This document shows positions 1-50,460 of a DNA stretch of 50,460 nucleotides, piece after piece. The notes beneath the pieces are model-generated. The model made no database searches. It worked only from the letters and a program-made list of their open reading frames with translations, and was not told the origin of the DNA. Every line of letters starts with the position of its first letter. The stretch's first letter is position 1. This stretch comes from Candidatus Saccharimonadota bacterium (lineage in GTDB: Bacteria > Patescibacteriota > Saccharimonadia > Saccharimonadales > Saccharimonadaceae). A program made the translations under genes and the position numbers. The stretch covers positions 1-50,460 of the forward strand of contig JAQGGY010000020.1 in NCBI GenBank assembly GCA_028289095.1, written 5' to 3'.

Positions 1-136
1 GAACCTCTAGTGTAACTCTCACCACTCATTCGATCGATAGATACTCTCGATATGGTACATCTAGAATTGACCTCCATGAGTAGTATTCATCTCTTATAAG
101 GTGAAAACTTTCACCCATCTGGTGCACCAATAAAGT

Positions 137-162
137 AGTCCCAGCCAGTCTGGGGCTTTTTT
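137..162 (+). terminator. Rho-independent terminator ending an unidentified upstream transcript
   Basis: 8-bp stem AGTCCCAG/CTGGGGCT (one G.U pair), 5-nt loop CCAGT, followed by TTTTTT. No convincing ORF lies in 1-136. Confidence 0.65.
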
Positions 163-357
163 ATTGGTATGAATATTCAACCTCACGACCTCTTCAAAAT
201 AATAAGTTGAGCGTGCTACGATATCCAGTGTCTCGCCGACCGGCACTGGAATCTTGTTTACCACTGTCGGTAATTTGGTGTTAGAGTCTATAATATATAC
301 GCAACACTAAAACATAGTCAGGTAAAAAAACATGCAGCCACATTTCGCACACATCAA

Positions 358-1263
358 ATGGTTCGTAGAAGAAGGGAAGCATCCCGTAGCGGCACTTTCA
401 TCGTCAGAATGGCTGATGGTCGCAATAGGTATTTAGTCGGTACTGGTTTGCTGCTGATAATACATCGGCTACTGATAAAATTCGGCATCACCCGTAAATT
501 AGATAATTCATTAGGCAAGTACGCGAAAGCCATCCCGTATATCGTACGTTATACTACCGGATTATTACTTGTAATTAATGCCGCCAAAGGGTTACTTTTC
601 GCTCCTAATGTCCCGACCGACGTACACGTCATCGCGCCTGTGCTTTCTATGATTTTGGCCACTGCGGGCGTCATGTTGATTATTGGTTTTAAAATACGCT
701 GGGCTGCAACAGTAATGCTATTGGCATATTTTATATCGCTGGTATTCGTACGTCCGCTACTGGATGTGCTTGATCTTGTCGAGTATGTAGGCATCGGTCT
801 GTATCTATTGCTGTATGGTAAGAACTATTTGAATACACTTACTTGGCATGAAAGACTTCAGCCACTTCTTAATCCCGAATCATTGCTGCGTATATTTGTT
901 GGTATTGGCCTGATGACATTGGCGATGAGCGAAAAGTTGCTGGGCGTAGGCCTGAGCGCTGACTTTCTGCAGCAACACAACTGGAATATGCTGCAAGGAA
1001 TAGGTGTAAGCGACAGACTGTTCATTATTGTAGCGGGCATTACCGAGTTTGTTGTGGGACTGACGCTTGTGCTGAATATCGCGCCACGTCTAACGACCGC
1101 TATAGTGGCGGCTTTGATGACACTGACAGCAATCTTGCTTGGTGTCGAAGATATTTTCGGCCATTTGTTTGCGCTAAGCCTAGTGGCTGTTGTGTGGTTG
1201 CGGAATGAATTGCCTGATAGCTCGATTGGTAAACGTTCGTCAAAGAGTAAATCAGTAAAATAA
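358..1263 (+). CDS. Multi-pass membrane protein, function unknown
   Basis: 301-aa ORF with about 8 hydrophobic segments and a basic N-terminus. I recognise no motif. The start is uncertain (an alternative ATG is at 409). Confidence 0.5.
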   Translation: MVRRRREASRSGTFIVRMADGRNRYLVGTGLLLIIHRLLIKFGITRKLDNSLGKYAKAIPYIVRYTTGLLLVINAAKGLLFAPNVPTDVHVIAPVLSMILATAGVMLIIGFKIRWAATVMLLAYFISLVFVRPLLDVLDLVEYVGIGLYLLLYGKNYLNTLTWHERLQPLLNPESLLRIFVGIGLMTLAMSEKLLGVGLSADFLQQHNWNMLQGIGVSDRLFIIVAGITEFVVGLTLVLNIAPRLTTAIVAALMTLTAILLGVEDIFGHLFALSLVAVVWLRNELPDSSIGKRSSKSKSVK

Positions 1264-1380
1264 AAAAAACAGGTCAATGTATACGTTCACGTGTGACGGG
1301 TTACGTCAATTGACTTGAAGTTTTCAGTGATGCGCTGTTCGTCTGTGCTATTTATGAATGTAACTGAAGTACGCGTTTAG

Positions 1381-1418
1381 CATAATTAGCTTATACTAAA
1401 CAGTGTAAGCTAATTATG
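1381..1418. repeat. Perfect 13-bp inverted repeat (possible operator or hairpin)
   Basis: CATAATTAGCTTA (1381-1393), 12-nt spacer, TAAGCTAATTATG (1406-1418). It lies about 70 nt upstream of the ATG at 1491 and has no T-tract. Confidence 0.5.
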
Positions 1419-1490
1419 TATCTGGAAGCTATATGGTCGGTGAATATATATTGAGACAGGCAGGAATTAATCACAAAAAAAGGGGTAATC

Positions 1491-1982
1491 ATGCAGATAC
1501 AATCAACCAGTTCACCTGAAGCTATGGACGATATTAATAATTTTCTACAGTCGCATCATAGCGGCACGCTGGCTACGGCTGACGCTGCGGCAAATCCCCA
1601 TGCAGCAGTCATTTACGTGACGTTCAATGAAGATTACACCTTTTCATTCATTACGAAAAGCGAGACGCAAAAGTATAAAAACATCGAAGAAAATAAAAAC
1701 GTCGCACTCGCCATCTATGACGAACAAGAGCAAGCATCTGTTCAGGTGGTAGGTTATGTTGAGGTGATTGATGATAAAGACGGGATGCAAACGGTCATGA
1801 ACAAATCATATAAATATTCGGCAGAGGTTAGTGGCCGGGAACTTCCACCCCTAGAGAAGTTATTTGCAGGTGAGTACGTTGCGTTGCGGCTGGTTCCGCA
1901 GGCTATCAAAATGGCCGTTTTTGCCAGACCAGAATCTGGGGCTGATGAACTGTTCGAAACCGTACTTCTTAGCAAGGACTAA
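1491..1982 (+). CDS. Pyridoxamine 5'-phosphate oxidase-family FMN-binding protein (general stress protein 26-like)
   Basis: 163 aa. The N-terminal block HHSGTLATAD..NPHAAVIYV and overall size are typical of the PNPOx-like split-barrel family. GGGG RBS upstream. Confidence 0.6.
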   Translation: MQIQSTSSPEAMDDINNFLQSHHSGTLATADAAANPHAAVIYVTFNEDYTFSFITKSETQKYKNIEENKNVALAIYDEQEQASVQVVGYVEVIDDKDGMQTVMNKSYKYSAEVSGRELPPLEKLFAGEYVALRLVPQAIKMAVFARPESGADELFETVLLSKD

Positions 1983-2116
1983 GGTAGTATATCGAGTCCG
2001 TACTCACTTCAAGGATATTCTAATGAGTATATATACGAACATGGACACGGAATAGGCGAAAATCTTGCTACGGCTAAATAAGGCTGTTACACAAAAATAT
2101 AAATGGAGGTAAACAA

Positions 2117-2503
2117 GTGATGATGAGTGTGGTTGCGGAACGAATCTATGCTAAAACAAACGATCTGATTAAAGACAAAGAAGCGGTACATAATCAGATC
2201 AATAGATTAAAGCAAGCAATTGATAGTGTCAAAAAACACATTCATCATACCGAACTGGAAATTGTCATCGAAGGGGCGTCGGCGCATTTGGTTGGCCTGC
2301 CCGATATAAGGTTAGCGAATGAAATGCGAGAACTAAATAAAGAGAAAAGTAATTTACGTAACGATGAAAAAGTACTAAATGAGCTAACGGTGAAATACGA
2401 TGAATTTACGAAAATGATTGATAACCATCGCTTCTGGATGCATCGGGCTGATACGACCGACCCCGCTCGGCAGCGAGAGGCTGAGCAAAAGATTTTCGGA
2501 TAA
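2117..2503 (+). CDS. Hypothetical coiled-coil protein
   Basis: 128-aa ORF. GGAGG lies 6-9 nt upstream of GTG 2117 / ATG 2120. Heptad-like charged sequence with no recognisable domain. Confidence 0.45.
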   Translation: MMMSVVAERIYAKTNDLIKDKEAVHNQINRLKQAIDSVKKHIHHTELEIVIEGASAHLVGLPDIRLANEMRELNKEKSNLRNDEKVLNELTVKYDEFTKMIDNHRFWMHRADTTDPARQREAEQKIFG

Positions 2504-2585
2504 AACGGTTACTTTCGTTTTTGGTGAACCTGTGACAGATAGGGTCCAATATCTATTTTCGCGGATATAATATTACATTGACTGG

Positions 2586-2600
2586 TACCCCCTGGGGGTA
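2586..2600. promoter_or_regulatory. CsoR-type operator (TACCCCC-T-GGGGGTA) inside the csoR promoter
   Basis: Perfect 15-bp palindrome with an interrupted G/C tract flanked by TA, as in known CsoR operators. It fills the 17-bp spacer between TTGACT (2578-2583) and TATGGT (2601-2606). Confidence 0.65.
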
Positions 2601-2612
2601 TATGGTAAATGT

Positions 2613-2897
2613 ATGATAAGCGATATAAAACAACGAGCGTTACATCGCGCCAAGATACTTGAGGGGCAGATGCGTGGCGTTCAAAAGATGATTGAAAATG
2701 AAGATTACTGCATGGACATCCTGACGCAGAGTCTGGCTATTCAAAAATCAATTGGATCACTTAATAAACTAATACTCGAAAATCATGTACGAACTCATAT
2801 CAAAGCAAATCTAGCGTCAGAATCAGAGGCTGTTCAGGAGCAAGCCATCGAAGAGCTGCTAGGTTTGTATGAATTATCCAACGTAAGAAGTAAATAA
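2613..2897 (+). CDS. csoR: CsoR/RcnR-family metal-sensing transcriptional repressor (DUF156)
   Basis: 94 aa with family blocks RAKILEGQMRGVQKMIENEDYCMDILTQ and LENHVRTH. It is the first gene of an operon with DUF305 and a Cu P-type ATPase. Confidence 0.85.
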   Translation: MISDIKQRALHRAKILEGQMRGVQKMIENEDYCMDILTQSLAIQKSIGSLNKLILENHVRTHIKANLASESEAVQEQAIEELLGLYELSNVRSK

Positions 2898-2908
2898 GGA
2901 GTAACGAG

Positions 2909-3346
2909 ATGAATAAAGACAGTATATTGATGGGAATAATAGGACTACTAATCGGCGTCGTTATTACCGGGTTTACAGCAGGGCAAGCCGTGAATAATAA
3001 CAACGTAGGCATGATGCAGATGATGGGAATGAACTCAAATAGTATGCAACAGCCTGGTGCTGTGGGCCATGACTCTATGTCGATGGCGGGCATGACGGGG
3101 CAGCTAAAAAATAAAACTGGCGATGATTTTGACAAGGCATTCATTGAAATGATGATCAGTCATCACGAGGGCGCTGTCGATATGGCAAAGCTGACCGCAA
3201 CGAATGCGAAACACGATGAAATTAAGCAACTAGGCGTTGATGTAATAACGGCACAAAATAAAGAGATTGCTGATATGAAGCGTTGGCAGCAAGAATGGGA
3301 TTATGCATCTGACGAATCAATGCAGATGATGCACGGCGGCCACTAA
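2909..3346 (+). CDS. DUF305 family protein with N-terminal TM helix and Met-rich segment (copper resistance-associated)
   Basis: DDFDKAFIEMMISHHEGAVDMAK and EIKQLGVDVITAQNKEIADMKRW are the two DUF305 repeats. Met/His-rich stretch MMQMMGMNSNSM...HDSMSMAGM. AAGGAG RBS. Confidence 0.8.
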   Translation: MNKDSILMGIIGLLIGVVITGFTAGQAVNNNNVGMMQMMGMNSNSMQQPGAVGHDSMSMAGMTGQLKNKTGDDFDKAFIEMMISHHEGAVDMAKLTATNAKHDEIKQLGVDVITAQNKEIADMKRWQQEWDYASDESMQMMHGGH

Positions 3347-3347
3347 T

Positions 3348-5360
3348 ATGGATCACTCGCATCATGCCGAACATGAGCAGCACGATCACGACAAGCACGC
3401 CGGCCATTCTGTGGCAATGTTCAAAGATAAGTTCTGGTTATCCCTACTACTGACGGTACCCGTACTTGCGTATTCTGAAATGATCCAACACTGGTTTAAC
3501 TTTGCGCCCCCGAGTTTTGTCGGTTCAGTATATGTACCATTTATTGTTAGTACCATCATTTTCTTTTACGGCGGTTTGGTATTTATAAAGGGCGCACTAG
3601 GCGAAATAAAAGCAAAGCTGCCAGGTATGATGACACTCATAAGTTTGGCAATTATCACCGCCTACGTCTATAGCGTCGCGACCCAGTTTTTCATAGAGGG
3701 TGATGGTTTCTTTTGGGAATTAGCAACTTTAGTAACCATTATGTTACTAGGTCATTGGCTTGAAATGGCGTCAGTGGCTAAAGCTGAGAATGCACTTGAT
3801 GCTATCTCAAAGCTACTACCCGACAAAGCCGAAAAGCTTGTAAATGGCAAGCCGACACAGGTGTTAGTGAGTGATCTGAGTGTTGGCGACCTGGTTCTAG
3901 TACGACCTGGTGCAAGTATACCCGTTGATGGTGTAGTTGTAGGCGGTAGCTCATCGGTCGATGAAGCCGCTATCACTGGCGAGAGTAAACCCGTGAATAA
4001 AGGCGTTGATGATGAAGTTGTTGCTGGTACGGGTAACCAAGACGGCTCATTGACCGTCAAGGTTACAAAGCTTGGTCAAGATACGGCACTTGCCGGGATT
4101 ATGCGGCTTGTCGCCGAAGCTCAAAGTTCGAAATCTAATGTGCAGATGCTTGCGGATCAAGCGGCGTATTATCTGACACTCGTCGCAATTGTTGCCGCTA
4201 TCGCTACATTTATTTTTTGGCTGATTGCTAAAGATGCCGGATTTGCTTTAGAGCGGTCTGTCGCTGTTTTAATTATTGCTTGCCCGCACGCATTAGGGCT
4301 TGCGATACCCTTGGTCGTATCGATATCTACTACGCTATCGGCGAAGAATGGCTTGCTGGTCCGTAAACGACTTGCTCTTGAAGCCGCGCGTAAGTTGGAT
4401 TGGGTGCTATTTGATAAGACAGGAACTCTGACAAAAGGAGAGCACGGGGTTACTGATATTTGGGCTACAAAAGGCTACACAAAGGATGGTATTTTACAGT
4501 TGGCGGCTAGCCTTGAGCAAAATAGTGAGCATATCGTCGGTAAGGGCATAGTAAAGAAAGCTGAGGAGCAACATGTTCTGTTCGACAAACTAGCTAATTT
4601 CAAAGCGTTGCCAGGTTTGGGCGTGCAAGGTACATTACATCATGGTAAAGAAGTGTATATTGCAGCCAGCTACCGTTATATTGAGGAGAACAAACTGACC
4701 GTCCCTGCGGATATTGCCAAAGTGGTCAAGCAGGCTGCTAAAGAAGGCAAGACTGAAGTGTATTTAATCACGAACAATAATGTTATCGGCGCATTGGGTC
4801 TGGCGGACATGGTCCGCGAGCAGTCAAAGCGGGCGATAGCTTCATTAAAGAAAATGGGTATTAAAACGGCGATGATAACTGGCGACTCGGACGAGGTTGC
4901 GGCATATGTATCGAAACAGCTTGGATTAGACCAGTATTTTGCTGAAGTCAAACCTGAAGATAAGGCGGCAAAAGTTAAAGAGTTGCAGAAAAATGGACAA
5001 AAAGTTGCTATGGTTGGCGACGGTATAAACGATGCCCCTGCACTTACGCAAGCTGACATCGGCATAGCCATCGGCGCTGGTACGGATGTTGCTATCAAGT
5101 CGGCAGACATAATCTTGGTGAGAAGCGACCCACAAGATGTCATAAAGGTGATTAACCTTTCAAAACGGACCTATAGCAAGATGGCTCAGAACCTGCTTTG
5201 GGCGACTGGCTATAACTTATTCGCTATTCCTTTGGCTGCTGGCGTTCTATATAGTGCGGGCATAGTATTAGCTCCTGCACTCGGTGCTGTTCTGATGTCC
5301 GTATCTACGGTAGTTGTTGCACTAAATGCTCAACTTCTGCGAAGAGCAAAGTTAACTTAA
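3348..5360 (+). CDS. copB: P1B-type heavy-metal (copper) translocating ATPase, CopB-like with His-rich N-terminus
   Basis: 670 aa. His-rich MDHSHHAEHEQHDHDKHAGH, CPH in TM6 (IIACPHALGLAIP), DKTGTLT phosphorylation site, TGES, MVGDGINDAPAL hinge. The start is 1 nt after the DUF305 stop. Confidence 0.92.
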   Translation: MDHSHHAEHEQHDHDKHAGHSVAMFKDKFWLSLLLTVPVLAYSEMIQHWFNFAPPSFVGSVYVPFIVSTIIFFYGGLVFIKGALGEIKAKLPGMMTLISLAIITAYVYSVATQFFIEGDGFFWELATLVTIMLLGHWLEMASVAKAENALDAISKLLPDKAEKLVNGKPTQVLVSDLSVGDLVLVRPGASIPVDGVVVGGSSSVDEAAITGESKPVNKGVDDEVVAGTGNQDGSLTVKVTKLGQDTALAGIMRLVAEAQSSKSNVQMLADQAAYYLTLVAIVAAIATFIFWLIAKDAGFALERSVAVLIIACPHALGLAIPLVVSISTTLSAKNGLLVRKRLALEAARKLDWVLFDKTGTLTKGEHGVTDIWATKGYTKDGILQLAASLEQNSEHIVGKGIVKKAEEQHVLFDKLANFKALPGLGVQGTLHHGKEVYIAASYRYIEENKLTVPADIAKVVKQAAKEGKTEVYLITNNNVIGALGLADMVREQSKRAIASLKKMGIKTAMITGDSDEVAAYVSKQLGLDQYFAEVKPEDKAAKVKELQKNGQKVAMVGDGINDAPALTQADIGIAIGAGTDVAIKSADIILVRSDPQDVIKVINLSKRTYSKMAQNLLWATGYNLFAIPLAAGVLYSAGIVLAPALGAVLMSVSTVVVALNAQLLRRAKLT

Positions 5361-5362
5361 TT

Positions 5363-5544
5363 CAAGAGGGGTATTTTATCCAAGAATTATCAGAATTACT
5401 AAATATAAAAGGTAAAGCAGCCATTGTAATTGGTGGCGCTAAGGGTATCGAGTAGGAATAGTCGCTCTGTTCCTTGCACGTGATATATCTAACTATATGA
5501 CGGGTAGTCAAATCGTTGTTGATGGCAGTGCATTACTGAGGTGA
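5363..5544 (+). pseudogene. Remnant of a short-chain dehydrogenase/reductase (SDR): N- and C-terminal scraps only
   Basis: One frame reads ..LNIKGKAAIVIGGAKGIE*, the Rossmann GxxxGxG start of an SDR. After two stops and a frame change it reads VALFLARDISNYMTGSQIVVDGSALLR* (5461-5544), the canonical SDR C-terminus. About 200 central codons are missing and there is no start codon. Confidence 0.65.
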
Positions 5545-5743
5545 TAATTACGTTAACAACATATGAATATGAGTGTTTTACGCCTAATCACTTCAGTAGA
5601 CTCCCTTCATGTAAATCGCTTTAACTTCGTAGCCTATGGCGCACCATTTCTATGCAATAAGACAATACACCTAATTGAGATAAGATTTATTTGCTAGAAT
5701 AGAAATGAAGTGAAACAAATTCTTATTAAGGGGAAAACATTAT

Positions 5744-6169
5744 ATGGCAACTATCAATCCATACGTTAATTTCAACGGGAATGCTGAAGAAGCCTTCAAT
5801 TTCTACAAATCTGTATTTGGTGGCGAGTTCACAATGATTGTACGCTTCAAAGATCTAGAAAGCTCTGAGTTCCCTGTACCAGAAAATGAAGCAGATAAAA
5901 TCATGCGTATTGTTTTGCCAATCGGTGGAAGTACTTTGATTGCCAACGATGTTCCAGAAAGTTTAGGCCCAGTAAGTGAGAATGAAAATAGATCTAAGAT
6001 ATCGGTCAACGTGGAAAGTCGTGAAGAAGCCGACAAAATATTTAACGGCCTTACGGTAGGTGGAACTATCGAAATGCCGCTTGGCGATAGCCCGTGGGGT
6101 ACGTATTTTGGGATGTTTAGGGATAAATATGGTATTGAGTGGACAGTGGAATTCAACCCAGGTGTCTGA
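5744..6169 (+). CDS. VOC-superfamily protein, PhnB-like (3-demethylubiquinone-9 3-methyltransferase domain type)
   Basis: 141 aa. INPYVNFNGNAEEAFNFYKSVFGGEF and WGTYFGMFRDKYGIEWTV are hallmark blocks of this family. GGGGAA RBS. Confidence 0.8.
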   Translation: MATINPYVNFNGNAEEAFNFYKSVFGGEFTMIVRFKDLESSEFPVPENEADKIMRIVLPIGGSTLIANDVPESLGPVSENENRSKISVNVESREEADKIFNGLTVGGTIEMPLGDSPWGTYFGMFRDKYGIEWTVEFNPGV

Positions 6170-6246
6170 CATAGCGCCTAGGAGTAATGGGCATGCTTTG
6201 ATTACGAAGACTAATCATAAGTGCAATAAATATTGAAGGAGCTAAC

Positions 6247-6669
6247 ATGAACAAACAAATTTTCGTCAATCTACCTGTCAGTGATATGAATGAATCTACT
6301 AAATTCTACCAAGAACTCGGATTCACTATGAATCCCGCATTTTCGAACGAAAGTGGTAGTTGTATGGTTTGGTCAGATGAAATTGCAGTAATGCTCCTAG
6401 CGCATGACTTTTATAAGTCCTTCTTTATTAATAAGGAAATTGCGGATACTAAACGTACAAGTGGTGTGCTGCTATGTTTGTCTATGGAATCAAAAGAAGC
6501 GGTCCAACATTTTGCGGACACGGCTAAGAAAAACGGTGGCGACTTCTACCAAGTGGAGAGTGGCGCTCCAGCTGATATGATGTTCGGCTTAGAAGTACAG
6601 GATATTGATGGGCACACATGGGAGCCTATGTGGATGAGTCCAGAATTTAATCCACAATCTGAAGCATAG
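6247..6669 (+). CDS. VOC/glyoxalase-family protein
   Basis: 140 aa. KQIFVNLPVSDMNESTKFYQELGF...NPAFSNE..CMVWSDEI.VMLL and DIDGHTWEPMWMSPE match a conserved glyoxalase-like family. AAGGAG RBS. Confidence 0.75.
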   Translation: MNKQIFVNLPVSDMNESTKFYQELGFTMNPAFSNESGSCMVWSDEIAVMLLAHDFYKSFFINKEIADTKRTSGVLLCLSMESKEAVQHFADTAKKNGGDFYQVESGAPADMMFGLEVQDIDGHTWEPMWMSPEFNPQSEA

Positions 6670-6853
6670 GTTTTAGTACACTTATATCTTAGTCTGCATC
6701 AATTTATGTATGACAAAGGAACATCACCTTTAGTAGTATGTTAACTGAAAGTAGGGAAATAATTATGCAGGACACGAATGCACCCGTGCTAGCAGGCTTC
6801 TTTGGCGCCCAGTAGTGATGCCAGTAATAGGGATATTCTGTTATGATAGATAG

Positions 6854-7327
6854 ATGCTTATAAATAAATTAGTTCACCAACAAATTAACCCCAAAATATA
6901 CACGTATATCTGTGTAGCCGTCCTAATCATGTTGAGTTTATTGCATCTATTCATGCTGTATGTAGCATTTCCACATCTGGCAGGCTTCATGAATTTATAT
7001 CTGCCTAGCCGTTCTGGCGGCTACGACCTTCCTGTGAGCGCTGATAAGTTTGCGGTAATTAATGGTGTCATTCTAGCGGTGGCTGTTGTGGTCGCTGTGC
7101 TAGTAAGGGGGATGGTTCGCCGTCAGAAGTATGTCGTTGCGACCGCGATTACTTTTCTGTTATTGTTTCCCGCTATCGTCTACGTTACGTTGTATGTTGG
7201 CAGTGCTTTTAATGCAGTATGGGGTAGTCTTGGTGCGACTCTTGGAGTAGTAGGCACGATTGTAATTGGTATGGTATTAGAACTACCACTTCTGATGTGG
7301 ATGAATCAGAACCTAAAAAAGAAGTAA
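6854..7327 (+). CDS. Small integral membrane protein, unknown function
   Basis: 157 aa with four hydrophobic helices and no recognisable motif. Confidence 0.45.
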   Translation: MLINKLVHQQINPKIYTYICVAVLIMLSLLHLFMLYVAFPHLAGFMNLYLPSRSGGYDLPVSADKFAVINGVILAVAVVVAVLVRGMVRRQKYVVATAITFLLLFPAIVYVTLYVGSAFNAVWGSLGATLGVVGTIVIGMVLELPLLMWMNQNLKKK

Positions 7328-7440
7328 TCTGCCTTGCAGGAGGGGTATCCATTCGAACGCACGATTTATCCATTGTGTTTATGCTTGCAAAATACGCATC
7401 TTAGTATATGATTGACTGAATAGAATAAAGGAATGTAAGC

Positions 7441-8295
7441 ATGACCGGTCAGTACACAACCGTAGATTTAATGGATACTAAAGCCGTCCTCAGCATTGCG
7501 ATTCAAGAAAATAGCGAGTTCAGTAGTGAAAGCCTGCTGTCAAAAACAAATATATGCATCGAGCCGCTTATGACTCTTTTAGAGCGGAGTACGATTCTGT
7601 TGTCGGTAGGACAAGATTCTGAATTGGGCAAAGGGCTTGCGGCTATGCAAGAAGATGTCGGACGTCAGGTGATTACAATAGACGGCATGCCAAGTGAGCG
7701 ACACCTATCGCTCGGTGTGGCGCTGGCAGAAGAAATTATTACACTACGTGGTACGCAAGTTGCAATGGTCCATGCAGAAATAAATGGCAAAGCTGAAAGG
7801 CGACTAGTAGAGCCGCGATCATTCCCAAGGTACAAAATACATTATCAAGAACTGCTATATAGTTGTGGGCCAACGACGTTATTAAATGGTATGCGTTTAC
7901 TGCGAGGTGATTACTCAGAAACAGAGGTAGGGTTGGCTGAACTTTGTGGTGCACAGCCAGATATCGGCATTACCGACGAGGATATAGTAGCGCTTACAGG
8001 CCATGAACGAGTAGGTTTAGAGGTGTTGGAAACGAAGTATGATGCAGAACTTACGGACATAAAGCGTTGTGTCGATGAAGCAAAAAGTAAGGGCGAGAAT
8101 CCGTACGTGATTATTAACTACTTTCATGCATTTGCAGGCGAGGGTCATTATGCGGCTGTGGTGGATTATGACGATAAAGCAGTCTATATAATGGACTGCT
8201 CGCTTGGTTATCTGCGTTTACGCAAAGAGTACTTTAAGGCTCACTGGCATAGTACTGATAAGTCGACACGGGGCTGGTACGCGGCTGTACGGTAA
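7441..8295 (+). CDS. Papain-fold C39-like cysteine peptidase domain protein with unknown N-terminal domain
   Basis: The C-terminal half has a candidate catalytic Cys in LLYSCGPTTLLNG and a candidate His in AGEGHYAAVVDYDD, as in Peptidase_C39_2-type proteins. No signal peptide. The N-terminal ~130 aa are unassigned. Confidence 0.5.
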   Translation: MTGQYTTVDLMDTKAVLSIAIQENSEFSSESLLSKTNICIEPLMTLLERSTILLSVGQDSELGKGLAAMQEDVGRQVITIDGMPSERHLSLGVALAEEIITLRGTQVAMVHAEINGKAERRLVEPRSFPRYKIHYQELLYSCGPTTLLNGMRLLRGDYSETEVGLAELCGAQPDIGITDEDIVALTGHERVGLEVLETKYDAELTDIKRCVDEAKSKGENPYVIINYFHAFAGEGHYAAVVDYDDKAVYIMDCSLGYLRLRKEYFKAHWHSTDKSTRGWYAAVR

Positions 8296-8377
8296 AGTTT
8301 GCGTTTGTGACGTGATTATTGCTGAGACCGTATCTATTTAATGATGATAGGGGCACACTTCTAATAGAAATACATTA

Positions 8378-8821
8378 ATGGAAAGCAAAGAGTTGACTAT
8401 GTCAGATACAAACGATTTACCAGAGCTAGTTAAAATGGACCTGCAGCTAGTCCCCGTCCCAGTATCTAATGTTGACCGTGCTATAGAATTTTATGACAAA
8501 ATATTTGAAGATAAGCATGATACTCGAATATCTGATGCAATGCGTGTCGTTCAATTTACTCCAAAAGGTTCGGGATGTGCAATTGTTTTTGGGACGGGAA
8601 TGGGCGAACTCACGGATATGGTGCCTGGATCAGTCAAAGGATTGCACTTGGTTGTTGAGGATATGGATAAAGCAAGGCAATCCCTAATAGCCCGTGGGGT
8701 TGATGTAGGTGAAGTGCAAGACATGGGTGGCGTACTTTATGCTTGGTTTAGTGATCCAGATGGCAACACTTGGGCGTTACAATATTGGTCCGACCACGTT
8801 GTCAGTCCTGTATCTAACTAG
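8378..8821 (+). CDS. VOC/glyoxalase-bleomycin resistance family protein
   Basis: 147 aa. LQLVPVPVSNVDRAIEFY... and WFSDPDGNTWALQ are typical VOC beta-alpha-beta-beta-beta modules. The start may be the Met at 8399. Confidence 0.75.
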   Translation: MESKELTMSDTNDLPELVKMDLQLVPVPVSNVDRAIEFYDKIFEDKHDTRISDAMRVVQFTPKGSGCAIVFGTGMGELTDMVPGSVKGLHLVVEDMDKARQSLIARGVDVGEVQDMGGVLYAWFSDPDGNTWALQYWSDHVVSPVSN

Positions 8822-8837
8822 TTTTATTTATGAACGC

Positions 8838-9635
8838 TTAGACTTGCTCTAGAAAAAACTTCGTAAGTGCACGCGCTAATATGTCTGCGCTTACATTATG
8901 GCTCTGCTTAGCAAGAATCTCATGCTTTGAACTAGGTAAAGTATTTGCTAAAGCTATGGTTGCGTCGCGCAACTTTTTCGGTGCTTTCTCTCCGCTTAAT
9001 ACCAAGGTTGGTATGTTCAATGTTGATGCGCCAGATGGTACATTCCAGTCTGCCATCAGCTGGAGGTCGTAGGGTAATGTATGTGCTACAATTTCATTTT
9101 TCATCCACGATGAGCGCATTGCGTACTTCATTATAAAAATAAAAAACTCAGGTGCGCCAAATACCTTAGTCATAAAATACTTGACCGCATCGCTCCTTTT
9201 ACCTGCCTCAATTCGTTGATTCAGTTCCGATATGGCATCGATAGGTGGAATGGCATTTGGTGAAGAAGCTGCGACATACGGCACCTCAAATAGAGCTACC
9301 TTATTGAATGTGACACCACGCAATATGGCGTTTATGACAAGCGCTCCGCCAGACGACATGCCGACGACGTACGCAGGTTCATCAATTATTGCACGCAAAG
9401 CATTTAGATCTTCTATCTCGCGATCGATCGTATAGGGCACTGTATCGCTACTTTCGCCTCTGCCACGGCGGTCATATGTGTAAACGGTAAAATGTTCACT
9501 CAATAGAGGAGATAGCTTAGCTGATGGACCGTTATCGCGATAGCAGAATGCGCCGTCTACTAATATTATTGCTGGACCGTTACCTGTGACGCTGTATGCT
9601 ATCTTGGTCCCGTCTTTAGATATTACTGTTACCAT
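8838..9635 (-). CDS. Alpha/beta-fold hydrolase
   Basis: GxSxG nucleophile elbow VVGMSSGG, an HG-like oxyanion region ILVDGAF, and a C-terminal His (QSHNV). I prefer ATG 9635 (MVTVISKDG...); the ORF is open to 9713. Confidence 0.75.
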   Translation of the reverse strand: MVTVISKDGTKIAYSVTGNGPAIILVDGAFCYRDNGPSAKLSPLLSEHFTVYTYDRRGRGESSDTVPYTIDREIEDLNALRAIIDEPAYVVGMSSGGALVINAILRGVTFNKVALFEVPYVAASSPNAIPPIDAISELNQRIEAGKRSDAVKYFMTKVFGAPEFFIFIMKYAMRSSWMKNEIVAHTLPYDLQLMADWNVPSGASTLNIPTLVLSGEKAPKKLRDATIALANTLPSSKHEILAKQSHNVSADILARALTKFFLEQV

Positions 9636-9804
9636 GAATTCAACGTTCCCTTTTATTATCTTTTCGAAGAATACCATTAAATGTTTAATATGGCCACGTA
9701 GGGCGAACTCCATCCCGCCGTTAATTATGATGAATTGATACAGATTATCAATATAAATATATTGTAAAACGATAAATACTATGCTAAAACTAAAGTATCA
9801 GTAA

Positions 9805-10284
9805 ATGAAAGGTTTAAGCATGAAGCGAAGCTCGACGAATTTTTTAAGAGGTGTGATCGTTATAATAGCGATTTTTGTATTAATTTTATGTATTGTTGCG
9901 TTACCAGCTGGGATCAGTTCGGATACGACAGGTTATTATCGACCAATTTTGCTTGGTTTATATATACCAGCGCTACCATTTTTCTATGCACTGTATCAAG
10001 CGCTTAAACTACTAGATTATATTGATACCGACAAGGCGTTCACGAATCTATCTGTCGCTACCTTTAAAAATATAAAATACTGCGCCGTTGCAATCTTTGC
10101 GTTATTTGCAGCTGGCATGCCGTTCATTTTTATGGCGGGCGATCGTGATGATGCGCCTGGCGTAGTATTGGTCGGATTGGTGATTATGTTTGCATCACTG
10201 GTGATTGCAACATTTGCTGCGGTACTACAAAAGCTGATACAGAATGCTGTTGACATTAAGTCAGAGAATGATCTGACGGTTTAG
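9805..10284 (+). CDS. DUF2975-like membrane protein (partner of YozG-type HTH regulator)
   Basis: 159 aa with 4 TM helices, immediately followed by a small XRE-type HTH gene. This is the conserved DUF2975 + HTH pairing. The start is 9805 or 9823. Confidence 0.6.
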   Translation: MKGLSMKRSSTNFLRGVIVIIAIFVLILCIVALPAGISSDTTGYYRPILLGLYIPALPFFYALYQALKLLDYIDTDKAFTNLSVATFKNIKYCAVAIFALFAAGMPFIFMAGDRDDAPGVVLVGLVIMFASLVIATFAAVLQKLIQNAVDIKSENDLTV

Positions 10285-10294
10285 GAATTATATT

Positions 10295-10528
10295 ATGGCA
10301 ATAATTATCAACATAGACGTCATGCTAGCAAAGCGCAAAATGAGCGTAACAGAACTGACAGAAAAGATCGGTATCACCATGGCTAATTTGTCTATCCTGA
10401 AAAATGGCAAGGCAAAGGCGGTTAGGCTAACGACGCTTGAAGCCATCTGTAAGGCACTTGAATGTCAGCCAGGTGATATTTTGGAGTACAAAAATGAAGC
10501 TCGTAATGATGAGCCAGCAGGGAAGTAG
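10295..10528 (+). CDS. XRE/YozG-type helix-turn-helix transcriptional regulator
   Basis: 77 aa. IINIDVMLAKRKMSVTELTEKIGITMANLSILKNGKAKAVRLTTLEAICKALECQPGDILEY is the canonical YozG-like sequence. Confidence 0.85.
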   Translation: MAIIINIDVMLAKRKMSVTELTEKIGITMANLSILKNGKAKAVRLTTLEAICKALECQPGDILEYKNEARNDEPAGK

Positions 10529-10841
10529 GCAAGCGATAAATATGATTAGTGAAGCGTCGCATAAAAATAACGTAATCCGAATCGCGGTGGTAACCGCAGC
10601 GATATTGGCAATACCGCTGATAGCAATGCAATTTAGTGATGATGTAGACTGGGGATTGTTCGACCTTATAATTATCGGAACGTTGATATTTGGTACTGGC
10701 ATGATATACGAATTTGGCGTCAAAAAACTTCGCACGACGACACATCAAATGATCGCGATCACTATACTTGTGGTGGTACTGCTATTAACTTGGGCAGAAT
10801 TGGCTGTCGGTGTGTTCGGCACGCCATTCGCCGGAAGTTAA
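10494..10841 (+). CDS. Small membrane protein, unknown function (start uncertain)
   Basis: ORF open from 10437. ATG 10494 has GGAG 8 nt upstream but overlaps the HTH gene; ATG 10542 is the alternative. Three hydrophobic helices. Confidence 0.45.
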   Translation: MKLVMMSQQGSRQAINMISEASHKNNVIRIAVVTAAILAIPLIAMQFSDDVDWGLFDLIIIGTLIFGTGMIYEFGVKKLRTTTHQMIAITILVVVLLLTWAELAVGVFGTPFAGS

Positions 10842-10863
10842 GTACGCTTGCTATAATAACCTA

Positions 10864-11484
10864 ATGAACCTTCATCGCAGTAATAATAAACCTGATTGGT
10901 CGGGCATACGCCCAGATGAATATAACTATTGGCAAATGGTTGCCGTTAAAACTAACGGGATACTGACACCGGGCAATATTGCAACGATGGTCGGGTTGGG
11001 GCTGGTGATGATCGGACTGTATATGATTATCAATCAACAGTATTGGGTTGGCATGGTATTGATTATCGTTGGTCGACTTTTTGATCTTGTGGATGGGTGG
11101 CTGGCTGATGTAACGCAAACCAAAAGCCCGCTGGGTGAATTGCTGGATGCGGCGATTGATAAAGTCGAAACATTTTTTACCATTATCGTATTTTACGTAG
11201 CATCGATTGCGCTGTGGTGGCTGTTGACCGTCCTATTGTTACCGCATATTTGGATCACGTACATTGCATGGACAGCACGTTGCAAAAACAAACAATTACA
11301 TCCGTCTAGGATTGGCAAGATAAGTATGGCGGCGCTATGGGTGGCATTATTTGGATTTATCGTATTACGCGCACTAAACACTTCGAGCGTTGATATACTT
11401 GCCGTGATGATCTATATCGTTTCTGCTATTTCCGTAGGTCTGGGTATATATACCGCCATTGGCTATATCACCAACAAAAACTAG
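10864..11484 (+). CDS. CDP-alcohol phosphatidyltransferase family protein
   Basis: DLVDGWLADVTQTKSPLGELLDAAIDKV fits the D-G-x2-A-R...G-x3-D-x3-D motif of the family. Multi-TM protein. The start is taken at ATG 10864, after the upstream stop. Confidence 0.75.
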   Translation: MNLHRSNNKPDWSGIRPDEYNYWQMVAVKTNGILTPGNIATMVGLGLVMIGLYMIINQQYWVGMVLIIVGRLFDLVDGWLADVTQTKSPLGELLDAAIDKVETFFTIIVFYVASIALWWLLTVLLLPHIWITYIAWTARCKNKQLHPSRIGKISMAALWVALFGFIVLRALNTSSVDILAVMIYIVSAISVGLGIYTAIGYITNKN

Positions 11485-12038
11485 ATTGGACGTTTTTTCA
11501 GTCCCAATAACCAACCAATATAGCTGAATAATAAATGCATCAAAAACCACAGCACAAGCATCCAGCCGTATTGGGCGGGTGTTGCAATAACAAACGGCAA
11601 GCTAACGATGATAGCGCCGATAATATAATCAATCTGGTCAAATGGTACCCATGGATTTCCTGATGCAATACCACGTCGGCGTTTGAAAAAGCTTTCGATC
11701 GCATCGCCGCCTAGTGCACCTAATCCGAATAGCGGGCCAAGCAAAAATAATGGCAGTAAGGTATAATCCAATCCACCCGCGACATCCGCTGCCCAATTGA
11801 TATGCTGATATGCAAGTTGCTGTAGCCATAACGTAACGGTTGCAACAATCATCCCGCTAACTAACCCGCGCCAAGTTTTGTGCGTGCCGAAAATCGCTTT
11901 ACCCTGCCAAGTACGCCCGCCATCTATTGGTGTATTCCATTTTTTAATGACAGGTAATGGCGCACTTAAAACAGGCGCGACATTCGCAATCGCTGCGGGC
12001 AGTAAAAACCAAACGGCAAATAATATATCATGCAACAT
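11481..12038 (-). CDS. CarS-like protein (CDP-archaeol synthase / DUF46 family cytidylyltransferase)
   Basis: Blocks AVWFLLPAAIANVAPV, PIDGGRTW.GK.IFGTHKTWRGLVSG and GDAIESFFKRRRGIASG..W.PFDQIDYIIGA match, from memory, the archaeal CarS family pattern. The start is uncertain (ATG 12038, 12062 or 12089, or GTG 12107). Confidence 0.6.
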   Translation of the reverse strand: MLHDILFAVWFLLPAAIANVAPVLSAPLPVIKKWNTPIDGGRTWQGKAIFGTHKTWRGLVSGMIVATVTLWLQQLAYQHINWAADVAGGLDYTLLPLFLLGPLFGLGALGGDAIESFFKRRRGIASGNPWVPFDQIDYIIGAIIVSLPFVIATPAQYGWMLVLWFLMHLLFSYIGWLLGLKKRPI

Positions 12039-12159
12039 CCTTTTATTATAGCGGATCAGCATTTTGTTAACCGCGATTGCGTTGTTCATGTAGATTGGCA
12101 ACGCCACGACGCAATGCGCGTTGCATAACGGTAATGTTTAAGCTATGATTTGAGTACTT

Positions 12160-13056
12160 ATGAAATCAAAACCAAAACTAGCAGCAAAGAGAGTAGCGAA
12201 AGTTACTCCCGGTATTTCGCGAACCACACAAATAACGTTTATTATCGCCGCGATAGCGTCGTATGTCATACAGACTGTGGGAACACTCCAAAGTGTTTTT
12301 AGTATGCCTGATATTATAGGCTCTTTTTCGCGGTGGATACCCGTCTTTATGATAGATAGCATTCTGACGCCATTGCTATTGTTTGTATTTGCGTACATTG
12401 TTTTACGACGTAGCGCAACAAAAGTATCAAGGGTTTTCAAGGCAACCCTAGCTGCTTTAATTGGTGTGATAATGTCATATATCACTAATTTGATGTTTAT
12501 GGAGGTGTTTAGGCAACCGCTTGGATATGGTGATTCGCCTGCAACCTGGACAAGCCCATTTGTGCAAATGATACCTATGGTAGCCGGGATATTATGTGCA
12601 GTACTGATTACTATTTATATATTTAAGCGTGTAAAAGACAAAGAGTTTACAGCATCACGCAACGTACAGAAAGTACTTATAAGAATTGTCATATTTACGT
12701 TTGTCGCTAATTTTCTTGTCTCTGTTGCTGGAGTATTGAACGGTACGAATAATGGATATATGAATGCTAGCGAGGCGCTCTGGTCATTTGCCGCGTCTAC
12801 ACTGACAATTCTTGTGCCTATGGCTATCATATATTTCATGGCATCAAAGTCTCGGACGAAACTTGTGCGTATCATGAACGCGATGCTTTATTTGTTCATT
12901 TTTATGTTCATAACAACTACTCTTTATTCGATAACGTTCATATTCGAGATCTATATGCATGAGCCTACGAGTTTAGCCTCGATATTGCTACCAATCATCG
13001 CTTTTACATCTCTTGTCGTTTTGGTTGTAGTGCATAAGTTACAGAAAGTATTCTAG
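12160..13056 (+). CDS. Multi-pass membrane protein, unknown function
   Basis: 298 aa with about 8 hydrophobic helices. The competing antisense ORF 12138..12485 is less plausible. Confidence 0.5.
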   Translation: MKSKPKLAAKRVAKVTPGISRTTQITFIIAAIASYVIQTVGTLQSVFSMPDIIGSFSRWIPVFMIDSILTPLLLFVFAYIVLRRSATKVSRVFKATLAALIGVIMSYITNLMFMEVFRQPLGYGDSPATWTSPFVQMIPMVAGILCAVLITIYIFKRVKDKEFTASRNVQKVLIRIVIFTFVANFLVSVAGVLNGTNNGYMNASEALWSFAASTLTILVPMAIIYFMASKSRTKLVRIMNAMLYLFIFMFITTTLYSITFIFEIYMHEPTSLASILLPIIAFTSLVVLVVVHKLQKVF

Positions 13057-13090
13057 TAGCACTCTGATACAGTAAAAAACTTTTATAAAT

Positions 13091-13124
13091 AAAATACTCT
13101 CCCAATTATTGGCAGAGTATTTTA
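13091..13124. terminator. Bidirectional terminator between convergent membrane gene and eno
   Basis: AAAATACTCT...AGAGTATTTT is a 10-bp stem, with A-run and T-run flanks on both strands. Confidence 0.65.
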
Positions 13125-13137
13125 TTTTGACGGACGA

Positions 13138-14430
<1,293 letters not shown>

Positions 14431-14478
14431 TTACCACTTTGGTTGAACCATAAGCCAGTTTGCATCATACTAGACAGT

Positions 14479-15129
14479 ATGAATAAGAAACACCCAACTG
14501 GATTATTAGTTATTAGTCGCCATACAGAATCGGAATGGAATTTATTAGGTAAATGGACGGGATTGAATGATGTTGATCTGACTGCAAAGGGTCACCAAGA
14601 AGCCGAGCAGATTGGTGAAATGTTAAGAGATCTTCGTTTTAACGTTGTGTATACGTCAGAACAGCGCCGAACCCATCAGACGCTTGCAGGTATTCTAAAG
14701 GGGAGCATTCATCCTGACGTGCCGCATCATATTCACGGCGCCGTGAACGAGCGAGATTATGGGGATCTAACTGGTAAAAATAAATGGGAAGTCCAAGAAG
14801 AAATTGGCGAAGAGGCATTTAAAGGCATCCGCCGCGGTTGGGACTACCCAGTGCCGGGCGGCGAAACGTTAAAAGACGTCTATGCGCGCGTCGTACCGTT
14901 TTTTGACGAAGAGGTTTTGCCGCAGCTGCAACAGGGCAGGAATGTTTTGATGGTTGCTCATGGTAATTCTATTCGAGCCCTTATCAAGCATCTAGAAGAA
15001 ATCCATGAGGATAAAATAGCCGAAGTAGAGATGTCATTCGGGCAAGTTTTGCTATATCATATTACGCCCGAAGGTACTATTGACCACAAGGAAATACGGC
15101 AAATCGACATAATTCCGCCAAAAGCATGA
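14479..15129 (+). CDS. gpmA: Histidine phosphatase family: 2,3-bisphosphoglycerate-dependent phosphoglycerate mutase-like
   Basis: LVISRHTESEWN (RHGE-type catalytic His), TSEQRRTHQT and VAHGNSIRALI. Divergent from eno. The start is set at ATG 14479, not the ORF-track start. Confidence 0.8.
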   Translation: MNKKHPTGLLVISRHTESEWNLLGKWTGLNDVDLTAKGHQEAEQIGEMLRDLRFNVVYTSEQRRTHQTLAGILKGSIHPDVPHHIHGAVNERDYGDLTGKNKWEVQEEIGEEAFKGIRRGWDYPVPGGETLKDVYARVVPFFDEEVLPQLQQGRNVLMVAHGNSIRALIKHLEEIHEDKIAEVEMSFGQVLLYHITPEGTIDHKEIRQIDIIPPKA

Positions 15130-15186
15130 GTTTTTTCAAAAAGGGTGTATAATTACGGCATACTATAAAACAAAAACGAGGACTTC

Positions 15187-16020
15187 ATGCCTAAGACCAC
15201 AATAAAGCTCAATTCTGTACACGGTAATTTCGTTAAATTATTAGGACTATCTGCCATTGGCGTTGTGCTTGTGGGGCTATTTTTCTCGCTATCCGTACGT
15301 GCTGACGGCATGCAGGTTATCGTAAAGGCGACTGATGTAAAAGGCTGGTATCCTGGTGATATCAAAGAAGGCGGAGCAGTAACCTACTTTGGTGATTCAA
15401 CATCACCATACCCTACTGGCGTTCTAGCGCTGACGACTGATGCAACACCTGGCGCAAAAGCGCAGTATTTGAAATCTGCTAATATTCCACTGGCGCAAGT
15501 CACAGATCTGAGCTATTACACGAAAAACGTCAGTGGTCCTGCAAATGCTGGTGTATCGTACCAACTAAACATTAACCTACACGGTATTCCTGACTGGACG
15601 ACTGCATTCGTATTTGATCCTTCGTCAAACGGTCAGGTTGTGGCAGGACAGTGGCAGAAATGGGACGTATATAACGGACGATTCTGGTCTAATGATTCAG
15701 TGCCACCGATTGTCGTAATCGGTGCGGGCAACGAGCCCTTCTATACGCTTAATGAATTGAAAGCAGCGTATCCAGACGCAATTGTTCACTCATTCGGTGT
15801 CTATGCAGGAACATTTAACCCTGATTATAACGTCGGTACATCAAAGCAGAATCTTAACTTGCTTGCGGATGGCATTACGTTTAACGGAGTAAACTATGAC
15901 TTTGAAGCGGCGCCAACATTGGCAACGTCAAAAGATCAATGTAAAAATGGTGGCTGGGTAACATTTCAAAATGCGTACAAAAACCAGGGCGAGTGCGTTT
16001 CGTCAATCACGAGTAGATAA
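15187..16020 (+). CDS. Secreted or membrane-anchored hypothetical protein with C-terminal Cys pair
   Basis: 277 aa. N-terminal signal/anchor GLSAIGVVLVGLFFSLSV and C-terminal DQCKNGGW..F.N.YKNQGECVS. GAGGA RBS. Confidence 0.5.
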   Translation: MPKTTIKLNSVHGNFVKLLGLSAIGVVLVGLFFSLSVRADGMQVIVKATDVKGWYPGDIKEGGAVTYFGDSTSPYPTGVLALTTDATPGAKAQYLKSANIPLAQVTDLSYYTKNVSGPANAGVSYQLNINLHGIPDWTTAFVFDPSSNGQVVAGQWQKWDVYNGRFWSNDSVPPIVVIGAGNEPFYTLNELKAAYPDAIVHSFGVYAGTFNPDYNVGTSKQNLNLLADGITFNGVNYDFEAAPTLATSKDQCKNGGWVTFQNAYKNQGECVSSITSR

Positions 16021-16041
16021 TACGTAGTTATTACTGGTATT

Positions 16042-16071
16042 AAAAAAGTCCGTCAGTATGGCGGGCTTTTT
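16042..16071 (+). terminator. Rho-independent terminator
   Basis: AAGTCCGTC/GGCGGGCTT is a 9-bp stem (two G.U pairs) with a 5-nt loop and a TTTTT tail. Confidence 0.6.
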
Positions 16072-16224
16072 AGTAGTGTTTTATTCGGGCTATAGTAGAA
16101 CGGCTATGGCAGGTAGGAGCGTGATTTATACTTATCACTATTTAACTACGATCTGGTCTGCATTATTACCATCGGACAGCTTGGTTTTATTAGTAGAGGT
16201 AATGGTTTATGATAGGAGGTATAT

Positions 16225-17502
16225 ATGATGAAATTTATAATCCAATTTGCACTTGAGCGATACGTCGTCAAATACTTTAAAAAGCACCCAGAAGTTAAGT
16301 TAATTGTTGTTGCTGGCAGTGTCGGTAAAACAAGTACTAAGCGTGCTATCGCGACATTATTATCGCAGCGCTTTCGCGTTGTCATGGAAGAAGGTAATCA
16401 TAACACGCACCTTAGTGCACCACTGGCAATTTTGGGTATTGAATATCCTGACAATGTCAAAAATATTAAAGCGTGGATATCTGTTTTTCGTGCGGTTCGC
16501 GAACGCATTAAAATGCCTACCGGTACGGATGTGATTATTCAAGAAATCGGCGCTGATCATCCGGGTGATATTGCACATTTTGGTAAATATCTACACCCAT
16601 ACATTGGTGTTGTCACTGCTGTAACCCCTGAACATATGGAGTTTTTTAAAGATATGAACGCTGTTGCCGAAGAAGAATTGATGGCGGCTAATTTTTCAGA
16701 ACTGGCTATAATTAACCGTGATGATATCGAGGGCGAATATGCCAAGTTCTTGACGAACTCTAAACTAAATACGTATGGCACGACTGGTGTTGCAGAATAT
16801 CATTTCGAATCACAGAATTTTACGACAGAAAACGGCTACGAAGGATTAGTTATGACGCCTGAATACGAGCCTATTTCAACAACTGTTAAAGTGGTTGGTG
16901 AACATAGTTTGCGCCCAGTAATGGGTGCAGTCGCCGTTGCCTCAAAGATGGGGATGACCGTTGACGAGATTGCAGCCGGTCTAAAAATCATTACACCCGT
17001 TCCTGGTCGGATGAACATACTAAAGGGCCAAAAAAACACGATCATCATCGATGATTCGTACAACTCGAGTCCTATTGCAGCCAGTTCTGCTTTGCAGGCG
17101 CTATACAGCCTGCAGACACCGCAGCGCATAGCAGTGCTTGGTGACATGAATGAATTAGGTGAATTATCGATGAATGAACACGAAAAGCTCGGGAATATGT
17201 GTGACCCGAATCTATTAGCGTGGGTTGTGACTATAGGCGAAGAAGCCGAGAAATACCTTGCGCCAACTGCACGTCTGCGTGGTTGCCAGGTGCGGAGCTA
17301 TAAAACTGCCATCGATGCCGGTGCGTTTGTTCATAGCGTTCTAGAGGAAGGTGCGGCCGTACTGGTAAAAGGCTCGCAGGGCGGGATATATGCCGAAGAA
17401 ACGGTCAAGATATTATGCAACTTGGACCAGACCAATGAATTAGTGCGTCAATCTCCGAAATGGCTGCAGATAAAGGCCGATTTCTTTTCCAAGTTCTCGT
17501 AA
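16225..17502 (+). CDS. murF: Mur ligase: UDP-N-acetylmuramoyl-tripeptide--D-alanyl-D-alanine ligase (short N-terminus)
   Basis: P-loop VAGSVGKTSTK, VTPEH, and IIDDSYNSSP...AL..L (MurF-type DDSYNANP block). 425 aa, lacking most of the usual N-terminal domain. AGGAGG RBS. Confidence 0.75.
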   Translation: MMKFIIQFALERYVVKYFKKHPEVKLIVVAGSVGKTSTKRAIATLLSQRFRVVMEEGNHNTHLSAPLAILGIEYPDNVKNIKAWISVFRAVRERIKMPTGTDVIIQEIGADHPGDIAHFGKYLHPYIGVVTAVTPEHMEFFKDMNAVAEEELMAANFSELAIINRDDIEGEYAKFLTNSKLNTYGTTGVAEYHFESQNFTTENGYEGLVMTPEYEPISTTVKVVGEHSLRPVMGAVAVASKMGMTVDEIAAGLKIITPVPGRMNILKGQKNTIIIDDSYNSSPIAASSALQALYSLQTPQRIAVLGDMNELGELSMNEHEKLGNMCDPNLLAWVVTIGEEAEKYLAPTARLRGCQVRSYKTAIDAGAFVHSVLEEGAAVLVKGSQGGIYAEETVKILCNLDQTNELVRQSPKWLQIKADFFSKFS

Positions 17503-17569
17503 CTATAAGCCGTATGGTAATCTAGATATAAAGATAAAACACAGTAAATTATAAGGGAGTAAATTGCAT

Positions 17570-18763
17570 ATGGATGATAGAGAAGATACCGGACAAACAC
17601 CAAAGCAACCTGAAACACCGCAGCAACCTGATACGCAACCGCAGCCGTTTGTTGTTCAGCAACCAGAGCGCAAGGTGCCTTATGCTTTTAATGCAAATGC
17701 CGAAGACACATCTAGGTCAGACGTCGTCGAAACGGGCGCGACTCCTACCGCTGCACCACGTAAAAGTAAAAAGGGTCTAATTATCAGTTTGATTGCTACC
17801 GCATTAGTATTGTTGGGCGCGGGCCTGGCTTATGTGTATTGGTACCAAAATCCGAACAAAGTAGTTTCCGACGCACTAATGAATGCAATCACTGCTAAAA
17901 CGGTGGCGTATACGGGCACTGTTACGACAGTCGGTACAACTAAATTGAACGTCACATTAAACGGTGACATGAATAGCGATGGCGGGACATTGAATGCTAA
18001 ATTTGCTTTTGATGCCGACGATCAAAAATATGCATTGGACGGCAATGCTGTTTTTGACGCTAAAAACGATTTGTACGTTAAGGTGCAGAATATTGATGGA
18101 TTGGTAAATAATTACCGTCGCGCAATACCTGCTGATTCGCAGATGCTATTCGATCAAATTATCGATAAAATAGATGACAAATGGGTAAAGATCAGTTCAG
18201 AAGATTTAAAAAGCTATGACATAGACCTTGCGAAAACGCGAAAATGTACGAATGACGCTGCACGTAAAATCCAAGACGACGCATCAACAAAAAACGAACT
18301 GACGAACGCATATAAAAAGCACCCGTTCATTACTATCGAGAAAAGCCTCGGTGCAAAAGACGGCAGCTTGGGGTATGAATTATCATCTAATCAGGAAGTT
18401 GCAAAATCGTTTGCAAAAGAATATAAAAATTCAGAGCTATACAAAACGCTCGTCAAATGCGATAGCAGCTTAGCTATGAAAGATGATGATATCGTCAAAA
18501 AGGCCGAGGAAAAGACAGGCGACAAGACGAATGTACAGTTGTGGGTGGACCGCTGGACACATCAGATTACTAAAGTATCTGTAAAGAATGATAACAACAA
18601 AGACCAAACTGTTAATGTTGCAATCGAACCAAAGTTTAATCATCCTGTGAAGATTACGACACCGAAAGAGTCGACGACGTTAGAACAGTTACAACAAGAC
18701 GTTATGAAACTGATACAATCCGCACAAACATCGCCTACCGATACGCCTGAAATGGGAGTATAA
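17570..18763 (+). CDS. Hypothetical single-pass membrane protein (P/Q-rich cytoplasmic tail, large extracytoplasmic domain)
   Basis: N-terminal QTPKQPETPQQPDTQPQP, a TM helix LIISLIATALVLLGAGLAYVYW, then about 300 aa that are Lys/Asp-rich. GGGAG lies 10 nt before ATG 17570. Confidence 0.5.
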   Translation: MDDREDTGQTPKQPETPQQPDTQPQPFVVQQPERKVPYAFNANAEDTSRSDVVETGATPTAAPRKSKKGLIISLIATALVLLGAGLAYVYWYQNPNKVVSDALMNAITAKTVAYTGTVTTVGTTKLNVTLNGDMNSDGGTLNAKFAFDADDQKYALDGNAVFDAKNDLYVKVQNIDGLVNNYRRAIPADSQMLFDQIIDKIDDKWVKISSEDLKSYDIDLAKTRKCTNDAARKIQDDASTKNELTNAYKKHPFITIEKSLGAKDGSLGYELSSNQEVAKSFAKEYKNSELYKTLVKCDSSLAMKDDDIVKKAEEKTGDKTNVQLWVDRWTHQITKVSVKNDNNKDQTVNVAIEPKFNHPVKITTPKESTTLEQLQQDVMKLIQSAQTSPTDTPEMGV

Positions 18764-18811
18764 CCCCGTCCTTTGTAACAGAGGCGCAAAGTTTGCTATA
18801 CTAGCAGATAT

Positions 18812-21238
18812 ATGAAGCGCTATAATCCCTCTGATATCGAACCAAAGTGGCAATCATTTTGGGCTGACCAAAAAACGTTTGTTGCCGACAACAACTCTCC
18901 AAGGCAGAAATTCTATATTTCCGCTATGTTCCCATACCCAAGCGGCGCAGGTATGCACACTGGTCATGCATTCGAACATGCAATCGTCGACGCGATAGCC
19001 CGGTTCCAGCGCGCTCATGGCAAGAATGTTCTTAACCCGATGGGCTGGGATACGTTTGGGTTACCTGCAGAAAATTATGCAATTAAGACAGGTACAGCTC
19101 CGGCCGAAGTAACGAAAGTTAATATCGCAAACTTCAAGAATCAATTGAACCGACTAGGTGCAAGTATTGACTGGTCGCGCGAAATTAATACGACTGATCC
19201 CGAATATTATCGATGGACGCAGTGGATATTTGCCAGGTTTTTTGAGCGTGGCTTAGCATATCAAAAAGAAAGTTTGCAGTGGTGGTGTCCGGTCGATAAA
19301 ACTGTATTGGCTAACGAGCAGGTAGAGAGTGGTAAGTGCTGGCGATGTGGTACTGAAGTTGTGAAGAAATCTATGAACCAATGGTTTTTCAAAATTACCG
19401 ATTATGCTGACGCGCTTCTTGATGAAATTCCCGACCTTGATTGGCCGGCGAAAATTAAGACCGCTCAAACTAACTGGATTGGCAAGTCTGTCGGTGCAGA
19501 GATAGAGTTTACTGTCGATGGCGTCGATGCGGTCATTACAGTATTTTCTACGCGTCCAGATACGCTATTTGGCGCGACTTTCCTTGTGCTTGCCCCAGAG
19601 CATCCACTAGCAAAACAATTGGCGGCAAATAAATTCAAGCAAAACGTCGAAGAATACATTGCTGATGCAGTGAAGAAATCTGAAATTGAACGCATGAGTG
19701 ATAATAAAGAAAAGACAGGTGTCTTTACGGGCAGTTATGCAATCAATCCTGCTAACGGTGAAAAGATGCAGGTTTGGATCGCGGATTACGTATTGTCGGG
19801 ATACGGAACGGGCGCGATTATGGCCGTGCCTGCACATGATGAACGCGACTTTGCATTTGCAGAGAAATATCACCTGCCAGTTGTCGAAGTAATTGATAAG
19901 CCCGATGATGAACCTGGAGTTTATCGCGGCGAAGGTGTCTTGATGAATAGTGGTGTTTTTGACGGCCGATCAAGTAGCGATATTCGTGAAGAGATTGCTG
20001 CGTGGCTAGAAGAAGAAAAAATTGGTCGGCCAAAAGTAACCTTTAAAATGCGTGATTGGCTGATTAGTCGTCAGCGTTATTGGGGTGCGCCAATACCGAT
20101 TATTCATTGTCAAACTCACGGTGCGGTCGCTGTTCCTGACGACCAATTACCAGTTGTGTTGCCAGAAATTGCTGATTACGCGCCAAAGGGTGACGGCAAA
20201 TCAGTGCTTGCTGGTATTTCTGGCTGGGTTAATACGACTTGCCCTACATGCGGCGAGCCTGCAAAGCGTGAAACAGATACGATGGATGGCTACGCGTGCA
20301 GTAGTTGGTACTTATTGCGCTACACCGATCCTAACAATAGTAATCAGGCTTGGGATCCTGTGATTACAAATGCCTGGTCGCCAGTTGATTATTACGTCGG
20401 CGGCGATCATGCGGTCGCACACTTGTTATATGTTCGTTTCTGGACGCATGTATTCAATGACATGGGATTAACTGAATTCAAAGAGCCGGTCAAAAAACTT
20501 GTTTATCACGGCTACATTAATGCCGAAGACGGCAGCAAGATGAGTAAAAGCAAGGGTAATACAATCGACCCATTGGAAGTAATTGATCAGGGGTATGGTG
20601 CTGATGCGTTGCGTACCTACTTGCTATTTATGGGTCCAATCGAACTAGATGCACCGTGGGATTCTCGAGGTATCGCAGGTATCTACCGCTTCTTGAACCG
20701 TGTTTGGGTATTAAATCAAGAATATCTTGAGGCAGAAAAGTCATTCACAACAAACGACGATGCTGTTCGTAGACTACAGCACAAGACGATACGCAAGGTG
20801 ACGGAAGATCATCATCGCCTCAGTTTTAACACCGCAATCTCTGCGTTAATGGAATACGTGAACGAATTATATAAGTTTAAAGTCGACGGTTTCTCTGACG
20901 ACGTTTGGTGCGATGCGCTTGGGACGCTTGCTCGATTGCTGGCTCCATTTGCACCTCATATGACTGCAGAAATTTGGCAACAGCTAGGTAATAGCAGTTC
21001 AATAGAGGAAGCTGGCTGGCCGCAATGGGATAGCGCACTGATCGTCAGTGACACACTGACGATCATCGTGCAGGTGAATGGCAAGTTACGCGCTAAATTG
21101 ACAGTGGCTGCCGATACGACTGCGGATGATGTGAAACAGCAAGCGATTGATGAGCCGAATGTCGTGAAATTCCTAGAAAACAAAGAACCAGCCAAGGTGA
21201 TTTATATCCCTGGCCGGCTCGTAAGTATCGTTGTATAG
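18812..21238 (+). CDS. leuS: Leucine--tRNA ligase
   Basis: 808 aa. PYPSGAGMHTGH (HIGH-type) and KMSKSKGN (KMSKS), with typical LeuRS editing and anticodon-binding blocks. Confidence 0.98.
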   Translation: MKRYNPSDIEPKWQSFWADQKTFVADNNSPRQKFYISAMFPYPSGAGMHTGHAFEHAIVDAIARFQRAHGKNVLNPMGWDTFGLPAENYAIKTGTAPAEVTKVNIANFKNQLNRLGASIDWSREINTTDPEYYRWTQWIFARFFERGLAYQKESLQWWCPVDKTVLANEQVESGKCWRCGTEVVKKSMNQWFFKITDYADALLDEIPDLDWPAKIKTAQTNWIGKSVGAEIEFTVDGVDAVITVFSTRPDTLFGATFLVLAPEHPLAKQLAANKFKQNVEEYIADAVKKSEIERMSDNKEKTGVFTGSYAINPANGEKMQVWIADYVLSGYGTGAIMAVPAHDERDFAFAEKYHLPVVEVIDKPDDEPGVYRGEGVLMNSGVFDGRSSSDIREEIAAWLEEEKIGRPKVTFKMRDWLISRQRYWGAPIPIIHCQTHGAVAVPDDQLPVVLPEIADYAPKGDGKSVLAGISGWVNTTCPTCGEPAKRETDTMDGYACSSWYLLRYTDPNNSNQAWDPVITNAWSPVDYYVGGDHAVAHLLYVRFWTHVFNDMGLTEFKEPVKKLVYHGYINAEDGSKMSKSKGNTIDPLEVIDQGYGADALRTYLLFMGPIELDAPWDSRGIAGIYRFLNRVWVLNQEYLEAEKSFTTNDDAVRRLQHKTIRKVTEDHHRLSFNTAISALMEYVNELYKFKVDGFSDDVWCDALGTLARLLAPFAPHMTAEIWQQLGNSSSIEEAGWPQWDSALIVSDTLTIIVQVNGKLRAKLTVAADTTADDVKQQAIDEPNVVKFLENKEPAKVIYIPGRLVSIVV

Positions 21239-21242
21239 CGAG

Positions 21243-21626
21243 TTAGCGTTTTTTTACTTCCGCTGGAATGACAAATGTTTCATTTACTTGAATGACCTTG
21301 TCTGAAAGGATGTCTATATTCTCTGGACTAGTGCGTATATGTTCTTTGACGAGGTTAAAGTCTACGGAATTAATACCTGCGACTTTGCTTGTGACTGCAT
21401 CAAGGCCCTCGTTCTGCTGAACTGTATAAGTGGTTGTCGTGTCGGAGTATTCTATAGGGGTGATGATGCGATCGACAATATGTTCACCCGCCTTAATGCC
21501 TGCAAATACGCCAACTACCGAGAGGGCGGCAGCGCCTACTGCGACACTCCGTCGGAGTGCGTAATTAGGGGTATCGATGTCGTGCATAGATTGTTCGTCG
21601 AGCATCGTATTCAGTAATTCAGTCAT
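21243..21626 (-). CDS. Hypothetical membrane-anchored protein with possible LysM-like C-terminus
   Basis: 127 aa with a TM helix AVGAAALSVVGVFAGI. YTVQQNEGLDAVTSKV...VNETFVIP loosely resembles LysM. AAGGAA RBS. Confidence 0.4.
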   Translation of the reverse strand: MTELLNTMLDEQSMHDIDTPNYALRRSVAVGAAALSVVGVFAGIKAGEHIVDRIITPIEYSDTTTTYTVQQNEGLDAVTSKVAGINSVDFNLVKEHIRTSPENIDILSDKVIQVNETFVIPAEVKKR

Positions 21627-21761
21627 AAAATAATTTCCTTATTTATACTATCATTATAGCACTTATGTTTATAATTGTCAATATACCCTTGAGTAATAGG
21701 TGAAAGTTCGCTATAATAGCCCTAAGTTTTATTATAAATACCTATAAAAGGAGATCTTTCC

Positions 21762-21977
21762 ATGGGACAACCAAAAAAACAGAGTAGCCCGCGTAAAACC
21801 GGTACTCGCCGTAGCCACCTTGTATTAAAATTGGCACGCCGCGTTAACGGGACTTCACCTGTAAAAGTGAAGACTACTAAACGTGAAACTGGCAAAAAGA
21901 AATTAGTTGTAGCCGTAGAAGCGGTTAAAAAAGCAGTCGTTAAAAAAGCGGCACCAGCTAAAAAAGCGACAAAATAA
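21762..21977 (+). CDS. rpmF: 50S ribosomal protein L32 with Lys/Ala-rich C-terminal extension
   Basis: MGQPKKQSSPRKTGTRRSH is the L32 N-terminal signature. AAGGAG RBS. TATAAT at about 21708. Confidence 0.8.
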   Translation: MGQPKKQSSPRKTGTRRSHLVLKLARRVNGTSPVKVKTTKRETGKKKLVVAVEAVKKAVVKKAAPAKKATK

Positions 21978-22039
21978 CCCACCTACTATTCGTAGGCGTA
22001 TCTTAAACAACCCTAAGTAACAGAAAGAACCAAACCGCT

Positions 22040-22501
22040 ATGGCTTCTAACCGACACCTTGGACGTATCGTTGCACTACAAAGTCTGTACGAATATGAAT
22101 TTCGTATTCAGTCAGAGGATAAAACCGTAGATATCGATGAGATTCTAGGTCGCAACCTTGAACGTTACGAATCAGCAATTGACGACAAAGATTTTGTTAC
22201 TCGACTTGCGCATGGCGTACTGGACCAGCTTGCTGACCTTGATGCTCGGATCCAACCGATTGCACCTGACTGGCCAATCGAACAGATCGCGCGCATTGAT
22301 CGTACGATCCTACGCATGGGCCTTTACGAGTTACTACACCTTGCTGATATTGTTCCACCGAAAGTGGTTATTAACGAGGCTGTCGAACTGGCGAAAGCGT
22401 TTGGTTCTGATAATTCGAGTAAGTTTGTGAACGGCGTTCTAGGAACAGCTTTCCGTAACCTTATTGAAGGAAAATCAGACGATGCAGAATCCAAAGTTTG
22501 A
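22040..22501 (+). CDS. nusB: Transcription antitermination factor NusB
   Basis: 153 aa. RIVALQSLYEYEF..., ILRMGLYELL, VVINEAVELAK.FG and KFVNGVLG are NusB blocks. Confidence 0.88.
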   Translation: MASNRHLGRIVALQSLYEYEFRIQSEDKTVDIDEILGRNLERYESAIDDKDFVTRLAHGVLDQLADLDARIQPIAPDWPIEQIARIDRTILRMGLYELLHLADIVPPKVVINEAVELAKAFGSDNSSKFVNGVLGTAFRNLIEGKSDDAESKV

Positions 22502-22976
22502 ACGATTTAAAAAATATTTCAATCGACACAAGCCGTCGATCCAGGAAATTGTACGCGAACCGACTGCTGGTGGCATCGTTTTTCGGCGCGACAAAGACAA
22601 TAATGTCGAAGTATTGCTGATTCAAGACGCCAAAGATCGCTGGACAATTCCAAAAGGTCATATCGAGCCGGGTGAAACAGCCCAACAAACAGCAAAGCGT
22701 GAAATTGGTGAAGAAGCAGGTTTGCACGAAACAGAAGTACTCGGTTGGCTTGGAAAGATTCACTTTAGGTACCGCCGTGTCGATAAATTAGTATTGATGA
22801 CGACGCAAATTTATTTAGTGCGTGCTATCGGTGACACTAATGCTATCCAAAAAGAAGAGTGGATGAACGGGATTAAATGGTTTAAATTTAACGATGCATT
22901 AGATGAAATCGAATATGAAGATATCGGTAAACTGATGCTACTTGCTATGAAACGTATACGACAGGAGAATTTATAA
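22482..22976 (+). CDS. NUDIX hydrolase
   Basis: Nudix box GHIEPGETAQQTAKREIGEEAGL. I prefer ATG 22482 (GAAGGA upstream). The ORF-track start at 22464 is TTG and overlaps nusB. Confidence 0.8.
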   Translation: MQNPKFERFKKYFNRHKPSIQEIVREPTAGGIVFRRDKDNNVEVLLIQDAKDRWTIPKGHIEPGETAQQTAKREIGEEAGLHETEVLGWLGKIHFRYRRVDKLVLMTTQIYLVRAIGDTNAIQKEEWMNGIKWFKFNDALDEIEYEDIGKLMLLAMKRIRQENL

Positions 22977-23716
22977 TGAGCGGCATGCAAACAGCCCCCT
23001 ACCAAGATTTTGCGCGTGAGCATTTTGGGTTTGAATACGAAAATATCGACTTGTTGATTACTGCGTTGACACACCGTAGTTATGTCAACGAGCACAAAAA
23101 AAGTGTCAGCGAGCATAACGAACGATTGGAATTTTTAGGTGATGCAGTACTAGAACTGGTTGTGACCGACTATCTTTTTCGTCAGTTTACAGATGCCGAA
23201 GGAACGTTGACTAGCTGGCGCGCGTCACTAGTACGTACTGAAAGTATAGGCGAAGCGGGTGATAAATTAGGCTACGAACACTTACTGCGTATGAGCAAAG
23301 GTGAAAAGAACGGCAGCGTCCGGGCTAGGCAGCAGATTTTGGCAAATGCATTTGAAGCAGTTATCGGTTCGATCTATCTGGAGCGCGGCTATGATGACGC
23401 GGCGGTCTTTATTGAAAAGCACATCCTGTCAAAACTCGATACGATCCTAGCGTCGGGTAGCTGGCGCGATCCTAAATCACACCTTCAGGAAGTGTCGCAG
23501 CGAATTGATAATCACACGCCCGTATACAAGGTACTAGAAGAAGTTGGCCCTGATCATGACAAGATATTCACACTTGGAGTGTTCGTTGGTGACAAGTTGA
23601 TGGGTAAGGGTAGTGGGCCAAGTAAACAGACCGCCCAGCAAGTAGCGGCAAAGGCTGCACTGGAAACGTACGCAAAACAAACGAAACAGATTGACGCGAA
23701 CGCAAAAACAGTGTAA
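22976..23716 (+). CDS. rnc: Ribonuclease III
   Basis: NERLEFLGDAVLELVV is the RNase III signature, with a C-terminal dsRBD (GPDH.K.F...V...G.G.G.SK..A.Q.AA..AL). The start overlaps the Nudix stop (TAATG). Confidence 0.96.
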   Translation: MSGMQTAPYQDFAREHFGFEYENIDLLITALTHRSYVNEHKKSVSEHNERLEFLGDAVLELVVTDYLFRQFTDAEGTLTSWRASLVRTESIGEAGDKLGYEHLLRMSKGEKNGSVRARQQILANAFEAVIGSIYLERGYDDAAVFIEKHILSKLDTILASGSWRDPKSHLQEVSQRIDNHTPVYKVLEEVGPDHDKIFTLGVFVGDKLMGKGSGPSKQTAQQVAAKAALETYAKQTKQIDANAKTV

Positions 23717-23784
23717 ACTTGTTCAAGAACTAATAAAAATTCTATAATTAGATTTAAGAGTGAAGTAAAGGAAGTTTAAAGTTT

Positions 23785-24129
23785 ATGCTCGCAATTCGTT
23801 TGCAACGTGTCGGCCGTAAAGGATACCCAGTGTATCGTCTTGCCGTTCAAGAATCACAACGTCACCCATCAAGTGGTCGTGTAGTCGCCTATGTAGGTAG
23901 CTATAACCCACATACTAAGGACGCTAATGTCCAAGTTGAATTGGCACAGAAATATCTTGATAATGGCGCACAGCCAACACCTCGTGTCGTTAAACTGTTA
24001 AAAGACGCAGGTGTTAAGTTGCCTGATTGGGTTAAAGTAGGCGCACCAAAGACAAAGACGATTCGTAACGCAGAAAAACTACGCAAGAATCAGCCCAAAG
24101 AAGAAGCAGCCGAAGAATCAGCTGAATAG
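23785..24129 (+). CDS. rpsP: 30S ribosomal protein S16
   Basis: MLAIRLQRVGRKGYPVYRLAVQESQRHPSSGRVVAYVGSYNP is canonical S16. Confidence 0.96.
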   Translation: MLAIRLQRVGRKGYPVYRLAVQESQRHPSSGRVVAYVGSYNPHTKDANVQVELAQKYLDNGAQPTPRVVKLLKDAGVKLPDWVKVGAPKTKTIRNAEKLRKNQPKEEAAEESAE

Positions 24130-24145
24130 CACTTCCTTATATAAT

Positions 24146-24168
24146 AAAACGCCCGTCTAGGGCGTTTT
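24146..24168 (+). terminator. rpsP terminator
   Basis: AAAACGCCC-GTCTA-GGGCGTTTT is a 9-bp stem followed by a T-tract. Confidence 0.8.
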
Positions 24169-24183
24169 ATTATTTGGATAGGT

Positions 24184-24208
24184 AAAACCCCGCTACGAGA
24201 GCGGGGTT
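24184..24208 (-). terminator. Terminator of the high-GC minus-strand ORF
   Basis: AACCCCGCT-CTCGT-AGCGGGGTT (read on the minus strand) followed by TTTT. It lies 63 nt past the stop, and two further small hairpins (24212-24226, 24233-24249) sit in between. Confidence 0.7.
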
Positions 24209-24270
24209 GGTGTCGGATACGCCGACGCGTTTGCTAGATATTGTCTAGCGGCAAGGAGAAATCAGTAGGC

Positions 24271-24837
24271 TTAGCGGTTGCCGCTTGTCACTAGCTCGTT
24301 CTTGTGCATGTCGTGAGCGCGGTTGAGGGCAAAGCGAGCACGGTCTGCACCGAGCTTGACTGCCTTGTCAAAGCGCACGTCCGTAAAGGACAGTTCGGCA
24401 CGTGCCTGGAAAATCGCTTCTGCGAGACGCGTGCGACCGGTGGTGGCCGTGTCGACTGCGACGGTCGGGAAGAAGTGAATGGTCTTCTCGGCGATCTTGC
24501 GCGCAACGCTATCAGCGGCGAGCGTGGTGACGTTGGTGCTTTCGAGCGCCCACTGAGCCTGCTTGATGCGGAAGCTGACGGCTTCTGCTTCACGCTTCTT
24601 TTTGGTCTCGGCGGCGACCCGTTCGCGTTCAACGATCTTCGGATCTCTGACGGCACCGAGCAGCGGGGTTTGCCAGCGGATCGGCTGGGGCTTCTGGTGG
24701 TTCAGAACGGGGCGATTGCCGCTGTGTGCGTTTGCACGAGCATCGGCGTTCTGTGATGCTTTCTTCGCGCGCTTGATCCTGAGCTGCTCTTCGGCAGGCA
24801 GGAGGACGTCGCTCTTGTTATTGGGACCCTTAGCCAT
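24271..24837 (-). CDS. Hypothetical protein, compositionally foreign (about 62% GC), no recognisable domain
   Basis: 188 aa from ATG 24837 (MAKGPNNKSD...), with AGGAG 5 nt upstream. G/C-ending codons dominate. Own promoter and terminator. The ORF-track extension to 25017 runs into AT-rich promoter DNA and is rejected. Confidence 0.65.
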   Translation of the reverse strand: MAKGPNNKSDVLLPAEEQLRIKRAKKASQNADARANAHSGNRPVLNHQKPQPIRWQTPLLGAVRDPKIVERERVAAETKKKREAEAVSFRIKQAQWALESTNVTTLAADSVARKIAEKTIHFFPTVAVDTATTGRTRLAEAIFQARAELSFTDVRFDKAVKLGADRARFALNRAHDMHKNELVTSGNR

Positions 24838-24904
24838 GATTTCTCCTAATTTGGAATACCAGTAAACTGGCTGCTTTATCGGACCGTCCGACAATGTTGA
24901 ATAC

Positions 24905-24933
24905 ATAATAGCATATACGTTATAAAATGTCAA
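24905..24933 (-). promoter_or_regulatory. Near-consensus sigma70-type promoter for the high-GC ORF
   Basis: On the minus strand, TTGACA (24933-24928), a 17-nt spacer, then TATTAT (24910-24905). The predicted TSS is near 24898, giving a leader of about 60 nt. Confidence 0.55.
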
Positions 24934-24942
24934 TACCCTATG

Positions 24943-24958
24943 TGTGATTAGTGTCACA
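24943..24958. promoter_or_regulatory. Perfect CRP-type box TGTGA-N6-TCACA
   Basis: TGTGAttagtgTCACA, in the divergent promoter region between the high-GC ORF and the KH gene. It is embedded in a 9-bp stem CCCTATGTG/CACATAGGG. Confidence 0.55.
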
Positions 24959-25092
24959 TAGGGGCTGAAAGCCTTACGTAAACAATACAACATGCTACAA
25001 TGAGTAATGGAATACAACTAGGTAAAATTCATTTTCGTCGCATCAAGTGGGATAAATAAAAACGCACATATACTGTGACACAAGGAGGAATC

Positions 25093-25485
25093 ATGTCGAC
25101 CATCGACCAGCAATTTATAGAATATATCGTTAAGTCACTCGTCGGGAATCCTGATGACGTAACTGTCGAACGCATTATTGACGAAAAAGGTGTACTACTA
25201 ACGTTAACCGTCAATCCTGAAGATTTGGGACGTGTTATTGGAAAACGTGGTGTTACCGCACAAAGCCTACGGACGCTTTTACGTGCCTTGGGGACAAAAA
25301 ATAACGCGCGTTACAATTTAAAAATCGTCAATAACGACGACGAACACGAACAGTATACTGTTTCATCAGACTCACCAATCGTCGAGGCTGTGAATAACTC
25401 AACAGATACAACTGTGGATAATGCATCAAGTCTTGCAATTACTACTCGAAAAGAGCTTGCAGAACTAGATGATCTAGATATATAA
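25093..25485 (+). CDS. KH-domain RNA-binding protein (YlqC/UPF0109 family) with long C-terminal extension
   Basis: IVKSLVGNPDDVTVERIIDEKGVLLTLTVNPEDLGRVIGKRGVTAQSLRTLLRAL is the YlqC signature (GxxG = GKRG). AGGAGG lies 5 nt before ATG 25093. Confidence 0.85.
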   Translation: MSTIDQQFIEYIVKSLVGNPDDVTVERIIDEKGVLLTLTVNPEDLGRVIGKRGVTAQSLRTLLRALGTKNNARYNLKIVNNDDEHEQYTVSSDSPIVEAVNNSTDTTVDNASSLAITTRKELAELDDLDI

Positions 25486-25586
25486 TCATAAACAGTTCAG
25501 AACAACTCTTGAACTGCGAGAAATAGTACAGAAGACAGAAGCTTTTGCGAGCAACAATTACATAAATGTTGAGAGCTTTATATGTG

Positions 25587-25625
25587 TCACGAAATCAACC
25601 CACCTGAAAATGGTGGGTTTCGTGA
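25587..25625. terminator. Bidirectional hairpin between the KH gene and a convergent small gene
   Basis: TCACGAA(atca)ACCCACC-tgaaaat-GGTGGGTTTCGTGA forms a 14-bp interrupted stem, followed by TTTCT. Confidence 0.55.
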
Positions 25626-25651
25626 TTTCTGGGCCCAGAATGTGCGCTGGG

Positions 25652-25972
25652 TTATTTCAGTAATGCAAAGATAGCAAGGGTAGCAAAAACAACCGCACCT
25701 ACAGTTAGTCCGACGACGCGTTTGTATGTTTGAGGCGTGGCTGCCGACTGTGCATTAAGTAGACTTTGCGTTGGTAAAACCTGTGATTCGTATTCCTCGG
25801 TATCATTAGTCGCGTTTGCAATTGGTGGTTCGATCATATGTCGAGCAGCAATTTCGGAATCTTGCGGTGCATCAGGCGTAATATCGGCATGCAATGGCTG
25901 TAGTGTTAGTTTTTTCGCTTCGGCCAATCGACGATCGGTATCGCTCGTAGGCGCGTCTTTTTCAAATTCCAT
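25652..25972 (-). CDS. Hypothetical tail-anchored membrane protein
   Basis: 106 aa with an acidic N-terminal region and a single C-terminal TM helix VVGLTVGAVVFATLAIFALL. GGGAG RBS. Confidence 0.45.
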   Translation of the reverse strand: MEFEKDAPTSDTDRRLAEAKKLTLQPLHADITPDAPQDSEIAARHMIEPPIANATNDTEEYESQVLPTQSLLNAQSAATPQTYKRVVGLTVGAVVFATLAIFALLK

Positions 25973-26102
25973 ATGTAATACTCCCTAGGTAATTAGGGTA
26001 TAGTATATCAGATTGCACTAACCAAAACCATTTTAGTTAAAATAGCATTGGTTAGTGCCCGATGAATAATTCAAAGGGCCTAACGAAGGGCGTAGCGATG
26101 AA

Positions 26103-26477
26103 TTATCTTTCGGGCGTAAGGATTTGAGCGTCAGGTGCATGGCAGGCTCGAGCTAATTCGAGCCGGTATGCATTTGCCAAAAGCCGCGCATGTTTGCTTC
26201 GCTTGACGGGGTTATATCGTTCCGGCATTGCAGAGATAGCAATCGCGGTAATGACTACGTAGATCAAGAGCACTACGACTGAAATCAGTAGGCTAATATA
26301 CAACCCCATTGCTAGGCTTAGCAATAATCCAATAGATGGACCCCGTTTATCTTTCCAGTCGTCATTATGTACGTTATACATGCGTATCATGACCGCCCGG
26401 TGTTCGGCGAGTGTCGTGTGACTGTATGTTTCCGACTGTTTAGTGATCGGATCGACAATTATCGAGCGGTATGGCAT
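26103..26477 (-). CDS. Hypothetical membrane protein
   Basis: 124 aa with two central hydrophobic helices. AAGGA RBS. No motif recognised. Confidence 0.45.
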   Translation of the reverse strand: MPYRSIIVDPITKQSETYSHTTLAEHRAVMIRMYNVHNDDWKDKRGPSIGLLLSLAMGLYISLLISVVVLLIYVVITAIAISAMPERYNPVKRSKHARLLANAYRLELARACHAPDAQILTPER

Positions 26478-26618
26478 GATTAAATCCTTTTGTTGAGGTG
26501 CGATTCAGGAGTGAACTTTTTTGTACTATATCATATTTATATTATAAAGTATAGCTGTCATTATCAGGCATACATCATATATAGACATTTGTGTCAATAT
26601 CACGTAAACTAGTAACAG

Positions 26619-27272
26619 ATGAAAAAAATACAAGTCGTTACGCTGTTTCCCGAAATGTTTGAGGGCGTGCTAAATAATTCGATGATGTGGAAAGCCCAGG
26701 ACAAGGGTGCTGCTGAATTTATTATGATTAACCTGCGCGAGTATGGTTTAGGCGCGCGTCGTACTGTTGACGATACGCCATATGGGGGCGGCGATGGTAT
26801 GTTACTAAAACCTGAGCCGTTATTTGCCGCCGTCGAACAGGCAAAAGCCAATGACCCCACTGCCAAGGTGCTATTAATGACACCGCGTGGGCAGCGCTGG
26901 AAGCAGGCAACAGCACAGACATATGCAGATAGTAATAATGGTTATATTTTTATTTGTGGCCGCTATGAAGGCTATGATGAGCGTATCGTGACATTAGTTG
27001 ATCAACAAATTAGCGTAGGCGATTACGTATTAACGGGTGGTGAGCTGCCAGCTATGACAATTATCGATAGCATTGTCCGGTTAATTCCAGGTGTGTTAGG
27101 TGGTGAGGCAAGTGCCGAGATTGAAAGTTTCAGCGACGGAGAAACACTGGAGTTCCCGCAGTATACTCGTCCAGCGGATTTTCAGGGTATGAAAGTGCCA
27201 GAAGTATTACTAAATGGCAATCACGCGGCTATTGCCAAGTGGCGTGCTGAAAATTCGTTTAAAGCGGAGTAG
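26619..27272 (+). CDS. trmD: tRNA (guanine37-N1)-methyltransferase
   Basis: VVTLFPEMFEG, DDTPYGGGDGMLLKPEP, ICGRYEGYDERI and GDYVLTGGELPAM are canonical TrmD blocks. Confidence 0.96.
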   Translation: MKKIQVVTLFPEMFEGVLNNSMMWKAQDKGAAEFIMINLREYGLGARRTVDDTPYGGGDGMLLKPEPLFAAVEQAKANDPTAKVLLMTPRGQRWKQATAQTYADSNNGYIFICGRYEGYDERIVTLVDQQISVGDYVLTGGELPAMTIIDSIVRLIPGVLGGEASAEIESFSDGETLEFPQYTRPADFQGMKVPEVLLNGNHAAIAKWRAENSFKAE

Positions 27273-27289
27273 GTTTTTATAAAATAGAA

Positions 27290-27320
27290 CCCCCACAGAC
27301 GATAATGTCGGTGGGGTTTT
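27290..27320. terminator. trmD terminator (also placed to serve the convergent small ORF)
   Basis: CCCCACAGAC-gataat-GTCGGTGGGG is a 10-bp stem with one mismatch, followed by TTTT. Confidence 0.65.
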
Positions 27321-27339
27321 CCCGTACTACTTCGGGCAT

Positions 27340-27504
27340 CTAGCGCAATCGATGCGGCAGATGCAGATGCTGTCGTAGTCCCTTCGGAAAGGTGACCAAA
27401 TCACTTAGGGTGATCCACTTGTCTACTTTTTGCTTGCGCATAAAAAGACAGGGGAAGTAGCGGCGTGCTGTTTTCTTGGTATTTTGCAGCTTGACTTGCG
27501 GCAT
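27340..27504 (-). CDS. Candidate 54-aa basic small protein (below the ORF-track cutoff)
   Basis: My own translation is MPQVKLQNTKKTARRYFPCLFMRKQKVDKWITLSDLVTFPKGLRQHLHLPHRLR*. AGGAAA lies 6 nt upstream. A TTGACG-17-TAGAAT promoter sits about 100 nt upstream on the minus strand, and the terminator at 27290-27320 is downstream. Confidence 0.3.
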   Translation of the reverse strand: MPQVKLQNTKKTARRYFPCLFMRKQKVDKWITLSDLVTFPKGLRQHLHLPHRLR

Positions 27505-27640
27505 AATATTTCCTATGTACGTACGGGTATTCGGATGAAAAGGGCGACGGCGGTGTTGCCGACATCCTCATAGTTGAACGTTATAGACGTATTCGGATGG
27601 GATAAGCACATTCTATCATAATTATGTATATACGTCAATG

Positions 27641-27670
27641 AAAACACCCCGATTCTCTGCGGGGTGTTTT
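27641..27670. terminator. Strong terminator-like hairpin with no assigned gene
   Basis: AAAACACCCCG-attctctg-CGGGGTGTTTT is an 11-bp stem with A/T flanks on both sides. Confidence 0.5.
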
Positions 27671-27847
27671 CGGTTGTGGTGGGTTATCGTAGAGCGATGT
27701 GTCACAACATATGTTTTTTGGAGTTTATGTTTGTTTTTGCAACGTTCGCTGTTTAGTACAATACGTCATTATTTGTAAAAGCGCAAGCATTATCATCAAA
27801 AATAACAACACTTTATTGTTGGCTACCGTGGGCGTATACTATAAGAC

Positions 27848-28333
27848 ATGAGCATATTTGTACAATCTACCCCAGCCCCACGACCTAAATCCGAAAATGT
27901 AAAACTTGTCAGCATTGGCCTTGCAGGTGTGTTTGTCGTGTTGGCAGTGGCGCAGTTATATAGTTACGAAGATTTTCCTAGCGTTATTACTAGCTTGGGC
28001 CTGCACGATGGACGACCTTTGTCAGATCTGTATGCAGCCTTATTAGTGACGGGCGAAGTACTTGCAATACCATTTTTATTATCGATGCGGCTAAGCCGGG
28101 CAATGCGCTTTGTCAGTATGACTGCAGGATGGTTGGTCATTATAGCCTGGTTGAAAACAGCGGTCATCGTTAATGTAACGGCCAATGCGGTGACCAATAG
28201 CGGTGTATTGGGTGCGACAATTCCGATTGTTCCGGGTTGGTGGATGGTGTGCTTTTTTATGGTGCTTGCGCTGATGTCTGCATGGGCTAGTTGGGGTATG
28301 TGGCCGGCGGCCGTCGGCAAGAACAACACCTAG
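27848..28333 (+). CDS. Membrane protein (MauE/DoxX-like topology), unknown function
   Basis: 161 aa with four hydrophobic helices. The family assignment is only a weak resemblance. Confidence 0.45.
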   Translation: MSIFVQSTPAPRPKSENVKLVSIGLAGVFVVLAVAQLYSYEDFPSVITSLGLHDGRPLSDLYAALLVTGEVLAIPFLLSMRLSRAMRFVSMTAGWLVIIAWLKTAVIVNVTANAVTNSGVLGATIPIVPGWWMVCFFMVLALMSAWASWGMWPAAVGKNNT

Positions 28334-28394
28334 TAGCTGCTGACGCGCTTTTACAGGCGTATAATAGAAGCAATTATAACCAAGGAGGTTTTGC

Positions 28395-28928
28395 ATGGAT
28401 TATTTGAAAAAGATTGAAGCGTACGTCGCACCGTGGTATAGAAATGTTCCGCATTTGCCCGAAGGCGGCCAAAGATGGTTGGCTGATAATATATGGTGGA
28501 TAGTGTTGGCATTTGTTATTCTAGGCGCATTTGGTGTACTTAGTCTATTGACAGTAGCATTTGTTGGTGGTGCATTATTAACTGCATTTGGCGGTGCAGT
28601 AGGAGCGACATTGGGCGGACTCGCGATGCTTTTTGCATTAGTTACACTCAGTCTTGCAATCGCTAATCTGGTTATTGGCGCACTAGCTATTAATCCACTG
28701 AAAAATAGACAAGAAAAAGGCTGGACGCTGCTGCTTATGGCTTCGGTAATTAGTGCTGGAGCTGCTGTGCTGGCACTATTGCTTGCCTTTGATCTATTTA
28801 GTTTCATTCGTGATATGATGTTCGTCGCACTAGGCGGTTATCTATTGTTTGAAATTCGTAGGTACTTTACAGCAAAGCACGTTAATCACGAAGCGACAAA
28901 GGCACCAACGATACAAAAAACGAAGTAG
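28395..28928 (+). CDS. Membrane protein, unknown function
   Basis: 177 aa with Gly/Ala-rich TM helices. AAGGAGG lies 6 nt upstream of the ATG. Confidence 0.5.
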   Translation: MDYLKKIEAYVAPWYRNVPHLPEGGQRWLADNIWWIVLAFVILGAFGVLSLLTVAFVGGALLTAFGGAVGATLGGLAMLFALVTLSLAIANLVIGALAINPLKNRQEKGWTLLLMASVISAGAAVLALLLAFDLFSFIRDMMFVALGGYLLFEIRRYFTAKHVNHEATKAPTIQKTK

Positions 28929-28999
28929 CCCTTTTCATCCACATAGCCGGCAAATAATCGTTTAGATTTGTAGAAAATTCGCTAGCATTGTGGCGTATA

Positions 29000-30676
29000 A
29001 TGGGTTTTGTGATCAGCAGCATTTTTCTGTCGCCCGATGACCTTATCGTACGCACACGTTGGTATGTATACTTGCGGTGGTTTATCTTGCTGGTCGCAAT
29101 AGTTCCCGGTATCGTATCGCTATGTATAGGCTATGGCTGGGGGCGTGAAGTGCAAAGTGGGCTTATGTTCGGTGTTATCGCATTATCAACTAATGCGGTC
29201 TTTTTTATACTTAGTAGGCTTTTGAAAAATAAAACAGCTGTACGTGCGTTGATTACGACAGCCTTTTCCATTGATATCGCATTAATTACATATTTCATCT
29301 ACACCAAGGGTGGTATCGAAAGCCGCAGTGTTTTGATGTACGTTATTCCGATAATCATGTCGGCGGCGATTTTCGGACGGAAGGGTGTTTATGCATCCGC
29401 ATTTATGTCGATGCTAGCATATGATATTCTGATCCTCTGCAATTATTTCGGTATATTTTATTCACTGGATCCGTTCTATGCATATTTGCAGACGGATTTT
29501 GCCTATGTCGTTAATACCATTATATTTTTTAATGCGTTATTTATTCTCATTAGTATGGCGGTGGATTTCATTGCCCAGTTACTGATTAGTAAAGAAAGGT
29601 TAGCCACCGGACGGTTAAACGAGTTGGTGCGAGCTCAATCGGTAGCAAAGTTTGGTAGTTGGGAGTGGAAAAGAATAGATGATGTCATCAATTGGTCGGA
29701 TGAATTATATGATATTTTTGGTGTAGAAAAAAGTTCAGTTCCGATTACTTTTGAGCAGTATATGTCATACATACATCCCGATGATACAAAATTAGTGAAT
29801 GATGAGATACGCAAAGCCGCAGTAGGTGTCCAGTCATTTTCATTTGATCATCGCATTGTACTGCCTGACGGGAAGATTCGTTATATATACAGCAATGGGC
29901 AGTCCTATAGTGATAAAAAAGGTGTCGTAACGCATATGGTAGGTACGGCACGTGATATCACCGAAAATAAGTTGTTAGAGAATGCTAAAAATGACTTCGT
30001 AGCGGTGACATCGCATCAACTGCGTACGCCTGCAACAATCGTTAAACAATATACGACAATGCTTGCCGAAGGCTACGTAGGCGAGCTGACGTTACACCAA
30101 AAGCAATTTTTAAAAACGATTTATGACAGTAACGAAAGACAGATAGCGATTATTAATGATTTGTTAAATATTGCACGTATAGATTCTGGGCATTTCAATA
30201 TGACAGTGCGGCGTACGGATGTAATCGAGATGCTAAAGCAGATCAAATCTGAGCATCTGGGCAAGTATAAGTCTAAGCATCAAAGGCTTGTATTTAAACC
30301 AAATTATAAAAACGTATTTTGTAATATCGACAGTGGTCATATTAAAATGGCGATGGAAAATTTGCTAGATAATGCGCATAAATATACGCCAGCGAACAAG
30401 ACCGTTCGAATGGATTTAAAGCGTCGTCGAAAAGGGGTTACAATTACAATCACCGACCAAGGAATCGGCATACCTGCCAAAGACATTCATAAGATTTTTG
30501 ACATGTTTTCGCGCGTAGAAAATCCATCCGTTCTGCAGGAAGAGGGAACAGGCATTGGGTTGTATTGGGCAAAAAAGATTATTACTATGCATGGCGGCAC
30601 AATCGATGTTACATCCGAGCACAACAAGGGCACGACATTTTCGATCTACTTGCCGTACAAGGCGGCAAAGGATTGA
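29000..30676 (+). CDS. Sensor histidine kinase (multi-TM sensor, PAS, HisKA, HATPase_c)
   Basis: H-box SHQLRTP, N-box LLDNAHKYTP, G1 DQGIGIP and G2 GTGIGL. A PAS-like region lies at about aa 215-330, with about 6 N-terminal TM helices. The start is ATG 29000 (the ORF-track start at 28988 is TTG). Confidence 0.85.
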   Translation: MGFVISSIFLSPDDLIVRTRWYVYLRWFILLVAIVPGIVSLCIGYGWGREVQSGLMFGVIALSTNAVFFILSRLLKNKTAVRALITTAFSIDIALITYFIYTKGGIESRSVLMYVIPIIMSAAIFGRKGVYASAFMSMLAYDILILCNYFGIFYSLDPFYAYLQTDFAYVVNTIIFFNALFILISMAVDFIAQLLISKERLATGRLNELVRAQSVAKFGSWEWKRIDDVINWSDELYDIFGVEKSSVPITFEQYMSYIHPDDTKLVNDEIRKAAVGVQSFSFDHRIVLPDGKIRYIYSNGQSYSDKKGVVTHMVGTARDITENKLLENAKNDFVAVTSHQLRTPATIVKQYTTMLAEGYVGELTLHQKQFLKTIYDSNERQIAIINDLLNIARIDSGHFNMTVRRTDVIEMLKQIKSEHLGKYKSKHQRLVFKPNYKNVFCNIDSGHIKMAMENLLDNAHKYTPANKTVRMDLKRRRKGVTITITDQGIGIPAKDIHKIFDMFSRVENPSVLQEEGTGIGLYWAKKIITMHGGTIDVTSEHNKGTTFSIYLPYKAAKD

Positions 30677-30820
30677 TTGCGCGCATTTTAGCACTGTAAT
30701 CTTTGGGCTACGTATCATACTTGTCGAAGCTACGATTCAGTATTTTAGTAACGTATTTTACAGCAAAACATTCAAACGAATGGTAACTTAAAATGAATGA
30801 ACCATAAAAAGGAGGGAGCT

Positions 30821-32008
30821 ATGAAAGCAGTCACCTGGCAAGGTAAACGGAATGTTTCAGTAGAGGAAGTGCCTGACCCGATTATAGAAAAGCCGACAGA
30901 CGCAATTATTAAAATTACATCGACGGCTATTTGCGGATCGGACCTGCATTTATATGAAGTCATGGCCCCGTTTATGGAAAAGGGCGATATCTTAGGCCAT
31001 GAGCCAATGGGTATTGTGCAAGAGGTTGGTTCAGAAATTGTGAATCTCAAGCCTGGTGACCGTGTCGTAATTCCATTTAATATTTCGTGCGGCAATTGCT
31101 TTATGTGCAATATGGGACTGCAGTCGCAATGTGAAATAACGCAGGTGCGCGAACATGGCCGCGGGGCGATGTTCTTTGGTTATAGCAAATTGTATGGTCA
31201 GGTTCCCGGCGGGCAAGCAGAATATCTGCGTGTTCCGTATGCCGACTACGGAGCAATAAAAGTACCAGAGGGGCCATCCGATGAACGCTTTCTATTCCTT
31301 TCAGATGTATTACCGACAGCTTGGCAGGCGGTGCAGTATGCTAGTATCCCAAAAGCGGGAAGTGTTGCGGTGTTGGGGCTGGGGCCGATTGGGGATATGG
31401 CGACGCGCATTGCACAGCATCACAATGCAGGCAATGTGATTGGTGTCGACCTGGTGCCTGAACGATTAGCGAGGGCAAGGCAACACGGCGTAGATGTTGT
31501 CGATGCCAGTAAAATGAGCAACGAAGAGCTAGTCGAAGTGCTACGCGACAAGACTAATGGGCGAGGTCCGGATGCTGTCATTGATGCTGTGGGTATGGAA
31601 GCGCATGGGTCGCCGAGTGTCAAAATGGTGCAGTCAATGACGAATATGTTACCAGACGCAGCCGCCGAGAAAATCTTTTTAAATGCAGGCGTTGATAGGT
31701 TGACGGCTTTACATAACGCCATCGAAATTGTACGCCGGGGAGGTACCATTTCGATTTCAGGTGTGTATTCTGGGCAAGTTGATCCAATGTCAATGGACAC
31801 ATTGTTTGATAAGCAAATTCAGATCCGGATGGGCCAGGCGAACGTGCGGCGATGGTCTGACGAGATACGGGATTTATTGATAGAAAATGATGCATTTGGC
31901 GTCGAAGAATTTCCAACGCATCGGTTGTCGCTTGATGAAGCGCCTCATGCATATGAGATCTTTCAAAAGAAAGAGGACAATGCCTTTAAGATTGTACTGA
32001 AGCCGTAA
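30821..32008 (+). CDS. Zinc-dependent alcohol/formaldehyde dehydrogenase family (MDR) oxidoreductase
   Basis: ICGSDLHLY (catalytic Zn Cys), GHEPMG, structural-Zn CGNCFMC and Rossmann VLGLGPIG. AGGAGG lies 5 nt before ATG 30821. Confidence 0.88.
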   Translation: MKAVTWQGKRNVSVEEVPDPIIEKPTDAIIKITSTAICGSDLHLYEVMAPFMEKGDILGHEPMGIVQEVGSEIVNLKPGDRVVIPFNISCGNCFMCNMGLQSQCEITQVREHGRGAMFFGYSKLYGQVPGGQAEYLRVPYADYGAIKVPEGPSDERFLFLSDVLPTAWQAVQYASIPKAGSVAVLGLGPIGDMATRIAQHHNAGNVIGVDLVPERLARARQHGVDVVDASKMSNEELVEVLRDKTNGRGPDAVIDAVGMEAHGSPSVKMVQSMTNMLPDAAAEKIFLNAGVDRLTALHNAIEIVRRGGTISISGVYSGQVDPMSMDTLFDKQIQIRMGQANVRRWSDEIRDLLIENDAFGVEEFPTHRLSLDEAPHAYEIFQKKEDNAFKIVLKP

Positions 32009-32046
32009 GTGGCGCAATATCCCTGTGACTGATGATTATGGGGCTA

Positions 32047-33021
32047 TTACTTTATCTCGAACGGATCCCCGTAGACGCTCCACTTTAGGGGTGTAGTTAG
32101 GGTAAGGTTACCTTCTTTTAGGAACTTGCGCTGAGCCGTTTCAATGCGTGTAACGTCCTCATGTGCAGCCTCCTTATTCATTTCTACAATTCGTTCGTCT
32201 AGGAATGTGTTCATATATGTTGTCACGTTCGCGTCCTGCGCTGGGGTTTTTGATTTATTTAAGGCGCGAGTACGGATACTCATCATTCCTTCGTAGCCAT
32301 GAACAACCGCAGCATCGTAGTAGGCAAACTGGCCAAGGACCGGCAAGCCGTCGGAAATCGCTAGATTTACTGATGGGTCAAAATATATACGATCGCGCTC
32401 TCTGTCTTGAGCTTGCTGGAAAAGAGGATCAGCTGCTGCCGCCTTCCAATCTGCGGTAAAACTAGGGTCAAGGCCGGCGTGGGTGTTATTAAAGGTCTTC
32501 TTGAGCGCAGGAATGTATTTAGCCAGCACGTTATTTGGCTTGACTGACGTGTAATATTCGACTAATTCAAGTAGGTCGCCGCACATATTGAGACTAGTAC
32601 AAAAACCGATAATACCAGCAGTGTATCCGCGACCGTCGCCGATGTCTTCGATGTATGCGTACTGGGCTTTCCAGTCCAGGGATGAGTTTTCTGCGCTAGA
32701 TATAAGCTTCATGGCGATTACTTTTTTTGCTGGATCACGCAAGGTTACATTCGTATTCGTAGGCATCGGTACCGATGAGGTAGATGATGGCGTAGGTTCG
32801 GGGAGGGTGGAAGTTTGATCAACTGTTGCGCTTGCGTGGACGGCTTTCATGCCTTGCTCTTCATTTGCAATGGGAGTTCGCTTGGATTCGAGCAGATTTG
32901 ACGAACGCGTCGAAGCGAAGGTATAACTTGCGATAACTATTGCGATGGCAGCGATTAATAATCCTATTGATAGGAATCGGCGGTGGCGGATGAAATCAAA
33001 TGCTTTTTGAAGGGTATTCAT
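32047..33021 (-). CDS. Glycoside hydrolase family 46 chitosanase with N-terminal membrane anchor/signal
   Basis: From memory it is near-colinear with Streptomyces N174 CsnA: SSAENSSLDWKAQY.YIEDIGDGRGYT.GIIGFC (catalytic Glu and Asp context), FQQAQ..ERDR.YFDP, LGQFAYYDA and LKW..YGDP. The N-terminus has a TM helix plus a Ser/Thr/Pro linker. Confidence 0.9.
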   Translation of the reverse strand: MNTLQKAFDFIRHRRFLSIGLLIAAIAIVIASYTFASTRSSNLLESKRTPIANEEQGMKAVHASATVDQTSTLPEPTPSSTSSVPMPTNTNVTLRDPAKKVIAMKLISSAENSSLDWKAQYAYIEDIGDGRGYTAGIIGFCTSLNMCGDLLELVEYYTSVKPNNVLAKYIPALKKTFNNTHAGLDPSFTADWKAAAADPLFQQAQDRERDRIYFDPSVNLAISDGLPVLGQFAYYDAAVVHGYEGMMSIRTRALNKSKTPAQDANVTTYMNTFLDERIVEMNKEAAHEDVTRIETAQRKFLKEGNLTLTTPLKWSVYGDPFEIK

Positions 33022-33316
33022 AAACGTGTCCTATTTAACTGTTAGTGCGCTGATGTTATCAATATTTAATTCGTGATTAACAGCTTAGCTACCGAGGGTG
33101 TTACAGGTACGGTCGAGTTAATGCTGATTACTGAAGGTATGGAGGTGAGGCTGTCTGTCGCTCCTATTATAGGGTGATATCTATCCCTTTGCAATGAGCT
33201 GAGAAAGATGAGCAAGAAAGGTATTTATGATTCGTTTAATCATAAAGGATTTTGGAACCCGATCTAAATTAAGTATAGAAAAAAGACCTAGAACTAATGG
33301 TCTGGGGCCTTTTTTA

Positions 33317-33332
33317 TGCCTGGGGTGGAGGG
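33317..33332 (-). repeat. Orphan copy of the tRNA-Gln 3' end (15/16 nt)
   Basis: TGcCTGGGGTGGAGGG versus TGgCTGGGGTGGAGGG at 33504-33519. It is preceded by a second copy of ATAGAAAAAAGACyTAGA (33275-33293 versus 33462-33480). No T-loop or anticodon arm is attached. Confidence 0.7.
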
Positions 33333-33465
33333 CTGGCGGTCGCTGTGCTTCCTATTTCCGCTTGCTGACAAAATGAGCAAGCTAATTTTGTTACACGGCG
33401 CTGCACGAACTCCCCGACTTTTGTTTTACAAAAGTATTCTGGGGTTCGATCCCGACCGAGCATAG

Positions 33466-33501
33466 AAAAAAGACTTAGATGAGATGACCTAAGTCTTTTT
33501 T
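33466..33501 (-). terminator. tRNA-Gln terminator (bidirectional hairpin)
   Basis: AGACTTAG-10 nt-CTAAGTCT, flanked by an A-run and a T-run, 2 nt downstream of the tRNA 3' end. Confidence 0.65.
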
Positions 33502-33503
33502 CA

Positions 33504-33578
33504 TGGCTGGGGTGGAGGGATTCGAACCCCCGAATGCTGGTACCAGAAACCAGTGCCTTACCACTTGGCGACACCCCA
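33504..33578 (-). tRNA. tRNA-Gln (anticodon CUG), CCA encoded
   Basis: Hand-folded cloverleaf: acceptor TGGGGTG/CACCCCA, D-arm GCC-AAGTGGTAA-GGC, anticodon stem CTGGT/ACCAG with loop TTCTGGT, T-arm GGGGG-TTCGAAT-CCCTC, discriminator G, then CCA. The U1-A72 pair and overall sequence resemble E. coli tRNA-Gln. Confidence 0.88.
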
Positions 33579-33671
33579 ATAGTGTCAATTGTTCGCGTTG
33601 TTGCGGCGTCAAATCATAGGTTTTTGGCAATGGTACCTATATAATTCTTGCCGTATCAGGATATGGCGGCT

Positions 33672-33695
33672 AGTGTCTTACCACTTGGCGACACC
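33672..33695 (-). repeat. Orphan copy of the tRNA-Gln 5' part (23/24 nt)
   Basis: agtgTcttaccacttggcgacacc versus agtgCcttaccacttggcgacacc at 33552-33575, exactly 120 nt away. The downstream sequence does not fold into a tRNA. Confidence 0.7.
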
Positions 33696-33809
33696 TCATC
33701 GCTCGTATCAAATTGTAACATTTATAGGTTGTTTGCTCAAGTAAGAAGGCTGCATTACTATCTCATAGTGTCGACATACATGCATTAATCGGATATAATT
33801 GTAGTACAG

Positions 33810-35399
33810 ATGGAGCCAGATGAAACCTATCCACTACACCCTGATCAAAAGGATCAAACCACGACGCCAAGTACGCCACCTGTTAACTCTACAGGCATCA
33901 CACCCCTCCAGCCACCGTCAACCTATAATCCGCCACAGAATACCGTGTCCACGCAGTCTGCTACGGTGCCGTGGTACTTACAGCCCTTAACAAAAACGAC
34001 GCAATCACCACTGACCTCGACCCAGACGCGGCCGTTTGTTCCGCGCGAACCATTACTACCAAAACCACAAAGGGAACAGTCGGTGGAGGCATCGGCTATG
34101 CCGTCAGTGGCGCCGCAATCGTCAGCAATTCAAACCGCGACACCTACTCCTTCGCTAGAGTCAAATAGTCTATTTGGAACGCAACCATTGCCACCCTTGA
34201 GGTCGCCGTATGCCAAGCCGTCGCAGCAGCAGTCGGTATATCGCCGACCGTCAGAATCAAATCCAGATCCTCAGCGAACCGCTTATCAACGTCCGCCTGT
34301 GTCCAAACAACAAGCACCGGTCTACCAACAGCCGCAAGCGCCCACACCCGCCAGTCAGGCGCCAAAGCCATTTTCGCAATTTGATGCAATAGTATCACCG
34401 CAACCAATGAATAGTAACCCACAGAATAAATCAAAAAAAATGCGACGGATCATTGGCATCGCAGTGGCCGTGCTACTACTTGGATTAATTGGCGTAGGGG
34501 TGTATTCATTTTTTAATAAATCAGGGTCGGACGATGCAACGCCGACATCGACGACTACTTCAAATGATGCCGTCACGAAGCGGCTCGAACGGGCGTTCGA
34601 CAAGCATCTGCAGACACGTTTTATCCGTCAGTCTTATGAACAGGTTGCGGATGGAATAAACACTGATGTCTTGAAGTTGGATACAACGAGTGACTTTACG
34701 GATCCATCGCAGCCAAAAAGCCATATTCATTATGATCTGCAAGCGGGCAGGGGTGACAATACTGTTAAGGGCGCTGGCGAAGTGATGATTTTAGGCAAGA
34801 ATGAATATTTCGGCAAATTATTATCACCTGTATTGTTCTATCAAGGCGATGAAGCTGCTAAGCCAAAAGAAAACCAGTGGTATAAAATCGCAAACGATGA
34901 CACGACGGGCGAAATGTTACTCGATCCTACGTCGTCACGGGCGGCGTTGAACAGCCCGCTTGGTGAATTGCCAGTAGGAAACTTTCAAGACACGACTCGA
35001 CAGGAATTAATGCAATTCATTGCAGGTCGTACAGTGTATGCGATTAAAAGTAGCAATGAAGTCACCGACGGCAAAGAAAAACTAACTCACTACAATATAG
35101 ATTTTAATGCCGGATCAGTCAGTGAGCTAAACAAAAAGATTGCCGATGCGATCGAACAAAAAGATGAGGCTATGATACCGACGTTTGCAGAAAATGATGT
35201 CAAAAATATGGAAATTTGGGTCAATAATAATTCAGGGCAAATAACGAAAGTTAAATATAACAGAGAATATTCTGGTACTGAAGATAATGCTACGCCAATA
35301 AAAGAAACAATTACGGTAGCGATTAGCTACCCATCGGACAGCTCATCGATAAAAACGCCCGAGGGTGCAATAGCTGGCCCTTGGGTTATTAAGCGGTAG
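33810..35399 (+). CDS. Hypothetical single-pass membrane protein (long P/Q/S/T-rich N-terminal region, extracytoplasmic C-terminal domain)
   Basis: 529 aa. About 205 aa of low-complexity P/Q/T/S, then a TM helix IIGIAVAVLLLGLIGVGVYSFF, then about 300 aa globular. No family recognised. Confidence 0.5.
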   Translation: MEPDETYPLHPDQKDQTTTPSTPPVNSTGITPLQPPSTYNPPQNTVSTQSATVPWYLQPLTKTTQSPLTSTQTRPFVPREPLLPKPQREQSVEASAMPSVAPQSSAIQTATPTPSLESNSLFGTQPLPPLRSPYAKPSQQQSVYRRPSESNPDPQRTAYQRPPVSKQQAPVYQQPQAPTPASQAPKPFSQFDAIVSPQPMNSNPQNKSKKMRRIIGIAVAVLLLGLIGVGVYSFFNKSGSDDATPTSTTTSNDAVTKRLERAFDKHLQTRFIRQSYEQVADGINTDVLKLDTTSDFTDPSQPKSHIHYDLQAGRGDNTVKGAGEVMILGKNEYFGKLLSPVLFYQGDEAAKPKENQWYKIANDDTTGEMLLDPTSSRAALNSPLGELPVGNFQDTTRQELMQFIAGRTVYAIKSSNEVTDGKEKLTHYNIDFNAGSVSELNKKIADAIEQKDEAMIPTFAENDVKNMEIWVNNNSGQITKVKYNREYSGTEDNATPIKETITVAISYPSDSSSIKTPEGAIAGPWVIKR

Positions 35400-35420
35400 A
35401 TCACTTTGCACATTAAAAAA

Positions 35421-35458
35421 CTCCTGGAGTGTGACAAAAAATCGTCACGCTCCAGGAG
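35421..35458. terminator. Bidirectional terminator between convergent genes
   Basis: CTCCTGGAGTGTGAC-8 nt-GTCACGCTCCAGGAG is a 15-bp stem (one G.U pair), with A6 upstream and TTTT downstream. Confidence 0.8.
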
Positions 35459-35464
35459 CGGCTT

Positions 35465-37144
35465 TTAGAGGTATTGGCCCGTAGTGTGTTCGACGGTGTC
35501 CATCGGCTTGATGGTGGGCGAAGAGCTATCCTTGTCCAGGATGCGTAGTACTGCATGTATGCGCTGACCTTTTTTGCCAGATATCCTAGCCCAGTCATGC
35601 GGATTTGTTGTATTTGGTAGATCTTCGTTTTCTTCAAACTCGGCATCGCAGGCGTTAATCAGATGCTGCAAGTGGATACCTTCTATGCCGGTGTCAATTT
35701 CGTCGAGTATAGAAGATTGTTTCGCGCGATCAACAATGTTTTGAATCATCGAACCCGAACTGAAATCCTTGAAGTAAAGATCTTCCTTGTCGCCTTTTTC
35801 GTAGGTCACTTCTATGAATTTGGTTCGCGATGACGTCGCATACATATGTTCGACGGTGCACTCGATCATCGATGTAATGCACGCTTGGCGATCACCACCA
35901 AACTCATCCAAGTACGATTTGTGAAGTGGCAGATCGGTGTTTAGATACTTAGCGAAGATATCGAGTGCGGCTGTTGCATCAGGACGCTCGATCTTTATTT
36001 TGATATCCAATCGTCCTGGCCGTAGAACGGCAGGGTCAATCAGCTCTTCACGATTTGACGCACCAATAACAATGACGTTAGACAAACCTTCGACGCCGTC
36101 TAGCTCTGTCAAAAGCTGAGGTACGATGGTTTTTTCCATGTCCGAACTGATTCCTGATCCACGGACGTGGAACATGGACTCCATTTCGTCAAAAAAGATA
36201 ACGACAGGGTGGCCCTCGCTACCTTTTTCGCGAGCACGCTGGAAAATCAAGCGGATATGCCGCTCGGTCTCGCCTACGTACTTATTCAGGAGCTCGGGCC
36301 CTTTCACGTTGATGAAATACGCTTTGGTGTCTGGATCGCCACTTTCGGCGGCTTTCTTTTTCGCAAGCGTACTAGCGATTGCTTTGGCGATCATTGTCTT
36401 GCCACAGCCTGGGGGTCCGTAAAGCAGTATGCCTTTTGGTGCCCGCAGCTGCATCTTTGCGTACATCTCAGGGCGCAGATACGGAAGCTCGACAGCGTCG
36501 CGTATTTTTTTCACTTGATTGGCAAGTCCGCCAATATCTTCGTAGCCGATATCGGGTGCTGCCTCGAGCATCAGGTCGTTCACTTCGGTCTTTGCTATGA
36601 CTTCAGTTGCGATGTTCAGTCGACTATTCACTACCAAAGAATCACCAGACTTAACTGATTTACTATCGATAGTACTTGTCAAAAGGACAACTCGTTCGTC
36701 ATCCGTATTGCCGGTAACGAGTGCACGGTTTGGCGACATAACTTCTTTGACAGTCATGATTTCGCCATGTTCTTCGAGGTTGAGTGCCTTGATGACGACC
36801 GATGAATCGTTGACCAACACTTGCTGTCCTGGTTGTAATTCGTTGACATCGATCGTTGGAAACACGCTGACGCGATGCAGCTGTCCACTCCTGCTGACAT
36901 CTACCATTTCTGGATCATCTGTCGTTCGCAGGAAATATGCGATTGCTGCTGGGCCCTTTGATTGGCTATCTAGGGCGGTTTTCATCGATACGATTGTGTC
37001 CCGCGCCTTTGTCAACATTTCCGTCTGATTGGCATTAATTCGAGCAAGGCTTTCATTTTTTTCATGCGCAATTTCCAGCTGTTTTGTAATCGGCAGGTGC
37101 CTGATATTTTCTGGCTGTTTTGTACTACCTTGTTCGTCACTCAT
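35465..37144 (-). CDS. mpa: Proteasome-associated AAA+ ATPase Mpa/ARC (coiled coil, OB domains, AAA module, C-terminal GQYL)
   Basis: 559 aa from ATG 37144 (GGAGG 8 nt upstream). Blocks: GPPGCGKTMIAKA, KGPELLNKYVGETERHIRLIFQRAREK, VIFFDEMES, VIVIGASNRE, LRPGRLDIKIKIERPD, NEDLPNTTNPHDWARISGKKG and the terminal TTGQYL. Confidence 0.92.
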   Translation of the reverse strand: MSDEQGSTKQPENIRHLPITKQLEIAHEKNESLARINANQTEMLTKARDTIVSMKTALDSQSKGPAAIAYFLRTTDDPEMVDVSRSGQLHRVSVFPTIDVNELQPGQQVLVNDSSVVIKALNLEEHGEIMTVKEVMSPNRALVTGNTDDERVVLLTSTIDSKSVKSGDSLVVNSRLNIATEVIAKTEVNDLMLEAAPDIGYEDIGGLANQVKKIRDAVELPYLRPEMYAKMQLRAPKGILLYGPPGCGKTMIAKAIASTLAKKKAAESGDPDTKAYFINVKGPELLNKYVGETERHIRLIFQRAREKGSEGHPVVIFFDEMESMFHVRGSGISSDMEKTIVPQLLTELDGVEGLSNVIVIGASNREELIDPAVLRPGRLDIKIKIERPDATAALDIFAKYLNTDLPLHKSYLDEFGGDRQACITSMIECTVEHMYATSSRTKFIEVTYEKGDKEDLYFKDFSSGSMIQNIVDRAKQSSILDEIDTGIEGIHLQHLINACDAEFEENEDLPNTTNPHDWARISGKKGQRIHAVLRILDKDSSSPTIKPMDTVEHTTGQYL

Positions 37145-37316
37145 TGGGGTTACCTCCAAAATGTAAAAGTACCACTCTTTTCCAAGAGTGGACATATGTG
37201 AATGATGCCACCTCATCGGATGATAGAGTTATGCGTATTTTAACATCAAAACTATGTTAATGCAAATGTACGACAGATAGAGCGCCACGCTATTTTCGTA
37301 TAGCGCATTCCTTTCA

Positions 37317-37637
37317 TTGAAGATGCACTATACTGGCAATATGAATTTAGATAACAAAAGTGTAGATATTGTAGAAGCTGTTTCAGGATTAGTGGATAGG
37401 TTAGCGAATAAGGGTGACGTCGACAGTTTAGTAATGATTTCACCGATACTAGTGAACTTGATTCTTAGTAATGCGGCAGATTCACGATCGAGTATCGTGC
37501 AATTGAATGAATATATAGGACTAGTAGTTAAAGCATTGCAGACTGGCGAATCTGTCGAAGTATTAAAAACGAATTCAAATGTCCGCCAGCTAATTGATGA
37601 AGATCTTCAGTTAAAGCTAGCAAACACCGCACAATAG
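37317..37637 (+). CDS. Hypothetical protein
   Basis: 106-aa ORF divergent from mpa. No motif and no clear RBS. The start may be the Met at 37341. Confidence 0.3.
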   Translation: MKMHYTGNMNLDNKSVDIVEAVSGLVDRLANKGDVDSLVMISPILVNLILSNAADSRSSIVQLNEYIGLVVKALQTGESVEVLKTNSNVRQLIDEDLQLKLANTAQ

Positions 37638-37798
37638 CACACAGTGTAGTTTAAAGCACTACAATATTAATTTTATCTTTTACTCAGTTAAAGCATAAGA
37701 AATAATAAAAATTGTAAGATATTTCACAATAATGCAATTTTATCTATGATGTGGGAATATAATGAAGGTATATTAACAATTCGATAAGGGGCAGCATC

Positions 37799-38038
37799 AT
37801 GAAGCGTTCTAGTGAATTTAGTCATTCTCGTCAAAATACCGTTGAATCTAATGTCGAGCCTATTAACCGTGATGAAGTGATGCTGCGACTCGCGGCTTTG
37901 GCGATGCAATATGAAACATTGCGATATGCAACTGCTGAAGGCGATGTCGAATCTATGCATGATTTAGCGAAAGTGCGTCGTGAAATGAGAATAGCACAAT
38001 TTAGCTTGGATTATGCGCCACTAGCGCAGGCTGCATAA
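37799..38038 (+). CDS. Hypothetical small protein
   Basis: 79-aa ORF, helical and charged. GGGGCAG upstream. No motif. Confidence 0.35.
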   Translation: MKRSSEFSHSRQNTVESNVEPINRDEVMLRLAALAMQYETLRYATAEGDVESMHDLAKVRREMRIAQFSLDYAPLAQAA

Positions 38039-38049
38039 TATAGTTTTTA

Positions 38050-39804
38050 TTATTCTTTAAGCCTCCTTTGTATTTCAGTGACCGCAGGTGTCGGTGCATA
38101 CCGTTCATCCCATAAAAAATCGTGACCATACGCGAGTGTCTGCGTGTCCGATTCTGACAGGTTGTATTTATCACTGACACCCCATGTTGTCCACGACATG
38201 CATGATGGTTCGTGGATACACATATTTAGGACGTCGGCATATTGTTTTGCTTGCGCTGCAGTGCCACTATCGTCATGGACATCCATTTCGGAAATATGTG
38301 ACATAATGCCGATTGTGGCTAGCGCACGGATATGTGATTGCAGAACCCAGGGATCAATTTCGTCATCAACTTCGTAAACGTGTCCTTCAAACCCAATTCC
38401 ATCAATCGGTACACCTTGTTTTTTTAATTTCGTCACTAGCGCTAGCATGTTATCCCATCGGTCGCCGTCTTCTTCTAATCCATAGTCGTTAATATATAAT
38501 TTTGCGTCTGGATCAGCCTGGCGGGCGGCATTAAATGCTGTGGCGATGTAATCTTCGCCCATTGCCTGGTACCATTTATGCGACCGTAATATTCCACCTT
38601 CGGAATCGTAATTTACCATTGGTTCATTGACGACATCCCATGCACCTACTCGACCCTTAAAATGACTGACAGTTTTTGTAATGTGATCTATCATAACTTG
38701 CTTTACTTTTTCTCTGTCGGTTGATGTTGCGGTTGGTAAATCCTGTACCCATTTCGGGTTACCTTCTGCAAAGACGAGAGTATGGCCTTGAACGCGCATA
38801 CTATTCTGTTTTGCAAGGGCGACTAATGCATCGGCTTCTTTAAAATCATACAGTTCGGGTTGCGGATGGATGAACTGCCACTTCAACGCATTTTCTGTAG
38901 TAATCATGCCAAAATTTCCACCATACGCAAGAGCATGATAATTATTATCACCGACCGATGGACCCAATGCCGTCGCGGCGCCAACCATAAATCCAGGGCG
39001 TTTAGATGTGGCCATTGATTGAAAAGCCGTGTCGCTGTTCGTACGTTGTATGCGTATATCTTGTGTATCAGTAACTTTAACCGTATTGGGTTGGGATGAA
39101 GTTGCGTCTAAGCGCGTCAGCGTCCAGCTGTCAGTCGGATTAACCGCACTTACACCGAACCAAATGTTCTTGGTAAAAACGTCGTCATATACGAGCGTTT
39201 GTATTTTTTTATTGTTAAACGATATTGTCAATTGGTTGCTACTTCGTTGTAATGTAAGGATGTTATCTGCCTGGGTCGTAACTGCATACGTCGATGAACT
39301 AATCGGCTTTTGCCTGCGTAAATTTTCATTTCGATATCCATTCCACCTAGATATAGTTAATGATGAATCTTTGATGCGGAAATCGATGCTTTTTGGCTCG
39401 ACACGGAATTCGTCCTGAATAATTGGAGGCGCCGCATATAGGCGGAATGACGCTTCGCCTTTGATGTCCTGTATAACGGCTGATAGAGTGTAGTCATTTG
39501 TCGCGGACAAGCGGGTGCCGTAAAGGTTAACTGGCGGGTTATTTTGACCAGGCGCACCATTTTGCTCGACGATAGAGCGACCAAGGTATGACACTCGTAC
39601 TCCATGTGGTGTCGGTGTGGCACCTGGTATGTAATCCCAACCAGATTGTAATAGGTTGACGGTGTTATTAGACGCCACAGATTCAGAGTAGGTAAGTTTA
39701 TTCATTAACCATATGCCCACAAGAAAGAGTAGAAGAATACTTCCTGTGATGATTGTTTTGTTGCGACTATATGTTCGCATACAGGTAGACGGTGTTAGTT
39801 CCAT
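38050..39804 (-). CDS. Glycoside hydrolase family 10 (endo-1,4-beta-xylanase-like) with N-terminal anchor and an unassigned ~260-aa beta-rich domain
   Basis: GHTLVF...NPKW, WDVVNEP (acid/base Glu) and HISEMDV (nucleophile Glu, ITELD-type). The N-terminus has a TM helix IITGSILLLFLVGIWLM. AGGAGG lies 7 nt before ATG 39804. Confidence 0.82.
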   Translation of the reverse strand: MELTPSTCMRTYSRNKTIITGSILLLFLVGIWLMNKLTYSESVASNNTVNLLQSGWDYIPGATPTPHGVRVSYLGRSIVEQNGAPGQNNPPVNLYGTRLSATNDYTLSAVIQDIKGEASFRLYAAPPIIQDEFRVEPKSIDFRIKDSSLTISRWNGYRNENLRRQKPISSSTYAVTTQADNILTLQRSSNQLTISFNNKKIQTLVYDDVFTKNIWFGVSAVNPTDSWTLTRLDATSSQPNTVKVTDTQDIRIQRTNSDTAFQSMATSKRPGFMVGAATALGPSVGDNNYHALAYGGNFGMITTENALKWQFIHPQPELYDFKEADALVALAKQNSMRVQGHTLVFAEGNPKWVQDLPTATSTDREKVKQVMIDHITKTVSHFKGRVGAWDVVNEPMVNYDSEGGILRSHKWYQAMGEDYIATAFNAARQADPDAKLYINDYGLEEDGDRWDNMLALVTKLKKQGVPIDGIGFEGHVYEVDDEIDPWVLQSHIRALATIGIMSHISEMDVHDDSGTAAQAKQYADVLNMCIHEPSCMSWTTWGVSDKYNLSESDTQTLAYGHDFLWDERYAPTPAVTEIQRRLKE

Positions 39805-39831
39805 TAAGATTCCTCCTGTATGATTACAAAA

Positions 39832-40482
39832 TTACGGATGAGTTTCGAGGTACTCTTCAAGCTGATTAAAATTACGTACGAGCATATAGTTATGATATAC
39901 CTCTAGGATTTTCATACGTTTCAAGGCACGAGCTTCTCGGCTGACTGTTTCGCGAGACAGGCCGGCACGCGACCCTAATTCTTTTTCGTTGACGTCAATA
40001 CGATACGTGCCGCTTTCATCAATCGTGCCGAATTCCTTACATTCACTAATGATGGCATAGATTAATCTGCTTTTAGCGTTGCTGGCGATATAGTGAACCA
40101 TGCGTTCCAGGACGCTATCCAGTGTCGTGTAAATATGAGATAGCAAGTCTAGGACTACTTTCGGATGCGTTTCAAGGAATGTACGCATATCATCTGTGGG
40201 TGCTTGGCGGATCGTGACGTCAGTGCTGGCTTCATAAATATATCGTGTTTGCGCAGAGTTGACAACGAATGATATAGGAAAAATTGCAGGTGGGATGCGG
40301 TTAGTGATAATAATTTCATCGCCTCGATACGATACATCATACACTTTAATTTTACCCTCAATAATCTGGTACGTGAATTCGACACGTTCACCAGGTAGTA
40401 TAAAAATATGACCCTTTTTATAATGCTTCAAGGGATAGTGATTGTAAAAAGTGCTAATTGCTTTCGTCGTAGAAGGTTTCAT
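39832..40482 (-). CDS. Crp/Fnr-family transcriptional regulator with CRP-type recognition helix
   Basis: 216 aa. N-terminal cNMP-binding-like beta-roll and C-terminal HTH LGSRAGLSRETVSREARALKRM. RETVSR aligns with E. coli CRP R180-E181-T-V-G-R185. It lies 27 nt upstream of the GH10 gene on the same strand. Confidence 0.82.
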   Translation of the reverse strand: MKPSTTKAISTFYNHYPLKHYKKGHIFILPGERVEFTYQIIEGKIKVYDVSYRGDEIIITNRIPPAIFPISFVVNSAQTRYIYEASTDVTIRQAPTDDMRTFLETHPKVVLDLLSHIYTTLDSVLERMVHYIASNAKSRLIYAIISECKEFGTIDESGTYRIDVNEKELGSRAGLSRETVSREARALKRMKILEVYHNYMLVRNFNQLEEYLETHP

Positions 40483-40555
40483 ACGGGGACCTATATCTTA
40501 TGGCTGATTTTATTTATGACCAAACCTTACATTACAACAATACACCTATTATGCT

Positions 40556-40571
40556 TGTGAGTAAAATCACA
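40556..40571. promoter_or_regulatory. Perfect CRP-type box TGTGA-N6-TCACA upstream of the crp-like gene
   Basis: TGTGAgtaaaaTCACA. On the minus strand it abuts a CATAAT -10-like hexamer (40553-40548). On the plus strand its centre lies about 58 nt upstream of the TSS predicted from TATAAT (40609-40614), which has no usable -35. Confidence 0.6.
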
Positions 40572-40660
40572 TTGTAGCATTGATAAAGATCACTCTTGGC
40601 GTACGTTCTATAATACGCACAAACGAAATTAACATGCTGTCGGGCAAAAGAAGGAGAGCT

Positions 40661-40783
40661 ATGGATATATGTCATTTCGGCTGCAATAGGCCCCGTATGA
40701 ATTTACAGGATGAGGTGGGCTTGAGGTTAGAGGGGGAGAGTATAAAAATAATAACGCCCCGGTGCAGGGGGCGTTATTATTAG
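40661..40783 (+). CDS. Candidate 40-aa Cys-containing peptide (or small RNA) divergent from crp
   Basis: GAAGGAGAG lies 4 nt before the ATG. The product is MDICHFGCNRPRMNLQDEVGLRLEGESIKIITPRCRGRYY*. The ORF ends inside the terminator hairpin, so the coding status is uncertain. Confidence 0.3.
   Translation: MDICHFGCNRPRMNLQDEVGLRLEGESIKIITPRCRGRYY
40747..40781. terminator. Bidirectional terminator
   Basis: AATAATAACGCCCC-loop-GGGGCGTTATTATT, between the small plus-strand unit and the convergent TM-helix gene. Confidence 0.75.
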
Positions 40784-40793
40784 TGGGTTACAC

Positions 40794-41531
40794 TTATGAA
40801 TGACGTTTTACACGATTCGCTTCGCGTTTTGTTACATCAGCTGCTTGGCTAGCTTCTTCTTTGATGCGGTCACTGTTGTTTCGGGCAGTGTCGACAGCTT
40901 GTTCCAGAAGTTCACGGGCAACATCGCGACCGCCTAGTCCAAAGGCGAGTGCAAGGCCAAGAGCTATCGCACCAACGATAGCAGTAAAGAGGATGTTAAC
41001 AATGTCTTTCGCAATACCAAGTTGGTTTAAAATCATAAAGACTGCAAGGCTCATTGCAATCGCAGGGATAACCGTTGCGATAATTTTAGCCAGTGCTGTA
41101 CGTCCCATGACGCGCATGACAAATTTTGCAGCACCTGCTGACACTGCGCTCGCAACCAAGAAAATGACTACAGCAGCAATAATACTTGGTACATAACTAT
41201 AAACCGAGCTTAATAGATCGTTCAAGACAGGCAGGTTCAGTGCAGAAACAGCAAGTGAAATCGCACCCACGAATACGAGCCAGAATCCTAATTGCCCACC
41301 TAGTCGAGAGGGGCTTTCAATTACTCGCGAAACAGTATTGCCCGCTGACGAGTTGTGGATTGCCCGGTCAAATCGCGCACGATTTAACGCTTTACGGATG
41401 ACTTTTTCTAATAATTTGGCAATCATATATCCTATGATTAGGATAACTATTGCTCCGATTAAATTTGGTAAAAAATCTATTATTCTACTGAGAATATTTT
41501 CGAATGATTGTTCGATATTATTATCGTTCAT
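40794..41531 (-). CDS. Conserved TM-helix repeat protein (mechanosensitive-channel-related family)
   Basis: 245 aa. Repeated helices of the type FLPNLIGAIVILIIGYMIAKLLEKVIRKAL / YVPSIIAAVVIFLVASAVS / ...AIVGAIALGLALAFGLGGRD are typical of the TM_helix repeat family. Confidence 0.6.
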   Translation of the reverse strand: MNDNNIEQSFENILSRIIDFLPNLIGAIVILIIGYMIAKLLEKVIRKALNRARFDRAIHNSSAGNTVSRVIESPSRLGGQLGFWLVFVGAISLAVSALNLPVLNDLLSSVYSYVPSIIAAVVIFLVASAVSAGAAKFVMRVMGRTALAKIIATVIPAIAMSLAVFMILNQLGIAKDIVNILFTAIVGAIALGLALAFGLGGRDVARELLEQAVDTARNNSDRIKEEASQAADVTKREANRVKRHS

Positions 41532-41652
41532 TATGCATTCCCCTCTGTTAATTTACTGTAATGCTATGGTAGCATGCTTAAAAAAAACTTGAAGTAAGAT
41601 TTTTCACAGTTGATAGTTACCTAGGAATAATGAGACGATTTAAGGGTGAGTA

Positions 41653-42561
41653 CTACTGTTTCCCGTCGATATTATGACCGCCGAATTTGCTACGCATAGC
41701 TGCTAGGAGCTTTGTGGCAAAATTAACCTCTCCTTTTTGCGAAGCAAGACGAACATCAAAACTTGCTTGAATAGCGGGCATCGGAATTCCTAGCTCATTT
41801 GCTGTTTCCAATGTCCAACGTGCTTCGCCTGACTCGGCAACAACGCCACTAATGTTATCTAGCGTAGGATTTTCGTGTAATGCTTGGCGTGTCAAATCAT
41901 TTAGCCAAGATGTTACCACACTACTTTGTTGCCAAATGTCACCTGCTTTTGCAAGATCAATATCAGGGTAGGGGCCTTCTTTTAGTATGCGATATCCCTC
42001 CGCGAGGCTTTGCATCATGCCGTATTCAATTGCATTATGAACCATTTTGACATAGTGGCCTGTGCCGCTTGGACCAAAATGCTGGTGGCCTCCGCGTGGT
42101 ATGGCGAGTGTTTCAAGAGCGGGGATAAAACGTTGATATGCAGCTGCGTCGCCGCCGACCATCATCGAAAAGCCGTTTTCATATCCCCATACGCCACCGC
42201 TAGTGCCGATATCAAGTAATGTACTGCCACTGGCGGTGACACGGTCGGCACGGGCCTTGTCTCCACGATAATCGCTATTGCCTCCATCGATAACGATACT
42301 GCCAACAGGGAGTATCTCTAACCAACTTGTTAGCTCGGCTTCTATGACATCAGCGGGAATCATAATCCATAGTACGATAGGCTCGCCATGAAACGCAGAT
42401 ATAACATCGTGTTTTTCATAGGCTGATGTTGCGCCGTAGCTGGCTGCTTCGTCAACTGGGCCGCGACTACGGTTATGAGCAACCACATCATGGCCACCTT
42501 CGACAAGTTTTTGTGCGATCTGACCGCCCATTCGTCCCAATCCTGATATCGCAATTTTCAT
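41653..42561 (-). CDS. gnd: 6-phosphogluconate dehydrogenase, short (YqeC/Gnd-like, decarboxylating) form
   Basis: MKIAISGLGRMGGQIAQKL (Rossmann), DGGNS.Y, GTSGG.WG and GHYVKMVHNAIEYG.MQ are 6PGDH blocks. 302 aa. Confidence 0.85.
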   Translation of the reverse strand: MKIAISGLGRMGGQIAQKLVEGGHDVVAHNRSRGPVDEAASYGATSAYEKHDVISAFHGEPIVLWIMIPADVIEAELTSWLEILPVGSIVIDGGNSDYRGDKARADRVTASGSTLLDIGTSGGVWGYENGFSMMVGGDAAAYQRFIPALETLAIPRGGHQHFGPSGTGHYVKMVHNAIEYGMMQSLAEGYRILKEGPYPDIDLAKAGDIWQQSSVVTSWLNDLTRQALHENPTLDNISGVVAESGEARWTLETANELGIPMPAIQASFDVRLASQKGEVNFATKLLAAMRSKFGGHNIDGKQ

Positions 42562-43227
42562 TTAAAGCTCCTTATTGTCTGTATATAATGTACATACCGA
42601 CACGGTTTTTAGAGTTTGTGCTGGCTGTTCACTTGCGTCGACGGTCTCGTGTAAAAGCCGTCGGAGAGTATCGGATTTATCACTACCAGTTGCCTGCAAG
42701 ACTACCTCGTCAATCTGACTAATAGTGAATGGGGTAATTGTTATTCGTTCAAAATCCTCACCTGTATAGCAATCTGCCCACGCCGTCGTGTTTACCGCTG
42801 CAGAGTGCGGTTTAATGCCGGCTGTATGGCCGTCACTACCAATGCCGAAAAGACCGATTTTATAATCCGCAGACATCATCTGTTGCATTATCCATGCGCC
42901 AAAAGCATCTGACGTTGCGACTCTATCCGCGTCGATCAGCGTACGGTAGACATTTGCGCCGGGGAGTGTGAACCCACCGTCGAGTAGTTGTTGCCAGTTC
43001 TCATCTTCGTGTCCGACTGGTCCATAGCGTTCATCAGTCAAGGTGACTGATAGGTTTGTTAGATCTGTCCTTTGCAGCTGTCGGGCGGCTGCTAGCACGA
43101 CACGAATACCTGATCCGCCAGATAAAAACCATAAAACCTTTTTGCCCGCAGCTAAGTTATCTTTGATTGCATGCACCAAATGATCCGCAGCTGTTTTAAC
43201 TGGATCTTCGCTGTATATATAATCCAT
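42562..43227 (-). CDS. pgl: 6-phosphogluconolactonase (glucosamine-6-P isomerase/6PGL family)
   Basis: FLSGGSG, VTLTDERYGP, FGIGSDGHTAGI and VLQATGSDK. GAAGGAGGG lies 4 nt before ATG 43227. The stop abuts the gnd start. Confidence 0.75.
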   Translation of the reverse strand: MDYIYSEDPVKTAADHLVHAIKDNLAAGKKVLWFLSGGSGIRVVLAAARQLQRTDLTNLSVTLTDERYGPVGHEDENWQQLLDGGFTLPGANVYRTLIDADRVATSDAFGAWIMQQMMSADYKIGLFGIGSDGHTAGIKPHSAAVNTTAWADCYTGEDFERITITPFTISQIDEVVLQATGSDKSDTLRRLLHETVDASEQPAQTLKTVSVCTLYTDNKEL

Positions 43228-43326
43228 ATGCCCTCCTTCATCATGTACCGTGTGTTTACTTTGTAATACTAAGTATATACCAGTCATATGCCAGAATTTA
43301 TTAAGCTAGGTAATGAAGGTAGGGGA

Positions 43327-43608
43327 TTATCGCTGATCGATGTGTTCACGCGCTAGTGTTGCTATACGGCGCAGTTTACTTTGCGCAATCATAATGCCGG
43401 TTGTTACTAAACTGGCATACACTAACCCGGCCATGCATGTTCGCAGCATCTCGGCAGGGTTTAATATTGTCAAATAGATGCCACTGGCAAGTGTCGCACC
43501 GACAAGTAGATAACTGGTAATTAACTTGTTTTTAGACGGGCTGACCAGGAGTGTCGTCGTCACTGCGACGCTAGATAATGCGATAAAAATATGAAGGATA
43601 AGAATCAT
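43327..43608 (-). CDS. Small membrane protein downstream of cyoE
   Basis: 93 aa from ATG 43608 with three hydrophobic helices. No clear RBS. The longer ORF-track version overlaps cyoE. Confidence 0.35.
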   Translation of the reverse strand: MILILHIFIALSSVAVTTTLLVSPSKNKLITSYLLVGATLASGIYLTILNPAEMLRTCMAGLVYASLVTTGIMIAQSKLRRIATLAREHIDQR

Positions 43609-43631
43609 GTATATATTGTACCATATCAAGG

Positions 43632-44498
43632 TTAGGGTAATATCGGTCCGATTGATAACATGATGCACAATGCAAGTATAATGATCATCGAAAAGCGAAA
43701 TACTCGCCGTGCCCATGCGTCATCGTCAGTCGCAGAAAATCCTTTAATCGACAGCCATAGCCAGTATAATCCTAGGCTCGCCATAATCACGAAGTAGGTA
43801 TAGCCGACATAGCTAAAAAAGGTTAGTAGTAGCGTAGAAACGACGAATACAGCCATGTATAGTAAGATTTCGATCTTTGTGCGCCGCACGCCTTTTATGA
43901 CGGGTAGCACGGGGATGTGCGCGGCTTTATATTCTTTTGACCGATAAATAGCAATCGAATAAAATTCAGGGAATTGCCATGCGAATAGAATGATAAAGAC
44001 AAGTACGGCGCCAATATCGATAGTGCCGCTCGCTGCACAATAGCCGGCAATGATAGGAATTGCTCCAGATATGCTGCCGACTAACGTTCCGTGGATGGAA
44101 AGCCGTTTGGATAGCATGCCGTAGAAGACGACATAGGTAACAAATCCGATCAGTCCAAGTATCACGACGAGCGTATTGGTATATAACATCAGGATAGCGA
44201 CACCGACGAGACCCAGAATGATAGAAAAAATGACCGCTCTGTATCCTTTAACTTCACCCGATACTAGCACGCGTTTTTTTGTGCGGTCCATGATTGCGTC
44301 GATGTCTTGGTCGAGGTAGTTATTAATTACACATGCCGATGCAATAATCATGCTCGAACCTATAAAAACTGCTATAAATAAGGCAATGTCAATATTGCCT
44401 TGGGCGGCTAAAAAATATCCAGCCGCGACAGTTAACGCATTGCCATATAGCACACCTGGCTTGGTGAGTGAGTAGTATCGTCTGATAGATTCGAGCAT
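43632..44498 (-). CDS. cyoE: Protoheme IX farnesyltransferase (heme O synthase)
   Basis: UbiA-family blocks NNYLDQDID..M.RT..R and multi-TM topology. The start overlaps the cyoD stop (TAATG). Confidence 0.9.
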   Translation of the reverse strand: MLESIRRYYSLTKPGVLYGNALTVAAGYFLAAQGNIDIALFIAVFIGSSMIIASACVINNYLDQDIDAIMDRTKKRVLVSGEVKGYRAVIFSIILGLVGVAILMLYTNTLVVILGLIGFVTYVVFYGMLSKRLSIHGTLVGSISGAIPIIAGYCAASGTIDIGAVLVFIILFAWQFPEFYSIAIYRSKEYKAAHIPVLPVIKGVRRTKIEILLYMAVFVVSTLLLTFFSYVGYTYFVIMASLGLYWLWLSIKGFSATDDDAWARRVFRFSMIIILALCIMLSIGPILP

Positions 44499-44869
44499 TA
44501 TAATCCCGTTTGGCGGTTCATATATTTGATCATATCTTCGGTAGACATCATCATGCGTGAATTAAGGTCAAACATAATCCATAACGATCCGGCAACAATT
44601 ATGATTAGAATAATAAGTGCGAATATAAAACTTAGTAATTTCCATCTAGGATTTGTTTCATTACCTAGGTGTAGAAAGAATATAAGCTGTACGATCAACT
44701 GGATGCTCGCAAGTATTGATAGGATGAGGATAATAGCCATCGGAGACCAGAAATCTTTGAATACATCATGCACGACGATTGCATAGGCTAACAATGTCAA
44801 AATAATTGATAGTATAAATCCTATCGAATATGATATGACGCTGCGCGTTATTGTGCTGTTACGAATCAT
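44498..44869 (-). CDS. cyoD: Cytochrome o/quinol oxidase subunit IV
   Basis: 123 aa with three TM helices. Assigned from its position between subunit III and cyoE. FFLHLG.E motif. Confidence 0.8.
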   Translation of the reverse strand: MIRNSTITRSVISYSIGFILSIILTLLAYAIVVHDVFKDFWSPMAIILILSILASIQLIVQLIFFLHLGNETNPRWKLLSFIFALIILIIIVAGSLWIMFDLNSRMMMSTEDMIKYMNRQTGL

Positions 44870-44871
44870 GA

Positions 44872-45471
44872 CTATAATACCCCCATCAAATAAACAAATG
44901 TAAATATGAATATCCAGATAATATCAAGGAAGTGCCAGAACATGCTGAATAGGTTAAACCGTCGGACGGTAGGTGCTGTCAGTCCATGTTTGAATAGCTT
45001 CCATCCCATTACAAGCAGCCACAGTAATCCAATCGTGATGTGTAGTCCATGCGTGCCGACTAGCGTAAAGAATGCAGACAAGAATCCACTCCGCTGCCAA
45101 CTATAGCCTTCAGATATCAATAGATTAAATTCAGTAAGCTCCATAATCAGGAAGGCTAGGCCAAGAAGAAATGTAAATCCGAGCCAAAAAAGCGAAAACT
45201 TCTTGCTGCGTTGACGCATTGCAATCATCGCTAGTCCGCAGGTAAAACTACTAGTTAATAGCAATAATGTTTCGACCAAAACAGCAGGCATTTCGAATAT
45301 GTCGTTGCCACTAGGTCCGCCGAATGTATTGTTATGCAAAACAATATATGTTGCGAATAGGCTGCCAAATAATATACAGTCGGTCATTAGGTAAATCCAA
45401 AAACCTAGTTGGGATTTATCGTCAGACGCATGTTTCTGGGTTGCTGCGGTGTCTAATCGAGTAGTTGTCAT
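44872..45471 (-). CDS. cyoC: Cytochrome o/quinol oxidase subunit III
   Basis: 199 aa. GFWIYLM.DC.LF..LFATY, GTHGLH...G and FWHF.DIIWIF are subunit III blocks. 4-nt overlap with cyoB. Confidence 0.9.
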
Positions 45472-47453
45472 ACGGGTTGTCCTTTGCTGTGAATGGCCTG
45501 GTCAAGTTTTGCTAGCTCTACGGCAGATATTGTGTATTCTGTGTTGTCATCAGTCAGGCGGATAATCGTCATGACGATTGCACCGATAACGCCTATGGTT
45601 GCCAGCCATGGTATATGCCATACGGCAGCAAAGCCAACTAAAAAGCTAAATCCTGCAATAATTATGCCAGCACCAGTGTTCTTTGGCATGTGGATGTCTG
45701 TATATTTAACCGGCCGAGTCGTTTTGCCCGCTTGTTTATCTTCCCAGAACGGATCGCGTTCGGTAACCGTAGGCATGACAGCGTAGTTATAAAATGGCGC
45801 TGGTGATGGCGTGGACCATTCTAGCGTGCGTCCGTTCCATGGATCGCCTGTAGTATCCAAGTTTTGTTTGCGGCGCCTGATACTGATAAATAATTGCAGT
45901 AGTTGGCACACGATTCCCAGGCCGATAATCATTACACCTACGCCAGCAATAATAAATAGTGTTTGCCAGCCGGTATCTTCGTAGTGGTCTAAGCGACGCG
46001 TGGCGCCCATTAGGCCTAGGATGAAAAGCGGACCAAATGCCACTACGAAACCAATACTCCACAGCCAGGCGGCAGTTTTGCCTAGTCCTTCATGTAGTGT
46101 GAAGCCGAATACTTTCGGGAACCAGTAGGTGAGTCCGGCAAAGAAGCCGAATACAACGCCGCTAATAATCATTGTATGGAAGTGAGCTACTAAGAACAAA
46201 CTGTTATGTACCTGGTAATCGATGCCAGGTACGGCTAGCATAACACCAGTCATGCCGCCTAATGTGAATAAAAACACAAAGCCCATAAACCATATCATTG
46301 GCGAATTGAATTTAATGCGTCCGCGGAACATCGTAAACAACCAGTTAAATATTTTAACACCTGTCGGAATACCGATAATCATCGTCATAATACCAAAGAA
46401 CGCGTTCACACTGGCTCCTGCACCCATCGTAAAAAAGTGGTGTAGCCATACAATGAATGAAAGGAAGGCGATTGCCGACATGGCATAAATCATTGATTTG
46501 TAGCCGAATAATCGTTTACGCGAGAATGTCGCTACTACCTCAGAAAAAATACCAAATGCAGGTATGACGAGGATGTATACTTCGGGATGTCCCCATGCCC
46601 AGATTAAATTGACGTACATCATCATATTGCCGCCACCATCCGCCGTAAAAAAGTGCATGCCCATTGTACGATCTAGATACAGTAACGTTAAAGTGACGGT
46701 CAGAATAGGGAAGGCAAAGATGACCATGATCATAGAGATCAAGACAGACCATGAAAAGACGGGCATTTTCATGAGGGTCATACCAGGGGCGCGCATTTTA
46801 AGGATAGTTACGATAAAGTTAATGCCCGATAGTAAACTACCTATACCAGAAAGTTGCAAGCTCCATATCCAGTAATCGACGCCGACCCCTGGACTATATT
46901 GAATTTCTGATAGCGGTGGATATGCCAACCAGCCCGCAGCCGAGAATTCACCTAGCACCATTGGCAAGTTAATAATAATCATGCCGGCAAAGAACAGCCA
47001 GAAACTCACCGAGTTGAGGAACGGATACGCGACGTCACGGGCACCTAATTGAAGCGGTACGACCAAGTTTATTATGCCGAACATCAGGCCCATCGCGACA
47101 AAGAAAATCATGATTGTACCGTGTGCAGAAAAGACTTGTTGGAAAGTGTCGGCGGTGAAAAGGCCATTCGATTCCCCGACTGAGAGGGCTTGCTGCAGGC
47201 GCATCATAATAACATCCGCGAATCCGCGCAACATCATAAATACGGCAACAATAATGTACATGATGCCAATTTTTTTAGGATCGAGTGATGTAATCCACTC
47301 TTTCCACAGCCATGTCCAACGTTTTAAATACGTAATCAGCGCTACTAGGCTGAGCGCGCCTAGGGTCATGCCGATACCTGCGCCTAATGTGACCATTTCT
47401 TGTGGCAAGGCGTCGGGACCAAGTTTACCTAATATATTTGCGAATAAATTCAT
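45468..47453 (-). CDS. cyoB: Cytochrome o/quinol oxidase subunit I (heme-copper oxidase catalytic subunit)
   Basis: 661 aa. [28 protein letters not shown] and VAHFH are all heme/CuB ligand contexts. Confidence 0.97.
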
Positions 47454-48395
47454 TTAGTGGCCTTCCGTATGTGAGTGATCGGTGTGCGCATCACGTGATA
47501 CATTTTGTTCTGTAGAAGATTCGTGCGGCATCATATATTGCATTAATATCGTATCATAAAGATCATCCGCAGTCGCCGAGTAGTACGTGACAGGAGCGTC
47601 TTTGCTTGGCTTTGCAAGTGCTGTGTATTCTGCGTTAGTAAGGTGTTCAGGTGAAGCTTTGACGACATTTACCCACGCATTAAATTCTTCTTTTGACGAT
47701 GCTCTCGCGATGAATTTCATACCCGAAAAACCTTCCCCGCTAATATTGGCGGACGAGCCTTTGTAGTCGCCTTTTTCAGTTGCATTCAAATGCAGTTTTG
47801 TTGTCATGCCGGCCATGGCATAAATTTGTCCGCCAAGTTGTGGAATCCAGAAAGAGTTCATTGGCGCATCAGCAGTGATTACAAAATTAATCGGCGTGTC
47901 GACGGGAATCTGTACTAAATTTACTGATGCTATTTTTTGTTCTGGATAAATAAATAACCACTTCCAGTCCAATGCCACGACCTGAATAGTAATAGGTTTT
48001 ACGTCAGAAGCTAATGGCTTATGTGGGTCTAGGTCGTAGGTGCTTGTCCAAGTGACGACGGATAGAATAGCGATCAAAAGTATAGGTATACCCCACCAAA
48101 TAGTTTCTGCAATGCGGTTGCCGCTGACGTTTGGCGTGTACTTTGCTTTTGTATTACCTTCGCGGTAACGCCAGGCAATAGTAATTGCTAATATGAACAC
48201 TGGTATGACAATGACGAATCCAAGGAGGGTGGTAAAGACAAGTAAATTGTATTCTTTTTCGGCAATGAGTCCTTTTGGATTCAGAATATCGATATGTAAT
48301 GTGCTGATATACCAGCAGGTGACACTAATAAGTGTGGCCGCTAAAAGAGCGATAAGTAGTAAGCGTACTTTAGTATTCATTTTTAGTTTTCGCAT
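47454..48395 (-). CDS. cyoA: Quinol oxidase subunit II (no CuA ligand set)
   Basis: NSFWIPQLGGQIYAMAGMTTKLHL and SGEGFSGMKF match the CyoA/QoxA pattern in place of the CuA C-x3-C-x3-H site. N-terminal lipoprotein-like anchor. The start is 48395 or 48380. Confidence 0.9.
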   Translation of the reverse strand: MRKLKMNTKVRLLLIALLAATLISVTCWYISTLHIDILNPKGLIAEKEYNLLVFTTLLGFVIVIPVFILAITIAWRYREGNTKAKYTPNVSGNRIAETIWWGIPILLIAILSVVTWTSTYDLDPHKPLASDVKPITIQVVALDWKWLFIYPEQKIASVNLVQIPVDTPINFVITADAPMNSFWIPQLGGQIYAMAGMTTKLHLNATEKGDYKGSSANISGEGFSGMKFIARASSKEEFNAWVNVVKASPEHLTNAEYTALAKPSKDAPVTYYSATADDLYDTILMQYMMPHESSTEQNVSRDAHTDHSHTEGH

Positions 48396-48561
48396 AGTGC
48401 ATCTATTCTACCACAAGCACCTTAAAGAACAATTATATTACAGAATGATTGTTGGTATAGGTCAAGCATAGTATAATGAGTAGTATGTTGGGAGGCCTCT
48501 CAATCGTACATGATTGTCAATTAGCTCTTGTACATCTACCCCAAAAAGGAGTTGAAATCGC

Positions 48562-48924
48562 ATGGGAACACTACTGTGGAATCTGGTATTATGCATGTTC
48601 GTTGCATCGATGCCGACACTATTGTTATGTTATACGGCGGCGTTTGTTCGGCAATACGAATCATTCGCAAATGCGATGCCACTTGTGTTGTTAAATGTAT
48701 TATTTGCGCTGTCGATTATATCGATTGTGCATGACATGCGAGTATCGACACTTACCGTATGGGCGATAGTGGGGTATATGACAGCAGGCGTTGTTCTTGC
48801 TTTAATCGTCAGTGGAGTGTTAGCTATACGGGCGTGGAAGCAGTTGCAGATTCGTACGCGACACCTGCTGATGAAATTCCGCGAAGAAGAACCAACCTTG
48901 TCCCAATCATTCCTTCCATACTAA
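48562..48924 (+). CDS. Small membrane protein, unknown function
   Basis: 120 aa with 3-4 TM helices. AGGAG lies 10 nt upstream. A TTGTTG-17-TATAAT promoter is at 48448-48476. Confidence 0.45.
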   Translation: MGTLLWNLVLCMFVASMPTLLLCYTAAFVRQYESFANAMPLVLLNVLFALSIISIVHDMRVSTLTVWAIVGYMTAGVVLALIVSGVLAIRAWKQLQIRTRHLLMKFREEEPTLSQSFLPY

Positions 48925-49003
48925 CACTCCGCGTATCCGCATCGAGCTGTAAGCTCTGCGTCAATACGCGGAGCTTACTTTTTGTCTGCTATAATCTAAG
49001 GCA

Positions 49004-49681
49004 ATGAAAACAACAACACCGACGCACATTCATAAGATTTTTAAAAAGACACATGACCCCATCTGGCAGTTGCAGTTTGGTGTCGTGGCGATTATGGTGT
49101 TGCAGTATTTTACAAACAGTTCGTTCCTACCGTACGACAAGCATATTATTATTGGGTTCGAGGCTATCGTGTTATTTGCGCTGGCTATCGTTACTAGTGA
49201 CGGATATCATCGAGTGTCAAAGACACGTCGACTGTTAGCGATGGCATTAGTGACAATCGTTGCGGCAATTAATATATTCTCGCTCATATTCTTAGTACAG
49301 GCACTTTTATTTGGTGACACTAGTAGTATAGATAGGCATGATCTATTGCTGAACGGTATGACGATTTATATTACGAATATCTTTATGTTTGCACTGCTGT
49401 ATTGGGAAATGGACGGTGGTGGCCCAGACCGTCGCGTAGGGAATGAACGGGAACGTGATTTTATTTTTCCTCAGATGATTCATAAAGGAATCGCCAAACC
49501 TGATTGGTTACCTGGTTTTACTGATTATCTATATTTGTCGACGACAAATGTCACAAACTTTGCATCAGCCGACACGGTGCCTATTTCTCATCGTGCAAAG
49601 TTATTAATGATGATCCAGGCATTGGTTTCAGTTGTCGCTGTGGTGCTAGTGGCGGCGCGAACGATCGGTATATTACAGTAG
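49004..49681 (+). CDS. Membrane protein, DUF1345-like
   Basis: 225 aa with multiple TM helices. FTDYLYLSTTNVTNFASAD..P.S.R.K loosely matches my recollection of DUF1345. Confidence 0.45.
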   Translation: MKTTTPTHIHKIFKKTHDPIWQLQFGVVAIMVLQYFTNSSFLPYDKHIIIGFEAIVLFALAIVTSDGYHRVSKTRRLLAMALVTIVAAINIFSLIFLVQALLFGDTSSIDRHDLLLNGMTIYITNIFMFALLYWEMDGGGPDRRVGNERERDFIFPQMIHKGIAKPDWLPGFTDYLYLSTTNVTNFASADTVPISHRAKLLMMIQALVSVVAVVLVAARTIGILQ

Positions 49682-49777
49682 TATCGCGTTGTAAAAGACA
49701 CTCATTTTTCACATCTTTTCACGTTCTATACTGATTATGTAAGCGGCTCTAATAAATGCTTACAAAGGGGGTCTGTA

Positions 49778-50143
49778 ATGCACATATCAACTAAAACTCT
49801 GGCAACGTTAGCAGTCGTTACCGCCGTGGCAGCAACCGTACCTGGCATCAGCCGGGTACCCGGAAGTAAACGCCGCTACGAGTCTCAGTTTGATCGGTTA
49901 CTACAGCGACATGATCGGAAAGCTGAACTGCGAGCGAATGTTCTAGGGATCCATCCGTTAGAATTCCGCAATATGCAAAAGAAATTATCATTTGATGAGA
50001 TTGCTCGTCGTCGGGGATTTTCGGACAAGCGGGCATTTCGCATGGCATTGTTGGGAAAGCTAAAGAACGAACTACGCCTGAGGGGCTGGACACCACGTCG
50101 TATCGATCACTACATGACAACGCGAAGCGGCCGAATGGGGTAG
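49778..50143 (+). CDS. Hypothetical secreted Arg-rich protein
   Basis: 121 aa. Signal-like LATLAVVTAVAATVPG, then a highly basic helical sequence. GGGGG RBS. Confidence 0.4.
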   Translation: MHISTKTLATLAVVTAVAATVPGISRVPGSKRRYESQFDRLLQRHDRKAELRANVLGIHPLEFRNMQKKLSFDEIARRRGFSDKRAFRMALLGKLKNELRLRGWTPRRIDHYMTTRSGRMG

Positions 50144-50177
50144 TGTCATCAGCCCTGGTCCGTAGTATACTGAGCGC

Positions 50178-50460
50178 ATGACAACACAGACACTTATCGC
50201 ACTGATCGCTGATGGCGCCGTTATCCCTATTATTTTGATTGCAGGATATGCGTTACTATTTTTGATACCAAAAGGACATCGTTTTGAAGCGTATGCTCGC
50301 ATATTGATGGCAGGTATTACTGCATATTTGCTGGCGAAATTACTAGCGAGCGTCTATCAGCCGACGTTGCAACGACCATTCGAACTGATGGGTGTAGAAC
50401 CTGGCGCATCGTATTTGCCAAATGCCGGCTTTCCATCCGATCACGCGTTATTTACGGGCT
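50178..50460 (+). CDS. PAP2-family phosphatase (5' partial, runs off the window)
   Basis: The ORF is open to the window end. It has TM helices, and the FPSDHA motif (PSGH-type PAP2 C2 motif) appears in the last 10 codons. Confidence 0.5.
   Translation, partial: MTTQTLIALIADGAVIPIILIAGYALLFLIPKGHRFEAYARILMAGITAYLLAKLLASVYQPTLQRPFELMGVEPGASYLPNAGFPSDHALFTG

Follow-up and report, generated by a model that had tools for sequence, protein, structure and literature searches.

In Staphylococcus aureus, the icaR mRNA carries an anti-SD sequence in its 3′ UTR that pairs with the SD in its 5′ UTR, which results in a block of translation and in cleavage by RNase III. Another example is the hok mRNA of plasmid R1, in which the 5′ tac and 3′ fbi elements fold the transcript back upon itself, and this stable, structured mRNA is inert until its 3′ end is trimmed. 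The locus described here, a GC-rich open reading frame (ORF) on the reverse strand of a 50,460-nucleotide stretch of DNA from a Candidatus Saccharimonadota bacterium (contig JAQGGY010000020.1, hereafter the window), can be compared with both. As in icaR, the 3′ UTR of the ORF is complementary to its own SD, which is predicted to close the mRNA and to hide the RBS, and such complementarity was found in the window and in three related genomes. In contrast to icaR, the pairing is longer (9-12 nt), lies 5-9 nt past the stop codon, involves the SD core up to the start codon and is a prediction, while the protein and the organism are unrelated. The rnc gene is located two genes upstream of the ORF, which is probably coincidental with respect to an RNase III scheme such as that of icaR.

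With hok, the ORF would share long-range pairing between the 5′ and 3′ ends, a compact and unusually stable mRNA and a masked SD. Nevertheless, hok encodes a small hydrophobic toxin, whereas the product of the ORF is a soluble basic protein of 188 aa, and the ORF is chromosomal and lineage-restricted; neither an overlapping leader ORF nor a partner antisense RNA was seen. With regard to a toxin-antitoxin system of the hok type, the product is hydrophilic and a promoter scan did not find an antisense promoter. Finally, horizontally acquired genomic islets resemble the ORF in their atypical composition, their rare codons, their presence as an indel and their own promoter and terminator. Unlike them, the ORF has neither a donor homologue nor mobility machinery, and its anomaly is family-wide and persists over saturating synonymous divergence.

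Composition and layout of the cassette

The ORF occupies positions 24271-24837 of the reverse strand (ATG at 24837, stop codon at 24271-24273) and encodes 188 aa plus the stop; its assignment as a CDS draws on a family HMM (E = 1e-45), an AlphaFold2 model and dN/dS. Its GC content is 0.60, with 0.64, 0.46 and 0.71 at the first, second and third codon positions. When calculated over sliding stretches of 300 nt, GC is 0.57-0.62 across 24150-24900 and 0.37-0.47 on either side, and the jump at the ORF amounts to 17 points; the window as a whole has 44% GC. Counts over 60 nt give 0.62 for 24301-24360, 0.62 for 24601-24660 and 0.28 for 24901-24960. The GC3 of the ORF lies at z = 7.8 from that of 25 long reference genes (0.43 ± 0.036, maximum 0.51), all from the 50-kb window, so that the outlier status is one measured within the window. 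In those genes, GC3 never exceeds 0.57 over any stretch of 188 codons, and the same protein written in the codon preferences of the window would be expected to have a GC3 of 0.43. The ORF is made almost wholly of codons that are rare for its genome. Most of them end in C, yet GAA is favored over GAG and GGT over GGC, which is not known as the usual actinobacterial pattern. Translational selection was rejected as the source of the C-ending codons because the GC3 of rpsP is only 0.32. Literature searches on GC-rich genes in Saccharibacteria gave nothing relevant.

The ORF appears to be equipped with a complete set of expression signals, all of them on the reverse strand. The putative promoter (24905-24933) is of the sigma-70 type, with a -35 element TTGACA at 24928-24933, a 17-nt spacer and a TG-extended -10 element TATTAT at 24905-24910, and matches the consensus at 11 of 12 positions. 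Its extended -10 (TGnTAnAAT) is kept in the related genomes L081, L086 and L091, and the -35 in L001 and L008. The predicted 5′ UTR, whose start is placed from the position of the -10 element, spans about 50-60 nt (24848-24898) and contains a small hairpin at 24879-24891; the order of this hairpin, a GCACC motif and the SD is common to the window, L081, L086 and L091. The ribosome-binding region (24838-24847) consists of AGGAG at 24843-24847 and the 5-nt spacer AAAUC, and homologues begin at a Met aligned with the start of the ORF. Downstream of the stop codon, two small hairpins (24210-24228 and 24233-24249, together 24210-24249) form a 3′ UTR layout that is also present in L081, L086 and L091. 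The transcript would end at an intrinsic terminator (24186-24208) with a 9-bp stem, AACCCCGCU / AGCGGGGUU, followed by a short U run. This hairpin was picked up by a terminator scan, is present in the minimum free energy (MFE) fold and is kept in L001, L008, L081, L086 and L091.

Compared with L002, the cassette is an indel at 24189-24914. By blastn, positions 23700-24188 of the window match 646-1136 of L002, and positions 24915-25599 match 1143-1808. The 726 nt in between hold no ORF besides the GC-rich one. A palindrome, TGTGATTAGTGTCACA, with a CRP/FNR-type consensus lies at 24943-24958, between the promoter of the ORF and that of the KH gene. Since alignments place it in L001-L003, L081-L086 and L091, with or without the cassette, it is, as far as sequence comparison goes, shared regulatory DNA outside the indel.

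A previous sequence-only reading of this DNA had reported the GC anomaly, with 60-nt counts that agree with those above, a TTGACA-17-TATTAT promoter, an AGGAG placed 5 nt before the ATG and a 9-bp terminator, all of which are as described, and it had taken the overlapping extra ORFs in other frames to be a by-product of the GC-rich sequence, as they are. The same reading proposed an insertion between two normally neighboring genes. In agreement with this, most of the related genomes with both rpsP and the KH gene have the two as adjacent, co-directional genes separated by 135-310 nt, and the cassette is absent from L002 and L003. The sharp GC boundaries and the metagenome-type source might raise the suspicion that a high-GC fragment of another organism was joined to a Saccharibacteria contig during assembly. 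Such a chimera is, for practical purposes, discounted: the same architecture occurs in many independent assemblies (ENA, JGI, NCBI, Logan), one homologue was found on 7 contigs from different samples, and the boundaries fall at the terminator and the promoter, both of which are conserved in relatives.

A protein family at the rpsP/KH junction

Relatives of the product are few. With phmmer, run exhaustively over 1.84 billion representative proteins, only 10 were returned, and a profile search gave 6 more; in all, there are about 17 distant relatives. A word-indexed homology search matched only the query itself. Nine of the 10 phmmer relatives were looked up: five are at the rpsP/KH junction, three are elsewhere and one (P0008, L095) is beside rpsP in the same arrangement, on a contig that ends before the KH side. 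Every relative whose surroundings can be identified as Saccharibacteria is at this junction and in antisense orientation. Family HMM matches in that position were obtained in L001, L011, L035, L056, L081-L091, L095 (KH side off the contig) and L096, and the rpsP genes of the carriers are 79-98% identical. The three members located elsewhere are on contigs of 54-60% GC or without a taxon assignment; those in the 54-60% GC contigs adjoin groES/groEL, and the member in L094 adjoins an Lsr2-like gene. To the extent that the sequence searches reach, the family is small, taxonomically restricted and found mostly in Saccharibacteria.

Distribution at the junction is patchy, with a recognizable member in only 4 of the approximately 47 species representatives that have the rpsP-KH pair. 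In other genomes, the junction holds different cargo, namely pilin-like genes and other orphan ORFs. The junction ORFs of L008, L012, L018, L021, L032 and L004 were considered as hidden members and rejected, as their weak matches are limited to the low-complexity basic N-terminus; none of them has a Pfam match.

The product in the window has a pI of 10.5 and a net charge of +14, and across the family these values range from 9.1 to 11.8 and from +4 to +27, respectively. An AlphaFold2 model from an alignment of 17 sequences is all-helical, with a pLDDT of 82 overall and above 90 across most of residues 70-180; it replaced a poor single-sequence model (pLDDT 65). A disordered N-terminal part precedes a C-terminal helical bundle, and, in line with the sequence-only reading, the protein belongs to no recognized family. 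Scans of the window protein and all 17 family members against Pfam, PHROGs, NCBIfam and PADLOC gave no significant match, although three members reach Phage_NinH at a below-threshold E of 0.013. Neither a sequence-profile search of the PDB (best E 0.35) nor Foldseek (best E 0.067 in the PDB and 0.11 in BFVD, generic helical bundles only) gave a significant hit, and no conserved residues of a catalytic type are visible in the family alignment.

These properties suggest a small, cytoplasmic, strongly basic protein with a Lys/Arg/Ala-rich disordered tail and a helical bundle of about 120 aa. Judged solely by its charge and disorder, it most likely binds nucleic acid, be it in the nucleoid, in RNA or in the ribosome, rather than being an enzyme. 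It would resemble Hc1 of Chlamydia, the tails of actinobacterial HU and Lsr2 in its high pI, its Lys/Arg/Ala-rich disorder and its small size. Unlike in true relatives, there is no similarity of sequence or fold, so the likeness is one of functional analogy only.

Several observations indicate that the ORF is protein-coding and inherited together with its surroundings. In a trio of close relatives, the sense frame has a dN/dS of 0.16-0.28 and no stops, whereas the other five frames have values around 1 or contain stops. Indels preserve the reading frame. Within the trio, the dS of the ORF equals that of the flanks; between L087 and L056, the ORF has a dS of 0.22, compared with 0.12-0.42 in the flanks, and a dN of 0.061, compared with 0-0.013. 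By sequence comparison, then, the ORF is a real coding gene and, within clades at least, is passed on together with its flanks. By the same kind of comparison, its protein evolves very fast, and some close relatives have lost the gene or do not carry it. A search for cassette remnants in L003 and L002, which bears on loss versus gain, gave alignment scores inside the shuffle range.

Beyond the closest relatives, the flanks of carriers have a dS above 1.2 or are saturated. The cassette UTRs of the window and L001 align at about the DNA identity of the flanks, while the coding sequences do not align. Except in very close pairs, the identity of the ORF does not track that of the flanks (Spearman -0.20). 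For instance, the window protein is nearer to those of L096 and L088, whose flanks are about 80% identical, than to that of L081, whose flanks are about 94% identical. This mismatch would also fit allelic replacement.

Origin of the GC-rich composition

The sequence-only reading had explained the composition by a recent acquisition from a high-GC donor, such as Actinobacteria or their phages, whose DNA was inserted unameliorated into the rpsP-KH cluster. Such a transfer would agree with the GC3 at z = 7.8, with an indel cassette that L002 and L003 lack, and with the Lsr2-like neighbor of the member in L094, as such genes are typically found in Actinobacteria and in actinobacterial phages. In addition, Saccharibacteria live on Actinobacteria. 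Against it, none of the nine relatives looked up from the 1.84 billion representatives could be tied to an actinobacterium, and a tblastn search against 50,697 phage and 72,556 plasmid records found no match. Likewise, the family occupies the same junction, with conserved UTRs, across diverged Saccharibacteria, the dS of ORF and flanks is equal in close pairs, and the preference for GAA and GGT does not suit an actinobacterial donor. No integrase and no tRNA within about 9 kb were found at the cassette, and its border repeats are short and at chance level, so mobility genes, a tRNA and a clear target duplication are all missing.

A further argument comes from the persistence of the composition. 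All family members have a GC of about 0.61-0.69 and a GC3 of 0.71-0.94 in backgrounds of 0.44-0.60, even though the flanks are synonymously saturated, and the excess over background also holds beside groES/groEL in the 54-60% GC contigs. Thus, a recent transfer is largely refuted already, and we regard it as highly improbable. What stands of the sequence-only reading is a genuine, expressed-looking, compositionally aberrant orphan gene in an indel; what does not is the recent high-GC donor, because the same family with the same GC sits, patchily, at the same junction in many Saccharibacteria, an outcome that the reading itself had named as refuting. In terms of the sequences compared, the gene is GC-rich as a stable trait of its own, and its composition is not the fading trace of a foreign donor.

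A process that raises GC at the rpsP/KH locus, such as a hotspot of biased gene conversion, was rejected as the main cause, because the ORF is equally GC-rich elsewhere and the pilin-like genes at the junction have ordinary GC. Polarized substitutions imply an equilibrium GC3 of about 0.66 for the ORF and about 0.51 for the flanks, a difference that, with only 31 changes (W to S versus S to W), is not significant.

It is also conceivable, though rather unlikely, that the cassette is a replaceable allele exchanged among Saccharibacteria by natural transformation and homologous recombination, with a pool of higher-GC relatives as its source. Recombination would then take place through the conserved rpsP/KH flanks or the cassette ends, which would give the gene a permanently foreign and hyper-divergent look. 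The lack of correlation between ORF and flank identity speaks for such an exchange, as do the unalignable coding sequences of the window and L001 between two alignable UTR ends, the different cargo at the junction in other genomes and the members at another locus in 54-60% GC contigs. By contrast, the match of ORF and flank dS in the sole close set is consistent with co-inheritance, and a dN/dS of 0.3-0.5 with saturated dS suffices for identities of 20-35% without any replacement. A richer donor pool alone does not explain the bias either, because the ORF exceeds its background even in higher-GC contigs. Junction homologues, persistent GC3, matching dS and frame-specific dN/dS together point to a real, clade-inherited, fast-evolving and intrinsically GC-rich gene.

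Pairing and folding of the transcript

The anti-SD element (24254-24264, reverse strand) begins 6 nt past the stop codon, reads UGAUUUCUCCU in the mRNA and corresponds to inverted repeat I7; all of its 11 nt are complementary to the SD/start region of the ORF (11/11). The complementarity extends over 11 nt in the window, 10 nt in L081, 9 nt in L086 and 12 nt in L091, at the same offset. In all four, the element begins 5-9 nt past the stop, and its complementarity runs from the SD core as far as the start codon, which it leaves free. Beside the SD core, the four genomes show covariation, with exchanges between A:U and G:C and between U:A and A:U. Shuffled sequences reached the observed length in 0 of 300 cases for the window and in 0-2 of 300 across the four genomes, and the pairs appear in both the MFE and the centroid folds of the window transcript. 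This feature is limited to the subclade of the window; it is weaker in L008 and L006 and absent from distant members.

The coding region also folds in excess, and does so across the family. The complete ORF transcript folds at z = -4.0 relative to dinucleotide shuffles, and both strands fold better than shuffles. All 13 family coding sequences that were compared with synonymous-codon shuffles, which do not keep dinucleotides across codon borders, have a folding z below 0 (mean -2.14), whereas the mean of 11 control genes is +0.03 (Mann-Whitney p = 8e-5). RNAalifold on four close sequences gave a covariation term of +1.25, which is no net support for a specific structure in the coding region. 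As computed from sequence, the SD/anti-SD complementarity and the excess folding of the CDS are new RNA-level features of the ORF.

In AT-richer genomes, GC-rich islands are often structured RNAs. Here too, folding beyond shuffles on both strands, its occurrence family-wide and another frame that is open by chance could mean that the locus works through a structured RNA, non-coding or antisense, and that its ORF is merely incidental to GC-rich sequence. We give this very little credence. Purifying selection is specific to the sense frame and indels keep it, homology is found at the protein level where the DNA is unalignable, GC3 exceeds GC1 and GC1 exceeds GC2, and co-variation yields a confident protein fold, while covariation for a coding-region structure gives no net signal. 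Moreover, Rfam searches at gathering score and at relaxed thresholds matched no family (best E 0.1). Nevertheless, the locus may have a dual role, as protein and as RNA.

The reading that we favor, with reasonable though far from full confidence, is that of a real, independently transcribed gene of a family found mostly in Saccharibacteria, whose GC would be kept by selection for a masked, stable mRNA. Expression would start at the near-consensus promoter, divergent from the KH (khpA-like) gene, and may be restrained in three ways. First, the 3′ UTR would pair with the SD region and close the mRNA as a panhandle. Second, the coding region is predicted to be folded beyond what its codon content requires. 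Third, nearly all codons are rare for the genome, which might slow down expression further. Selection for a stable, translationally masked mRNA would then hold synonymous sites G/C-rich. Our best guess is, in short, a nucleic-acid-binding protein made from a masked, stable mRNA.

A bolder proposal, which we consider doubtful, is that the RNA itself is the target of selection: from a strong promoter would come a hyper-stable, GC-rich mRNA of about 700 nt, closed from 5′ to 3′ and silent until a trigger, and the GC of its sites would be held for this reason. The masked SD and the rare codons would silence this mRNA, and 3′ trimming or host contact, for example, could be the trigger. The otherwise AT-leaning, reduced genomes of these epibionts would have retained G/C at the synonymous sites of this gene over tens of millions of years. 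In a second role, the transcript might form an antisense barrier within the rpsP-khpA-trmD cluster. If true, the gene would be a gene-specific compositional island that is maintained by selection and mimics horizontal transfer. With its conserved pairing of SD and 3′ UTR and its excess folding of the coding region, the ORF allows one to test whether selection on mRNA structure can drive local base composition in bacteria.

Returning to the favored reading of a long-standing gene, a 17-point GC jump and a GC3 at z = 7.8 are the textbook signature of recent transfer, and here they would represent a long-standing, gene-intrinsic trait. Detection of horizontal transfer based on composition, and claims of gene flow from host to epibiont in Saccharibacteria, would misclassify such an ORF. 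The gene defines an unstudied, fast-evolving family of basic proteins, most members of which come from one major group of ultra-small epibionts, that sits in a ribosome-biogenesis neighborhood and has a confidently predicted fold without known relative.

A GC-rich coding gene between rpsP and the KH gene

The window, at 44% GC, is from a Saccharibacteria (TM7) genome, and its rpsP product has relatives at 79-96% identity solely in Saccharibacteria/Saccharimonadia assemblies. Between rpsP (23785-24129, plus strand) and the KhpA-type KH gene (25090-25485, plus strand), both recognized by Pfam, GC reaches 0.57-0.62 over about 24150-24900, against 0.37-0.47 to each side. This segment holds the ORF, which runs on the minus strand from ATG 24837 to TAA 24273-24271 and encodes 188 aa. 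On the same strand, a promoter scan detects TTGACA-17-TATTAT with a TG extension, the Shine-Dalgarno (SD) sequence AGGAG lies 5 nt upstream of the ATG, and a 9-bp terminator hairpin (24186-24208) is found in the sequence, by terminator scan and in the fold. All the details of the sequence-only reading that were checked (GC jump, ORF, promoter, SD and terminator) are accurate. The ORF has a GC of 0.60 (GC1/2/3 of 0.64/0.46/0.71), and its GC3 falls outside the range of 25 long window genes (0.43 +/- 0.036, maximum 0.51; z = 7.8), in which no 188-codon stretch exceeds 0.57. Recoding the protein with window codon preferences gives a GC3 of 0.43. As a side observation, gene orientation in the window flips over about 33000-35500, around a tRNA (33507-33578): it is mostly plus as far as about 32 kb and mostly minus beyond about 35.5 kb. 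Because the ORF is among the few minus-strand genes within the plus-strand block, it may be head-on to replication.

The ORF is a real protein-coding gene. In four loci closely related to one another (L056, L087, L090 and L097), dN/dS in the annotated frame is 0.16-0.28, stop codons are absent and indels are whole codons. In the other five frames, dN/dS is about 1 or higher, or stops interrupt the frame. The mirrored antisense frame, with third positions in common and 4-7 stops, is the single exception. An Rfam search of the region gave no family matches.

A word-indexed homology search with the protein returned the query alone. Nevertheless, exhaustive phmmer against 1.84 billion representatives detected ten remote relatives (134-211 aa, E 9e-9 to 7e-4), all with a basic N-terminal and a helical C-terminal part, and a profile search added six members. 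A tblastn search of 50,697 phage and 72,556 plasmid records gave no match. Profile and fold searches with the ORF protein gave nothing significant, in agreement with the earlier statement that it matches no recognized family. A taxonomically restricted, fast-evolving family is the best-supported description.

AlphaFold2 with a 17-sequence alignment gives a pLDDT of 82 and a pTM of 0.60, with most of residues 70-180 exceeding 90; the single-sequence model reaches 65. The product had been described as basic and probably disordered at its N-terminus and helical thereafter, and the model has this layout: a basic, low-confidence N-terminal part and, from residue 66, a helical bundle (66-98, 111-125, 135-147 and 157-186). 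Across the family, the N-terminal part is Lys/Arg/Ala/Gln-rich and mostly of low confidence save one helix, and all members are strongly basic (pI 9.1-11.8, net charge +4 to +27). Conserved positions are Q93, A97, F123, G163, A167, L171 and A174; catalytic-type residues are not visible in the alignment, and by visual inspection the ORF protein has no obvious hydrophobic segment or signal peptide. Charge, disorder and neighbourhood suggest a nucleic-acid-binding or ribosome-associated role, which is the weakest step of this account.

Junction history and the origin of the GC-richness

Eighty related loci were collected via rpsP. Usually, 135-310 nt separate rpsP from the KH gene; in about 17 species representatives the gap extends to 540-2900 nt and is often GC-rich. 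A family HMM places antisense members within the gap of L001, L011, L035 and L056. Likewise, the database proteins P0002, P0003, P0012, P0013, P0015 and P0017 are encoded antisense with the KH gene on one side and rpsP on the other, and P0008, P0014 and P0016 are arranged in the same way beside rpsP on contigs that end before the KH side. For the insertion proposed from the sequence, this comparison went both ways: the family occupies the same junction, antisense, in many Saccharibacteria, while the relative L002 lacks the cassette. L002, whose rpsP is 96% identical, aligns to window 24188 and again from 24915, with 6 nt between the blocks. The cassette (24189-24914) is thus a clean 726-nt indel, which spans the terminator, 3′UTR, coding sequence, 5′UTR and -10 box. 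Neither L002 nor L003 shows a significant remnant of the cassette, and the flanks lack a tRNA, an integrase or convincing direct repeats.

Other genes occupy the same gap. In other Saccharibacteria it is filled by plus-strand genes of ordinary GC with type IV pilin-like N-termini (FTIVELLIVIVVIGILA; L023 about 4407-4994, L030 about 4489-5028, L032 about 5030-6029); therefore, the junction is a general insertion or variable site, and the GC-rich gene is not its sole cargo. A second family of small minus-strand orphan ORFs (87-146 aa; GC3 0.44-0.66; motif ...C(V/I)K(Y/F/W)L(A/C)(H/Y/R)G...) occurs in L004, L021, L049 and possibly L006, with zero Pfam matches. The L011 gap (1088-3348) is a 2.26-kb island of up to 75% GC with three antisense orphan ORFs: the 207-aa family member (GC3 0.87), an acidic 206-aa ORF (GC3 0.81) and a basic 74-aa ORF (GC3 0.99), the last two unmatched in Pfam and without relatives in other loci. 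In L096, the family gene and rpsP are separated by a 101-aa orphan ORF (3566-3871, GC3 0.65).

The ORF promoter and the TG-extended KH-gene -10 (TGCTACAAT, 24993-25001) flank a perfect palindrome of the CRP/FNR type (TGTGA-N6-TCACA, 24943-24958), which precedes the predicted start of KH transcription by about 57-60 nt. Since this palindrome is kept in the close clade with or without the cassette (L001 5265-5280, L002 1172-1187, L003 4482-4497, L081-L086 and L091), it probably regulates the KH/rimM/trmD operon. A second perfect site is at 40556-40571; window-wide, four matches against 1.8 expected are not above chance.

The sequence-only reading went on to propose a recent acquisition from a high-GC donor such as Actinobacteria or their phages. 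This proposal is not supported, as no homologue could be linked to a donor group, junction position and cassette UTRs are conserved, and GC3 is high family-wide. For instance, L001, with a 228-aa member, is alignable to the window through 24260 and again from 24869, so that the untranslated ends of the cassette retain roughly flank-level identity (75-80%) while the coding sequences are unalignable. Codon choice in the ORF is C-ending (C3 0.46, G3 0.26), yet GAA and GGT are preferred, a pattern unlike that generally known for high-GC Actinobacteria. One member, P0005 (L094, a contig of just 1.2 kb), has a same-strand Lsr2-domain gene downstream (PF23359, 759-1121); genes of the Lsr2 family are characteristic of Actinobacteria and of actinobacterial phages.

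Within the closely related L087/L056 pair, ORF and flanks diverge together (dS 0.22 vs 0.12-0.42), and the ORF protein evolves at least 5-fold faster than its neighbours (dN 0.061 vs 0-0.013). Allelic exchange of the cassette among Saccharibacteria is nevertheless a live rival, because ORF and flank identities are uncorrelated (Spearman -0.20), although the dS of this pair lies within the flank range. Between the window and other carriers, flanking genes are synonymously saturated (dS > 1.2 or not computable), so that dN/dS of 0.3-0.5 would suffice to lower the proteins to the observed 20-40% identity.

Given this saturation, if the gene were passively left over from a single old transfer, its GC3 should have decayed toward about 0.43; from 0.9, the flank divergence between the window and L081 alone leads to an estimate of at most about 0.63. 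All examined members, however, have GC of 0.61-0.69 and GC3 of 0.71-0.94, on backgrounds of 0.44-0.50 GC at the junction and 0.54-0.60 at a groES locus. There, P0011 (L092/L093) and P0006 (L098) adjoin groES/groEL on contigs of 60% and 54% GC, and in these regions (L092 1-2739; L098 2143-6483) the gene points away from groES-groEL and precedes an arginase- or amidinotransferase-like gene, with a GC again above that of its surroundings (GC3 0.94 and 0.88). The L098 contig also encodes a bifunctional PGI/PMI-type isomerase. A locus-specific GC-raising process is unlikely, since the bias persists at this other locus and the pilin-like inserts have ordinary GC. Polarised recent changes, only 31, would put the equilibrium GC3 at about 0.66 (ORF) and about 0.51 (flanks), which is not significant. 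An intrinsic and long-lived GC-richness is the best-supported description.

Predicted pairing and folding of the ORF mRNA

The 3′UTR carries, 6 nt past the stop, an element (UGAUUUCUCCU, 24254-24264) perfectly complementary to the ORF's own SD/start region (AGGAGAAAUCA, 24837-24847). Complementarity at the same offset is found in L081 (CAGGAGAAGA, 10 nt), L086 (9 nt) and L091 (ACAGGAGAAAAA, 12 nt); bases neighbouring the SD core vary among genomes, accompanied by matching 3′UTR changes, and only 0-2/300 shuffles attain the observed lengths. Shorter versions follow the junction-ORF stops of L008 (7 nt) and L006 (8 nt), and the element is missing from distant family members. In the MFE and centroid folds of the window transcript, this helix closes the entire coding region, a second, outer helix links the 5′ and 3′ UTRs, and the whole transcript has a folding z of -4.0 vs dinucleotide shuffles. 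Masking of the SD by the ORF's own 3′UTR, conserved in the window's subclade, is the best-supported interpretation of this predicted pairing. The closest known parallels, in mechanism and with no homology, are icaR-type 5′/3′UTR pairing and hok-type fold-back. Separately, (CA)AGGAG(A/G)AATCA occurs in three near-identical copies: the KH-gene RBS (25081-25095), the ORF RBS on the opposite strand (24835-24847) and the 3′UTR copy (24252-24264). Given these copies, read-through RNA antisense to the KH leader is, in principle, a further possible partner of the 3′UTR element.

Each of the 13 family coding sequences tested is more stable than shuffles of its synonymous codons that leave protein, codon set and GC unchanged (z -0.6 to -3.3, mean -2.14), against a mean of +0.03 for five window flanking genes and six genes from contigs of 54-60% GC (Mann-Whitney p = 8e-5). 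As cross-codon dinucleotides are not preserved, this is evidence, not proof, of excess coding-region folding across the family. A specific conserved structure has no net covariation support in four close sequences (RNAalifold). Among other junction genes, the L004 and L021 orphan ORFs are likewise more stable than their synonymous shuffles (z about -1.9), and the L096 orphan has the strongest excess of all tested genes (z = -3.3).

The ORF is a clean counter-example to composition-based transfer calls, and in its family, selection on mRNA structure could readily be tested.
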